Assembly (NCBI RefSeq): GCF_006345805.1
Contig: NW_021835957.1
Coordinates: 32,265-96,264 of the forward strand
Source: Octopus sinensis
Lineage: Eukaryota
Direction of reading: 5' to 3'
Length of the DNA: 64,000 nucleotides
Notes under the pieces: model-generated
The model's input: only the letters and a program-made list of their open reading frames with translations
Told to the model about the DNA's origin: nothing
Database searches by the model: none
Shown: in pieces, positions 1 through 64,000 of the stretch
How positions within the stretch are numbered: the stretch's first letter is position 1
How the letters are laid out: the number at the start of each line of letters is the position of its first letter
Position numbers and translations under genes: made by a program

Positions 1-512
1 AGTGTGACCAAAAGATTTAACAGCATTAGGAACATAGACATTGAAATGACTTTATGGTGGCAATTCATGATAAGCAATTGAAAACTTTGAATTTTCATTT
101 TATTTGACAATGCAGTAGCTTGCTAATCTTTTTTACTCAAATAACAAGGAATCGTAAGATTTATGCTTGGCTTGTATTTTCCAGATGACCGGTGCATTTC
201 CTTATGTATGACACGCTGTTCTAGTGTGTCTGGCTTTTCTCACGAAAGGGTATTTTTAAGCAGCGTTGCAATCTATTTAGAGTTAGACTGACACAGTTGT
301 TAGAAGTTGAGCATCTCAGCTATGGACAGTATAGTGCTGATGACAGGATCGAACAGTCGGTCTCTCGGCTGGTTCTCCGATATTCTATCGGCCTCCAACT
401 TCTGTGAATACAATCCCAAAAGATTATTAGTATTAGTAAGAAAGATATCGAGTCAAGAAAATTAAGTTATTTTCTGCTAAGCTAGTAAGCACTTGTAGCA
501 GACCCTTAGTGA

Positions 513-515
<3 letters not shown>

Positions 516-601
<86 letters not shown>
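516..601. repeat. (CT)n microsatellite
   Basis: Pure CT run. Confidence 0.98.
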
Positions 602-605
<4 letters not shown>

Positions 606-1624
606 ATATATAACATAAATACAAACATAGCAGATAACAGCTAACATTCGGCCGCTTGGACCCTGTTGGGTCCACTACTTTGATTGCTTGGTATTGGCGC
701 AATTTGTCTCTTGCTCTATTACGCGCCAATGTGCAACCCAACCAATCGCAGCCTTCTAATAAGATCCGTGACACAGTTTTTCTAAAGCTCTGTTTGAGCC
801 TATAATTTGCTATAAAACTTCAGCGATTCACTGTATTTCGTCTTTGGTTCTAGACCTTCTAAAGTCTAACCACTGACCACAGAGCACTCAACCAGTTCCA
901 ACGACTACACCAGTAACAACTTGGAGGAACATCAGCACTTCGTCTAGCAGGATTCGGGCCCTCCATCAACGTCGCCATCATCTTATCGACGCCAACATCT
1001 CTACATACACAGCATCATTCGCTCAAGTTTAACTCCTCACTGTTTGTGAATTATTTCACTATGGTTAACAGTAAGCTCAACCTGCGAGAACCTTCAGTAC
1101 CAAGTAACCCAGCAGCAGCATGGTAGCCACCACTTCTTCGTGCAACACGTACTGCACAGGCTCTGCTATTTCGCCTCAACTTCTTGTTAAAGCACTTCAA
1201 CTATTGTGTACCTTACTACAAACTGGTATTTATCTTCATTGTGTCTGAACTTCTTCTAGCGTTCTGTTATAGACTCTTTATTTTATCTCACACATACACA
1301 CTTGTTTGTACACTCATACACATTATGTATGCATGACGGCCTGTCTATTGTTATTATTATATATGTACTTATGTCGTACACACAGACACACACTGCTAAC
1401 ACAAATAAAACCTTTCTCTTAACATTCTATGGTTGTGTTGTCTTTCTTTTCCTTCTGGCACTCATACTCCTCCATTTTTGCTTTTATTGTAAGCGACCAT
1501 GCAGTGTATTAAAGGAGTCATTCATTCGTCACCTCTCCTTTCACACGGTTGTTCTACACACTCTTTTTGTATGAATGAGTTAGGTCATGTGTCATTCGTC
1601 GATTTTAGTTCGGCGTGTTCACCA
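602..1624 (+). mobile_element. Probable solo LTR (TG...CA) with CCAAT, TATA-like and AATAAA motifs
   Basis: Starts TGTTA and ends TTCACCA. Its ~655-905 core aligns by eye with ~11200-11450. No target-site duplication found. Confidence 0.45.
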
Positions 1625-1875
1625 AATGGTGGATGGGTGTTATGTTATTATGTTGAGTCTTGAGCAAATAAGAAATTATCTTCAGTCATGTTTTATTGAT
1701 AACACTAAACATAATACTTTGCAATATTTTCACTTGTCGAGGATGTATTATTTATAAATCACTTAAAAGTTCTCAGAAAAATTGTTAGTGGTAACAGGAA
1801 TAATTTTTCAGTGGAGATTTTGAGAGATGAAAATTATCTTGTCAAACGCAAAACGGGAAATCCACTTAGCTTGCA

Positions 1876-2256
1876 TCTCTCTCTATATAAACGGCAGTTT
1901 GTCTGTGCGTGTTTCTGTGTGTCTGTTTGCTTGTACCCTCACCCTGACCACGGCTTTCAACCGATTCTGATGAAACTTGACACACACATAGCCCAATGTC
2001 ATAATTCAAAACTAACGCAGCGAAAATTTTGAAAAGTTCCCCCAGTTCTGAAAAAATCGATAAATTCGACATGGGGTCGAGAATCAGAAACACAAACCGC
2101 AAACTGTCTAGGGGACGCAACTCCACCTTTTTTAACTAAAAAAAAATTTACCATCGTTTTTTTCCATTTTTTTGTTATTTTTTGGCTATAACTCTCTAAA
2201 AATGCTTTATAGTTATTTCCCTTACAAACCTGAGCAACGCCGGGGGATACTGCTAG
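1876..2256 (+). mobile_element. Non-autonomous Helitron-like element
   Basis: A|TC 5' end followed by TATATAAA and GTCTGT repeats; the 3' end is GAGCAACGCCGGGGGATACTGCTAG|T. Confidence 0.7.
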
Positions 2257-2605
2257 TTTATATATAAAAGTGAAGTTGTGTGTCTGTCTCCTACGATTTA
2301 GATTCCTAACTACTCCCACATTTTGCGGTGCAGTGTAACCAAAAGCGGGTATCTTATAGTCGTGATTCATATCGAGCCCTTCCGGGTATTAGCGCGCGTC
2401 TACGATGAGTCTACGATTTAAAAAAAAAATTAGCATCATGTTTTTCCATTTTAATGCATTTTTTTCGTTATTATATAAGGGAAGTAACTCTCTAAAAATG
2501 TCTACGATGAGTCAACGATTTAAAAAAAATTTACGATAATTTTTTTTCCAATTTTAATGAATTTTTTTGCTATTTTTTGGCTATAACTCTCTGAAAATGC
2601 TTACA

Positions 2606-3007
2606 TTCTTCTTCTTCTTGTTTCAGTCATTTGACTGCGGCCATGCTGGAGCACCGCCTTTAGTCGAGCAAATCGACCCCAGGACTTATTCTTTGTAAGC
2701 CCAGTACTTATTCTACCTGTCTCTTTTGCCGAACCGCTAAGTAACGGGGACGTAACCACACCAGCATCGGTTGTCAAGCAATGCTAGGGGGACAAACACA
2801 GACACACAAACACACACATATACATATATACACATACATATATACGACAGGCTTCTTTCAATTTCCGTCTACCAAATCCACTCACAAGTCATTGGTCGGC
2901 CCGGGGCTATAGTAGAAGACACTTGCCCAAGATGTCACGCAGTGGGACTGAACCCGGAACCATGTGGTTGGTTAGCAAGCTACTTACCACACAGCCACTC
3001 CTGCGCC
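2606..3007 (-). mobile_element. Full-length octopus-type tRNA-derived SINE (internal microsatellite, GACTAAAGGCGGTGCTCCAGCATGGCCGCAGTCAAATGACTGAAAC tail)
   Basis: Near-identical to copies at 35498-35905 and 48880-49220; tRNA-like head GTGGCTGTGTGGTAAG...GGTTCAGTCCC. Confidence 0.85.
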
Positions 3008-3169
3008 ATTATATATATATATTCTCTCCCAATTTCGCAGTGTGTGTATGTGCATAAATAAATGTATTTACGGTAATGTATCCCATTGCTTAGGTTATAA
3101 TATTTCATTAATATATGTTTTGATGAACGTCAGATCTGATAACAAGATTGCTTTACACCATTCAAGGCC

Positions 3170-6100
3170 TCAGAGATCAAAGAGGAGTGCCGACAGAGAT
3201 CAAAGAGGGGTGCCGACAGAGATCAAAGAGGGGTACCGACAGAGATCAAAGAGGGGTGCCGACAGAGATCAAAGAAGGTGTCGACAGAGATCGAAGAGGG
3301 TGCCGACAGAGATCAAAGAGGGTGCCGACAGAGATCAAAGGGGTGCCGACAGAGATCAAAGAGGGGTGCCGACAGATATCAAAGGAGGTCCCGACAGAAA
3401 TCAAAGAGGGGTGCCGACAGAGATCAAAGGGGGTGTCGACAGAGATCAAAGAGGGGTGCCGACAGAGGTTAAAAAGGGTGCCGACAGAGGTTAAAAAGGG
3501 TGCCGACAGAGGTTAAAAAGGGTGCCGACAGAGATCAAAGTGAGTGCCGACAGAGATCAAAGAGGGGTGCTGACAAGGATCAAAGGGGGTGCCGACAGAG
3601 ATCAAAGAGGGGTGTCGACAGTGATCAAAGAGGGGTGCCGACAGAGATAAAAGGGGGTGCCGACAGAGATCAAAGAGGGGTGCCGACAGCAATCAAAGAG
3701 GGTGCCGACAGAGATCAGAGGGGTGCCGACAGAGATCAAAGAGGGGTGCCGACAGGAATCAAAGAGGGTGCCGACAGAGATCAAAGAGGGGTGCCGACAG
3801 AGATCAAAGAGGGGTGCCGACAGAGATCAAAGAGGGGTGCCGACAGAGATCAAAGAGGGTGCCGACAGAGATCAAAGACGGGTGCCGACAGATATCAAAG
3901 GGGGTGTACAGAGATCAAAGTGGTGCCGACAGAGATGAAAGAGGGGTACCGACAGAGATCAAAGAGGGGTGCCGACGGAGATCAAAGAGGGATGCCGACA
4001 GAGATCAAAGAGTGGTGCCGACAGAGATCAAAGAGGGATGCACAGAGATCAAAGGGGGTGCCGACAGAGATCAAAGGGGGTGCCGACAGAGATCAAAGGG
4101 GTGCCGACAGAGATCAAAGAGGGGTGCCGACAGAGATCAAAGAGGGTGCTGAAAGAGATCAAAGAGGGGTGCCGACAGAGATAAAAGAGGGTGCCGACAG
4201 AGATCAAAGAGGGGTACCTACAGAGATCAATGGGGGTGCCGACAGAAATCAAAGAGAGGTGCCGACAAAGATCAAAGAGGGGTACCGACAGAGATCAAAG
4301 GGGGTGCCGACAGAGACCAAAGAGAGTGCCGACAGAGATCAAACAGGGGTGCCGACAGAGATCAAAAAGGGTGCCGACAGAGATCAAAGGGGGTGCCGAC
4401 AGAGATCAAAGAGGGGTGCTGACAAAGATCAAAAGGGGTGCCGACAGAGATCAAAGAGGGGTGTCGACAGAGATCAAAGAGGGGTGCCGACAGAGATCAA
4501 AGGGTGTGCCGACAGAGATCAAAGAGGGGTGCCGACAGAGATCAAAGAGGGATGCCGACAGAGATCAAAGAGGGGTATCGACAGAGATAAAAGAGGGTGC
4601 CGACAGAGATCAAAGAGGGTTGCCGACAGCAATCAAAGAGGGTGCCGACAGAGATCAAAGAGGGGTGCCGACAGAGATCAAAGAGGGGTGCCGACAGAGA
4701 TCAAAGAGGGGTGCCGACAGAGATCAAAGAGGGGTGCCGACAGAGATCAAAGGGGATGCACAGAGATCAAAGGGGTGCTGACAGAGATCAAAGGGGGTGC
4801 CGACAGAGATCAAAGAGGGTGCCGACAGAGATCAAAGACGGGTGCCGACAGATATCAAAGGGGGTGTACAGAGATCAAAGGGGTGCCGACAGAGATCAAA
4901 GAGGGGTACCGACAGAGATCAAAGAGGGGTGCCGACGGAGATCAAAGAGGGATGCCGACAGAGATCAAAGAGGGGTGTCGACAGAGATCAAAGAGGGATG
5001 CACAGAGATCAAAGGTGGTGCCGACAGAGATCAAAGGGGGTGCCGACAGAGATCAAAGGGGGTGCCGACAGAGATCAAAGAGGGGTGCCGACAGAGATCA
5101 AAGAGAGGTGCCGACAGAGATCAAAGAGGGTGCCGAAAGAGATCAAAGAGGGGTGCCGACAGAGATAAAAGAGGGTGCCGACAGAGATCAAAGAGGGGTA
5201 CCTACAGAGATCAATGGGGGTGCCGACAGAAATCAAAGAGAGGTGCCGACAAAGATCAAAGAGGGGTGCCGACAGAGATCAAAGGGGGTGCGGACAGAGA
5301 CCAAAGAGAGTGCCGACAGAGATCAAAGAGGGGTGCCGACAGAGATCAAAAAGGGTGCCGACAGAGATCAAAGGGGGTGCCGACAGAGATCAAAGAGGGG
5401 TGCTGACAAAGATCAAAAGGGGTGCCGACAGAGATCAAAGAGGGGTGTCGACAGAGATCAAAGAGGGGTGCCGACAGAGATCAAAGGGGGTGCCGACAGA
5501 GATCAAAGAGGGGTGCCGACAGAGATCAAAGAGGGATGCCGACAGAGATCAAAGAGGGTACCGACAGAGATCAAAGAGGGGTATCGACAGAGATAAAAGA
5601 GGGTGCCGACAGAGATCAAAGAGGGGTACCGACAGAGATCAATGGGGGTGCCGACAGAAATCAAAGAGAGGTGCCGACAGAGATCAAAGAGGGGTGCCGA
5701 CAGAGATCAAAGGGGGTGCCGACAGAGACCAAAGAGGGTGCTGACAGAGATCAAAGAGGGGTACCGACAGAGATAAAAGAGGGTGCCGACAAAGATCAAA
5801 GAGGGGTACCGACAGAGATCAAAGGGGGTGCCGACAGATGTCAAAGAGATAAAAGAGGGTGCCGACAGAGATCAAAGAGGGGTACCGACAGAAATCAAAA
5901 AGGGGTGCCGACAGAGATCAAAGAGGGATGCCGACAGAGATCAAAGAGGGTGTCGACAGAGATCAATTGGGATGCCGACAGAAATCAAAGAGAGGTGCCG
6001 ACAGAGAGCAAAGGGGTGCCGACAGAGATCAAAGGGGGTGCCGACAGAGATCAAAGAGGGGTGCTGATATAGATCAAAGGGGGTGCCGCCAGAGATCAAA

Positions 6101-7712
6101 AAGGGTGCCGAAAGATATAAACGAGATCAAAGAGGGGTGCCGACAGAGATCAAAGAGGGATGCACAGAGATCAAAGGGAGTGCCGACAGAGATCAAAGGG
6201 GGTGCCGACAGATATCAAAGACGGGTATCTACAGAGATAAAAGAGGGTGCCGACAGAGATCAAAGAGGGGTACCGACAGAGATCAAAAAGGGGTGCCGAC
6301 AGAGATCAAAGAGGGATGCCGACAGAGATCAAAGAGGGTGCCGACAGAGATCAATTGGGGTGCCGACAGAAATCAAAGAGATGTGCCGACAGAGAGCAAA
6401 GGGGGTGCCGACATAGACCAAAGAGGGTGCCGACAGAGATCAAAGAGGGGTGATGATAGAGATCAAAGGGGTGCCGCCAGAGATCAAAAAGGGTGCCGAA
6501 AGATATAAAAGAGATCAAAGAGGGGTGCCGACAGAGATCAAAGAGGGGTGCCGATAGAGATCAAAGGGGGTGACGACAGAGATCAATTGGGGTGCCGACA
6601 GAAATCAAAGAGAGGTGCCGACAGAGAGCAAAGGGGTGCCGACAGAGATCAAAGGGGATGCCGACAGAGACCAAAGAGGGTGCCGACAGAGATCAAAGAG
6701 GGGTTCCGACAGAGATCAAAGAGGGGTGCCGACAGAGATCAAAGAGGGGTGCCGACAGAGATCAAAGAGGGTGCCGACAGAGATCAAAGAGGGTGCCGAC
6801 AGAGATCAAAGAGGGATGCACAGATATCAAAGGGAGTGCCGACAGAGATCAAAGGGGGTGCCGACAGAGATCAAAGAGGGGTGCCGAAAGAGATCAAAGA
6901 GGGGTGCCGATAGAGATCAAAGAAGGGTGCCGACAAGGATCAAAGAGGGTGCCGACAGAGATCAATGGGGTGCCGACAGAGATGAAAGGGGGTGCCAACA
7001 GAGATCAAAGAGGGGTGCCGACAGAGATCAAAGGTGGTGCCGACAGAGATCAAAGAGGGGTACGACAGAGATCAAAGGGTGTGCCGACAGATACCAAAGA
7101 GGGGTATAGACAGAGATCAAAAAGGGGTACCGACAGAGATCAAAGAGGGATGCCGACAGAGATCAAAGAGGGGTGTCGACAGAGATCAAAGAGGGATGCA
7201 CAGAGATCAAAGGGGGTGCCAACAGAGATCAAAGGGGGTGCCGACAGAGATCAAAGAGGGGTGCCGAAAGAGATCAAAGAGGGTGTCGATAGAGATCAAA
7301 GAAGGGTGCCGACAAGGATCAAAGAGGGTGCCGACAGAGATCAATGGGGTGCCGATAGAGATCAAAGAAGGGTGCCGACAGAGATCAATGGGGGTTCCGA
7401 CAGAGATCAAAGAGGGGTGCCGACAGAGATCAAAGAGGTGTGCCGAGAGAGACCAAAGGGTTGCCGAAATAGATCAAAGAGGGTGCCGAGATCAAAGAGG
7501 GTGACAGAGATCAAAGGAGGTACCGACAGAGATTAAAGGGGATGCCGACATAGATCAAAGAGGGGTGCCGACATAGATCAAAGAGGGGTGCCGACAGAGA
7601 TCAAAGGGGGTGCCGACAGAGATCAAAGAGAGGTGTCGACAGATATCAAAAGGGGTGTCGACAGAGATCAAAGAGTGTGCCGAAAAAGATCAAAGAGGGT
7701 GCCGAAAGAGAT
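3170..7712 (+). repeat. Minisatellite array, ~200 units of ~23 bp, consensus GAGATCAAAGAGGGGTGCCGACA
   Basis: Directly visible. Unit length varies with the G-run, and higher-order repeats are present. Confidence 0.98.
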
Positions 7713-8721
7713 CTTCCCTTACAAACCCGAGCAACGCCGGGCGATACTGCTAGTCTACAATAAACAGAAAGTTCTCCCACCCTGAGTATTGACTCCCAGA
7801 TTTTTCCCCCTTGGAAATTCTTGAATCTTCTGGCAGCAACTTGAAGTGCGAAAACAAAAAAGTTTCCCTTGGGTTAGCATACCTACCACCAGCAGACATC
7901 GAAGATGGTTGACTAAATATTACCATATATAGTATTGTCACAAGAGTGGTTGTCACGGTGGTAGTCGTGGTAAGTTGATGTTCATGCACTAAATGAATTT
8001 TAACGTTTTTTGTTTTTTTCTGGCTACTTTTCTGGATCGAATATCACCAAATGTTGCTTGGTGGTGGTTGTTTGTTCACTTCGTTGGGTGTCACCAGTTG
8101 TTACGAGAGTGGTGTTTGGGCGTTTCGTCAAATGGGGCAATGGTAGCTGTTGAGTTGGTGAATGGAAATGTATTTTTCAGATTACTTGAAGAAGTAATTA
8201 ACACTCGCAAACAATTAACAGAAGATTTCATTACTGTATATTGTGTTTTCTGGTTGTTGTTGTTTTTTTTACAAATACTAACAATAATTACATACCGAGA
8301 GAGACACGCTGCTTGGGATTTACATGTTAACCAATATAGCAATTTGTGGTCGGCCCATCATAACTGGAAAATAATTGTGCTCCATTCGAGGAGACGAACA
8401 TTCCTGTCTACTATCTGCCAGGTGCCTTAATCAGCTGAATGTAGTAATGAGAATGGAGACGTCATGTGGCTACCTCAACATTCTGCGGTTACCACTTTTA
8501 TATAGGACACAATGAGAAAGTTCTAGAAAATCAAATCACGCCATGGCTTGACGTTGATTAGTTGCTTAATAGACCGATCACGTGAAACTACTGAGATTTG
8601 ATCGTGATGTCTGCTTGGCTACCTAGAGATTCGGTTTTGAATCACTGCTACAATATTGTTCTTTCCACACAACACTACTATATATATATATGGTCTATAT
8701 TGTCAAATATAGTAATGTTGT

Positions 8722-9161
8722 TCTTTTATTCTTTTACTTGTTGCAGTCATTTGACTGCGGCCACGCTGGATCACCACATTTAGTTAAACAAATCAACCCC
8801 CAGGACTTATTCTTTGTAAGCCTAATACTTATTCTATTGGTTGTTTTTGCCGAACCGCTAAGTTACAGGGACATAAACACTCCAACATCGGTTGTAAAGC
8901 AATGATGGGGGTGCAAACACAGACACACAAACATATATTCACAAAAGACGAAGACAGGTGGTGTAGACAACAAACAGATGTATTAGTATAAAGCTCAGGA
9001 AGTGAAAGTCTTTAAAGTTTCGAGCCTACGCTCTTCTACAGAAAGGAACACAAATAAACAAAGAGAGAAAATAAAGGATATGTATAGTGGCTAGTGATCT
9101 ATCATGGCGAATGTATATACATACATATATATATATGTGTGTGTGTAGATATATATATATG

Positions 9162-9256
<95 letters not shown>

Positions 9257-9410
9257 CGGGCTTCTTTCAGTTTCTGTCTACCAAATTCACTCACAAGGCT
9301 TTGCTTGGCTTGAAGCTATAGCAGAAGACACCTACCCAAGGTGCCACGCAGTGGGACTGAACCTGGAACCATGTGGTTGGGAAACAAGCTTCTTACCACA
9401 CAGCCATGCC
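8722..9410 (-). mobile_element. Same SINE family, split by a Penelope-like fragment and a long (TA)n
   Basis: 3' half at 8722-8925, 5' half at 9256-9410, (TA)n at ~9113-9252. Confidence 0.75.
8935..9110 (-). mobile_element. Penelope-like pLTR fragment; a related fragment lies at ~16125-16290
   Basis: Minus-strand ..GAAGAGC-GTAG-GCTCGAAAC and ..AAAGAGC-TCA-GCTCGAAAT hairpins resemble PLE termini. Confidence 0.4.
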
Positions 9411-11129
9411 TGATTTTGAACATTCAAAAAAAAGTTAACTGTTGTACTCTATACCAGACATGAACAACATTTTTCGAGAGACTTCATTTTTTTTTTTCTT
9501 TTCTAATTTTGACAATAAGGAAGCTATTTTGAAGGGAGACGAAGTCGATTACATTGAACTCAGTACTTGACTGGGACTTATTTTAATGATCCCGAAAGAA
9601 TAAGGCAACCTGACCTCGGTGGCATTTGAAATCAGAAAATAAAGAGCCGAAGAACTGCTGCTAAGTATTTACTCCAGAACTGTAACGATTTTGCCAACTT
9701 GCCCCCTTTGAGTTTGTTGTGGTATTGTATCGATGTATTTTAAACATTGTTGGAGTTGATGTTGCTGTATCAGTTGTGGTGAGTGATCAGGCTGGCTGTG
9801 TATAATATGACAAGGCAAACTCAGGAACATTTAACAGATTTTATTAAGGAAAAGAGAAGCATGTATACATACATAAATTATCAAATCCTCATTGGTAACA
9901 AACTAGGAGTTGGGGATTAACTTAACTGTATTTTCTCAGTCATTAGTTATCTGGAAAATGAGAGACTGCCGAAACCTGAAGCTTTTTCCTTGATTTCCTT
10001 GGTAAAAGCTGAAATATGTCCCGCTTGAAATGCCATTAGAGCTCTACTTCAGTCTGGCTTATGGTGAGAGATGAGATGTGTGTTCTATGTGGTGGTCTCG
10101 ACCTTCTATTCTGAGATCTTCGCGGCACCGCTTATCATGCAAGGTAAATGCATGAATCTCAAGAAAATTTGAGATGATGTTCATGACATGGCTTCAAGCT
10201 GTTTGGTCAATATTTAGGTTGTTCACGTAAAACTTGCATGTTGCAATTGTAGCTTACTTATGATTGTGAACTAATTATTTTACGGTTGGTGTTCAAATCC
10301 TTACAATTTCAATTTAATGTTGACTTCTAAAAATTGAAACAAACCCCAAAATTTAGGCGGAGGATATAGTCGATTAATTCGATCCAGTGCTTGACTAGTA
10401 CATTGTTTTATTGACCCAGAAAGATGAATCGCAAAGCTGGCCACGACAGGATTTGAACTCAGAATGTAAAAGATTTTAGTAAAATTCTGCAAAGAATTTT
10501 GTGTGACCCGTTAATAGGATTCTGCTAATCCACCACTCTTTTTATATATATTTCCATAATATTGGTAATTCCAGAAACAGAAAAACAAAATACAAAAACC
10601 ATTCTAACTAGAAATTCATGTCAGAGCATTGAACTAAGCAATTATAAATGGTATAATTAGTTAAGGAAATAGGAGAAGCAGGGGAAGTGACCTCATAACC
10701 TTTAAAGACCCCCAACTAGACTTGTGAGAGTGATGTCATTGATGGCATGGTGGAATATTGTCATGTCGATATCTGTAGCATAAATATGGGTGGGGAAGAA
10801 AATAGGAACCTATTTGCAACGCATGCAATAAAAGATATTTCGCTAAAGACATCGAGAGATTGGGTGATGGTATTAAACCAATTAGGATATGAGGGCAGTG
10901 GACGACCAGCCAAGAAGTCAGCTGATTGAACCAAACAGTTTTATCGTTTTATTACCATTCAGTGGTCTTAGGTCTTAAGATATCTGATTTTTACTTCATA
11001 CTTATTTGTCTTTATAGAGCGAATGAAATACTGATTAATAGTCATAATCTCTTAATATAGTTCCATTAATATCCAGGATGTTTTATAATAATATTGAATC
11101 AACTCATTACTAGGTAATCAGAGAAGCAT

Positions 11130-12120
11130 AGTTGATTAAGACAAGTCCTGAACTCAGGAATGATCTCGTTTGAGATTACAACCATCTTTGTCTAGTTTAA
11201 CCCTGTTGTGTCCACTGCTCTGATTGGTTGGCATTTGGCGCAGTTTGTCTTCCGACTTATTTCGCGCCAGTGTGTAGGCCAACCAATCATGGCCTTTGGA
11301 TAAGGTCTCGTGACACTGTTTTCCTGATCCCTCATTTGAGCCATCTAAACCCTATAAATAATCCAGCATTTCACTATTCCTGGTCTTTCGGCTTTAGACC
11401 TTCTAAGGTCTAGTCACTGACCACAGAGCTACTCAGCCATGTTCCAGTTTGAGCGACAGACGACCAGTCAGCCAGCCAGCCATGCTACTGCTCCAGCCAT
11501 GAAGATGCTATTATACACCAGTGACAGACAGGATGTTCTCCATCTCCGCCACCGTCATCACCATCGCCGACGACTTCATGTACACAACATTCACACACGT
11601 TTAAACTCACGCTGTTTGTGAATATTTCACCGAGGTAAAACAGTTCCAGTCTACCCGAAAGAACTTTCTGTACCAAGAGACTCGGCACAGCATAATAGCC
11701 ACAACTTCTACACGTGTAGTAACCGGTCTCTGCCACGTGACCCCCCCCCAACATTTTGTTATAGAACTCTTGCTATCATGTACCTCACTTATGAACTGGT
11801 AAACTAATTCCATCTTAACTCAATATGCTGAGACATTCATCTTATGCTCAGTATTTTGTTCTATACGCATACACCTCTGTCACATACACGAACTCACAGG
11901 TACAAACACTTATCGCATGCATCTAGACACAATACTGCTAGCACTCACAACGCACTATCTTTGTACACATTGTAAATAAAGTCTTCTCTCTCTCAGACAG
12001 TTGAACGGTTGTCGTCCATCATTTATTCCTTTTGGCACTGTATTTTATATTATGTATTTGGCTTCATAGTTAGTTAGGGGCGACCGTGCGGCGTTCAAAA
12101 GGAAATATTTGTCACCAACA
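11130..12120 (+). mobile_element. Second, diverged copy of the same LTR-like family
   Basis: Shares the ACCCTGTTG.GTCCACT...CCAACCAATC...CTATAAA...TAGACCTTCTAA.GTCTA..CACTGACCACAGAGC blocks and ends TCACCAACA. The left edge is uncertain. Confidence 0.45.
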
Positions 12121-12224
12121 CCCCACGTACGGTCGTATTCCCTACAAGAGAGAGAAAATTCTGTGCTACTTTTGCATACAGTCTAGTGCAGTATCCATAG
12201 TCTCCACTGTGAAATGACTTGATC

Positions 12225-12385
12225 TGGGTTAGGAATAGGGTTATGGTTTAAGGTCAGAGTAGGGATAGGGTTTAGAGTTAGCTATTAGGGCTTAGGGTTT
12301 AGGGTTAGTTAGGGGTTGAGTTTTGGGGTTATGGTTATTTTTTTAGGATTATGGTTAGGGTTAGATTTTATCGTTATGGTTAGAT
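12225..12385 (+). repeat. Degenerate interstitial TTAGGG-like array
   Basis: Repeated GGGTTA/GGTTAT/TTAGGG variants. Confidence 0.75.
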
Positions 12386-13254
12386 TGCACGCAAAAGCGT
12401 AAATGACCAGGTATAACGTACTCTAAAATCTAAAAGGCCGGGTTGACCGCAGTTCTTAGTGTCTACATACAGAGTAACTGTTTCCTAGTTCTTCCTCGTC
12501 AAATTGTTCTGAGTAGCTGCTGGAATTATCTCCCTTGCTTTCTTATTTAAACGTAAATAGATATTGGATACACATGGCATGTGTTATAGTCGACTTGTTG
12601 CTTGAATAATATTCATTAGTCGAAGTTTTTCAACGCATATTAGATGCCAGACTATACCATACGAATATTTGAATCCATTAACCGAGTTCTATTCCCTTCA
12701 CTCAACAACAAACTCCCCAAAGTAAGACACGGACGTTTAAGATTCAAATTTTCTCACAGCCATAATTTTTACGTTCTTTTGCCTGAAAAAGAAATCAATT
12801 TGAGACAGAAAGGTTTTTAAAAAACAAATTTATGTGAGAATATAGATTTTTATCGCTACGTAGTAAAAATATGTGTAACAAATAAAGAAGATGAAAACAA
12901 AAAGCTGTAACTTAAAATATAAAATAGAATAAATAAATAAATAGCTATCAGACGAGCAATATTTCAGTATTTTCAATGAATGGTTGGTTCGATAACGTAG
13001 CTTCTTTCAAAACAGGTGGCTCACACAACCTTCTAACAGCTGTTGAAAATATCTTTTTGAAACCATGTGGTACAACCTACGCACTACTATACATCATTCT
13101 ACATTCTGTGAATGTAAGTGTGTGTGTGTGAGAGAGAGATGGAGGCTGTTTCCTCTTGAGTTCTTTGGATTCTATGGTTAAAAGAAAGATACCTTTGCTT
13201 GAAACATATTTCGGTTCTCCTCTTAGCACACAAACTTTATGAATTTCACACAAC

Positions 13255-13255
13255 A

Positions 13256-13300
<45 letters not shown>

Positions 13301-13308
13301 TGTGTGTA
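13255..13308. repeat. (GT)n microsatellite
   Basis: Direct. Confidence 0.95.
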
Positions 13309-13589
13309 ATACTTTCTAGGGCTATGTTAAGCACTCGACCCGGATTCCCTTTAACTATTTATTACGAAATTCTATGAGAGTCATCAAGAGAATCTTTAAT
13401 TGAATACTCGACCAGCTAGAAATAACAACCAAATTTCTCTTAGATCATATCCTACTGCTTTAAATACGTAAGACATACAGAACAAATGGAAGTAAATATC
13501 GGTGTCATGTATCGAACACCTTGCAGCGTATTGTCCACTCTTGTCCGTCCATATGCTAAGTGTAAAAAAAATATGCAGTGAACATTGCT

Positions 13590-13920
13590 GCTCATTCGTC
13601 TGAATTAGCGTTCAGCAGCAGTGACGACGATGACCTAAGAAGTTCTCCGAGGCATAAGTGTGGGTAAGGCTGTTTACAGAAGACCGGCAGTTGCCCATGC
13701 ATATCAGCCTTTCCTCTCTACAACACCAATGTTATCCAAGTAAAAAAGCAAAGGCTTGGTAACAGTGACGTCACAGCTCATTTCTACAGCTGAGTTAACT
13801 GGAGCAACGTGAAATAAAGTGTCTTGCTCAAGAACATCACATAGAGCCCAGTCTGAGAATTGAACTCATTACCTCATGATTGGGAGCCCAATACTCTCAC
13901 CACTGAGCCATGCGCCTTCA
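13590..13920 (-). mobile_element. Third tRNA-SINE family; inverted copy at ~14335-14640 (+) and another at ~63500-63760 (-)
   Basis: Shared GAAATAAAGTGTCTTGCTCAAGAACA and CTACAGCTGAGT.AACTGGAGCAAC blocks and a tRNA-like head. Confidence 0.65.
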
Positions 13921-13954
13921 CATATTATTATTATCTGTTTCTTTATTACCCACA

Positions 13955-14150
13955 AGAAGCTAAACATAGAGGGGACAAACAGATTAAGTCGATTACACCG
14001 ACCCCAGTTCGTAACTGGTACTTAATTTATCGACCCCGGAAGGATGAAAGGCAAAGTCGACCTCGGCGGAATTTGAACTCAGAACGTAACGGCAGACGAA
14101 ATACGGCTACGTAGTTCACCCGGCGTGCTAACGGTTCTGCCAGCTCGCTG
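13955..14150 (-). mobile_element. tRNA-derived SINE with a Nin/Deu-domain-like core (GCCTTTCATCCTTCCGGGGTCGATAAATTAAGTACC); other copies at ~36035-36230 (-), ~55460-55680 (+), ~9520-9710 (-), ~10340-10530 (-), ~14660-14820 (+), ~44420-44580 (+)
   Basis: Recurrent sequence in the window; the family assignment is from remembered consensus. Confidence 0.65.
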
Positions 14151-15247
14151 TCTCTTCACATATTATTATCATAATTGATAACACTGATTCAGCTCCATAC
14201 AACTTAGTTTTGTAGGCTTCTCATATAAGTTTAGCTCATCAATCACCTAAGCCTGATGAATGAAATTCATATGATGAGCCTACGAAACTAAGGTGCGTGG
14301 AGCCAAATAATACAATTTACAAAATAAAAATATATAGCTCAGTGATCAGCGCGTTGGGCTCACAATCATGAAGTAGTGAGTTTGATTCTCGGACTGGGCT
14401 GTGTTGTGTTCTTGAACACAACACTTTATTTCCTGTTGCTTCAGTTCATTCAGCTGTAGAAATGAGTGGCAACATCACTAAAGCCAAGCGGTATCAGCTT
14501 TTGCCTTTCCATTAGATGACACAGGTGGTATGGAGAGGGGAGGCTTCTATGCATGGGTGATTGCTGTTCTTCCATAAACAACCTTACCAGGACTTGTGCA
14601 TTGGAGGGGAACTTTCTAGGTGTATCCCATGGTCATTCATGGCAGAATTATTACTGTGCCAGGTAAAATCCTTAGCAGTATTTCTTTCATCTGTCTTTAC
14701 ATTCTGAGTTCAACTTTGCTTTTCATCCTTTCAGAGTCAATAAAATTAGTTAGCAATTGAGCACAAGAGTTCTTGTCCTCTGAAGTTGCTGGCCTTGTGC
14801 CAAAATTTTGAAACCAATACATGTAAGCCCAACCAAATGTGTTGAGTGCCACTTTTGTTTGACCACTCAGTTATATATGTGTATATATATATATGTTTAT
14901 GAATTTATTTAGCAAGATTCCTGATGTGGGATGGAAGAGTCACTGAAGAGGTCACAGGTGTGTGACAAAAAATTTCCAGAGAGTGGGAAAAAAATATGAA
15001 CAATAATAAATGAGTGAAGAACAAATATATAGTGCATAGGTTTATTTGGCAAGAATATAAAAAATGGTCATTCCGAAATACAATAATATATATATAGATA
15101 CACATCTGAGAATGTAAAGATAAATAAAGACTACAAATGTTTCATAGCTAAACTCTTTTTATCATATATCTTCACCTTTTGTCATCTGTACTAGCTGTAT
15201 ATATGCTCGAAGTTTATTATCTTCATACATAGACTAGTGTATGTATA

Positions 15248-16039
15248 TACGTAGTCTGATCAATAAGTATCTAGACGGTTGCCATAGTAATGAATCTAAA
15301 ACAGAGTGAAACCACTTGGCACTGATTGACCTTGAACTCTGCTGCACATGTGCACCAAGTTTTAACATTCTAGCTCACTTCCCCTGTTTACAGCAGTGCT
15401 TGGAAGGAACATGTGTAGCATGTGATCATCGTATTGACCAGGACAGAAAAAGCTGAGCAGAGAATCTGCATTAAATTTTGACATAAGCTTGGTGATACCT
15501 GCTCAGAGGCTTATGCAAAATTTTCAAAACATGTTCATTGTTCTCGCCACAGTCAAGGAGATCTTGTGCAACTGAAACCTGAGTATCTTTTCGGACTGAA
15601 CTGAACCATAACTAATCTGTACATCCTCTGATAACTCACAAATGATTTGATGATTTCCCCTCACAGCTGTGATGTTTTCCACATTTCTGCTGGTTGCAAG
15701 TGTCCCAGAACATTCGTCAATACCAACATTTTTTCGGCCATCTTGGAAACATCTGAACCACTTGTACACTTGTGTGTGGCTCATACACTGCTCTCCATAC
15801 ACTTTCTGCAACTTTGTGTAGGCCTTTGAGCAGGTATCGCCATGGTCAATGTGACGATCACACGCTACACATTTTCCTTCCAAGCACTGCTGTAAACAAC
15901 AGAAGTGAGCTAGAATGTTAAAACCTAGTGTGCATACACAGCAGAGTTCAAGGTCAATCTTTGCCAAGCAGCTTCACTCCGAATGCTTTAGCTTTGTTAT
16001 TATGGCAACAGTCTAGATACTTATTGACCAGATCTCATA
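15248..16039. mobile_element. Non-autonomous mariner/Tc1 derivative with ~200-bp-plus inverted arms
   Basis: TA-flanked ends TACGTAGTCTGATCAATAAGTATC / GATACTTATTGACCAGATCTCATA. Transposase N-terminal HTH remnants: EQRICIKF.HKLGDTCSEAY on the plus strand and GDTCSKAYTKLQKVYGEQCMSHTQVYKWFRCFQDGR on the minus strand. Confidence 0.85.
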
Positions 16040-16041
16040 TA

Positions 16042-16093
<52 letters not shown>

Positions 16094-18676
16094 AAGTTAA
16101 TCCAAACATCAAAGCACAAAAAAAAACACAACAACGCGAGGAGGTGGAACAAATATAGTATTATTGGACGCTCAGGAAAGAAGGAGGGATAACATTTCGA
16201 GCTGAGCTCTTTGTCGGAAACATAGAATGAAAGATCCAGAGAAAGGAAGACAGAGGAAAAAAAATCGCTAACGGTACACACGCGGTCACATTTTGAATCA
16301 TATATATATATGTACTTATACTTTTGTCCCCATGGGTAATATGAGGAAATATGGCACATATACAATAATCGTAATTAAACTTTTATTCAAATCTCTCAAA
16401 ATGATTGATAACACAAATACTAAGTTTTAGAAAATTATTTCATACTGTCTCTCAATCTTTCTATATAATGTACATCATGACCGGAGAATTCAACCAACAG
16501 TTTCATTGGCTAATATATATAATTTAGACTTAGGAGAAGGGATAGAGCTTCCTATATCTTTTCTAGGCTTTACTCATCTGGATAGGAGCAAGTGCCAAGT
16601 GATATGTTTTGAAATCTTTGAAGGCCAATGGTTCATGGAAAACATTAGGTTAGGGCTTAGGTGAAACACAATAAAGAGGAAATACATGAGGATGCTATCA
16701 TTTGACTGTGTGTTCACTGAGATATTAATTGATGATATTGCAACCAGGTTTTGTCACTTTTTTGCTGCTCTCTGTGAGTCAGTGGAACTGAGGCATGATC
16801 ACTCTTTGATGATACAAGACCAGCTTTTCCCCCCACCTTCCACTGTTCCTTGCATGGTTGTCTTTGCCTGACATGGCTATACCATTTCAGTTTCCTTGTC
16901 TTCATAATTGTCAGCAGATCCTTGTGGTCAAATAGCCTGTGTTATTCTCATCCCCACATCATCATGTTCTTTGTACAAGCCATCTCATCTTCATTGTGCT
17001 TACCTTTTTTCTTTTCCAATTCTTTTAATGTCCAAGCATTGCAGGTGTATAGAAATATGGATATCACAAATGAGGATAAGATTAGACAGAACGGTTATGC
17101 AATATCAGAACCCAGTAGTATTCCTTGATAACTATGTATATTAAGCATGGTTGTGTGGTTTAGAAGCTCCTTTTACAACCCTGTAGTTTTGGGTTCAGTT
17201 CCACTATGTGGAAATTACCTTCTACTAGAATTCCTGACCAATGAATACCTTGTGAGTGAATGTGGTAGCTAGAAATAGTGAGGAAGCCCATCATATATGT
17301 GTGCATGTATTCACTTCTACCACCACTGCTTGACAACCTGTTTTGGTCTGTTTACATCCCTGTAATATAGCAGTTCAGCAAAAGAGATTGATAGAATAAG
17401 TACCAAACTTGAAAACATATACTGGGGTCAATTTGTTTAACTAAACCCCTTAAAGTAAGTGTTCCAGCAATACTGCAGTTTAATGACTAAAATAAATAGA
17501 TAAAAGATATGAACAGCTTTGTCCAGCAAAACCTGTCTTAATTGATTTTAAGCTTCATTAAGTAACAATTTTTGGCTCTCACTGTTACCAAAGGTATCTC
17601 CTGGTAAAAGCACAACCTTAACAAAGCTAAGATTTCATTCCAGCAACTACCCATGCCCTTCAAGACTAGAAGCTACTTCAGCTCCTAACATTCTGCAAAG
17701 CTCAAATGAGGCTCTTTTCTCACATTTGAGACAGTGCTGTTGCAATACACACAGATATACCTCTCGTTTTTAGTAAAAATTACTGAATGGTAGTATGAAT
17801 GGAATAAAGTGTTTTATCACAGTCTCCATTGCAATTAGTGACATTTAAAACGGAGTGTTCAGGGCCAGCTTTTTTTTTTCTTTTTTGCATTTAAATTACT
17901 CCTGCTTCTAGGATGATTCAAATTACATTCTATCCAGACATATGAAGTAGTTCTATAAATCCTAACAACTGGATACCTTTTATGAAGTCTACTCTATATT
18001 TGAGCCTGTACGTGGTCCTTAGAAATGCTAGAAATAGCAGTCAAATCTCCCACAAATTGAAAAGAGAACATGATGAGCAATGTTATCCAAGGTCTCAGCT
18101 GGAATGCTTCTGGTTATAGTATAACTGCTTTACAATGATCCATTCATCCTATATTTAAGGAATTTGATTATGCCATTGTCCAACGACAACAGTAACTATC
18201 AGGTGTTGCTGCTTAACTTCAAGTGAATGATCGAATGTATACCAGCTGTGACCATCCCATCATTATAGGGACAAATAGGATTACAACAGCTAATGTCAGG
18301 GGAATGATTTCATTGCAGGATGTGGGTCACATAAACTGTCATAAGTTTCTAAAACCCTAAATAGTGGTGAGGATCAAAGCCTCAAGTTCAAACAATATAG
18401 AGGTGCTCACCAAGGAAATCATGAAATTATAAAACATTCAGTTTTTTCTCAGCAAAGAACCCCTACAAACTTTTATGCATTTGTAAGTTGCCAGTAGTAC
18501 TTAACTGTTTAGCACTCAGATTATTGTCAAATGTAACGCTAATTTATTAATATTGTTTTGAATTAATCATGCATTATCTCATAGCTTTGAGATTTTGATG
18601 ATGCGATAGTTTGACTGGTTTAAAAGCTAAAAGGCTAATGAAGTTTCTGGACACAGAAACAAGTCTTAGATAACTA

Positions 18677-19020
18677 GGAGCGGCTGTGTGGTAAGTAGCT
18701 TGCCTACCAACCACATGGTTCCGGGTTCAGTCCCACTGCATGGCACCTTGGGCAAGTGTCTTCTACTGTAGCCTTGGGCCGACCAAAGCCATGTGAGTGG
18801 ATTTGGTAGACAGAAGCTGAAAAAAGCCCATAATCTATATGTGTTTGTCCCCGCACATCGCTGGTGTGTTTACGTCCCCGTAACTTAGCAGTTCAGCAAA
18901 AGAGACCAATAGAATAAGTACTAGGCTTACAAAGAATAAGTTCTGGGGTCAATTTGCTCAAATAAAGACGGTGCTCCAGCATGGCCACAGTGAAACAACT
19001 GAAACAAGTAAAAGTAAAGA
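18677..19020 (+). mobile_element. Same SINE family, full length
   Basis: Head and tail match the other copies. Confidence 0.8.
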
Positions 19021-19524
19021 GTAATATTCTGTTATGCTTGATAGTAAGACAAATTAGTGATTGCAATATTTGTGACAAGTCTATTTAACTACGGACTGAT
19101 TGAATAAGCCATAAGTCAAAATCTGCAACAAGAATTTTGCAATAAATTTCAGTTTCAATATTGAGTTCCTCATCAGTAAATTATAAAGTTGCTTTAAAAT
19201 AACCTCAACGTAACATTTGTTATACTAAATTACGTCTATTCTTTCAGTGGTTTAATGATCATCTATTTAATGTCAGAGAATTCTGCAAATGTTAGCAGTT
19301 CACATTTTGAATTAGGTGGCCATAGTCATCTTCCATCCGACAACTAGTCAGTATTACTGATCATTATTTGATTGATTTCTCTATGCTGCTTCCCATGGTG
19401 ATTCTAATTTAGTCTAATCTCTCACCTATAGTTGTTTGGGTCATAGGAATAATGGAAATCCCACTACAACAATCAAGATAAGAATCATTAAATTTAAATC
19501 AATAATGCTGATAAATAGCAATCT

Positions 19525-21344
19525 TTTATTTTTAACAATAAATGGAAAGTACTTTCCCATTTTTTCATGTTTCTAACCAAACAGCAATCATCAGATAGTA
19601 CATTAACTGGGTCCCCCTACCACTGCAATAAAATATACAATGTGTTACTACTACTACTCTACTACTGAGTTCTCTTTCACATACTATACAGAGACAAACA
19701 TTCTTTCCTTCTAAATAAGCTTGGTATAGCAAAATAACTGTACGCTGTTCTTGAAGAGTTATCGAACTTGCTCAAAGCAAATGAAAAATAATAATCAGTA
19801 AATGCAATCTTCACTATAGAAAGAACTTTTTGTTTCGGTACAAGATCTTTTGTACAATATGGTGGATAAAGCAGTGACTTGCAGATATTTCATCAATCCC
19901 TTGTATCTTTGCGAGATGGATTGTTTGCACTTTGTAGCTGAACAACCTGCACAAACGATTTGTTTATAGTGAACAGCACACACCCTCCATCAAATTGACA
20001 TTACCTGAACAGGTACATGGTGTATCATGTCAGGTGTCAAGGTAACCAGAACGTGAGATGAGGTTTTTGGTGCCTGGCCCAAGAGCAATCATGAGTGCCA
20101 CATCCTAACTTCTAAGTCACGAGTTGTTTCAACCCCCAATAACAAAACCAAACTATACCAACCAGTCTCTTGACTGTGGAGTTTCCATACAAATACCCAT
20201 TACTTTGATTAAATCAATAACAAAAAAGATACCTAAATTCAAATTCTCTGTGGTCACCTGATTAAAAAGTTCACTAAGTAGATATGTGGGGTTCCAGATT
20301 TGAACCACCACTATGCTGTATCTTGGGCAAGTGTCTTCACCAATAATCACAAGTGATTATATCTGCAAATGGAATTTACAGCCATGCTAGCATGGAAGGT
20401 GGAAGTTAAATGATGATAATAAAAAATCATTGTCTGTCAGTGTTTACACTGTCCCAATTCTTCACCAAGACAAAACCAAACCCCACCAAAAACCAGACCA
20501 CTCAATATTGTTTAAGACAATCACCAATAATCACAAGTGATTATATCTTGCAAATGGAATTTACAGCCATGCTAGCATGGAAGGTGGAAGTTAAATGATG
20601 ATAATAAAAAAATCATTGTCTGTCAGTGTTTACACTGTCCCAATTCTTCACCAAGACAAAACCCCACCAAAAACCAAACAACTCAATATTGTTTAAGACA
20701 TATTCTTTTATGTCCCACAAAAGAACACATCTCTGAGATTCATGAGCTGATATGATAAAAATCAGACCCTTGAAAGTGATGCAAAAACATGGCAACACAC
20801 TACTACCATGTCTGAAACAAGTGAAAGGATTTAACATTTTTTAGCATCAATCAAACAAGAGATCTAAACAGTTTCTACATGGTTAAATGACTGGAGAGAA
20901 ACAGCTACCAAATTTTTGTCTTGCAAGGGAGAAAACATTGGGCAATGTAACAAGATAACTAATACCCGCTGGATTTCTATTATCACAGATCTGTCCTAGG
21001 GCTAAAATCAACAACAGAAATTATGATCATTGCAATTTTGATTCAACATTAAAAACAAAATGACAAAGAATTATCTATGACAGCAGAAATTTTTAGGATT
21101 TGTCATTTTATTCAAATTATGTACACAATAATTTGGTTTTTGTAATACTTGCCAACACCCACATACCAAATTTTCTTAAAGGGGAAAAAAAAACCCATCC
21201 CCAGACAAAGACAAAAATTATACCTGTAAGATTACTGTGGTTTGAGGTAACTGTGAGCTGGTTGCCAGCATCTAGATTGATTAGTAATGAAAAACCAGCT
21301 AAAGCAAGTCAGATGTGTTAAAAGATAGAAGAGTTGATTTTATT
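19525..21344 (-). terminator. CSNK2B: Candidate CSNK2B poly(A) signals (AATAAA on the minus strand at 21339-21344 and 19525-19530)
   Basis: Hexamers downstream of the stop codon in a largely TE-poor, UTR-like stretch. Usage is unproven. Confidence 0.3.
20335..20700. repeat. ~185-bp tandem duplication
   Basis: Two copies differing mainly by homopolymer indels. Confidence 0.9.
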
Positions 21345-22450
21345 GATGCATAAATATACAGTCACCGCAAGCTTTCTAGCAAGGAAAACGTGAGTGAAAT
21401 TAATTTGGAGGAAAGAGAAGACGTGAATTTTATATCTATATATATTCATTTATATAAAACTGTAATTGAGTTAGATCTCCTTGCAGTCTAACATCCATTG
21501 TTATTAGTTCTGATGGGAAAAATAAGTTAGAAAGAAAGAAAAATTTAGTTTGCTTTATATTGTATGTATTAAGTCATTTGGGTAATGTTTACATTTGATG
21601 ATGAGGGGGATGGAGGTAGCAATGATGAAAGGGCCAGTGAAAAGAGAGAAAAAGACAAAAAAAAAAAAAACCCCACCCCTTTATCTAAAACAGAAACCAG
21701 ATGAAGTCAGTCAGTGAAATAAAATTTAAATTAAAAATAAGTTTTCTATTACTTAGGGAGAAATTGTATAAAGTAATGTTGCATATATTCACAGTATGCA
21801 GAGTCAAGATTAGGTGACTAACAAACACTATGGAAGGGTTAAGATTTGCTCAGCTCTTGATGGACCCAGCAGTTGTTTTGTACAAACTGTACAGATCACC
21901 AATGACTCAGTGATGGTGGATAATAATGCTGATTGTAGCTATTAAAATATGTGTATATCACAGACACACAGCAATGTAATATTCGTCATTTCCATTCTCT
22001 GTCTGATTTCTTCATTTTCAATGCTAATAATTGTCTTAAGCATTAAGGAGAGATGCAACAAATATCAAAACAATTTAATACAGTTTATGATTTCAGTCAG
22101 AAAACCCAGAGAAACATGAGAAAACAGTCTCCAGAATAATTACTATAGGTATCAGAATGGTATTTGCTTTTCTTTCCACTTCCAAAGTAGTTGTTTGTCC
22201 ATCTTTTGAAACACTTCCACGTGCAGATTACAAAAAAACCCAGCTGGAATTTCCATAGTAACAGCAGGTTAACTACAAATGGTTGCAGCTAGATGACATT
22301 TCAGAACTGATTGCTATATATAAAAAAAAGGGGAGAAAAAAAAAGACAGGAAGAGTTTTTTGTCAGTTACAAAGATTTTCTTTTTTTTTTTTTTTACAGG
22401 AACTGACAGCTGGTCTGCTCAGAGTCGGCACTTGTGGTTGACACAGTAGC

Positions 22451-22559
22451 CTACCTTTTGCTATTACTGTGTCCCATTCCCCTAATGGGCATTTTGAAAT
22501 TGGCAGCAGCCTGATACTGGAGTTGATATGCTAATGGGTGAATCTTGAAACCATATAAT
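22451..22559 (-). CDS. CSNK2B: CK2 beta last coding exon ([36 protein letters not shown])
   Basis: tattttcag|A TTA TAT GGT TTC AAG ATT CAC, containing the conserved RLYGFKIH motif. TAG at 22451-22453. Confidence 0.96.
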
Positions 22560-22760
22560 CTGAAAATATATATGAATACGAGATAAGATAATCAGATGAA
22601 TACAGACTGCTATCAGCAGATTCAACGGTTTAAAAAAACCCCCAAAACGCAAAACATAAATTACTTCAAGAACAGTCTTGTAACATTCTTTAAACTCTCA
22701 TACAAAGAATTCAAAGTATTTTAAAAAACATATACCATCAGTTACTTCTCAAGAACACCT

Positions 22761-22887
22761 TCATTCTATTTCCATAGTTGTTTGTTCCTTCTTGAGCCAT
22801 AACTGGCTCATAAGGGCCGCTTTCCTGGTTTCATTGGTGTATAGGTTCCCCACCTGGACAGGACATTGGACCGTCGCAGGTGAGCAG
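22761..22887 (-). CDS. CSNK2B: Candidate alternative C-terminal exon of CK2 beta (S-CSPATVQCPVQVGNLYTNETRKAALMSQLWLKKEQTTMEIE*)
   Basis: Strong polypyrimidine acceptor tttctcgctctttcctcctgcctctag. The frame is open for 41 codons in the phase left by exon 6, the patch is GC-rich within an AT-rich intron, and donor-like sites lie at 22746 and 22736. No transcript evidence. Confidence 0.45.
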
Positions 22888-23852
22888 CTAGAGGCAGGAG
22901 GAAAGAGCGAGAAATTCTACCACTTCCTTGAATTTCTAGTGTTAAAGAAGCTGGATAATGTAAGCAAAACTGAAGATTTATTTCTTTTTTCAAGAAACTG
23001 AACCAAATCATTGCTGTGATTAAAGTTGAAGTGGTAGAATTTCTAACTTGAATTAACCTGGAGATTTGAAACTTCTAAGGAGATATTGGCCAGAAGAACT
23101 GTGCTTTAAAGCTATTTGCACTACTTCCTTGTTTATTTCACTCCAAGTCATATATAACAGCAAGAATGAATTACAAAATGAAGAGAATTAAGAGCATTTT
23201 TGCAATAAATAAAGGCATTTAATAACAAAATAATGTAGTCAGAGAAATAATATCATGTCATGATATTTGAAAAAAAAAAAAAAAAAAATTTCAATAACTA
23301 ATGTTTTACTATTTTCCAGTACTATCTGTAATTAGAGTAGTCTGAGACAAAAATTCCATAATAGATATATGCAAAAACTTAGTTGTGTTCCAAATATCAC
23401 TTTTATATATTTTGATAAATGAAAAAATTTGTTTTATGAAAGCAGTCCATATTTAATTTAAGCACATAGAAATATAGTAATGAAAAGGTTTAACTCCCTT
23501 CCATACCACTTCTGGGTCTTTGATACACAACATCTAAAATGTTTAGATTTCGAAATAAACTTTCCATCTTAATATGCTAGAACCTTTTGTTAAATCATTT
23601 TCCTAACACTAGCTTTGCAATGAACCAATTGTTTCAGCAAATCCTAAATTCTCAATTGTTTTTGAAATAAACAAACACACAAGCTGTGTATTCCATTAGA
23701 AATATGGCCACAACATGTTGAAGTCCCTGTGAACTAGTAACATGTCTTAAGCTCAAGTAACTGGTTGTTTCTTACACAAAAACTATTCATATACTTCTGA
23801 TGACAGTAAGGATTGCAATTACATTGAATTTATATTTTTTATGTATGTATAG

Positions 23853-24222
23853 GCACAGGTGTGGTAAGGAGCTTGCTTCCCAACAACATGGTTCTGGGTC
23901 AGTCCCACTGCTTGGCACCATGGACAAGTGTCATTTACTCTAATCTTGGGTTGTTGTTAGATGGAAACTGAAAGAAGCCTGTCGTATATGTGTGTGTGTA
24001 TATACATATATATACACACACACACACATGCATGTGTTTGTTCTCCACAATAGCTTGACAACCGATGTTGGTGTGTTTACGTGTTTGTAACTTAACAGTT
24101 TGACAGAAGGGACCGATAGAATAAGTATTAGGCTCATAAAGAGTATGTCCTACGGTCAATTTATTCAACTAGGAGGCAGTGGCTCCTGCATGGCCGCAGT
24201 CAAATAACTGAAACAAATGAAA
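23853..24222 (+). mobile_element. Same SINE family in CSNK2B intron 6
   Basis: Head and tail match the other copies. Confidence 0.8.
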
Positions 24223-24331
24223 GAGAGAGAGTGTGTGTGTGTATGTATGTATATATATATATATTATACACACCACACACACAAATTCCTACTCTCAGAT
24301 TATTGCTGGTGAAAAGCAATCAGCACTCTAC

Positions 24332-24520
24332 CTTGGAATAAATTGGTTTGCAGGACGCTTAGGTCTGTATTCAGGATGGACCATGAACAACATGTGTGGG
24401 AAACCAGTGCCGAAATATGCTCCATCCGTGTGGTGATGACGAGAAGACTTAGGTGTGTAAACATCTTGGCATTTTGGACAGTACAGCTTTACCATGGCTT
24501 CACCAGGTACATCATGAGAC
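24332..24520 (-). CDS. CSNK2B: CK2 beta exon 6 ([64 protein letters not shown])
   Basis: tttaacag|GT...CCAAG|gtagag. It is 189 nt against the expected 190; one base is missing near the start (GTCTCATGAT, probably GT CTC AGT GAT). Confidence 0.96.
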
Positions 24521-27107
24521 CTGTTAAATATACAAGGGGAATAACTTGAATAGTTGCAGTTATCAGAACAAAACAATAACAACAAAATATATCTGCTTAG
24601 AAGGAAAAAATAAAACCCACAAGAATTAGAAAATATTAACCCTTTTTTCTTTTAAGGCTCACTATCAGCATTACAATACTGATATTTTTAAAGACAACTC
24701 TGTAAAGTCACACACTGGTTTTCAGCAACATGTTTGACAAAGTAAAATTTAAACTGACAATTTTATGAATAAACCAGTCAAAGACATTCCTACATTTAAT
24801 ACAACCACTAAACCCTTCAAATAAACTCCATGTGCCCTCAGTACAAGGTTTTCACTATGCATACAGGTTAACACATAAAACGATCCAGTTTCACTTAGCT
24901 GCTTCATTAAGCAAGTCAGCCTGCCAGTGGCCACTAGACAATGAATTATATCTCTTAGCCAGTCCCTCAGCAACATGACATGACAGCTAAGCAGTAAACA
25001 CTCAGTTAAAAAATAACTAACATAGTCATAGTTAATCTGACCATCCAAATTCAATGTTAAGAAATTTTTAATAGATTCACTTCCAATTTGTCTGAAACTA
25101 CCTTCTTTCATTAATACATAAAAGGGACAGCGAATTGTTTGAGCAGTCATTTTTATATAACTATCACCTTCATTTTAACTTGAGTGTGTACACATGAAAC
25201 AGAGCTCCTGCTGGGCTAAACCTATAATCCATTTGAAAAGTAGCTATTTTATTTACATTACTCATGAGCTGAGGAAAGGCATGAACATTTCAAGTTACCA
25301 TTTCATGTTTTTGAAAATCGATCAGATTAATTAGAAAATATACTGAATACAAATGTATTAGGATATGCACAATATGAATCCTTGCAAATTAGTTTTTCTA
25401 ATCAACGGGGGTTTTTTTTTTTTTTTTTTTTCTCAGAAGCTTAGTCAGAGAGGGAAATGTCAATGACCATTTTCGAAGCTCCCACTTCCAAGTGCTAAGT
25501 GATGTTGATAAACTGACGATGGACTGGTATTAGCTTCTAGGTAATTTTTTAAAGTTTAATTCTATAGCTGTCTATATTCTTATAAAGATAGAGGTTTATA
25601 ATTATTCTATACTAGTTTAGATGCTGAATTAGAATTTCAATGCATTTGTTTCTGCAGTAAAGCAAGTTTTCTAAAGCTACATATCATATAATAATTATGT
25701 TCCAAACATAAAACAAAGAATATAAATTTTAAAAATTGAGTTTAAGGAATGCATAAATCTATTTGCAAGTGTAGAAACCATTATCCTATATTTAGAATAA
25801 ATGTTTATATCATTAATTATAGTTGCATAGCTACAAATTGAGGGGAAAGAATAGTCAAATCAACCCCAGTAGTTAACAGGTGCATGTTTAAATCAACAGC
25901 AGCAGCAAGATTGTATAAGGATGGGACTAAATTCTGCAAGATTCATTTTGAAGGAATGTTATTGATGATAATAGAAATAAATTGAACTATTGCTTTTGAT
26001 TCACCCTGGATTAAAATGCACTTCGTTTCATGCTTGAAACCAAATTTTCCAGAGACTTTAGCATGAGAAATTATTAATCATTCTTCACATACCTACACAT
26101 TTCTATGGGCTGATGCAGCAAGAGTGGCCCAGGATCTTGCTAGCATGTAAAATTAAGAAGAGATTTCCCCAAGGGCTAAATCAACAGTAATAGCAATATG
26201 TCTAAAGTACATTTTGGATAATGTTTACCATAAGAAAGTAATATACTTTTACTAGTTTCAGTCATTTGACTACTTCAACTCACTTAAGGTCTAGAGTGAC
26301 TCACAGCTATGGTAGAAAACAACCTGCCTAGCATGCCTTGTAGAAAATGAATATGGAAGGCGATGTGAACTTTTTATCCAGTTGGTCAGTGTTTTGATTA
26401 AGTAGACCTATAGTCAGAGGCATTCAACCATGATCATACCAATGGCTTAAAGATATGTAGGACTTCATTATCCAATGTGTTCTTTTCTTTTCTAAGACAG
26501 TAAAGTGTAATTTTAGAGAAATTTGGCTGCTATATGCAGCAAATCAAACAATCATATAGGAGACCTCTCTGTTGAAACTGGTAGTACAAACAGGTCCATT
26601 CTATAAATGCATTTTTACAATTCTGTTGTCAATTTTTACTTAAGATATTTCCAACAGCATTTATTAACATTTGATAAAAAAAGTTTTTTTCAAATATTCA
26701 CAAAAATTGAAGCAGTAAGCAGTAAGAAGTATTTGCTAATTTTTTGCATGCCCTAAATGAACTAAAGATTTAATTAAGATGTAAGAGTGGAGACAGTTAG
26801 TACCATAGTTGGGATTTATTGGGTGTAGAAAACAGGAATAAACCACAGAACTTAAAATGATGGTTTAGTAAGCAGAAATAAAATACAGCAATCATGTAGC
26901 CAAACCAAGCTAACAAACCCATTACAACTACCTAACCATACTAAAATGGATGCAGCTGTATTCTTAGATATTCACTCCCAAAGCTAGATGAAGTTTTACT
27001 AACTGATGAAAAGATAATTAGGTTGATTGAGACAGAATATCTTCAAAATTTAGACCCATAGTTAATTCTGATAAAAATTCATATTCAAACAACAGGAGAT
27101 GATCATT

Positions 27108-27328
27108 TTAACCCATTAGCATTCAGATTACTCTGTCAAATGCAACACTTATCCATTGACATGTTTGGAATTAATCATGCATTATCTCATAGCTCAGATT
27201 TCGATATGATTATTTAGTTTCAGAACAACATCGAAGGTAGATGTGAGAGGCTGGATCTGTTTGGTTTGAACATAAAACAGGTAGAATATTTAAGCCAGAC
27301 ATAGCTGGTTTAAATGCTAATGAGTTAA
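27108..27328. mobile_element. piggyBac-like MITE (TTAA|CCC.TTAGCATT...AATGCTAA.G.G|TTAA); copies at 50763-50980, ~33401-33810 (interrupted by an RTE tail) and ~18500-18630 (partial)
   Basis: TTAA target sites, short TIRs and a shared ~220-bp body. Confidence 0.75.
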
Positions 27329-27501
27329 AGAAACTGTTAATATTAACATTCCATTCCCAACCCTCTTTAAACGATCTCAAAGGGAATTAAATGTGTGTGA
27401 ATACGACTACACACTAGTTGGAAGCCTTAAGCTAAATCTGAAAATGTATTTTAAATAGAACAGCAATGAAAATAAAAAAGCTGGTTAACGGCTAAGCTTA
27501 C

Positions 27502-27617
27502 CATTTGAGCTATGCCCCTATTTGTCATTATGTAACGTGCATGGATCAAACCATACAGCATCTCAGCAGCTTGCTCAATCAAATCACTTTGGTTTGGATT
27601 ATCTTCAAGTTCATCAT
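27502..27617 (-). CDS. CSNK2B: CK2 beta canonical exon 4b ([39 protein letters not shown])
   Basis: 116 nt, phase 1 to 0, tatacag|...ATG|gtaagc. Also in the ORF track (27451..27636). Confidence 0.97.
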
Positions 27618-29121
27618 CTGTATAAAGATAAATCATTTACAGCCATCAACTCTCGCCCAACCAATTCCGATCAACAAACCCTGCAGAAACAATTACTGCG
27701 CACGGTGTGTGTGTGTGTGTCTGCGTATGTGTAATAAAAAATAAAACAGCAAAAAAAGAAAAAGGAATTTTGGAAACGGATGCAAACTTGCAAAATTCAT
27801 ATTTAAAAATAAATAAAAAAATAAACACCACTACAAAAATTATAACCAGAAATTGCGGAGGAGAGGAAAAACACACAACTCCTTTAATCATATCTAAATT
27901 CTCTAGATAAAAAAAGCCATGCCTCTAATGGCAATAAAATATATTGAATTGCAGTATATGACATTCAAGATTCTCAGGACTAAGTAATTGTCATGATTTT
28001 TCTAATCAGTTGATTAGTTATTAGTTAGTTCATGTATTATCCATACTTCTTATATCTAGTTACTAAATCTACATCATCATAATCATTTTAACACCCTCCC
28101 TCTCTTTTCCATGCGTGCATGGAGTTTGAGGCAGGTGTTCTATAGCAGGACGGTCTGTTTGCCACTAATTCTCACCCATTTCCAAGCAAGACATGTTTTC
28201 ACAGAATGACACTGCTTACATGATGGTGACATTCATTTACAACCACCACACAATGTCAAGACAAGGACACATGTAATCACATTTCGAATCAATCATTCAC
28301 TGTGGTCCTGTACTTTTGGTTTTCGTTTGCTTTCTTCCACAGTACGTAAATTTCCTAACTAAAGTTGGTCTGTTATCAAGATTGAAAAAAACCTTCAGTT
28401 GTTGCATCTTCAGTGCCTACATACAACAACACATATACATATATATACAATGGGTTTCCTTCAGTTTCCATCAACCAAATCCACTGATAAGGCTTCGGTT
28501 GGCTCAGAACACTTGCCTAAAGTGCCATGCAATGGGACTGAATTCATAACCATGTGGTTGGGAAGCAAGTATTTAAAACTCAAATGGCTTTAAGATCTTG
28601 CAATTGGTCAGTTAATCAAACATCTTCAATTTTCTCAGACTATTAGAATCCTTTTGCTAAAGAAAATACATGTGTCATAGAAAATGCCACTTCCTTAAAA
28701 TATGTATTTATCTGCTACATAATTCTGCAATATCCTAACTGCCAACTGTTGAAGCACCTATCACCTGCATCAATTTCATACATCTTGATTAATGGTTCTA
28801 ACTAATCATAAGCTAGAGGCAAACCCTTCATCTCAGATGCAATGCAATAAATTATATAAATATGAGACACTAAAACATATTCTATTTCAGTCTAAAGACA
28901 GCAGTAAAATTTAGCTGTCCTAAATATTATCTTCAGATTTTCCCCCTCTCCTTCCATGAAACAATTATAAAGTCAGACAGAAAAACAAACACACTTGAAG
29001 GCAGTTCAAATTGAGAATGTCATATTATGCAAGGTGTGAGACAAGAACAACAAATTTCTTTTGAAAACAAAATGAACATTCCATCAGACAGGGTCATGGC
29101 AGGAAGCAGACAAATTCTTAC

Positions 29122-29235
29122 CATAGTACTGAGACCAGCATTTGTTTAGGATATATCTAGCATGAATCAGTCCATAAAGCATGTCAGCAGCCTGCTCCAG
29201 CTGGTCTTTATTAACGCAGTCATCCCCATCATCGT
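29122..29235 (-). CDS. CSNK2B: CK2 beta duplicated exon 4a ([38 protein letters not shown] with one extra A removed); candidate mutually exclusive exon
   Basis: Acceptor ttttcttgtgttag and donor ATG|gtaaga. The core EQAA(D)[11 protein letters not shown] is homologous to exon 4b. It is 114 nt as assembled and 113 nt if the CTAAACA run is corrected. Confidence 0.8.
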
Positions 29236-31562
29236 CTAACACAAGAAAACAGATCTTCACAGTGAAGAAGCTTGGACAGATACAATGTGATAATAGAGTT
29301 TACACAAGCTATTAACAGCCAGCAGTCACACTTAAATTAGAACATATACAATCACAATACAATTTCAGTAAAAATTAGTTCTGAAAACTATCACATTTTC
29401 ATTTGCTTTGCAATTAAGAACATGACAGTCATAGAAAACTTACCTATTTCTTTTGGTTAGTACATTCGTGTTAGTGAAGGAGTATACACTGCCTAAATTT
29501 GTGAAGGTAGCAACTACTCTATTCTCTCTCTTACTTTTTCCTGAATGTCTTTTTTTTTTCTAAACAAGGAAGCTCATGTGCCCTGATTAGAAGCGAGTTC
29601 TGATGTTATGAACAGGACTCTTGGTCCTTTTTAACATTAAGATGACTGTATGGAGGTGCAAATAAATTCTAAACTATGGACAAAGCACGTTTGTCCATCC
29701 ATATATGTATACTGCGACACTAAAACGAAGTTACCTCCCTTCTATACTATAACTTCACAAACACATGGAAATATATTTAAAACATCTCAACTATATTTTC
29801 ATGTTCTTTCCCGAATGCAAAGCGACATATTTCTCATGAAAATGGACTGCATTTGAAACTAATGTAAAAGCTTTGTGCATTATCACATCCAAGATCTGCT
29901 GTGCTGAAGTGAATTAGGAATGCAACAATCTCTGCTAATTTCTTATGCAAGCTCAAAGTGCAAATATTACAACAGTTTATCTGTGAGAGAAATGCTGACT
30001 GATGTCACAAGAAAGCCATCACAACAAAGGAATACAATGTGCAAACCACTGTAAACTTATCTCCTAAACATAAAATATTTAATGATTGACATTTACAGAG
30101 ACATCAAATTTATTAGATTAATACTAGTAAGGAACTGTTTTGATCTCACCAAAAGCTACTGGTTTTACTAATAACCAGTCAACTGTAATGATATATTTTT
30201 ATACAACAGGAATAAATGCTGGCATGGCTATATGGTTAAGAAGTAAACTACATTTTACTGTTCATTCCCATTGTGTGGGTACTGTCAGTGTTTTCTACAG
30301 ACATGGGTTGATCAAGCATTGTGAGTGAAGTTGGTAGATGGAAACAGTGAGAAACCCATTCCATATACATGTGTACTTGTGAGTGTGTCTTCCCCTGTCT
30401 TAACAGGTATACACTAATTGAAAAAAAAGTCATCATTCATATAGCATCATTTGTTTACAATATATCCAAGTAAACATGCCAAGCCATTGAGTTGTTCAAT
30501 GTTGAAGTAAGATGGGGAAAATGTTACTTTCCTCAAAAACAGAAGAGTGCTGGTAATAGGAAGAGCATTTGGCCACAGAAAATCTACCTCAAACAAGTTA
30601 CATCTGCCCCATGCAAGTATAGAAAAGTGGAGGTTAACACGATATTGAAAATTGCATCTCTCCTGCAGCTGATGCTTTTGATATTTTAAATCTAATTAGC
30701 AACTAATTTCTCTGATTTAGAGAAACCTCATTATACTTGCTTAAAGTTCAAACTGAATAACCAGATGAATTTTTATCTCCAGTTATAATATTTCTATATT
30801 TCTGTTTTTTTTTGCAATGTCTCATGGTCAAAAGTATTCCATGATATTGAATGGTCTTAATGCAATAAGCGCTTGTATATACTAGTCACCACATTCAGAG
30901 TCTGCAGTTAAAGAGTTCAGATCAAACTTTGATCAGATTGATCTGATACCTATCCTCAGCTGTAGGCTTAAGCTGTGTCACAACAAAGTAAAAGGGTTTT
31001 GATACAAAACACAACAAAAATAAGTAACATTTTAAAAGATTTTGTTAAAGCAGAGCAAGGTAGCACCCATGAAATTTTTGCAGGGTTTCCAAAACTGGCA
31101 AAGAAAGCACCCACGTGTTATCTTCAGATTGGAGACCTTAACTGAATGTTTACAACATAGTAGATGAAAAGGTAATAAAGGGGTGAAACGGAGATGAATT
31201 AGTTCTATTGAATTTCACTGACAAGGCTTGGAACGACTCAAGGCTATGAAAGAAGCCACTTGTCCAATGTACTGTGCAGGGGGATTGAACTGGGAACTTC
31301 TTAACCATAAAGTCATTCATATCCCCAAGTGCACCTAGTTGAATATCTTGATCATTTTGTCATATCATCATCATCATTTAGTGTCTGCTTCCATGCTGGC
31401 ATGGACTGGACAGTTCGACTTAAACTAGTAAGCCGGAGAGCTGCACTAAGTTCCAGTCTGGTTGGATGCCCTTCTGACACCAACCATTCTAAGAGTATAA
31501 AGGATGTGTCTCACAAAAAAAAAAAATTTAAGAATCAAAACAAAAGCCAATAGATTGAGTAC

Positions 31563-31665
31563 CTGGCTCAAGGTCTAATATCATATCCAGAGCCTGCCTA
31601 TAATGAGGGACTTGTTCATTGAGACCTGTTAAGTTGAATTTGTCTTGAATATAATCTTCATCAAC
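31563..31665 (-). CDS. CSNK2B: CK2 beta exon 3 ([34 protein letters not shown])
   Basis: 103 nt with cag|...G|gtactc boundaries. The translation matches the conserved CK2 beta sequence. Confidence 0.97.
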
Positions 31666-34600
31666 CTGCAATAAATAAATAAAAGATTAATTACACAAAT
31701 TACATGCTAAGAAAGTAAATAGCAAAGGTATGTATCATAGTAATAGCACTAATTGTAGAAATGTACACTGACTCTTTCAGCGATAACTGAATGTATGCTA
31801 GCAAATAGTTATTAATAGAATTAGTAGAACAGAGAACACCAAAGTACTGCTACTACAATAAGATTATTGATATTGGTATTTAACCCCAGGTCAACCCTAA
31901 GTAAGAAGGGAAATAAGTGGTCGAATTCATTCAAGCTACAGCCATATTCTTTTCAAGCTGTGTATTTAAAATCACACAAACCAATGTATCCGTTTTTAAG
32001 ATGGTAGATACAAATTGAAAGAGATTTGACTGCTATTTCTCACAAATATATCAATTACATAAAAAGTCCTAACACCTAACTTCACAGTAAAATATACAGT
32101 CTTGTTTCTATATATTAACAATAACCTACACAACATTGGTATCCTATGAATTGTGTCAGTCATGTGTTTGTTTTTTTTAATTATCATTGTTTTAATGTCC
32201 ACTTTTCCATGCTTGCACTAAATTTGTGAAGGCAGATTTTTCTATGGCCAGATGCCCTTCCTGCCGCCAACACTCACCTGTCTCGAAGATATTATTTCTC
32301 CAAGACCAGACATGTTTTCATGAAAAATTGGAAACAAAGGACACTGCATGCATAATAGCAATACTCGTTACAGCTATCATATGAAATCTAGGCAAGAAGA
32401 CAGTAAACACACTGTGAATGTGTGTGTGTGTATATATATATATATATCATCGTTTAACGTCCGTTTCCAATGCTAGCATAGGTTTGACTGGAGGTCTGGG
32501 AAACCCGGAAGCTGCACCAGGCTCCAGTATGATTTGGTAGTGTTTTCTACAGCTGGATAAACTTCCTAACGCCAACCATTAAGAGTGTAGTGGGTGCTTT
32601 TTACATGCCACTAGTATCTACCACGTTTGGATGATATAAAATGGGCTTTTCCAGTTCTCATCTACTGACAAGGCTTTGGTTAGCCGGGGTTATAGAAGAC
32701 ACATGTAAAAGGTGCCACACAGAGACTGAATCTGAAACTTCTTACCTCACAGCTATGCTCATGCCTACGTTTTGTTACATTTATTGAAGGAGCCATTAAC
32801 AGTTTGGGGAGAAAAATGTGAGATGATGATGACTTGTTAACAATGAAACTGGTAGGCTTGATCCTCATTCCAAGCTGCCAAAAGTTCCCTATGGTCCTAA
32901 TTTTTAAAAATGGAGATTCAATGCAGATTGATCATGGTTAGAATGCCTTTTGATCATAGATCTAATCCATCAGAACAGACCAGGAGCAGAATAACATCAC
33001 TTAACAGCCAGTTTTCAACGAGTCAGACTGAATTTGTTGAAGCAAATTTTCTATGATCAGATACCCTTCCTGTTGCCAGTTCTCACCTGCTTCCACAGTT
33101 TCCATCAACCAAATTCAAGAACAAAGCATTGGTCAGCCCAAGACTTTGTAGAAGCTACTTGCCCAAGGTGTTGAACAGTAGAACTAAACCCAAAACCACA
33201 TAGCAATATATGCTTTTCATGGAAAAGATTCCCAGATCCTTGAGTAATTGCTTAGTGTTTCCAATTTATATTGGACCTTGGATTGTTATACAGCAAACTA
33301 TTTACATAACATGGCATCTAACAGAGCAAGATTTGAATTTTCTTTTTAAAGTTTGTCTATAAATCAGCTGTAAATTGCATAATTGTTGTTTTTTTGTTTC
33401 TTAACCCTTTAGCATTCAGATTTCTTTCTTCAATTTATAGCTTATTTATTCACATTGTTTTGAATTAATCAGGCAAAATCTTGTAGCTTCAAGATTTCTA
33501 TATGATTGTATATGCCAAAAATGACCCCGCCTGTGCTGGTGCCATGTAAAAAGCACTCAGTCCACTCTGTGGCGGGCGGGCTGTCTGGTGTTAGGAAGGA
33601 AGGAAGGGTATCCAGCCATAAAAACCATGCCAAAACAGACACTGAAGTCTGGTGCAGTCTTCTGCCTGGCAAGCTCTTGTCAAACCACCCAACCTATGCT
33701 GTTGAACCATGATGCTTGTAGGGGTGGTGTGAGAGGTTGGTTCTGGTCAGTTTAAACTTATAACAGGTAGAATATTTGGACCAGATATGGCTGATTTAAC
33801 TGCTAAAGGTATATATTATTGAAAAACCTGTTAGATTTATGCACAATAGTGTTGAGGATTCCACTCTTTCGATCATCATATTTCCAGACTGTGAGTGTCT
33901 TTCTCATTTCAGCCACTGGATTGTGTTCATGCTGGAGAGTACTTCTTTGAACAGTTCAATTAAAAAAATCATCCCCAGCACATATTTTTTTAAAGCCTGG
34001 TACTTATTCTATCAGTCTACATTGCTGAACTGCTAAGCTATGGGGATATAAACAAATCAACACCAGCTGTTAAGTGCTGTGTATGTGGGAAACAAGCAAA
34101 CACAGACACACAAAGTTTCTGCCTATCAAATTAATTCACAAGGCTTTGGTTGACTTGGGTTATCGATGAAGATACTCACTCGAGGTACCACGCAGTGGGA
34201 TTGAACCTAAAACCATGCCTGCTTGCATACTTTCTTTTCACACATTCCCAACGGCATGAAAGGAAAGCAAATATACTCATATTTGAAGACATTTTCACTA
34301 AAGGATAGACATATATAAAGAAAAGATTTATAAAGCACTGACATATTGATAATTTTTTTTCTTCTTTTAACTTGAATGCAAACAATGTCAAGAGTAGTGC
34401 TGGCTGCAAGTGACGGCGTTTAATAAAGAACAGTGAAGCACAATGAAAATGCTGAACAATGGATTTGCTGGACTATGGATACCAGATTAATGGAACTTTT
34501 CTGTATACAGGGCACAAACTTGGACACGTGACCAAGTTTGCTTTGTGACCATGTGGTTTGGGTTTAGTTCCATTGTGTAGCACCTTGGGCAAGTGGCTCC

Positions 34601-35227
34601 TACAAAGACCAGTGAGTGAGTGAATACGGTAGATGGAAACCATGTTATATATGTGTATGTGTGTGCCTCCCTGCCACTGCTGCTTCACAACCAGTGTTGG
34701 TTCATGCCTTCATAAAGTGGCTCGGCCTGAAACACCCCTGTACATAACTCCATGTCCCCCTACACGGTCTTGCTTTTTGCTTTTTTGAGCCAAAAAATTA
34801 ACTTAACCTAACTAATAAGTACTAGACCAATAAAAAAAAATATACAAAAAGTGGGTTTGATGTGTTCAACTAAAACCTTTTGATGCTGTGCCCCAGCGTG
34901 GCCACAGTCCAATGACTGAAATAAGAAAAAGCTATGTACATAAAAGGTGTTGAGTGAAACTGACAGCCAGTTCTTAAATTACACCAAGAGCGACCCAGAG
35001 TTCTATTATTAAACAGAGACCTGTACTAACATGACTATTTTAATGACCTCATTAATTGCTGTTGCTATTTACGTATTCATATTTGGAAGCCAATCCCAAT
35101 CCAGGTTGTTTGTTAATTTGGTATAGATTCTTTTAATTTCTATTGGTTTCAGTACTGCTTTTTCTCACATTGTTATTTATCATTCAGAATTCACAAGAGT
35201 TTTAAGTAAACATGTTATTTTTATCTT

Positions 35228-35445
35228 TTATTTTACTTGTTTCAGTCATTGGACTGCAGCCATGCTGGGGGCACTGCCTCGAAGAATTTTAGTCAAAGGA
35301 ATCAACCCCAGTACTTATTCTAACTTTTTGCTAAACTGCTAAGTTACAGGGATGTAAACAAACCAACAACAGTTGTCAGGTGATAGTAAATGCATAAAAC
35401 ACAGTTTCCTTCAACCGAGTTCACTCACAAGGCTTTGTACAGTCT
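35228..35445 (-). mobile_element. Diverged partial copy of the same SINE
   Basis: Tail TTGTTTCAGTCATTGGACTGCAGCCATGCTGG. Confidence 0.7.
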
Positions 35446-35497
35446 GAGACTATAGAAGATGCCCAAATGATATTAAAAAGGCAACATCCTTTTTTGG

Positions 35498-35669
35498 CGC
35501 AGGAGGGCTGTGTGGTAAGTAGCTTGTTTACCAACCACATGGTTCCGGGTTCAGTCCCACTGCATGGCATCTTGGGCAAGTGTCTTCTGCTATAGCCCCG
35601 GGCCAACCAATGCCTTGTGAGTGGATTTGGTAGACGGAAACTGAAAGAAGCCCGTCGTATATATGTATG

Positions 35670-35704
<35 letters not shown>

Positions 35705-35905
35705 ACGTACGTGTTTGTCCCCCTAGCATTGCTTGACAACCGATGCTGGCGTGTTTACGTCCCCGTCACTTAGCGGTTCGGCAAAAGAGACCGATAGAAT
35801 AAGTACTGGGCTTACAAAGAATAAGTCCCGGGGTCGATTTGCTCGTCTAAAGGTGGTGCTCCAGCATGGCCGCAGTCAAATGACAGAAACAAGTATAAGA
35901 GTATC
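35498..35905 (+). mobile_element. Young full-length copy of the same SINE in CSNK2B intron 2
   Basis: Near-identical (reverse complement) to 2606-3007. Confidence 0.88.
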
Positions 35906-36522
35906 TTAATTATTTTTCAGTTAGTTCTATAGCTATTTTTTTTTCTATTGTATTTTATAGAGCAATTATAAATAAATTTGACTAAACTCCCTTTTCCCCA
36001 CACATCATTTAATATTCTTTTCTACTCTAGCACAAAGCCAGAAATTTTTGGGGAGGGGGCCAGTTGATTAGATTGACCCCAGTACACAACTGGTACTTAA
36101 TTTATCAACTCCAAAAAGGATGAAAGGCAAAGTTGTTTGCTGTGAAATTTGAACTCAGAATAAAAGAAAGATGAAATACCATTAAGCATTTCACCCAGCG
36201 TACTAATGTTTCTGCCAACTCACCATCTTAATATTGATAAGTGAATGTATATTATACATGAAACCAGAGTATAACTCATCATACGTCAGGTAGCTTTGAG
36301 AGTGTACTTTCGCCACCAAGAGTAATAACAAGAATTATGTCATACACAATACAATAATTACAAATTAACTTTCATCAAATTTCTTGGTACTTATAATAAA
36401 ATAAATATTTAGTTTCAAAAGAAAAATATCTTAAATTCCAAATTTCTCGTTTGAATAACTTCTCCAACTACTGCCATTCACTTCCTCTCCTCCAGTCTGA
36501 TTCAATCTCTCTCACTATTGTG

Positions 36523-36556
<34 letters not shown>

Positions 36557-37496
36557 ACACACACACACATACATATAGATGACCGTTCTTTTACTCATTG
36601 CCTGCCACCAAACCTCTTATGCGCACATATCCTGCACCTTATAACTTACCTCTCTCTATCTTTTTTGCTCTCCTCGCTTTCTCTATGAGGGTGTAAAGCA
36701 TGACCGGAGAAATCAATCAACTATTATATCTGCTATTATTATATCAAACTCCTTACCACCAAAAGATTTCATTGCTCAAAGTTATGCCTGGGTCATCATC
36801 ATCATTTAACGTCCGTTTTCCATGCTAGCATGGGTTGGACGGTTTTGACTGAGGGCTGGCAACCAGATGGCTGCACCAGACTCCAGTCTTGATCTGGCAG
36901 AGTTTCTAACGCCAACCACTCCGAGAGTGTAGTGGGTGCTTTTCACGTGCCACCTGCACAGGGGCCAGTCAGGCGGTACTGGCAATGACCTCGCTCGAAT
37001 GGTGCCCTTTTACGTGCCAGTTGGTTGCTCTGGCAACGATCACGCTCGGATGGTGTTCTTGGCACCCTACTAGCACAGGCATAAGTGCCAAAGTACGATA
37101 CAAATGAAAAACTTCTCTTATTAGAAATTATTTCATCACAGGAATCTCTCGCCTTGCATATGTGTAAAAATGTTTTTTCTACCTTGTTTGGCACCAGGGC
37201 CAACCCTGAACAAGCAGACCTATAATCAAAAACATTATCACGAAAATCCTGGGTTTTTTTCTCGTGTTTAAAAAAAAAAATTAACAAGAAATGGCGGTGC
37301 CCCAGCATGGCCACAAGCTCATAAGCTGAAAATAGAATCAATCAATCAATCAAAACTACATTATCCAGTAAGTCATGTTTTAAAATGGGTGATTTAAAAG
37401 AATTACTAATGAGCACCCACAGAGATGCGCATAATTTTCTAAAATATTATTGTTAAACAAATTAACAAAGAATGACAATAGATCAGCTCTACTTAC

Positions 37497-37566
37497 TTCG
37501 CAAAAGAACTCATTTCCTCGCAATCCACAAAACAGGAAATCCAAGAGACTTCTCTGAACTACTCAT
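37497..37566 (-). CDS. CSNK2B: Casein kinase II subunit beta, first coding exon ([24 protein letters not shown] once two missing G residues are restored)
   Basis: Acceptor ttcag|GATCTGAT ATG (exon starts at 37574) and donor GAA|gtaagt. It is 70 nt against the expected 72: GAGAAG instead of GAGGAAG and TCCTGTTTTGT instead of TCCTGGTTTTGT. Confidence 0.93.
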
Positions 37567-38450
37567 ATCAGATCCTGAAGTGAAAAAAACGAAAAAAAGA
37601 GAAAAACTTTAGATAAGCAATTCATGTGAAACTCGTTTAAAATATGTAATTAAATTATTACCGAATATTTGCTTCCACATGAGAGCAATGATGGTTTTCT
37701 CAAAATGATCGATATAAGTTTCAACAAATAATCGGTTTGTACATAAAACAGTTTATGTAACAGGAGCAAAATGATACACTCGATTATATGATGGAGGGTA
37801 ACAAAATCTATTTTTACAAACACTGTCCTAAAAATGTTTTTTGTTAAAGCAATTCAAAGCAAATTTTGTCATCACCATGTGTGCATGATTCGATACTTAT
37901 GTTTAACAGCAAAAAAAAGATCAACCTAAAACCTCTGCTACACATCGTATTCAATAGCAGGAAGATATTAAACAATACACTTTATACGTCATAATAAAAT
38001 ATCATCAGATTAAAAAAGAATATTTTCACAATACACTGATCAGATCACTTGAAATTAATTACACATGAAGAAAAAAAAAAATTCTGAAATTCAACAGACG
38101 TTAATGTTTTACTCCCAGAATTCAGTTAGAATTAAGAGAAATGTTATGAAACACAACGTTACAAGCAACAGACATCAATTCTTCCTACTGGCAATTTAAG
38201 ATATAAAGTGAAATATTGGACAGAATAGTGATGATTCTATATTCTCTGAAATGTTTGGGTTGTAACGTCATCTTATCACTTCCATCTTATTTTAATCTTA
38301 ACTAGCAATAGCTCACATTTCAAATAAGATTGGTTAAACGAGATAAGTTCATAAACCCTGATAAAACATAACCTGCATATACAATGAATCCACAAGTAGA
38401 GAAGACATTTCAATGCCCAATTCCCTACTCGAGGGTTGTTTATACTGAAT

Positions 38451-38783
38451 TGTTTCAGTAAGCAGAGACGCAATTTTAAATGGATAAATACGCAATAATT
38501 ATAGCAAGCATTTACAAAGATAAATACTAATTGGTAACACAGAAATATAACAAATTAGTGCGACCGGCACTGCAGTGGCTGAAATAATATTCGTCACGAT
38601 GGAAATATAATCATAATGTTTCAGTAAGCAGAGACGCAATTTTAAATGGATAATACGCAATAATTATAGCAAAGCATTTACAAAGATAAATACTAATTGG
38701 TAACCAGAAATATAACAAATTAGTGCGACCGGCACTGCAGTGGCTGAGAAATAAATCGTCACACGATGGAAATATAATAATAA
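38451..38783. repeat. ~166-bp tandem duplication
   Basis: Copies start at 38451 and 38617 and differ mainly by single-base indels. Confidence 0.9.
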
Positions 38784-39298
38784 TAATAATGATGATGAAT
38801 AATAATAATAATGTTTGTTAGATTGACTTAACAGTACATTTAATGATTTTTTGATCGTATCGTAAAGGCAAACCCAGAAAATACAAAGATATTTAACAAA
38901 AGTCGAGTTAAAAAACCAAGAACAGGCCCGCCAACAACGAGCAATCCTCGCGAAACAGTGATTTCATCTCTACGAAGAGAAGCCTCAAAAAGGACAATCG
39001 TAGACAGAAGTCTGTGAGATATATATGGCACTACAGAAGAAGTCATTTACAAACATTATTATGCGATAAAAAAAAAAATTAAATCTAAAATCACTTGACT
39101 TGAAAACAAATCACGTGTAAAGTGCGTAGATAATTTCTGAATGGTAAGAATTCAACAGATTTGGCAAAATTCTCTGAAGAGCATCGGCATCTTAAACGAA
39201 TGCCTTTGCTGTCCTAGCAGAAAAGGTCTGAATTAGAGACAAATACTACATTCATCATGATTAAAAATTTTAAGATTGGTAAATAGATACATGCTTAC

Positions 39299-39390
39299 CG
39301 ACCGTTCGTAGGCCGCCCTGCCAAAAATATTGGAGCCGAGCGCCCAGCTTTGAATTTTTCGCTACTCAGGAGACCTGATATTTTAAAAAT
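39299..39390 (-). other. CSNK2B: Putative non-coding first exon of CSNK2B
   Basis: CpG-rich segment ending in a consensus donor, GGTCG G|GTAAGC (intron starts at 39298 on the minus strand), upstream of the ATG exon. The 5' end is approximate. Confidence 0.6.
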
Positions 39391-39490
39391 ATTTTATATT
39401 TCTAAAAAGATTAGTTTTGAAAAAGAAAAAAAATGCCATATATTTTGGTGGCGAGATTATCATTTTCCCGCCAAACATCACTTCCGTTTG
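39391..39490. promoter_or_regulatory. Bidirectional promoter of CSNK2B and POLE3, with an E2F site (TTTTCCCGCCAAA, 39463-39475) and an ETS site (CACTTCCG, 39479-39486)
   Basis: CpG-retaining region between two divergent donor-terminated exons; motifs read directly from the sequence. Confidence 0.6.
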
Positions 39491-39570
39491 TAAGAAAGAA
39501 ATCTTCTCGTGTGAACTCTATTGATTTCTCTTTCTATTCAACATCCGGGCTCCTGTGCCCCCCCAACACG
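39480..39570 (+). other. POLE3: Putative non-coding first exon of POLE3
   Basis: Ends in a strong donor, CAACACG|GTAAGA (39571). The 5' end is approximate. Confidence 0.5.
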
Positions 39571-42500
39571 GTAAGAAATATATCAAACTTCTTGGTCTAG
39601 GTCGATAAATTTGAATTAGAATTATACAAAATATATGAGGTCAAAGGTTACCGAAAACAACGATACAAATAATCATAGGAACGGCGGTTTTTCGGTTTAT
39701 AAATATTGTGGTAATCTTCTGTAGGCGTTCTTTGTGATGTTTGTTAGAATGGAGATTTCGTTACAAATGATTTCCGCGCACAACACACACACACCAAAGA
39801 GAGGCATATATATGTACACATATAATATACACATGTATTGGCACGTGTGTATATGTGTATGTACGTGTTGTGATTATTATTTATGTTTGTAAGAAAAGGG
39901 TAGTTATATAACATGTCATAAGCACATGACCAAGTGGGATCATGCTAGTTGCCTTACTAACGATGGGTTTTTTTGTTTTTTTTCACTTCTGTTTACCAAT
40001 TTTAAAATGCACAAGCCTTAAATCTTCTTTACAGCGTCTGTTGCCTATTGCGAAAACCATCGCCTACCTATCTTTATAGTTAATGACACGGACGTTAAGG
40101 TAGTCCGATACCAGAAAATTATCGATATTTCTGATCACCACCAATAATTTCGTTGGAATGGCTGTGCAGTGGATAGAAACTGTCGATAATTGCAATTCGT
40201 TATTAGATTAGATAGGAATCGTCTCACAGAAGCAAATACTTCAATACGAAAAAAAAAAATGAAGTAATAAAATAGCAAACGAAATCAGAGATACAATACA
40301 AGTATTATTAAGTGTTTAACACATTTAAAAATATTGGTAAAAAAGTGTTGTTAGTATAGAGTGAAAATATATTGCTTGAGTTCTAAGACAGAGATTTGCT
40401 GGGCTATCTTTAGCAGGCAAAGATATCCACATCAAACTGCATGTGTCTTAATTTAGTACCAAAGAAGACTCCTTCTTAACTTTTTAAATGGAATGTTCAT
40501 ATGTGCTAGGACATAATTTATTAAAAATTCACTGATTAAACGGATTTAGTCATTGCATTGTATCAGCTCAGAAGATTATAGTAGATTATGGTGCCTCTAT
40601 TATAAACTAAAGCATGCAAGACGCAGAGTTTATAATCTAACGCTACTCGCTGCTTCGTATGAGTAATATAAGAGTCATAGAATTTTCATTACTTTGTACT
40701 GTTAACCGATTCTATGGCGCCCTATTTATTGATAGGCTTGTCTTCAAATGAAATTAGTACCCATTTTGTGTGTTTTATTGTTTTACTAACGATTTGAAAT
40801 TTATGAAGGCGGAAAAATGATTTGTCACTACTATAACTGTTACACCAGTTAAAAACATTCATTAATACCTTACTTTGGATAGTCTTCGTACACACACAAC
40901 AAAAAAACAAAACCCCCCGACTTCTACACCTACTTCCAATATTTTCTCTCTCCCTCTTCTTAATGTGTTTTGTGTTCGTGTGACTGTTTCTCAGCGCTGC
41001 CTCTCTTTATCCAGCTGCCCCGTTTATTATAATAGAAATATATAATCTATTGCCGTGGTTGATATGACACAACATTTAAAAAGTAAAATGGTTGATATGA
41101 CACAACATTAAAAAGTAAAAGAATGGGGGTGCAGCTGTTTGGAGGAGAGTGTCTTCGTAAATATTACATTTTACTTACGAAACACTTGGGTATTTTAGTT
41201 TGTGCTTAAGTTTATAGTGGTACACGGTGTATTCTGTTATGGTCCTAGCTTTTGATTTCATACATAGCTGGGGCTTTAGAGTAGCTTGAAACAGACCGTG
41301 TTATTGTGACTAATTGTACAAGAAGGTTAACATTTTAGAGTTTGTTGGCAAAATGCAGTGAACGTCGTTTACATAAAAATAGTAAGGTAACGATGGATAC
41401 TATTATGATAATCAGCAGAATATATAAGGTGTAGCTTAGACAATAGAAGAGTGTTATCTAGCTAAAGCTAAGCATGATTTATAAATGTAAAAAATAATGA
41501 TCATAAGGTAGATGGTGTGTTTAGCCTCTTATTGACAGATGAAATTAACTCCTCTATGAAAAGACACCAATCAGTCCTGGACAGATTTGTTAAAGTTGAC
41601 CTTTTAAAAGAAAACTTCACAGCTTGTTTAACTGATCCTTAGGGCAAAACGTAGCACTGTCAAAGTTAGCTGATCCACATTTGATATATCTGGAATTAGA
41701 ATCCAGTAGACTGGATCCAACCAGTTAATGAATTCCTCATGTTTTAAAGGTATGATTTTATCCCTCGTGTTGTGTTTACATGTGTGTATGCCCCTCACAA
41801 TCTCTCTCTCTTCTCATTCACAGTATTCACCTCTTGGCAAGACACCTATTCCTCTGTCATACTTTAGGGGGTGTATGAGTACTTGGTGATTTCACTATGT
41901 CAGCACTGAAAAAAGCCACCATGGGCCCTCTGAAGTGCTTGGCATTCAGCTGTTGAAACCATGCCAAAGCAGATACTGGAGCTTATTGCATCCCTGTAGC
42001 ATCTTGGTTCTCCCAGACCATCCAATCTATGCCAGCATGGTAAAAAGTATTAAATGATGATAATGATATACATAACATAGATAAGTGGGTTAACAAGTTT
42101 AATCTACATTATGAGGTCTTGGTTCAATCCCATTGCATGGCACCTTGAACAAATATCTTTTACTATAGGTTTGGGTCAACCCAATCTTTGAATGACATTG
42201 AGAGGGGAAACTGTCTAAGCCCATCAGATAAATAGCATCTGTAACTCAAACGTCCAGCCTTTTCACATAGTTATGCTGATTCTACATGGGAATTATGTTA
42301 AGAGCACCTGTCCCCCTGGAATACTCAACCATTTGCATGTTAATTCAATGGGGTAGACTGTCCAGGTAATTAAATGACAAACCAACAAAAGGATCCACTG
42401 TCATAATTATGTCTTGTACTATGAGTAAAATGAAAGCTTATTGAATACAGTCTCCTACCAGCTTTGTGTGATTCAAAACTGATGGTAGATTCCTCAACCA

Positions 42501-45500
42501 TCTGTTTAGCTTATGAAGTAGCATGGTAACTTTCAACAATGTCTTCAGTAATATATGATCAGTATCCCAGCATATGAACCTCAAAATCATTATCTCTGTA
42601 CAGATGTGATGGATTAACTCGGTTTAAACTGGTTTGTCACAACAATAGATGACATCATCCTCATCAATATCATGCTTTAATGTTCACTTTTCTATGCTTT
42701 ATGGTTTGATGGTGTTGTTGAGACAGACTTCTATGGTTGGGTGCCCTTCCTGTCACCAACCCTCACCTGTTTCCAAGTAAGGTAATATTTCTGTTATCAC
42801 AGAGTATTGGAAATGAATGACAGCTTGTATAATATCGCTCATTTACAACTATCAATATCAAGACAAAATGTGTGAAACACACACATAATATATACACACA
42901 CACAAACACAACAGGCACAAGTAATATACACAGCTAGCCTCTTTGTTTCCATCTAAGAAATCCACTTATGAGGTTTTTGGTTGGTCCAGGTCTATAAAAA
43001 CTTGTCCAAGGCGCCAGGCAGTGGGGACTGAACCCAAGACATGTGGTTGTGAAACATTTTTTTGAACCATGCAGCCACACCTGCACTTTTATATGATAGT
43101 TTGTGTGTTATATGCACTAAACAAATATAACTGCTTAAGTTGTACATTATTTGATAATAATCATTCCCTGTTATTTTACACATTGCTGATGTCATCATCC
43201 CATATGTGGCATCACTGCAAGCATTCATGTCAACTTTGGCACACTACGTGTGTCTTAAACTGAACAGGTCTCTTGTGTACAAGTTCCTTCACTGTTTACA
43301 TTCATTACTTAAAACCCTTTTAATACCAACCTGTCAAAGACCACTTCTGGTTCCAGGAAAGAAAACTCTTATTTTTAAAATCTTCTGTTTAAGTAATAGC
43401 TCTGTTTTCTTAAAGCAATATTCCAAAATACTAACCTTATAACCAACATGTTTGTCACTTTGTGATATTCCTACTAATAGCTGATTATTTTCAAATTCAA
43501 TTGTAAAGTGTCATCAGTGATGGTGTTAGAAATAAGGACATGAAAGAATCTAATGTCTACAATTTATTCTACTTGTTCCTGTTGACATCTATGGGCTGTT
43601 TCTGTTGACATTCAACTTGTTCCCCATTGACATCTATGGCAATTTGACAAAAGTTTGCTTTGTATCTATGAAGTTCCAGGTTGAAAAATCTTATGCTTGG
43701 TCTCTTGACCAAGTAGGTTTTTTTTTTACTGTAGTCTCAGATCATCTGGCATCTTATGTGGAAATTTTGATGTCTAAGAAATTGTGCATATGTCAAATTA
43801 TATTTGTCTGTATGTATTAGTGTTCAGTGATGCAAACACAATTTGAATAGATATACCTTGTAGTATAAGTATTGCCTCCTTCATCTGGTTGACTCAACTT
43901 TGTCCTCTTCAAAAGTTGATAATAAAACATCAACATACTGAAGTTGACATAGTCTTCTAAAAAACCTCAAAGGTGTTACCAGTATGGTTACATTGCATAA
44001 TTGAAATCTGTAAAGAAAGATTTTTTTAAAACAGGTTAACTATTAAATATTTCCAATTATCCAAAACTAGTCTTCAGCTTTTGTTGATCACAATGTGGTT
44101 CAATTGTATGCATTATAGGCACTTACTGTGCACACACGGGTTGTAATACTTGCACATTAAAATTAAGTCCCAACATGTATATTCTTGTGTGTTATACTTT
44201 GCCATTTCTCAGTTGTCCCTATTGTCAATTAGTAATCAGTTAATCCCTAGCTTCATTTATTAGGGCTAGTAATATTTATACATAATTTATTTTCCAAAAT
44301 CCTTCATACACTTATTACTTTCGTCACTGAGGCTATTTCTCTAATTCTCATATATCGTTTCATGCAGGACTGCCAAGTATAGAGTAGATTTGTTATTACT
44401 TTTGAAAGTGGTAGATTGGCAAAATCAGAAAGCATCAGGAAAATGCTGTAGGTTATTTGTTCTGGGCTCTTTGCATTCTGTGTTCAGATCTTACAAGGTC
44501 AGCTTTGCCTTTAATTCTTTCAGGGTCAGTAAATAAAGTTACAGTTAAGTACTGGGCCAGTCATCATTAATGTCCTTTTCCTTGATGGCATGAGTGGGAC
44601 AGTCCAACAGGAACCAACCAGCCAGATGACTGTGCTCAGTTTCAATGCCTGCCCTTCCTAATGCTAACCACTTTACAATGTACTGGGCGCTTTTTCCGTA
44701 GCACTGGCACTGTCACCAAGTACTCATCTCAACTAATGAAATATAGTTCTGAAGGAGGCAAAAACATGAAAGAAGGCGGGAACATATTTTTACTTTTTTC
44801 AATATCATACCCCGATGTTATCAGTAATCTCTTCCCACTAAATTGCGGGTCTTGTATCAAATTAGCAGATGGTTGGGAATATTTAATAATGTAGTCACAC
44901 AATAGTTCAAATTTTCTAGCCAATGTATTGGTACTCCTCAACAAGGTGCTTATTTCACTCACTATGAACCTCTTTGTGCTTAATAGTACAGCAGTAAAAA
45001 TATAATATTGTTCCAAAAATAAAAACTATTATTGTCAGCTTTCTTCATTATTCCTATCTAGTAGGAGTATAGTATTAAGTTTTGTTATCTATGCCCTCTA
45101 CATTATTTAGGTTTTGGTGTACTCGGTCAGTTGGTTTACCGTGACCCTTTATAAATTTCTATTGCATAATGTAATTTTACCTACCTGTAGTAGTATATAT
45201 AGAGTATATGGTTGGCATATTGTAGACAACTCAGTTGCAATGTATAAATATTAAAAATAGTATCTTTGCAAGATGTACTTTGATCTATGAACCTCTGGGT
45301 TATGGGCCCAGCATGCTTTCACTGTGCCACTCTGCTCAGCGGATACTTTAGCAATATACGATGTATTACTTTTATTGTCTGTTCTGAGTTACATTACTTC
45401 TATGCATCATTCATCATATGATGTTTTTATTTCTATACTTGGATTCTGTCAAATGTATGAAATATAGTAATACATACTAATACCTGTAGAAGCACTGGAT

Positions 45501-45830
45501 GTTAATGTAATTACAGAAGGTGACATTCATTCTGTTGATATTCCAAGAGTTAGGCATTTCACAAACTACATGCATAGATCTATGCATTGCAAATTTTTCT
45601 TGGTGTCCCTTCTTGCCTTCATTGCCATTTTCAGGTCAACCAGAAGTAAACTACCTCCATAAATTCCCCCAGCACTTGCTTAGCAAGTGGGCTGTTCTTT
45701 TATTAAACTACTCTATTATATTGTCATTTCAGCTCCTAGGAATCTGTAGCCTTATTTCTCTATCTTGAGTCCTATACAGAATGCTAATATGCAGTTTGTT
45801 TGCAGGTAAACATTGATGCCCTAGTGTACA

Positions 45831-45895
45831 ATGGCAGAGCGACCTGAAGATCTAAATTTGCCAAATGCTGTTATTACAAGAATTATCAGGAAGCC
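45831..45895 (+). CDS. POLE3: DNA polymerase epsilon subunit 3 / CHRAC17, first coding exon ([22 protein letters not shown] with one A restored)
   Basis: Acceptor tttgcag at 45805, ATG at 45831, donor GCC|gtgagt. It is 65 nt against the expected 66 (ATCAGGAAGCC instead of ATCAAGGAAGCC). Confidence 0.93.
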
Positions 45896-46676
45896 GTGAG
45901 TTATTCATACTTAACATTTTCATGTGATGCTTATTTCTTTATACAATTATATTTTATGTCCTTCTCCAATCAGCCAGTGTCACAATAATAATATTAAAAA
46001 ATAGGATTTGAATTTTGAGTCAGGCATTGTGAAGTAATTTTTCATTAATACTTAATGAAATGGATGTGACCCTGGTGGTAAAAAGCTTGCTTCCCAACAA
46101 CAAGGTTCCGGGTTCAGTCCCGCAGCATGGCAACCTGTGCAAGTGTCTTCTAATGTAGCTTGGGCTGACCAAAGCCTTGTGAGTGGATTTGGTAGATGGA
46201 ACTGAAGAAGCCTGTGTGTATGTATATATATCATCACGTTTAATGTCCATTTTCCATGTGGCATGTGTTGGATGGTTGACTGATGTCTGGAAGCCAGCGA
46301 CCCTCACCAGGCTCCAATCTGATCTTGGCAACTGTTTCACCAGATGGAGTGCCCCTTCCTAATGCCAACCACCAAAAAGGGCACTATCTCTTGGTACGCT
46401 GGGTGCCATCTAAACATTTCATTTGCCTCTTGACATCAGGCAATAAAATTCACTACATCTGTTGTGTTTGGGTCTCACTCATAGATGTGCGGTCAATGAT
46501 GGATCTGCTTGCACGTGGTCTGCTCGCTACAACACTCTTAGCTTCTCTGGACACGGACATGTTATAAGCTTAGTATTAAGAATACTTTTTTTTTTTTATT
46601 TTTTGTTTCACTCATTCAGACCGTGACCATACTTGGTGGGACACTGCATGAAGTGTTAGTCAAATAAATTGGCCCC

Positions 46677-48250
46677 AATACTTATTTTATTGGTCTCTTT
46701 TTCACAAAACTGCTACGTACAGTATGTAACAAAACACAAACAGCTGTCAAAGCAGTGGTGGCAGAGGACACACACACAAGTGCATATACACTCAGCAGGC
46801 TTCCATACATTTCAGTCTACCAAATTTATTCACAAGGCATTTGGTATTGCCTGTGACTATAGTAGACCACTTGCCCTTGGTGCCATGTGTAGGACTGAAC
46901 CAGGAACTACTTGCTTGCAAAGTGAATTTCTTAACCACCAAACCACAAAATTTTTGAGGAAATCTGTAAAGAACTTAATATTGTCGCCATTTACTGCTGG
47001 TGGATCTGGTTTATTTATTGGAGCAATTGATTTTGACAGCATGGTATGTCGTTCCTACTGCTAGCCACTTAGAACTGATGAAGGATCTTCTCTGCAACTT
47101 AGTGGTCTTCTAGAAATAGTAACAGATGCTGTCTCTAACATTCACTACTACCTTTAAAAGGAAGGTCATATTGGATAATGTAGTATGAACTATACTATAG
47201 CTGGAAGGAACTAAGATGAGATGGTCGTGGTTGGAGTGCTTAGTCAGATCTAATCAATATAGTAATCAAACTTCATGGGAGTGAGTATGGTATTGATGAC
47301 CGTGGCTGTAGAAGGGAATGCTGCTGTGGACAGATTAGCACAATCAATCGAGAGTTATGTACCCTTCTTCACAATCCTCTGCAGGAGTTCTTTTACTCTA
47401 TTCAGTCACGTGACTGGGCATGCTGGAGCACTGCCGTTAGCGAGCAAATTGACCCCCAGACAGAACTTATTCTTTTTAAACCTAGTACTTCAATACTTAT
47501 TTTATTGGTCTCTTTTTCCCAAACTGCTACGTTACAGTAGTGTAAACAAAACAACAACAGCTGTCAAGCAGTGGTGGGCAGAGGACAAACACAAAGTGCA
47601 TATACACTCAGCAGGCTTCCATACAGTTTCAGTCTACCAAATTATTTCACAAGGCATTTGGTATTGCCTGTGACTATAGTAGACACTTGCCCTTGGTGCC
47701 ATGTAGTAGGACCTGAACCAGGAACTACTTGCTTGCAAAGTGAATTTCTTAACCACCCAACCACAAAATTTTTGAGGAAATCTGTAAAGAACTTAAATTA
47801 TTTTCGCCATTACTGCTTGGGTGGATCTGGTTTATTATTGGAGGCAATTGATTTTGACAGCATGGCATGGTCTAGAAATAGTAACCAGAGCTGTCTCTAG
47901 ACATTCACTACTACCTTTTAAAAGGAAGGTCATATTGGATAATGTAGTATGAACTATACTATATCTGGAAATAAAGATGAGATGGTCGTGGTTGGAGTGC
48001 TTTCAGTCAGATCTAATCAATGAGTAATCAACTTCATGGGAGTGAGTAGGTCTTGATGCCCGTGGCTGTAGAAGGGAATGCTGCCTGTGACAGATTAGCA
48101 CAATCAATCGAGAGTTATGTACCCTTCTTCACAATCACACTTGCAGGAGTTCTTTTACTCTATTCAGTCACGTGACTGTGGCCATGCTGGAGCACTGCCG
48201 TTAGTCGAGCAAATTGACCCCCAGAACTTATTCTTTTTAAACCTAGTACT
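46677..48250. repeat. ~815-bp tandem duplication in a POLE3 intron
   Basis: AATACTTATTTTATTGGTCTCTTTT recurs at ~46677 and ~47491. The copies differ by many indels, and a ~45-bp block is present only in copy 1. Confidence 0.88.
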
Positions 48251-48500
48251 TATTCTATCGGTTTCTTTTGCCGAACCGCCAAGTTATGGGGACGTAAACA
48301 CCAGCATCAGTTGTCAAGCAATGTTGTGGTGACAAACACACATACATATGTACGACGGGCTTATTTCCGTCTACCAAATCCACTCACAAGGCTTTGGTTG
48401 GCCTGAGGCTATAGTAGAAGACAACTTGCCCAAGGTGCCACACAGTGGGACTGAACCCGGAACCATGTGGTTGGTAAGCAAGCTACTTACCACACAGCAT
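48145..48500 (-). mobile_element. Same SINE family
   Basis: Head and tail match. Confidence 0.8.
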
Positions 48501-48879
48501 CTCCTACGCTGTTAATTTTTTTTCATTCATCATTTAATGTCTGCCTTCCACACTGGCATGGGTTGGACTATATACTCCAAAATCTGATCTTGCGACCATT
48601 TGGTCCACAAGTCCAGTTGTTTACTCTCGAAGTTATTGCATTTCGTTGAGACAGCTGTAGCCATGTAGTTAGGAAGTTTACATGATTCAGGTTTCATTTC
48701 TATTGCACTCCACATTTTGAGTGAAAACTGGGTTGTCAGAAATGATGTAGAAACTTCCAAACTGAAACTATACTATCACCTGGATTTAACATTTAAAAAA
48801 TATATATAAGCATCAAGATTTTCCTGTATTTTTGTTCTAGTTACTAATGAAACCAAAATAACAGTAGTGAAGTGTTTAT

Positions 48880-49220
48880 TCTCTTTTACTCTTTTACTTG
48901 TTTCAGTCATTTGACTGCGGCCATGCTGGAGCACCGCCTTTAGTCGAGCAATTCGACCCCGGGACTTATTCTTTGAAACCCCAGTACTTATTCTATTGGT
49001 CATTTTTTTGCCGAACCGCTAAGTGACGGGGAAAACGTAAACACAGACACACACATACACGCACACACATACATATATACGATGGGCTTCTTTCAGTTTC
49101 TGTCTACCAAATCCACTCACAAGGCATTGGTCGGCCCGGGGCTATAGCAGAAGACACTTGCCCAAGATGCCACGCAGTGGGACTGAACCCGGAACCATGT
49201 GGTTGGTTAGCAAGCTACTT
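48880..49220 (-). mobile_element. Young copy of the same SINE family
   Basis: Head and tail match. Confidence 0.85.
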
Positions 49221-49314
49221 ACCACACAGCCACTCCTGCGCCTATTCTGTTTATACAACACAATTTTGTCTAGCTGCTGTGGTTGGTTGTGCTCAAAACA
49301 TGGCATACTATCAC

Positions 49315-49950
49315 ATCATCATCATCGTTTTACGTCCGCTTTCCATACTGGCATGGGTTGGACGGTTTGACTGAGGACTGGTGAGCCAGAAGCTGCACCA
49401 GGCTTAGTCTGATCTGGCAAAGTTTCTACAGCTTAATGCCCTTCCTAATGCCAACCACTCTGAGAGTGTAGTGGGTGCTTTTACATGCCATTAGCATGAG
49501 GGCCAGTCAGGCGGTACTGGCAACAACCACACTCAAAAGCTGTTTTTACGTGCTACCTGCACAGGAGCCAGTCCGTGGCACTGGCGATGACCACATTGAA
49601 ATGTTTTTCACGTGCCAGTAAAGTGATGCTGACAACAATCATGCTCGAATGGTGCTTTTCACATGTCACTGGCACAGGAACCAAACCACGGTCCTGTCAA
49701 CAGTCAGGTTCAGATATGTTTTTAACATTCCACTCGCATGAGTGCCAATCAGGCGGTACTGTCAGTGATTTTGATTTGTTTACACTTGCCTCAGTAGGTC
49801 TTCGCAAGCAAAGTCCATTGTCCAATGAATGAGGAGTACTCATAAGTGGTCTGGTTACACCCTACATCAGGCAGTACTATCATCGACCAGCAATTTTGAT
49901 TTGATTTCACTTGTCTCAATGTCGTCACAAGCAAGGTTTATTGTCCATGG
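49315..49950 (-). mobile_element. RTE LINE 3' UTR/tail; shorter tails at ~36800-37095, ~59660-59830, ~46230-46400, ~32440-32620, ~31370-31500 (-) and ~33510-33710, ~41900-42070, ~55020-55190 (+)
   Basis: Shared CATCATCATCGTTT.ACGTCCG.TTTCCATG..GGCATGGGTTGGACGG block. Confidence 0.75.
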
Positions 49951-50762
49951 TTATACAAAATATTAACAGAGTGTAGCAATATTACTCATTGGTTTGCCAC
50001 ATTTGAAATGCAGGCTAACATTACATGTTGGTTGCACAAAATCCTAGTAACAGGATGCAGGAATGTTACTCTTTGATTTTGCTGTGGTTTGTCATTATTG
50101 AAACGCTGTTCTTTGGCTACCTTTCGTGGAGTCCACTCTGCCAGCATTTAGACTGTTGATCTGGTCTGAAGTCCTAAGTTGATTCTCTCACACACCTGCT
50201 TTTTTAATGTAGTGACCCATTCTACCACCAGTCTTGGAAGTATTTAATCAGGGCTGTGCCTACCTTGAATAAAATAGATTAAAAGCAACATTTTCCTCAC
50301 ATGGCAAAATATGCACCTAATTCAATAAAATTATGATTGTTAGTCTGATTACTATGCATAAAATGCAAACTATTTTATTATTTTGTAGATTAGGTAGGCA
50401 TAATTCACCCCTGCTTTTCAATCTCAGTATTTAAACTATACATAGTACTGCTGTGGTACACATACTGCATACACTTCTACAACACTATTTTCATTACATG
50501 CTATAAAGGCAGAGGTAGGTCTGCCTTCAACTTAGTCGTGAACCGTGTTTCACTCTTTTTTTTTTTTGTGTTTTACTACATGAAGGTCACCAACTGCCTA
50601 CTCGGAGTAATTACTGATGGCACGTGCCTGTATTTAATCCTCTATGCCGTGGAAATGGTAAATTTAGATCATAGTCCTTTAACATGTAAACCGTAAACTG
50701 GTCATAGCAAAAATTAGCAGTCATATTGAAATATCAAAGCTATGTGATCAACCATGATTAAT

Positions 50763-50980
50763 TTAACCCTTTAGTGTTCGCATTATTCTGCCAAAATTAA
50801 TGCTTTTTTATCCACATTGTTTTGAACTAATCAGGCATTATCTTGTAGCTATGAGGTAGCTGTTAATTTTTAAAAGGACATTGTAGGGTCGGTGTGAGAG
50901 GCCAGATCTGGCCAGTTTGAACATAAAACAGGCTGAATACTTTTGGCCGGATATGACTGGTTTAAATGCTAAAGGGTTAA
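50763..50980. mobile_element. piggyBac-like MITE, second complete copy
   Basis: TTAACCCTTTAG...AATGCTAAAGGGTTAA. Confidence 0.8.
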
Positions 50981-51085
50981 AACAATCTAAATAGATAAAC
51001 ATATTTGATAGTAATCTCAATGCTGAAAGACTAACATTTGTTGGAGGTAATTTCATCTCTTTATTCCACTATATTCTTTTTTCAG

Positions 51086-51171
51086 ATACCTGATGGTGTA
51101 AATGTATCAAAAGAGGCTCGATTAGCCATTTCCAAAGCAGCCAGTGTTTTTGTTCTCTATGCTACATCTTG
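51086..51171 (+). CDS. POLE3: POLE3 exon ([28 protein letters not shown])
   Basis: 86 nt, ttcag|...TG|gtaagc; histone-fold sequence. Confidence 0.96.
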
Positions 51172-51268
51172 GTAAGCATTGTATCAGATGTTTGTCTTAT
51201 TTGTTATTTATTTTCCCATTTCCAGCCCACTGCCTTATGAACCTGAAACTCTTTCTTTACTGTTTCAG

Positions 51269-51387
51269 TTCCAATAATTTTGCATTAAGGTCAAAGAGGA
51301 AAACCATCAATGCTCAGGATGTGTTGTCAGCCATGCAGGACATGGAGTTTGATCAGTTTTTAGACCCTTTGAAGTTATGTCTAGATT
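51269..51387 (+). CDS. POLE3: POLE3 exon ([40 protein letters not shown])
   Basis: 119 nt, tttcag|...T|gtaagt; histone-fold RKT motif. Confidence 0.96.
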
Positions 51388-53724
51388 GTAAGTAAAACAT
51401 TGTTCTGTTTGTATTACTAGCAAGCTCACTTGCTATACTGCACTGGGGAAAACATCAAATTTTTTTTGCTTCTTTCAATAGGTTGCATAAAGACAACTAA
51501 CAATAACTAATCGGTGAACTTTAAAAATCCTCTCAAACATATTATATGAAACTTTATTTTGCTTCATAGTTATTTTTAAAACTTGCAAATTTTATGTTAT
51601 AAAAGACATGTGGAAAGGGAAGAGAAAGAAATACAGTGAGTGAGAGAGAGAATGTGTGTGTGAAAGATAGCTAGATAGTGTTGTCACCATAATAAGTTTT
51701 GATTAAAATGCTGGAATTTTAAGTGCGAGTCTATCAACACAATGCAACACAGACTTTGAAAAATGACTTTCACTGTATAATAGTCCATTGGCTGTACTGC
51801 ACAGATTTTAGAAAAAGTCTTTCTCTTTGGACAGTTTATGAAGGTACACACATGATTTTTACTGATACTGGTAGTGATGGATAATGACCTAGTTTAATCA
51901 TAAAATATATATTCATACAACTGACCACCCCTCTCTAAAACTACTGGCTTTATGCCAAATTTGAAACCATTATTATTACTATCATCTTAATACAATTTAT
52001 TGTGATATTATCGAGTCTGTAAGAGGGACACCTGCTCCAACACATCATGAATGTGCATGTAGGTAGGTAGATATAAATTGTATTATGTAATAGAGATTTA
52101 TACAGGGTCAAGTGGTCACCAACTGATTAGGGTTCACTAAAATCCATGTAGTGTAATGGACAGAGACATCAACAGGACTTTTCATTTAGTATGTTAGGAT
52201 ATATTAAAAAGGAATTCCATTCAGTATATGTTTAAACTAAACTTCACTTACAAGGCATTGGTCAGCCTAAGATGGAGGATCTTTTGTCTTGTGAATTACT
52301 TGGTGACCTCACTGGTGTTGGTGCCACATAGAAGGCTTATGTATGGCACCTTGCATATCTTGTTCTGTAACCCCAGATTGACCAATCACTAGTGAATGAA
52401 ATTTGGTTGGCAAAACCTGCATGGAACCCCATGTGTGATTTGTGTGTTTTCACACTTCTCCACTTTAATTCCATTTTGCAGCAATAATGTTTGTAACTCT
52501 CATGAATTAAATAAAACCTTTAACAACAGCCTGACATGCAAGTATGTGATGTGAAATATCTTACTTGAAAACAAGTTGGCATCAAGAGAGACATCTGATT
52601 GTAGAATTCTGCTTCAAGAAGTCTTGTCTAACTTGTAACCAGTATGGAAAAAGTGGACATAGGCATAAAACTGAAGATGATGAACTTTATCTTTCGAGAT
52701 GTAAAAATTTATCTTCTGGTGTTTACATTTACACTGTATTTTAATCTGTTTTGAACTTTGGTCATGTACGTGTATCCAAGCTAGTCTCAAACCTGGAGCC
52801 TTTTTTGTAATAACATCTGTTGTACTTTCCAATTCAGGTAGCCATGTAATTTCCTCTATTGCAAGAGACATTTCTAACCTTTATCATTGGCATCTAATGT
52901 TCATTTTCCATGCTGCCATGGGTTGGACAGTTTGAGAGGAGTTGACTAGCTGAAGTGCTGTTCAGGCTCCATGTCTGTTTTGACATGGTTTCTATGGTTG
53001 AATGCCCTTCCTATTATGCTTTAATCAGTCATCAGTTGGCACAAAGCCAGCTCCCTCAATACTACTTGCCCATACACTCAGATGGCGGATCTTTTGTCTT
53101 GTGAGTTACTTGGTGACCTCACTGGTGTTGGTGCCACATAGCTAAGTAACAACACCAAAGCAGGTGGTGGAGCGTGGCACAATTCTCTAGCTCTCTACCT
53201 CCTCTTGAACTGTCCAACCCTTGCCAGCATGGAAAACGGATGTTAAATAGTGATGATGTTCTAATAACACGTGCATCCACCCAAGGACATGCATTTGATG
53301 GAGAGTAACATCAATTACATAATGATCCTTGTAATTGAAAATTTTTGCCAACCATGGAAAGTTGCACAATAAAGTTAACTGTGGCAAGATGCAATCTCAG
53401 GACATAAAAGTGATGTGACTAAATACCACAAGGTATTTATCTCATACTCTGCTGATTGCCAAATATTGATGAAAATTAACTGCTTTAGCAAAGAGGAGTA
53501 ACCACTTGGTTTTAACAACAGCATACAATTTGATGTAATTATTATTTGAAAGAAAGTACATGTTTAATTTAGTCGTATATAGGTGCAGGCTTGGCTGTGT
53601 GGTTCAGGTTCATTCCCTCTGTGCAACACCTTGGGCAAGTTTCTTCTATTATTGCCCCTGGCCAACCATTGTTTTGCAAGTGAATTTGAATTTAGTTGAC
53701 AGAAACTATGCAGAAGCCCATCAT

Positions 53725-54500
53725 TCTTCATCATACGTCCGCTTTCCATGTTGGCATGGGTTGGACGTTTTGATTGAGGGCTGGTGAGCCAGAAGGCTGC
53801 ACCAGTCTCCAATCTGATCTGGCAAAGTTTCTATAGCTGGATGCCCTTCCTAACCCCAACCACTCCGAGGGTGTAGTGGGTGCTTTTACGTGCCACTAGC
53901 ACGAGGGGCAGCCAAGTAGTACTGGCATCAACCACGCTCAAATGGTGCCTTTTATGTGCCACCTGCGCAGGAGCCCTGGTAACAATCACACTTGAATGGT
54001 GCTTTTAATGTTCAACTGGCACAGGTGACAATCAGGCGGTATTGTCATTGGCCCCAACAGTGATTTCACTTGCCTCAACGAGTCTTTGCAAGCATAGTTT
54101 ATTGTCCAATGATTGAAGAGTACTCTTAAATGAGCAGGTTATACAGCATTGGCATAGGCCATGGTTATAGTCTCACATGGATTGCTGGGTCTTCTCAAGC
54201 ACAGCATATCTCCAAAGGTCTCGGTCACTTGTCATTGCCTTGGTGAGGCCCAATGTTTGATGGTCGTGCTTCACACCACCTCATCCCAGGTCTTCCTGGG
54301 TCTACCTCTTCCACAGGTTCCCTCAGCTGCTAGGGTGTGACATTTTTCACACAGCTGTCTTCATCCATTCGCAACACATGACCATACCAGCGCAGTTGTC
54401 TCTCTTACACACCACATCTGACGCTTCTTAAGTCCAACTTTTCTCTCAGGGCACTTACACTCTGTCGTATATGCACACTGACATTACACATCATAATGGA
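53725..54500 (-). mobile_element. RTE-clade LINE 3' fragment
   Basis: The minus strand encodes a degenerate RT C-terminus (..RQLRWYGHVLRMDEDSCVKKCHTL..EGTCGRGRPRKTWDEVV), followed by the RTE 3' UTR and a GAT-type tail. Confidence 0.85.
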
Positions 54501-56644
54501 AGAAGTTTAGGCTCATGTTTTTTCATAATGCAGCCAAGTCTGTGATGTCATAATTTGTCTCTCGACGTTAAATCACTAATTAGATGGTTTGTTTTTGGCA
54601 GTTCAGGACCAGACTCTTCCAAATAAAACCTTATTTAAATTTAAAACCAAATGATAAAACAATTTAATTTATTAAAAGATTTCATCTACACACTTTTCCT
54701 CACTGACCTTCTCTTCTGATTTCTGTATTATTTTGCCTGTGTAACTCTTGTTGGTAGTATCTAGTAAATCTGTACCATCAACCACCCTTCTGTTCACACT
54801 CTCTTCTACTCACCTCAAACATGTTATCTTGAGTACATGTACACATCATAAAATGTGGCAAGGACCTTGCCTTACTTGTTATAAGACAAACTCACAAGTG
54901 CTGTTGCTGCGATAAAATGCACTCAATATGCTATGTAAAGTTCTTGCTGATTGAGCAGAGTAAATGACCTTTTAGCACCTTTTAGTTTTTATCAAAAGCA
55001 TGGCACCCTTTCTGGTGCTGGTGCCACAATAATTCAGAAGGGCATCCATCCAGCTGTAGAAACCAAGCCAAAAGTATTACAGGTCATTTGTGGATCCATC
55101 TAGGAAAGCAGTAACTCTGAATAAATACTGACTTGGACCCTAGCGAACTGTCTAACCCATGCTAGCATGGAAAATTGACCTAAAGTGATGGTGATTATCC
55201 TTCTACATTATTCTCAGGCTCAGCAGACCTGGAATTTGAGGTATGATTACTAAAATCTTGTTGCACCTTAATCATGTGATAACTCATGCAAGGAAAATAC
55301 CTGCTGCTTGCTGATCACAAAATGAGATTGTACACCTCCTTATAAAACTGCATTTTATTGGTTTATATATTTAGTTGCCAAGCAAATTTCTTATATTATT
55401 AAGAATTGTGTTACAATTTGTTAATGATAATGAGTATATTATGTTATTTACATAAAGTAGCAAGCTGGCAGAATTGTTAGCACATCAGGCAAAATGCTTA
55501 GCAATATTTCATCTGTTGCTACGTTCTGGATTGAAATTCTGCCATGGTCAACTTTGCCTTTCATCCTTTCGGGGTCAATAAATGAAGTACCAGTTACATA
55601 CTAGAGTCGATGTAATCAACTGCTCCTCCTCCCCCAAAATTTCGAGCCTTGTGCCTTGAGTAGAAAAGAATAAATTGTGTATCAATGTGATTGATTTATC
55701 CCTTTCCACCAATTTTCAGGCCTTGTGTCTATAGTAGAAAGGGTTATGTCATTTACATGATCTCTCCCACACACACACTTCTGGAAATGTGTATTATGTG
55801 ATTAACAATGTTCAGTTCTGAAGACAAATTTGAATGTTTTCCTTTCAGGATAGTGAAAATTCTGAGAGAAAATATTTATTTGACTACAGACAAGACAGAC
55901 AGAGCTATTTTTGATGCTTGTAGTAGTAAAATTCAAGAGAGAAGCATTTGTGTAAATGAACGGACCATAAATATCACCGAGTTTTCAAGACAACAAAAAA
56001 TTAGATGACAGAAAAAGACTTCTTAAATATACTTTGCCCTTTTGTGTGTCACTTGACGAAAATATGCATTTGGCCAAGTAATAAGGAATAGGGAACTTGT
56101 AAAAATTATCCAGAACAGTATAAGCAATATGAGGTACCTTTCCCACCTTCATTAAGATTTTTTTATTTTGTTATTTATTTATATATACTGGTGGTTCTTT
56201 TTTCCAAGTAAACATTTTTACAGCAGTTATTTTGTATTTTATTGCTGAAATTTTATAGTAATTGTTAGCATTGAGAAATGATTATCTACAAGTTTTGTAA
56301 ATTTGCAGATGTTTTAAAAATCTGAAATGGTATATTCTGTTATAAGGGCCTAAGAGATTGGCCGAGGTGAAAATAAGTCCTAAATCTTAAAGGGTTAAAT
56401 ATGTGAGTTTGATAAATTTATTATCAACAAATCTGTCTTTGTGATTGGTAGTTTAACTAAATTGAAACAAGTAACTTAAAACACCTCTTGCTCCTTCATG
56501 CTGAGCCTTGGATCACCACCATTCACACGTCCAATTTCCCATGCTTGCATGGGTTAGATGGAGAGACCAGTTATCAAAATATGTTGATGAATATGAAAAA
56601 TAATTTATGCCTCAGTTGAATTATTGGATTGCTTGTATTTGCAG

Positions 56645-56820
56645 CATTCCGCAGAGAACAACAAGGAAAGAAGGAAGCCTCTGAGAAGAGGAGGAAAGCT
56701 AAAGAGGAGACTATTGTGATAGATGATGAAGAGGAAGGTGATGAGAATGAGGATGAAGAAGAAGATGGAAGTATGGAGGAAGAAGAACTGGACTCTAAAG
56801 ATGATTTTAGGATTGATTAG
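56645..56820 (+). CDS. POLE3: POLE3 last exon (SFRREQQGKKEASEKRRKAKEE...acidic tail...FRID*)
   Basis: ttgtatttgcag acceptor, in frame with the previous exon; REQxGKKEASE motif plus acidic tail. Confidence 0.95.
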
Positions 56821-56859
56821 GTTTTGACTGATGGGATATCTATGCCAAGAATCTTTTTG

Positions 56860-57500
56860 CCGCATGTAGGGCATGCATGGAAAGATGCAGCGCTTGAGAT
56901 AATTGTAGTTTTCTAGTTTTGCAAGGTGAACAATACTTCTCAAAGTAGTTTTAGTACCAGAGTGATCCATGCTGCATTAGTTGCTGGTTTTGAACAAAAA
57001 ACAACTGTAAGTTGTCAGTGACAGTGTGTTGAGGTCTTCAGAGATTCTTTTAGGCAGGCCTTGGATGTTTTCCTTTACCCCACCAACTGTGTGCTTTCCT
57101 TGATAGTTCATCATAAAGGAGCTGCTTTTGAGATGTACAGTCTGTCTGCATGTGACTGACCTACCCAGCTCATCTCACACTGGGAATTCTGCCAAAATGT
57201 GTACAAGCTTGGGAGATCAGCTCATTGAGATGCTTGTGTTGTGGATCCTCTCTTGCCAACAGATTTACCAGATGCTGTGAAGCCAGTTTGTGTAGAAAAG
57301 GCTCAGATGTTTTACGTGTTTCCTACAGACTATCCAGGGCTCAAAAACATATAAGAGGGTTAAGAGATCTTCAGCATGGTGGCGAGGTTGATTCCTCTGT
57401 CCTTCCATACATTTTTTTTTTTTGCCTCCTGCAGAAGTCAGTCCTGGATTTGGGAGATCTTACTGTTGACCTCTTCATTGATGTTTACCCAGAGAATTCA
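56860..57500 (-). mobile_element. Old RTE-type LINE fragment, antisense within the probable POLE3 3' UTR
   Basis: The degraded minus-strand translation resembles an RTE C-terminus (..RWAGHVSRM...LYDELSQGKH.VGG...KESL). Confidence 0.5.
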
Positions 57501-58298
57501 TAATTGAATTAGCTGAGGTGGTTAGATTTTTCTCTCTCTCACTTGCAAACTACAATGACTCATAAATAGTTGTATAAACCAAAATGCATGGTAATAGTAC
57601 CACTGCTTTCTTCAGGACTAAGCACAATACTATCGATATTTGTATTAATAAGCTTTTGAACCCAAGTGGATCATTGACTTGGCGGCCTGTTCCTGTTTGT
57701 TGACTTGATCAAGACTTAGACTCTTTTAAAAAAATAACTCAAACAATAAAAATAAAATAACTGGTAACTTTTATTATTATTGATAATAGAATTTATTTTC
57801 TGAACATTTTAAAGAAGTCATTTACAAAGTTTTTCCTAAGATTATTCTCTTGAATGATTCTTAATATCTGTAGAAATGAAAGACGTCAGGTGGAAAGCCA
57901 TTTCTGTTAACTGCTACCTGAGAAAAAAACTGACTAAGACAATGTATAGATGTAACGAACCTCCTTTGGAATACATTTTTCCTCAAGTAAATGTTCTTTT
58001 TTTTCATAGGAGGCTCTTGGTTGAAAAACTGCTGATGCTGTGGGAACCATGTTTTTACTACAGAAGAGCTGTTCTGACTGTAAATTAGCTGAAGGAGTAT
58101 TGAGGAGAGAAGCTGAGAACTGTGACCGCCTTTAACGAGAACAGTTATTGTATGTGTACATATATTATATATAAGTAGAAGCCATTTGATGGACTTGCTC
58201 GCCCTGTTGGTTGCCAAGATTGGCAGAGAGACCTGATCATTCAAAAGATGCTAGTGCACTCACTAGCATGCATCATTTTCATAAGGAACAACTTTTTG

Positions 58299-58316
58299 AA
58301 TAAATGAATTAATAAA
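58299..58316 (+). terminator. POLE3: Candidate POLE3 poly(A) signals (AATAAA at 58299 and 58311; another cluster at 57745-57756)
   Basis: Hexamers followed by T-rich sequence. Confidence 0.4.
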
Positions 58317-58328
58317 TTAATCATTTTT

Positions 58329-58393
58329 TTTATTTAGTTTGAGTTATTTAATTACATTTCAACTAACTGTTTGATATATTTGCTGCATTTATT
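58329..58393 (-). terminator. LRSAM1: Candidate LRSAM1 poly(A) signals (AATAAA on the minus strand at 58388-58393 and 58329-58334)
   Basis: Hexamers ~700 nt downstream of the stop codon. Confidence 0.35.
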
Positions 58394-59068
58394 AGAAAAA
58401 TTTTCTGGAAAGTTGTATTTCAAAATGAATTATCACAGATTATTTGATTTCTCAATATTGTTGTTTTTGAAAGTTATCAAAGCAAGTTCGTAGAAGATAT
58501 ATGTGAAATACAATGTAGTGGATAAAAATGTAAACAAACAGCTGGAAAAAAGGCACATAACACATGCAAAAAAATAACACCAGTGTACCAATGTTGCATT
58601 CTTTCCAATTGTCATACTGCAGCTATTTCAAGTTCTGGCAGCTATTTATAACAATTGGTTTAATAATGTGACCAAGTCATATTTAAACATGGAAGGAAAT
58701 TCCAGCCAGGTTCAAACTTTTGGTAGAACGAGTATTTTTCAGATTTTGTATTTGAAATTCTAATATTTAATTTAATTTTTAAAAAAAGTTCCCATTAACT
58801 GAATAAGATATAAATACACATAATATATTTTTATATATATAATGGAATTATGGCAAAAGTAATTTGGAAGAAATGTCAAAACATGACAGTTACTAGGATT
58901 ATGAAGAATATAAGATGGCTAGCAGCAATAACTTTTCAGTAAAGCAGAAGCGAGTGCAATATCAAGAAAGGTTATATTCCCAATTTAGCCATATTTGTAC
59001 AGTAGCTGAAATGGGGCTGGATATGATATAATGTTTTGGATGATGATTAACAAGAAAATTGGCAGTGA

Positions 59069-59194
59069 TCAGCTCTGTTGCTGTACTTGGATTTTCTGTA
59101 AAATGTGTGATCGGCAGAGAGGACAGACCTCTAGATCAACGGCACATTCGGTACAACAACAAACATGGCCGCAGTTGAGGAAAATGATGTTAGT
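59069..59194 (-). CDS. LRSAM1: LRSAM1-like last exon (TNIIFLNCGHVCCCTECAVDLEVCPLCRSHILQKIQVQQQS*)
   Basis: tttttcag acceptor; IFLNCGHVCCC...CPLCR matches the LRSAM1 C-terminal RING. Confidence 0.88.
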   Translation of the reverse strand, partial: TNIIFLNCGHVCCCTECAVDLEVCPLCRSHILQKIQVQQQS

Positions 59195-60099
59195 CTGAAA
59201 AAGAAAAAAAAAATATTTTACTCTAAATCACCAACATATATGTAAAAGAAAAAAAGACAGTGATAAAGAAACACTTATGAGAAATTTGGAGAAAATTATT
59301 CATTATTTTAGCTTTATCAAGCATAAATTTTTAATTTTTTTTTTTTGTGAATTCTCATGACTGTCGCCATCCAATTCTATTACTATGAATTTGAGTTATA
59401 GTGAATCTTTCATGAGCTGATTACACACAATCACGGATGCCACCCTTATGGATGCATTGCAGATACTCTTGACATGGCTTTGTGATCTAAGATTCCTTTA
59501 CTCAGCATCAATGTAAGAAGCACCATTGGCTCAGCTGAGCTCTTCCACTACCTCTTCACAATCTGCCATGCTGCACTCCCATGACTATGCCATTTCCTGG
59601 CAGGGTGGATGTATGAGTGCTGTGCCTTGCTAGAGGTCTGTCACCCGCAAACCCAGTCAGGCAGTGTACACTTTCCATGTTGGCATGGGTTGGATGGTTT
59701 TGACTGAGGACTGGCAAGCTAGAAGGCTGTACAAGGCTCCAATCTGATCTGGCAAGGTTTCTACAACTGAATGTCTTTCCTAACGCCAACCACTCCGAGA
59801 GTGTAGTGGGTGCTTTTTACATGCCACAAAACTTTTTAAATTGTTTAACAGGCTGCCATGATTCAAGAAGCTTGCGATCGGGGCAAGCAAATATCCAAGT
59901 GATCTTTGTCAGCAACCAAAGTTTTAAGGGTTTGATATGATTTATAACTTCTGCATTCTGACAGCTTTTGCCTTTACAGTCAAGACTGCTACATCAATGT
60001 GTTCTGTAATGCATAAGTCTAACAAGATATTTGTTAGTGACTTCAACACAGTCAATGAGAGTGCATTCAGTAAACTCTAAAGCATTTATTGACATACAG

Positions 60100-60430
60100 G
60101 CACAGTAGTGGTTAAGAAGTGCAGTTCCCAACCACATGGTTCCAGGTTCAGTTCCACTGTGGGGCACATTGGGCAAGTGTCTTCTACAATAGCCTCTGGC
60201 TGACCAAGGCTTTAAGAGTGAATTAGGCAGACAGAAACTGAAAGAAGTTTGTTTCCCACTGCTACTTAACAACTGTTGTTTTGCTTATGTCCCTCTAACT
60301 TAACAGTTGGGCCATAGATACAAATGGAATATGTACTAGACTTTAAAAAAAGTACTGGAGTTGATTTGTTTAATTAAACACCTTCAAGACAGTACTACAG
60401 CATGGACACAGTCCAATACTTAAAACGAGT
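60100..60430 (+). mobile_element. Diverged copy of the same SINE family in an LRSAM1 intron
   Basis: Head and tail match. Confidence 0.7.
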
Positions 60431-61895
60431 ATAGGAATTTCCAACAAAGCAATTCATCAACCTACATATTCTGTCAGGATCAGAAGTTTGTTTTCACCTA
60501 CCAAAGTTATATTTACTGTGTCCACCTTAATCATCTAGCTTACTCTAACACAATTAGCTACCCGTCCACCTTGTCTGTTCCTCTATCCTTATTCTCTCTC
60601 TCTCATGCACTTTGTACCTTGAGGGTTTGCTCTCACCATCTCTCTTTCCAGCACAAGAAGCCATAAGACACCTGTTCCTGTCCCTCTATCATACTGTCAC
60701 ATTCTTCAATGTCAAACTCCATTCAGTTTAGGGGTCTAATATTTTTTTTATTTGCCCATTTTGGCTTCCCCACTTCTTTGTGTGTTGCAGAAGCATGAAT
60801 GGTTTTGATTCCATTCACTATTATCCTGGATATCTCAAGTATAAAAATTAGAAATAGAATAAAGAAATTCCTGCATAAGGAACAGTTGTTAGATGTAGAT
60901 TCCTTTGAAAATGTTTAGACTCTGAAGGGAATTATGATCAAAGACGCTCTATTTATAATCATATGAAGTATTTTTCTGAGTCTATCTAGGATTAGATTAT
61001 CTAATATATGTCTTTCCTTGAAATAACTGGATATGATTGGAATGAAATTTGTCTGGTACAGAGGATCCTTTCATTGACTGAGAGTAATTACATGCACTGG
61101 TGTCAACTGACAATAACCTTACTCCCTCTTCACATGCTTGAGGAATCAATCCCTGAACCATGTTTCTGCTATAGTGGGAATAGGTTAGCATCATTGCTGC
61201 TAGATTCTTGGTAAGGCAGTAATGGAGAAATGTGTAGAAAAAAAAGATGCAGCTAATTCTGTCCTTAGTTTGCCTGCAATCGTTATTCTTGAGCTGTATA
61301 TGCAACTATTTTTATGCTAAGGAGCCCAGGTTGAAGGTAACATTAGATACAAGGGCTCAGGTTTGAGATGGTTATTTAAAAAGTTGGAAATCATCCTAAT
61401 GCATTTGATATTGGCCCATCTGAGAGTACCTCTGCTCTCAGATACATACTTGTTTTAAAATGATTTAAATTAAAACCTTCAATCGAAATGCTATTTTAAC
61501 CCTGTCATGCCATGTTACCACTAAGGCATGAATAGGGTAAATGTCATCACTGCTGGATTCCTGGTAAAGCGGTAATGCAGAGACATGGGCTCAAATCTGA
61601 GGGTTAAATTTAAAAGGTAGTTGGAAGAGAGGAAATAATATTTTTACACTATAAAGTGGTTGGCATTAGGAGAGGCAGCCAGCTGTAGAAGCTATGCCAA
61701 AGCAGACACTGGAGTGCAATGCAGTCCTTGGACCCATAGGATCCTGTGAAACCTATGCCAACATTAAATTATGATGATGTTGCTTCAAACAGAAGATTCA
61801 CAAAGATTTTTTTTTTTTTGTTTTTAAACCTCAATTGAAAATTTTGTGAAACATTCTCTCTGAGTATCAACACTTGAACTAAACCAGAGACTTAC

Positions 61896-62045
61896 TGTTC
61901 GGTCAAGACATATAGAACATTCTGAATAGAGTCCACGAGCTGTAACAATTGGTTGGGTACTAGATGTCGGGTTCTCTACAGATGATGATGGCTCGATAGC
62001 AGGAGCACTGGGCAGAGGTCGTACTGCTTCACCCGTGCAAACGTC
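61896..62045 (-). CDS. LRSAM1: LRSAM1-like E3 ubiquitin ligase, penultimate exon (DVCTGEAVRPLPSAPAIEP...GLYSECSICLDRT)
   Basis: 150 nt, phase 0-0, ttttcag|...ACA|gtaagt. It carries a PSAP motif followed by the first RING CxxC. Confidence 0.85.
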
Positions 62046-64000
62046 CTGAAAATAGAAAATAAATGTTTTAAATGTTGCCAGTAAGCAAGCGGTATCTATC
62101 TATTTCAAAGGGCAATTCAGAAGTTGTTATAGCTGATCAAATCAAGTGTTATTCACATTACAATTTAGCATTCCATCAAACAAAAATTATTCACATTGAA
62201 AAAAGAAAAATAAACCTAGAATAAGGGAAAACTGAAACATGTCCAAAAGCTGTTAATGTGTTGGATTAAGTTTCCCCCACTTCACTGTGTGCTTATTTCC
62301 AATTTTGCTCTTGCTTTGATTACTGTTTTCTCCATCACACTAGTGTTTTATTCACCCAGCAGGTCATGCTTATTTTGAACAAACAGGCAATGCAGAGTAG
62401 AGAAGACTCTTTAGTCTTGCAGAAGACAAGTTAAATTCACCAGTGCTGGTGCTACAAATGCACTCAACACTCTGTGAATGGTGTCCAGCCATAGAACCAC
62501 GTCAAAATGGAATATCCAAATAAGACATGTTTGCCTGATATGTCTATGAGGACAGTAACTCCACAAAGAACTGACTTAAGATTGTGATGACTCCTGCAAC
62601 CAGTACCAGCACTGGGAAACAGACATAAGATTGTGTTGATGATTTCAGTATAAGTCAACATTCAGCCTATCTTGGTTTCTATTTTTTTTAAATACACCCA
62701 GATATATCAGTTATTTTAAGTTTGAATTTTAAACCAAAAGCAAAGATGCTTAGTATGTACATATCTATTTTTTTCTTTCTTACTCATTACAAAAACCTTG
62801 GAGTTATCCACCCCTGCATCTGCTGAATAGATTCAAACATGGAACCACTGTATATTTTGATTCACAGTCTTATATCAAAACATTGTGAATGAGAGATGTG
62901 AACTGCTACAATCAGTCAATAAGGTGTCTCATTTGAAATGACAGGGTCAGTGCATAAGAAGTTGTGGAAAAGGAATTAAAACAATGATAAATGATATAGT
63001 ATTTATGCAATCACCTTCTCTCCATGCTAGCTTGTTATGCATCCGTATAAATCTATTATAAACTATGTTCTAAATACAAGAGTAAAATACTATTAACATA
63101 CAATGCTAGAATTCTATTCCATAAATAAGCTTATAGATGTTATTCCCAAGTCAAGCCTCATTAAATTGACCTAAGATTAAATACCACCCAGCTCTGTATC
63201 TAAGAGTACACTGTTTTTTCACTTTAAGATAACAGGAGGAAACTAGGCTACCATTTCAGCAAATCAAATGACTATATAGTCTCATTCATTGGTTTGTAAG
63301 TTGTGAGCAGACACTGTAGGTGTAACACAAGCATTGATGACTTGCAAGCAACAGTTGTACAAATTTGTAGACGTTCTTGGTTTCACTTTCTAACAAATCT
63401 AGAGATGATGTAGAGACACTTTCATGGGCTCGACCATGTAGACACCCGATGAAAGACCATTGAACCACGACTACCCTAATCAAAACTACATTGTCCTACA
63501 TGTGGTTGGGCACTGTTGGTTATGACAACAGAACAGCCTGCTCATGCAAGTGACTGAGCACGTCACATATACGTATACCCTTAATGTAGTTCTCAGGGAA
63601 ATTCAGCATGACAAGGCCCACTGAACTACAGATACAACTCATTTTTGCCAGCTGAGTGGACTGGAACAACATAAAATGATTGTCTTGTTCAAGAACACAA
63701 TGTACCACTGGGAATTGAATCTATGACCTTACAATCTTGAGCTGGATGCACAAACCACAATATATACTTTCTTCATTAAGACAGAACAGTATGACATGAG
63801 GGATATATGGTTGCTATTTCAATCAAATTGAGTGACCATGTAGAGGATTCTGAGGTTATCAGGTTCATTAATGTTAAAATAAAGATAGAAAATAAAAAAA
63901 AAGGAGTGATATTATGGATTTATAAAAGAATGGTGATATGAGGAGGAATATCTGGTAAAAGGGCAACACTGCTGAGATATCAAACAATTAACAAACAAAT

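What the first reader, a model, noticed from the sequence alone, without database searches (positions are those of the whole stretch)
27502..29235. Tandemly duplicated exon 4 in CK2 beta: candidate mutually exclusive splicing of the acidic regulatory loop
Seen in the sequence: between exon 3 and the canonical exon 4 is a second exon with good splice sites encoding [38 protein letters not shown] (after removing one extra A), against [39 protein letters not shown]. The helical core is conserved at protein level despite many synonymous differences, which is the pattern expected under purifying selection. The acidic-loop part is rewritten: one residue shorter, a new Cys, and Arg92 changed to Ala. 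Established: this region (human D55-D64) mediates polyamine binding, down-regulation of kinase activity and holoenzyme oligomerisation. Inference: both exons are phase 1 to 0, so including both shifts the frame, a classic way to enforce mutual exclusion. The animal could thus switch between two CK2 regulatory subunits from one gene. I do not know of an internal mutually exclusive exon in CK2 beta. The gene model track does not show it.
Basis: partly seen in the sequence, partly recalled or inferred. Interest (0 to 1): 0.85.

Follow-up and report, generated by a model that had tools for sequence, protein, structure and literature searches.

The report
Alternative exon 4 in octopus CK2 beta
The octopus gene for the regulatory (beta) subunit of protein kinase CK2 carries two conserved versions of exon 4 that look like an either/or splicing choice; one database gene model already uses the second version, and the stray extra base in this window is an assembly error.

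Summary
On the minus strand, canonical exon 4b lies at 27617..27502 (116 nt) and a homologous exon 4a at 29235..29122.

The "extra A" (29147-29145) is specific to this window. O. sinensis reference, O. bimaculoides, O. vulgaris, Argonauta hians and one Logan octopod contig all carry a 113-nt exon. The window differs from the O. sinensis reference almost only by small indels. It also has frameshifts in exons 2 and 6 and lacks exon 5.

RefSeq XP_036361111.1 (O. sinensis CK2 beta isoform X2) contains exactly the predicted 4a peptide in place of 4b. Both exons are 3n+2, phase 1 to 0. Including both, or neither, gives an early stop codon.

- 4a sits in a 360-nt block identical in three Octopus species.
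- 4a has no synonymous change against Argonauta (about 10.7 expected).
- 4a versus 4b gives pN/pS of about 0.27 at saturated pS.

Scallops also have an upstream 4a-like exon under purifying selection, and a Nucella gene model contains one. I found none in Lottia, Sinanodonta, an annelid or a hemichordate.

No RNA junction data could be examined and no paper describes this. Verdict: a real, conserved, probably mutually exclusive exon pair, and a new instance of a known mechanism.

The parts
29122..29235 (-). Exon 4a, the alternative copy of exon 4. It is 114 nt as assembled here and 113 nt in every other octopod sequence. It encodes (D)[37 protein letters not shown], phase 1 to 0, with ag/gt splice sites.
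   Evidence: The peptide is identical to residues 68-105 of RefSeq XP_036361111.1.
29145..29147 (-). AAA run holding the window-specific extra A. The O. sinensis reference, O. bimaculoides, O. vulgaris, Argonauta and Logan contig L092 all have AA.
29029..29389 (-). A 360-nt block (361 nt here, with the extra A) that is 100% identical in O. sinensis, O. bimaculoides and O. vulgaris. It is centred on exon 4a: 154 nt of upstream intron, the exon, and 93 nt of downstream intron. It is the longest perfect run between exon 3 and exon 5.
   Evidence: The next longest run is 128 nt, at 4b. Background identity is about 0.90-0.95.
27502..27617 (-). Exon 4b, the canonical exon 4. It is 116 nt, phase 1 to 0, and encodes (D)[38 protein letters not shown].
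   Evidence: The core peptide is 100% identical in octopods, scallops, Sinanodonta and Lottia.
31563..31665 (-). Exon 3 (103 nt), ending ...LDLEP plus the first base of a split codon. It is the upstream constitutive partner of 4a and 4b.
25552..25553 (-). Site where about 330 bp are missing from the window relative to all three Octopus assemblies (L001 14134-14461). The missing piece contains exon 5 ([25 protein letters not shown], 76 nt), the downstream constitutive partner.
   Evidence: exon 5 not found; deletion mapped.
37497..37574 (-). Exon 2, with the ATG at 37566. In the window it has two 1-nt deletions relative to the O. sinensis reference (GAG-GAA and TCCT-GTT), which break the frame of MSSSEEVSWISWFCGL.
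37662..37680 (-). Coding part of an alternative upstream first exon (ATGTGGAAGCAAATATTCG|gt). It gives the MWKQIFGSD- N-terminus of RefSeq isoforms X1 and X2.
24332..24520 (-). Exon 6 (190 nt in the reference). The window lacks one C near 24515, breaking GLTDVPGE.
22451..22559 (-). Coding part of exon 7, up to the TAG stop.

Best explanation
**What it is.** Exon 4 of the single CK2 beta gene was duplicated in tandem long ago. Both copies are maintained as a pair of alternative coding exons, of which a productive mRNA carries exactly one.

**How it works (inferred).**
- The spliceosome joins exon 3 to either 4a or 4b and then to exon 5.
- Each copy is 3n+2 and phase 1 to 0. An mRNA with both copies, or with neither, acquires a premature stop and is expected to be removed by nonsense-mediated decay.
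- Intron sequence next to both copies is conserved. It probably holds the binding sites that set the choice.

**The two products.**
- Both isoforms keep the buried and surface residues of helix alpha-D: Tyr80, Arg86 and Met97.
- The isoforms differ in residues 59-70 of the acidic loop, which is the pseudosubstrate, polyamine-binding and oligomerisation element.
- The isoforms also differ in four residues just after alpha-D. In 4a, Arg92 is lost, Ile94 becomes Leu or Met, Ala95 becomes Ser or Thr, and Gln96 becomes Thr, Ile or Val. These positions are nearly invariant in other animals.
- The animal can therefore make two regulatory subunits from one gene. They probably differ in autoinhibition, polycation response or partner docking.

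**The extra A.** In this window it is an assembly error.

**Shown:** the anatomy, the conservation, the frame logic, and the existence of an annotated 4a isoform.
**Inferred:** actual exclusivity in RNA, involvement of NMD, and any biochemical difference between the isoforms.
For: 1. RefSeq isoform X2 of O. sinensis carries 4a in place of 4b; X1 and X3 carry 4b.
2. 4a is intact, 113 nt, with ag/gt sites in O. sinensis, O. bimaculoides and O. vulgaris, where the peptide is identical. The same holds in Argonauta hians and in a more divergent octopod Logan contig, where the exon is 100% identical at nucleotide level while the flanking intron is 84-93% identical.
3. Frame logic: 113 and 116 nt. 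Double inclusion gives ...[17 protein letters not shown]; double skipping gives LEPD*.
4. 4a against 4b in Octopus gives pS 0.81 (saturated, equal to octopus 4b against scallop 4b) but pN 0.22, a ratio of 0.27. This indicates long-term protein-level constraint on 4a since an old duplication.
5. Hallmarks of regulated alternative exons:
   - a 360-nt perfect block around 4a in three species;
   - between Octopus and Argonauta only 4a and 4b have alignable intron flanks (309 and 423 nt blocks), whereas the exon 3 and exon 5 blocks are essentially the exon alone;
   - synonymous divergence is suppressed in both. 4a has 0 of 24.2 sites changed against 10.7 expected, P about 7e-7. 4b has 3 of 22, P about 0.002. 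Constitutive pS is 0.44.
6. Three scallop assemblies have an upstream 4a-like exon of the same phase. Lengths are 137 and 140 nt as computed, and about 131 nt inferred from the Pecten peptide; all are 3n+2 and differ only by in-frame indels. Core pN/pS is 0.1-0.19.
7. Arg92 and Ile94 are at least 90% conserved in 46 animal CK2 beta sequences yet are replaced in every 4a.
8. The window's extra A sits among other indel errors. Against the O. sinensis reference there are 13 mismatches against 104 gap columns in 13.1 kb, and 0 mismatches against 33 gap columns in 4.7 kb.
Against: - No RNA junction evidence could be examined. The only isoform evidence is one automatically predicted RefSeq model.
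- Annotations of O. bimaculoides, O. vulgaris, Argonauta and the scallops list only 4b isoforms.
- Eight hypothetical full-length 4a isoforms are absent from a 15-billion-protein collection. Usage may therefore be low or restricted.
- Between Octopus and Argonauta all 7 differences in 4a are nonsynonymous and none is synonymous. That pattern shows nucleotide-level rather than codon-aware constraint, and it is also compatible with a regulatory, non-coding role. If 7 substitutions fell at random, P(0 synonymous) is 0.19, so the pattern is uninformative either way.
- No selector/docking RNA pairing was found and there is no excess local folding. The only enforcement mechanism supported is the frame rule.
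Confidence: 0.75

Rival explanations
1. 4a acts mainly as a 'poison' cassette. It is included together with 4b, shifts the frame and sends the CK2 beta mRNA to nonsense-mediated decay, so it tunes the CK2 beta level rather than making a second protein. On this view the 4a-only RefSeq model is a minor or artefactual product.
For: - Including 4a upstream of 4b gives a stop 13 codons into 4b.
- Nucleotide conservation is extreme, with 360 nt identical in three species and the exon 100% identical in a fifth octopod. No synonymous change separates Octopus from Argonauta, while all 7 changes are nonsynonymous. This resembles ultraconserved poison exons.
- Most annotations lack a 4a protein isoform.
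Against: - A poison exon needs no open frame or protein similarity. Yet 4a keeps pN/pS of 0.27 against 4b at saturated pS.
- 4a keeps the structurally important residues Tyr80, Arg86 and Met97.
- 4a keeps exactly the phase and 3n+2 length that make substitution productive.
- The scallop 4a-like exons change length only in multiples of three and have pN/pS of 0.1-0.19.
- RefSeq X2 joins 4a directly to exon 5.
Confidence: 0.13
2. 4a is a decaying pseudo-exon, a relic of an old duplication that is no longer spliced. The frameshifting A seen in the window would then be real.
For: As assembled, the window's 4a is 114 nt and does not substitute in frame. Most gene models ignore the exon.
Against: - The extra A is absent from five other octopod sequences.
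- The window has the same kind of indel in constitutive exons 2 and 6 and lacks exon 5.
- 4a is more conserved than the surrounding intron, and more conserved at synonymous sites than the constitutive exons.
- The splice sites are conserved from Octopus to Argonauta.
Confidence: 0.02
3. The conserved 360-nt block is primarily something other than an exon, such as an intronic enhancer, a small RNA, or an RNA-editing or structural element. Its open frame would be a leftover, and RefSeq X2 an over-prediction.
For: Conservation extends well into the intron on both sides. The substitution pattern against Argonauta is not codon-aware.
Against: - There is no excess RNA folding (z = 0.78).
- Against Argonauta, conservation narrows to the exon plus about 50 nt upstream and about 140 nt downstream, and includes both splice sites.
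- Independent 4a-like exons with coding signatures exist in scallops.
- This reading does not explain retention of phase, length class and the CK2 beta helix residues.
Confidence: 0.1

Closest known systems
Mutually exclusive exon pairs derived from tandem exon duplication (for example SCN alpha-subunit exons 5a/5b, tropomyosin and PKM, and the 236 human events catalogued in PMC8373072)
   Same: Both involve two adjacent homologous exons of the same phase and similar length, one of which is used per mRNA. The pairs are ancient, with both copies under purifying selection and with conserved flanking intron. The substitution swaps a structural element without disturbing the fold.
   Different: The host gene is CK2 beta. 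It is not in the main text of that human catalogue or in any paper found here. So far the pair has been seen only in molluscs. Actual exclusivity in RNA was not measured here.
Frame- and NMD-enforced mutually exclusive splicing (one of the mechanisms described for C. elegans and mammalian mutually exclusive exons, e.g. PMC4165533)
   Same: Both exons are 3n+2, so double inclusion or double skipping creates a premature stop.
   Different: NMD sensitivity of the aberrant products is inferred, not shown. The regulators are unknown.
Docking-site/selector RNA-structure clusters of mutually exclusive exons (Dscam exon 6, 14-3-3 zeta, MRP1; PMC6071210)
   Same: Both arise from tandemly duplicated alternative exons with conserved intronic elements.
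   Different: No conserved complementary intronic pair was found between the 4a and 4b blocks, and there is no excess folding. The cluster has only two members.
Diversification of CK2 beta by gene duplication (yeast CKB1/CKB2, plant CKB1-4, Drosophila CK2 beta', SSL/Stellate and CK2 beta-tes; PMC3359341 for the fly testis genes, the rest from my own knowledge)
   Same: The outcome is the same: more than one regulatory subunit for the same catalytic subunit, often differing around the acidic region.
   Different: Here the diversity would come from one gene by splicing. It is confined to residues 59-97, and the rest of the protein is identical.
RefSeq XP_036361111.1, casein kinase II subunit beta isoform X2 [Octopus sinensis]
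   Same: It is the same isoform as the one proposed. The 4a peptide is identical residue for residue.
   Different: It is an automated prediction for one species, with no accompanying description. The window's own gene models reportedly lack it.

Membership tests
Mutually exclusive exon pair from tandem exon duplication | Two neighbouring exons in one intron-exon interval that are homologous to each other | tested here: met
   4a and 4b lie 1503 nt apart between exons 3 and 5. They are 71% identical in amino acids and 65% in nucleotides over the 28-codon core. 4a matches human CK2 beta with E = 1.8e-6 within the window.
Mutually exclusive exon pair from tandem exon duplication | Same phase and compatible length, so that either exon alone preserves the reading frame | tested here: met
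   The exons are 113 and 116 nt, both phase 1 to 0. 3+4a+5 and 3+4b+5 both translate through. In the window as assembled (114 nt) this fails, because of the erroneous A.
Mutually exclusive exon pair from tandem exon duplication | Mature mRNAs contain one and only one of the two exons | tested here: inconclusive
   RefSeq models X1 and X3 have 4b only and X2 has 4a only. No RNA-seq junction data could be examined. No other 4a isoform is in the protein collection.
Mutually exclusive exon pair from tandem exon duplication | Both copies conserved across species | tested here: met
   4a and 4b are present and intact in three Octopus species and Argonauta; 4a alone is seen in one further octopod contig. 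A 4a-like plus 4b pair is present in three scallop assemblies.
Frame/NMD-enforced exclusivity | Joint inclusion and joint skipping both create premature stop codons upstream of later exon junctions | tested here: met
   3+4a+4b+5 stops 13 codons into 4b. 3+5 stops after one codon. The same holds for Mizuhopecten 4b read in phase 0.
Frame/NMD-enforced exclusivity | Aberrant double-inclusion or double-skip transcripts accumulate when NMD is blocked | not testable with these tools
   This needs an experiment.
RNA-structure (docking/selector) clusters of mutually exclusive exons | Conserved intronic sequences complementary to each other next to the alternative exons | tested here: not met
   The best stems between the 4a and 4b blocks are at most 12 bp, rich in G-U pairs, and not kept in Argonauta. 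Folding z-scores are 0.78 and -0.01. One 11-bp stem bracketing 4b is kept 10/11 in Argonauta but is weak.
Poison (NMD) cassette exon | Inclusion of the exon always yields a non-productive mRNA, and there is no protein-level constraint on the exon | tested here: not met
   Substituting 4a for 4b is productive. 4a against 4b gives pN/pS of 0.27 at saturated pS. Scallop 4a-like exons have pN/pS of 0.1-0.19 and in-frame indels only.
CK2 regulatory subunit (Pfam PF01214, CK_II_beta) | Sequence membership of the family, including the four zinc-binding Cys | tested here: met
   PF01214 is precomputed for P0052 and its relatives. There is a 452-bit match to human CK2 beta chains 1jwh/4dgl. In the window itself exon 5, which carries Cys109 and Cys114, is missing because of an assembly deletion.

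The most novel reading that the evidence does not exclude
The 4a/4b pair is not an octopus peculiarity. It would be one ancient duplication, predating the split of cephalopods, gastropods and bivalves more than 500 million years ago, kept as a switchable module in one of the most conserved proteins known and lost in some lineages (Lottia, Sinanodonta).

The alternative module re-tunes the autoinhibitory acidic loop. In scallops the loop is hyper-acidic and 5-8 residues longer; in octopods and Nucella it is one residue shorter. In every lineage where that part of the exon could be read (octopods and scallops) the module also removes the near-invariant Arg92.

The result would be a second CK2 holoenzyme type with different self-inhibition, polyamine response or partner docking.
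Probability: 0.3. Interest if true: 0.65.

Novelty: new member of a known kind. Interest (0 to 1): 0.5.

Why it matters
CK2 beta is among the most conserved animal proteins. Exon 4b encodes an identical 39-residue peptide in octopus, scallop and the freshwater mussel Sinanodonta, and an identical 28-residue core in limpet. In most animals CK2 beta is a single gene with no known internal isoforms.

Exon 4 encodes most of the acidic loop. That loop acts as pseudosubstrate, polyamine site and oligomerisation contact (PMC9608649). A natural either/or version of this exon would be a ready-made experiment on how the loop and the neighbouring Arg92 surface regulate CK2. It would also show that some animals diversify CK2 regulation by splicing rather than by gene duplication.

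For genome annotation there are two practical lessons:
- The exon is missed by most mollusc gene models, and in Nucella it is wrongly fused into one.
- This particular assembly carries frequent single-base indels and a deletion that removes a constitutive exon.

Tried and rejected
1. **Word-indexed protein search with the 43-aa 4a peptide.** It returned 50 short genomic ORFs carrying a canonical-type (4b-like) exon 4 from other organisms. It missed even the exact RefSeq hit, so it says nothing about absence.
2. **Profile search with an octopod plus scallop 4a alignment.** The only 4a-type hit was a genomic ORF of the L008 scallop (P0327). No spliced 4a transcripts turned up.
3. **Exact look-up of eight hypothetical full-length 4a isoforms.** None is in the collection.
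4. **Scan of JGI/ENA metagenome contigs with the full protein.** It returned 80 loci, mostly transcript-like, all with a canonical-type (4b-like) exon 4 and no tandem pair.
5. **Exhaustive HMMER search of 1.84 billion representatives with the first 30 residues of 4a.** It gave one further octopod genomic ORF (P0420, locus L092) and no 4a outside octopods.
6. **Search for competing RNA structures between conserved intron blocks and folding z-scores.** Nothing convincing was found.
7. **Test of whether octopod and scallop 4a are orthologous.** They are only 54-57% identical to each other, and each is closer to 4b. The same positions are substituted more often than chance predicts (6 shared of 8 and 11, P = 0.02), but only one derived residue is identical. 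Orthology is unresolved.
8. **AlphaFold2 model of isoform X2.** Mean pLDDT was 48.9, too poor for conclusions. It was used only to place residues 92-96 at the start of the helix after alpha-D.
9. **Exon 5 in the window.** I first suspected it was merely disguised by frameshifts. It is in fact deleted from this assembly.
10. **Weak CK2 beta-like tblastn matches at 12223-12170 and 14509-14471.** Their order is not colinear with the protein, so I treated them as chance.
Full report
**The observation**

The window carries a CK2 beta (casein kinase II regulatory subunit) gene on the minus strand. tblastn with human CSNK2B finds exon 2 near 37.5 kb, exon 3 near 31.6 kb, exon 6 near 24.4 kb and exon 7 near 22.5 kb. 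It finds two matches to residues 56-98: a strong one at 27.6 kb and a weaker one at 29.2 kb (E = 1.8e-6).

Reading the sequence gives these exons:
- Exon 4b is ag|ATGATGAA...CAAATG|gtaagc at 27617..27502, 116 nt.
- Exon 4a is ag|ACGATGAT...ACTATG|gtaaga at 29235..29122, 114 nt as assembled.

As assembled, 4a leaves the CK2 beta frame after ...HARYIL. Deleting one A of the AAA run at 29147-29145 restores ...TNAGLSTM. The finding's coordinates run from the end of 4b to the start of 4a.

**The assembly is error-prone, and the extra A is one of its errors**

- In exon 2 the expected MSSSEEVSWISWFCGL is split over three frames.
- Exon 6 starts out of frame.
- Exon 5 could not be found anywhere in the gene.

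I fetched the same locus from three assemblies: the O. sinensis reference (L001, GCA_006345805.1), O. bimaculoides (L002) and O. vulgaris (L003). The window is O. sinensis-like.
- Over 13.1 kb it differs from L001 by 13 mismatches but 104 gap columns.
- Over a further 4.7 kb it differs by 0 mismatches and 33 gap columns.
- Identity to O. vulgaris is 97.5%.

The reference has intact frames where the window does not:
- two 1-nt deletions in exon 2;
- one extra A in 4a;
- one missing C in exon 6;
- a deletion of about 330 bp (L001 14134-14461, window about 25553) that removes exon 5.

The extra A is absent from L001, L002, L003, Argonauta (L004) and a Logan contig of a further octopod (L092). The true length of 4a is 113 nt.

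**An isoform with 4a is already annotated**

I searched with a hypothetical full-length 4a isoform. The search returned RefSeq XP_036361111.1, 'casein kinase II subunit beta isoform X2 [Octopus sinensis]', at 99% identity. Its sequence reads ...[53 protein letters not shown].... That is exon 3, then 4a, then exon 5, without 4b.

Isoforms X1 and X3 of the same gene carry 4b. So do all listed isoforms of O. bimaculoides, O. vulgaris and Argonauta.

From general knowledge, NCBI's Gnomon normally creates extra isoforms only where transcript alignments support them. I could not inspect the evidence for this model.

**Frame logic**

With the reference coordinates, exon 3 is 103 nt, 4a is 113 nt, 4b is 116 nt and exon 5 is 76 nt. 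Intron 3-4a is 2331 nt, intron 4a-4b is 1503 nt and intron 4b-5 is 2065 nt.
- 3+4b+5 and 3+4a+5 read through.
- 3+4a+4b+5 gives ...[17 protein letters not shown].
- 3+5 gives LEPD*.

**Conservation in octopods**

The 4a peptide is identical in the three Octopus species. The exon sits in a 360-nt run of perfect three-species identity (L001 10304-10663, window 29389-29029). This is the longest such run between exons 3 and 5. The next is 128 nt at 4b, and background identity is about 0.90-0.95.

In the more divergent octopod contig L092 the 113 nt are again 100% identical, while the neighbouring intron is 84-93% identical.

Argonauta hians has 4a with the same splice sites and length. It encodes [38 protein letters not shown].

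Between Octopus and Argonauta the only alignable sequence from exon 3 to exon 5 is the four exons. Exons 3 and 5 align essentially as bare exons (124 and 94 nt). 4a and 4b align with their intron flanks (309 and 423 nt). Conserved flanks are a known hallmark of regulated alternative exons.

Nei-Gojobori counts for Octopus against Argonauta:

| Exon set | pS | pN | Note |
|---|---|---|---|
| Constitutive exons | 0.36-0.49 (pooled 0.44, exons 2, 3, 5-7) | 0.007 (pooled with 4b) | |
| 4b | 0.136 (3 of 22 sites) | 0 | P about 0.002 |
| 4a | 0 (0 of 24.2 sites) | 0.078 (7 changes) | 10.7 synonymous changes expected, P about 7e-7 |

Five of the seven changes in 4a lie in the first ten codons.

Both alternative exons therefore have suppressed synonymous change. 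In octopods 4a is constrained at the nucleotide level, and its loop-coding 5' end changes at the protein level. On its own this does not prove coding constraint, because seven random substitutions would miss synonymous sites with P = 0.19.

The comparison of 4a with 4b does show coding constraint. pS is 0.81, as saturated as octopus 4b against scallop 4b. pN is only 0.22, a ratio of 0.27. The duplication is therefore old, and the 4a protein sequence has been kept.

**Beyond octopods**

A Nucella lapillus (gastropod) gene model, KAL8561188.1, contains [25 protein letters not shown] followed by junk and then a full 4b. This shows a 4a-like exon upstream of 4b that the predictor fused into one protein. 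Its locus was not retrievable.

Three scallop loci each have, upstream of a canonical 4b, an ag/gt-bounded exon of the same phase.

| Locus | Assembly or species | 4a-like exon length | Encoded peptide |
|---|---|---|---|
| L007 | Mizuhopecten yessoensis | 137 nt | [46 protein letters not shown] |
| L008 | third pectinid assembly | 140 nt | [47 protein letters not shown] |
| L009 | GCA_902652985.1 (Pecten maximus, by my reading of the accession) | about 131 nt, inferred from the peptide | [44 protein letters not shown] |

All three lengths are 3n+2 and differ only by in-frame indels. Core pN/pS is 0.1-0.19. The exon lies in a block alignable between genera.

I found no second copy in any of these:
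- Lottia, where the gene is only 2.3 kb;
- Sinanodonta;
- the annelid Dimorphilus or the hemichordate Ptychodera;
- 80 metagenome or metatranscriptome loci.

Whether octopod and scallop 4a share one origin is unresolved. They are 54-57% identical to each other, against 71% and 61% to 4b. They are substituted at overlapping positions (6 shared, P = 0.02). They share position, phase and the loss of Arg92.

**What changes in the protein**

Exon 4 encodes human residues 59-97. This covers most of the acidic loop (Asp55-Asp70) and helix alpha-D.

According to PMC9608649:
- Mutating residues 55-57 to Ala hyperactivates CK2.
- In holoenzyme crystals the loop contacts the basic substrate site of a neighbouring alpha subunit.
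- Tyr80 and Met97 are buried.
- Arg86 belongs to a conserved surface cluster.

All 4a variants keep Tyr80, Arg86 and Met97.

Octopod 4a keeps an acidic run (DDDGDD). It loses Pro66, gains a Lys and is one residue shorter. Net charge is about -5 against -6.

Scallop 4a is 5-8 residues longer and far more acidic, at about -9 to -10.

Every 4a replaces Arg92 (with A, V, P or Q), Ile94 (L or M), Ala95 (S or T) and Gln96 (T, I or V). Arg92 and Ile94 are at least 90% conserved in 46 animal CK2 beta sequences.

A low-confidence AlphaFold2 model (mean pLDDT 48.9; 60-80 in this domain) places these residues at the start of the helix following alpha-D. Any functional consequence is inference.

**Mechanism of choice**

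The intron between 4a and 4b is 1.5 kb and both exons use GT-AG splice sites. Steric exclusion and incompatible spliceosomes are therefore unlikely.

I looked for conserved complementary elements between the conserved blocks and found none that survive in Argonauta. The blocks do not fold better than shuffled controls (z = 0.78 and -0.01).

The best-supported mechanism is therefore the frame rule with NMD, plus protein factors binding the conserved flanks. All of that is inferred.

**Novelty**

Full-text searches found no paper describing a mutually exclusive or duplicated internal exon in CK2 beta/CSNK2B. CSNK2B does not appear in the main text of the human tandem-exon-duplication catalogue.

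The isoform does exist as a RefSeq prediction. The mechanism (tandem exon duplication, exclusive use, frame enforcement) is well known.

I therefore class the finding as a new member of a known kind. Its possible extension is an old molluscan pair, which my data suggest but do not prove.

**Verdict**

- The extra A is an assembly error.

Confidence in the mutually exclusive coding-exon explanation is 0.75. The main rival is a poison cassette used together with 4b, at 0.13.

Noticed in passing
window 22451-37680 (whole CK2 beta gene): The window's assembly differs from the O. sinensis reference almost only by small indels: 137 gap columns against 13 mismatches in 17.8 kb. The indels break constitutive exons 2 (two 1-nt deletions) and 6 (one 1-nt deletion). 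Any frameshift seen elsewhere in this window should be distrusted.
   Followed up: yes
window about 25552-25553: About 330 bp present in O. sinensis, O. bimaculoides and O. vulgaris are missing here. The missing piece includes constitutive exon 5, which carries zinc-finger Cys109 and Cys114. As assembled, the gene cannot encode CK2 beta.
   Followed up: yes
L007 5716-5852; L008 4697-4836; L009 about 2011-2141: Three scallop assemblies (Mizuhopecten yessoensis and two further pectinids, one of them GCA_902652985.1) carry an unannotated 4a-like exon upstream of canonical exon 4. It encodes a much longer, hyper-acidic loop and lacks Arg92. It is under purifying selection (pN/pS 0.1-0.19). The RefSeq scallop proteins list only the canonical form.
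   Followed up: partly
protein P0054 (Nucella lapillus KAL8561188.1): This gene model fuses part of a 4a-like exon ([25 protein letters not shown]), some intron-derived residues and the full exon 4b into one 256-aa protein. It is probably a mis-prediction, but it reveals a duplicated exon in a gastropod.
   Followed up: partly
window 27640-27650 and 27484-27494 (L001 12041-12051 / 12197-12207): An 11-bp complementary pair brackets exon 4b (GTTGATGGCTG / TAGCCGTTAAC). It is kept at 10 of 11 positions in Argonauta, but with many G-U pairs. It could loop out 4b. This is a weak, untested lead.
   Followed up: no
window 37662-37680: A short alternative first coding exon (MWKQIF-) lies about 90 nt upstream of exon 2. 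It gives the N-terminal extension of RefSeq isoforms X1 and X2.
   Followed up: partly
window 3171-7713: A 4.5-kb G+A-rich minisatellite with a 23-nt unit (CAGAGATCAAAGAGGGGTGCCGA), about 200 copies, 83-85% matches. It produces long spurious ORFs and the strong GC and AT skew at 4-8 kb.
   Followed up: no
window 15524-15967 (-): A 147-aa ORF whose sequence (…HTQVYKWFRCFQDGRKNVGIDECSG…) looks like the N-terminal DNA-binding part of a mariner-type transposase. It is probably a transposon remnant. This is judged by eye only.
   Followed up: no
window 12170-12223 and 14471-14509 (-): Two weak tblastn matches to CK2 beta residues 98-115 and 117-129 (IKSFHSGDYGYCTRLYAK; ERQKLIPLGFSDV). Their order is not colinear with the protein, so they are probably chance.
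   Followed up: no
L092 (Logan SRR11869391 contig, 1681 nt): A contig from an unidentified octopod, more divergent from O. sinensis than O. bimaculoides is in the upstream intron (84% identity). It carries exon 4a 100% identical at nucleotide level. The species and the type of library are unknown.
   Followed up: partly
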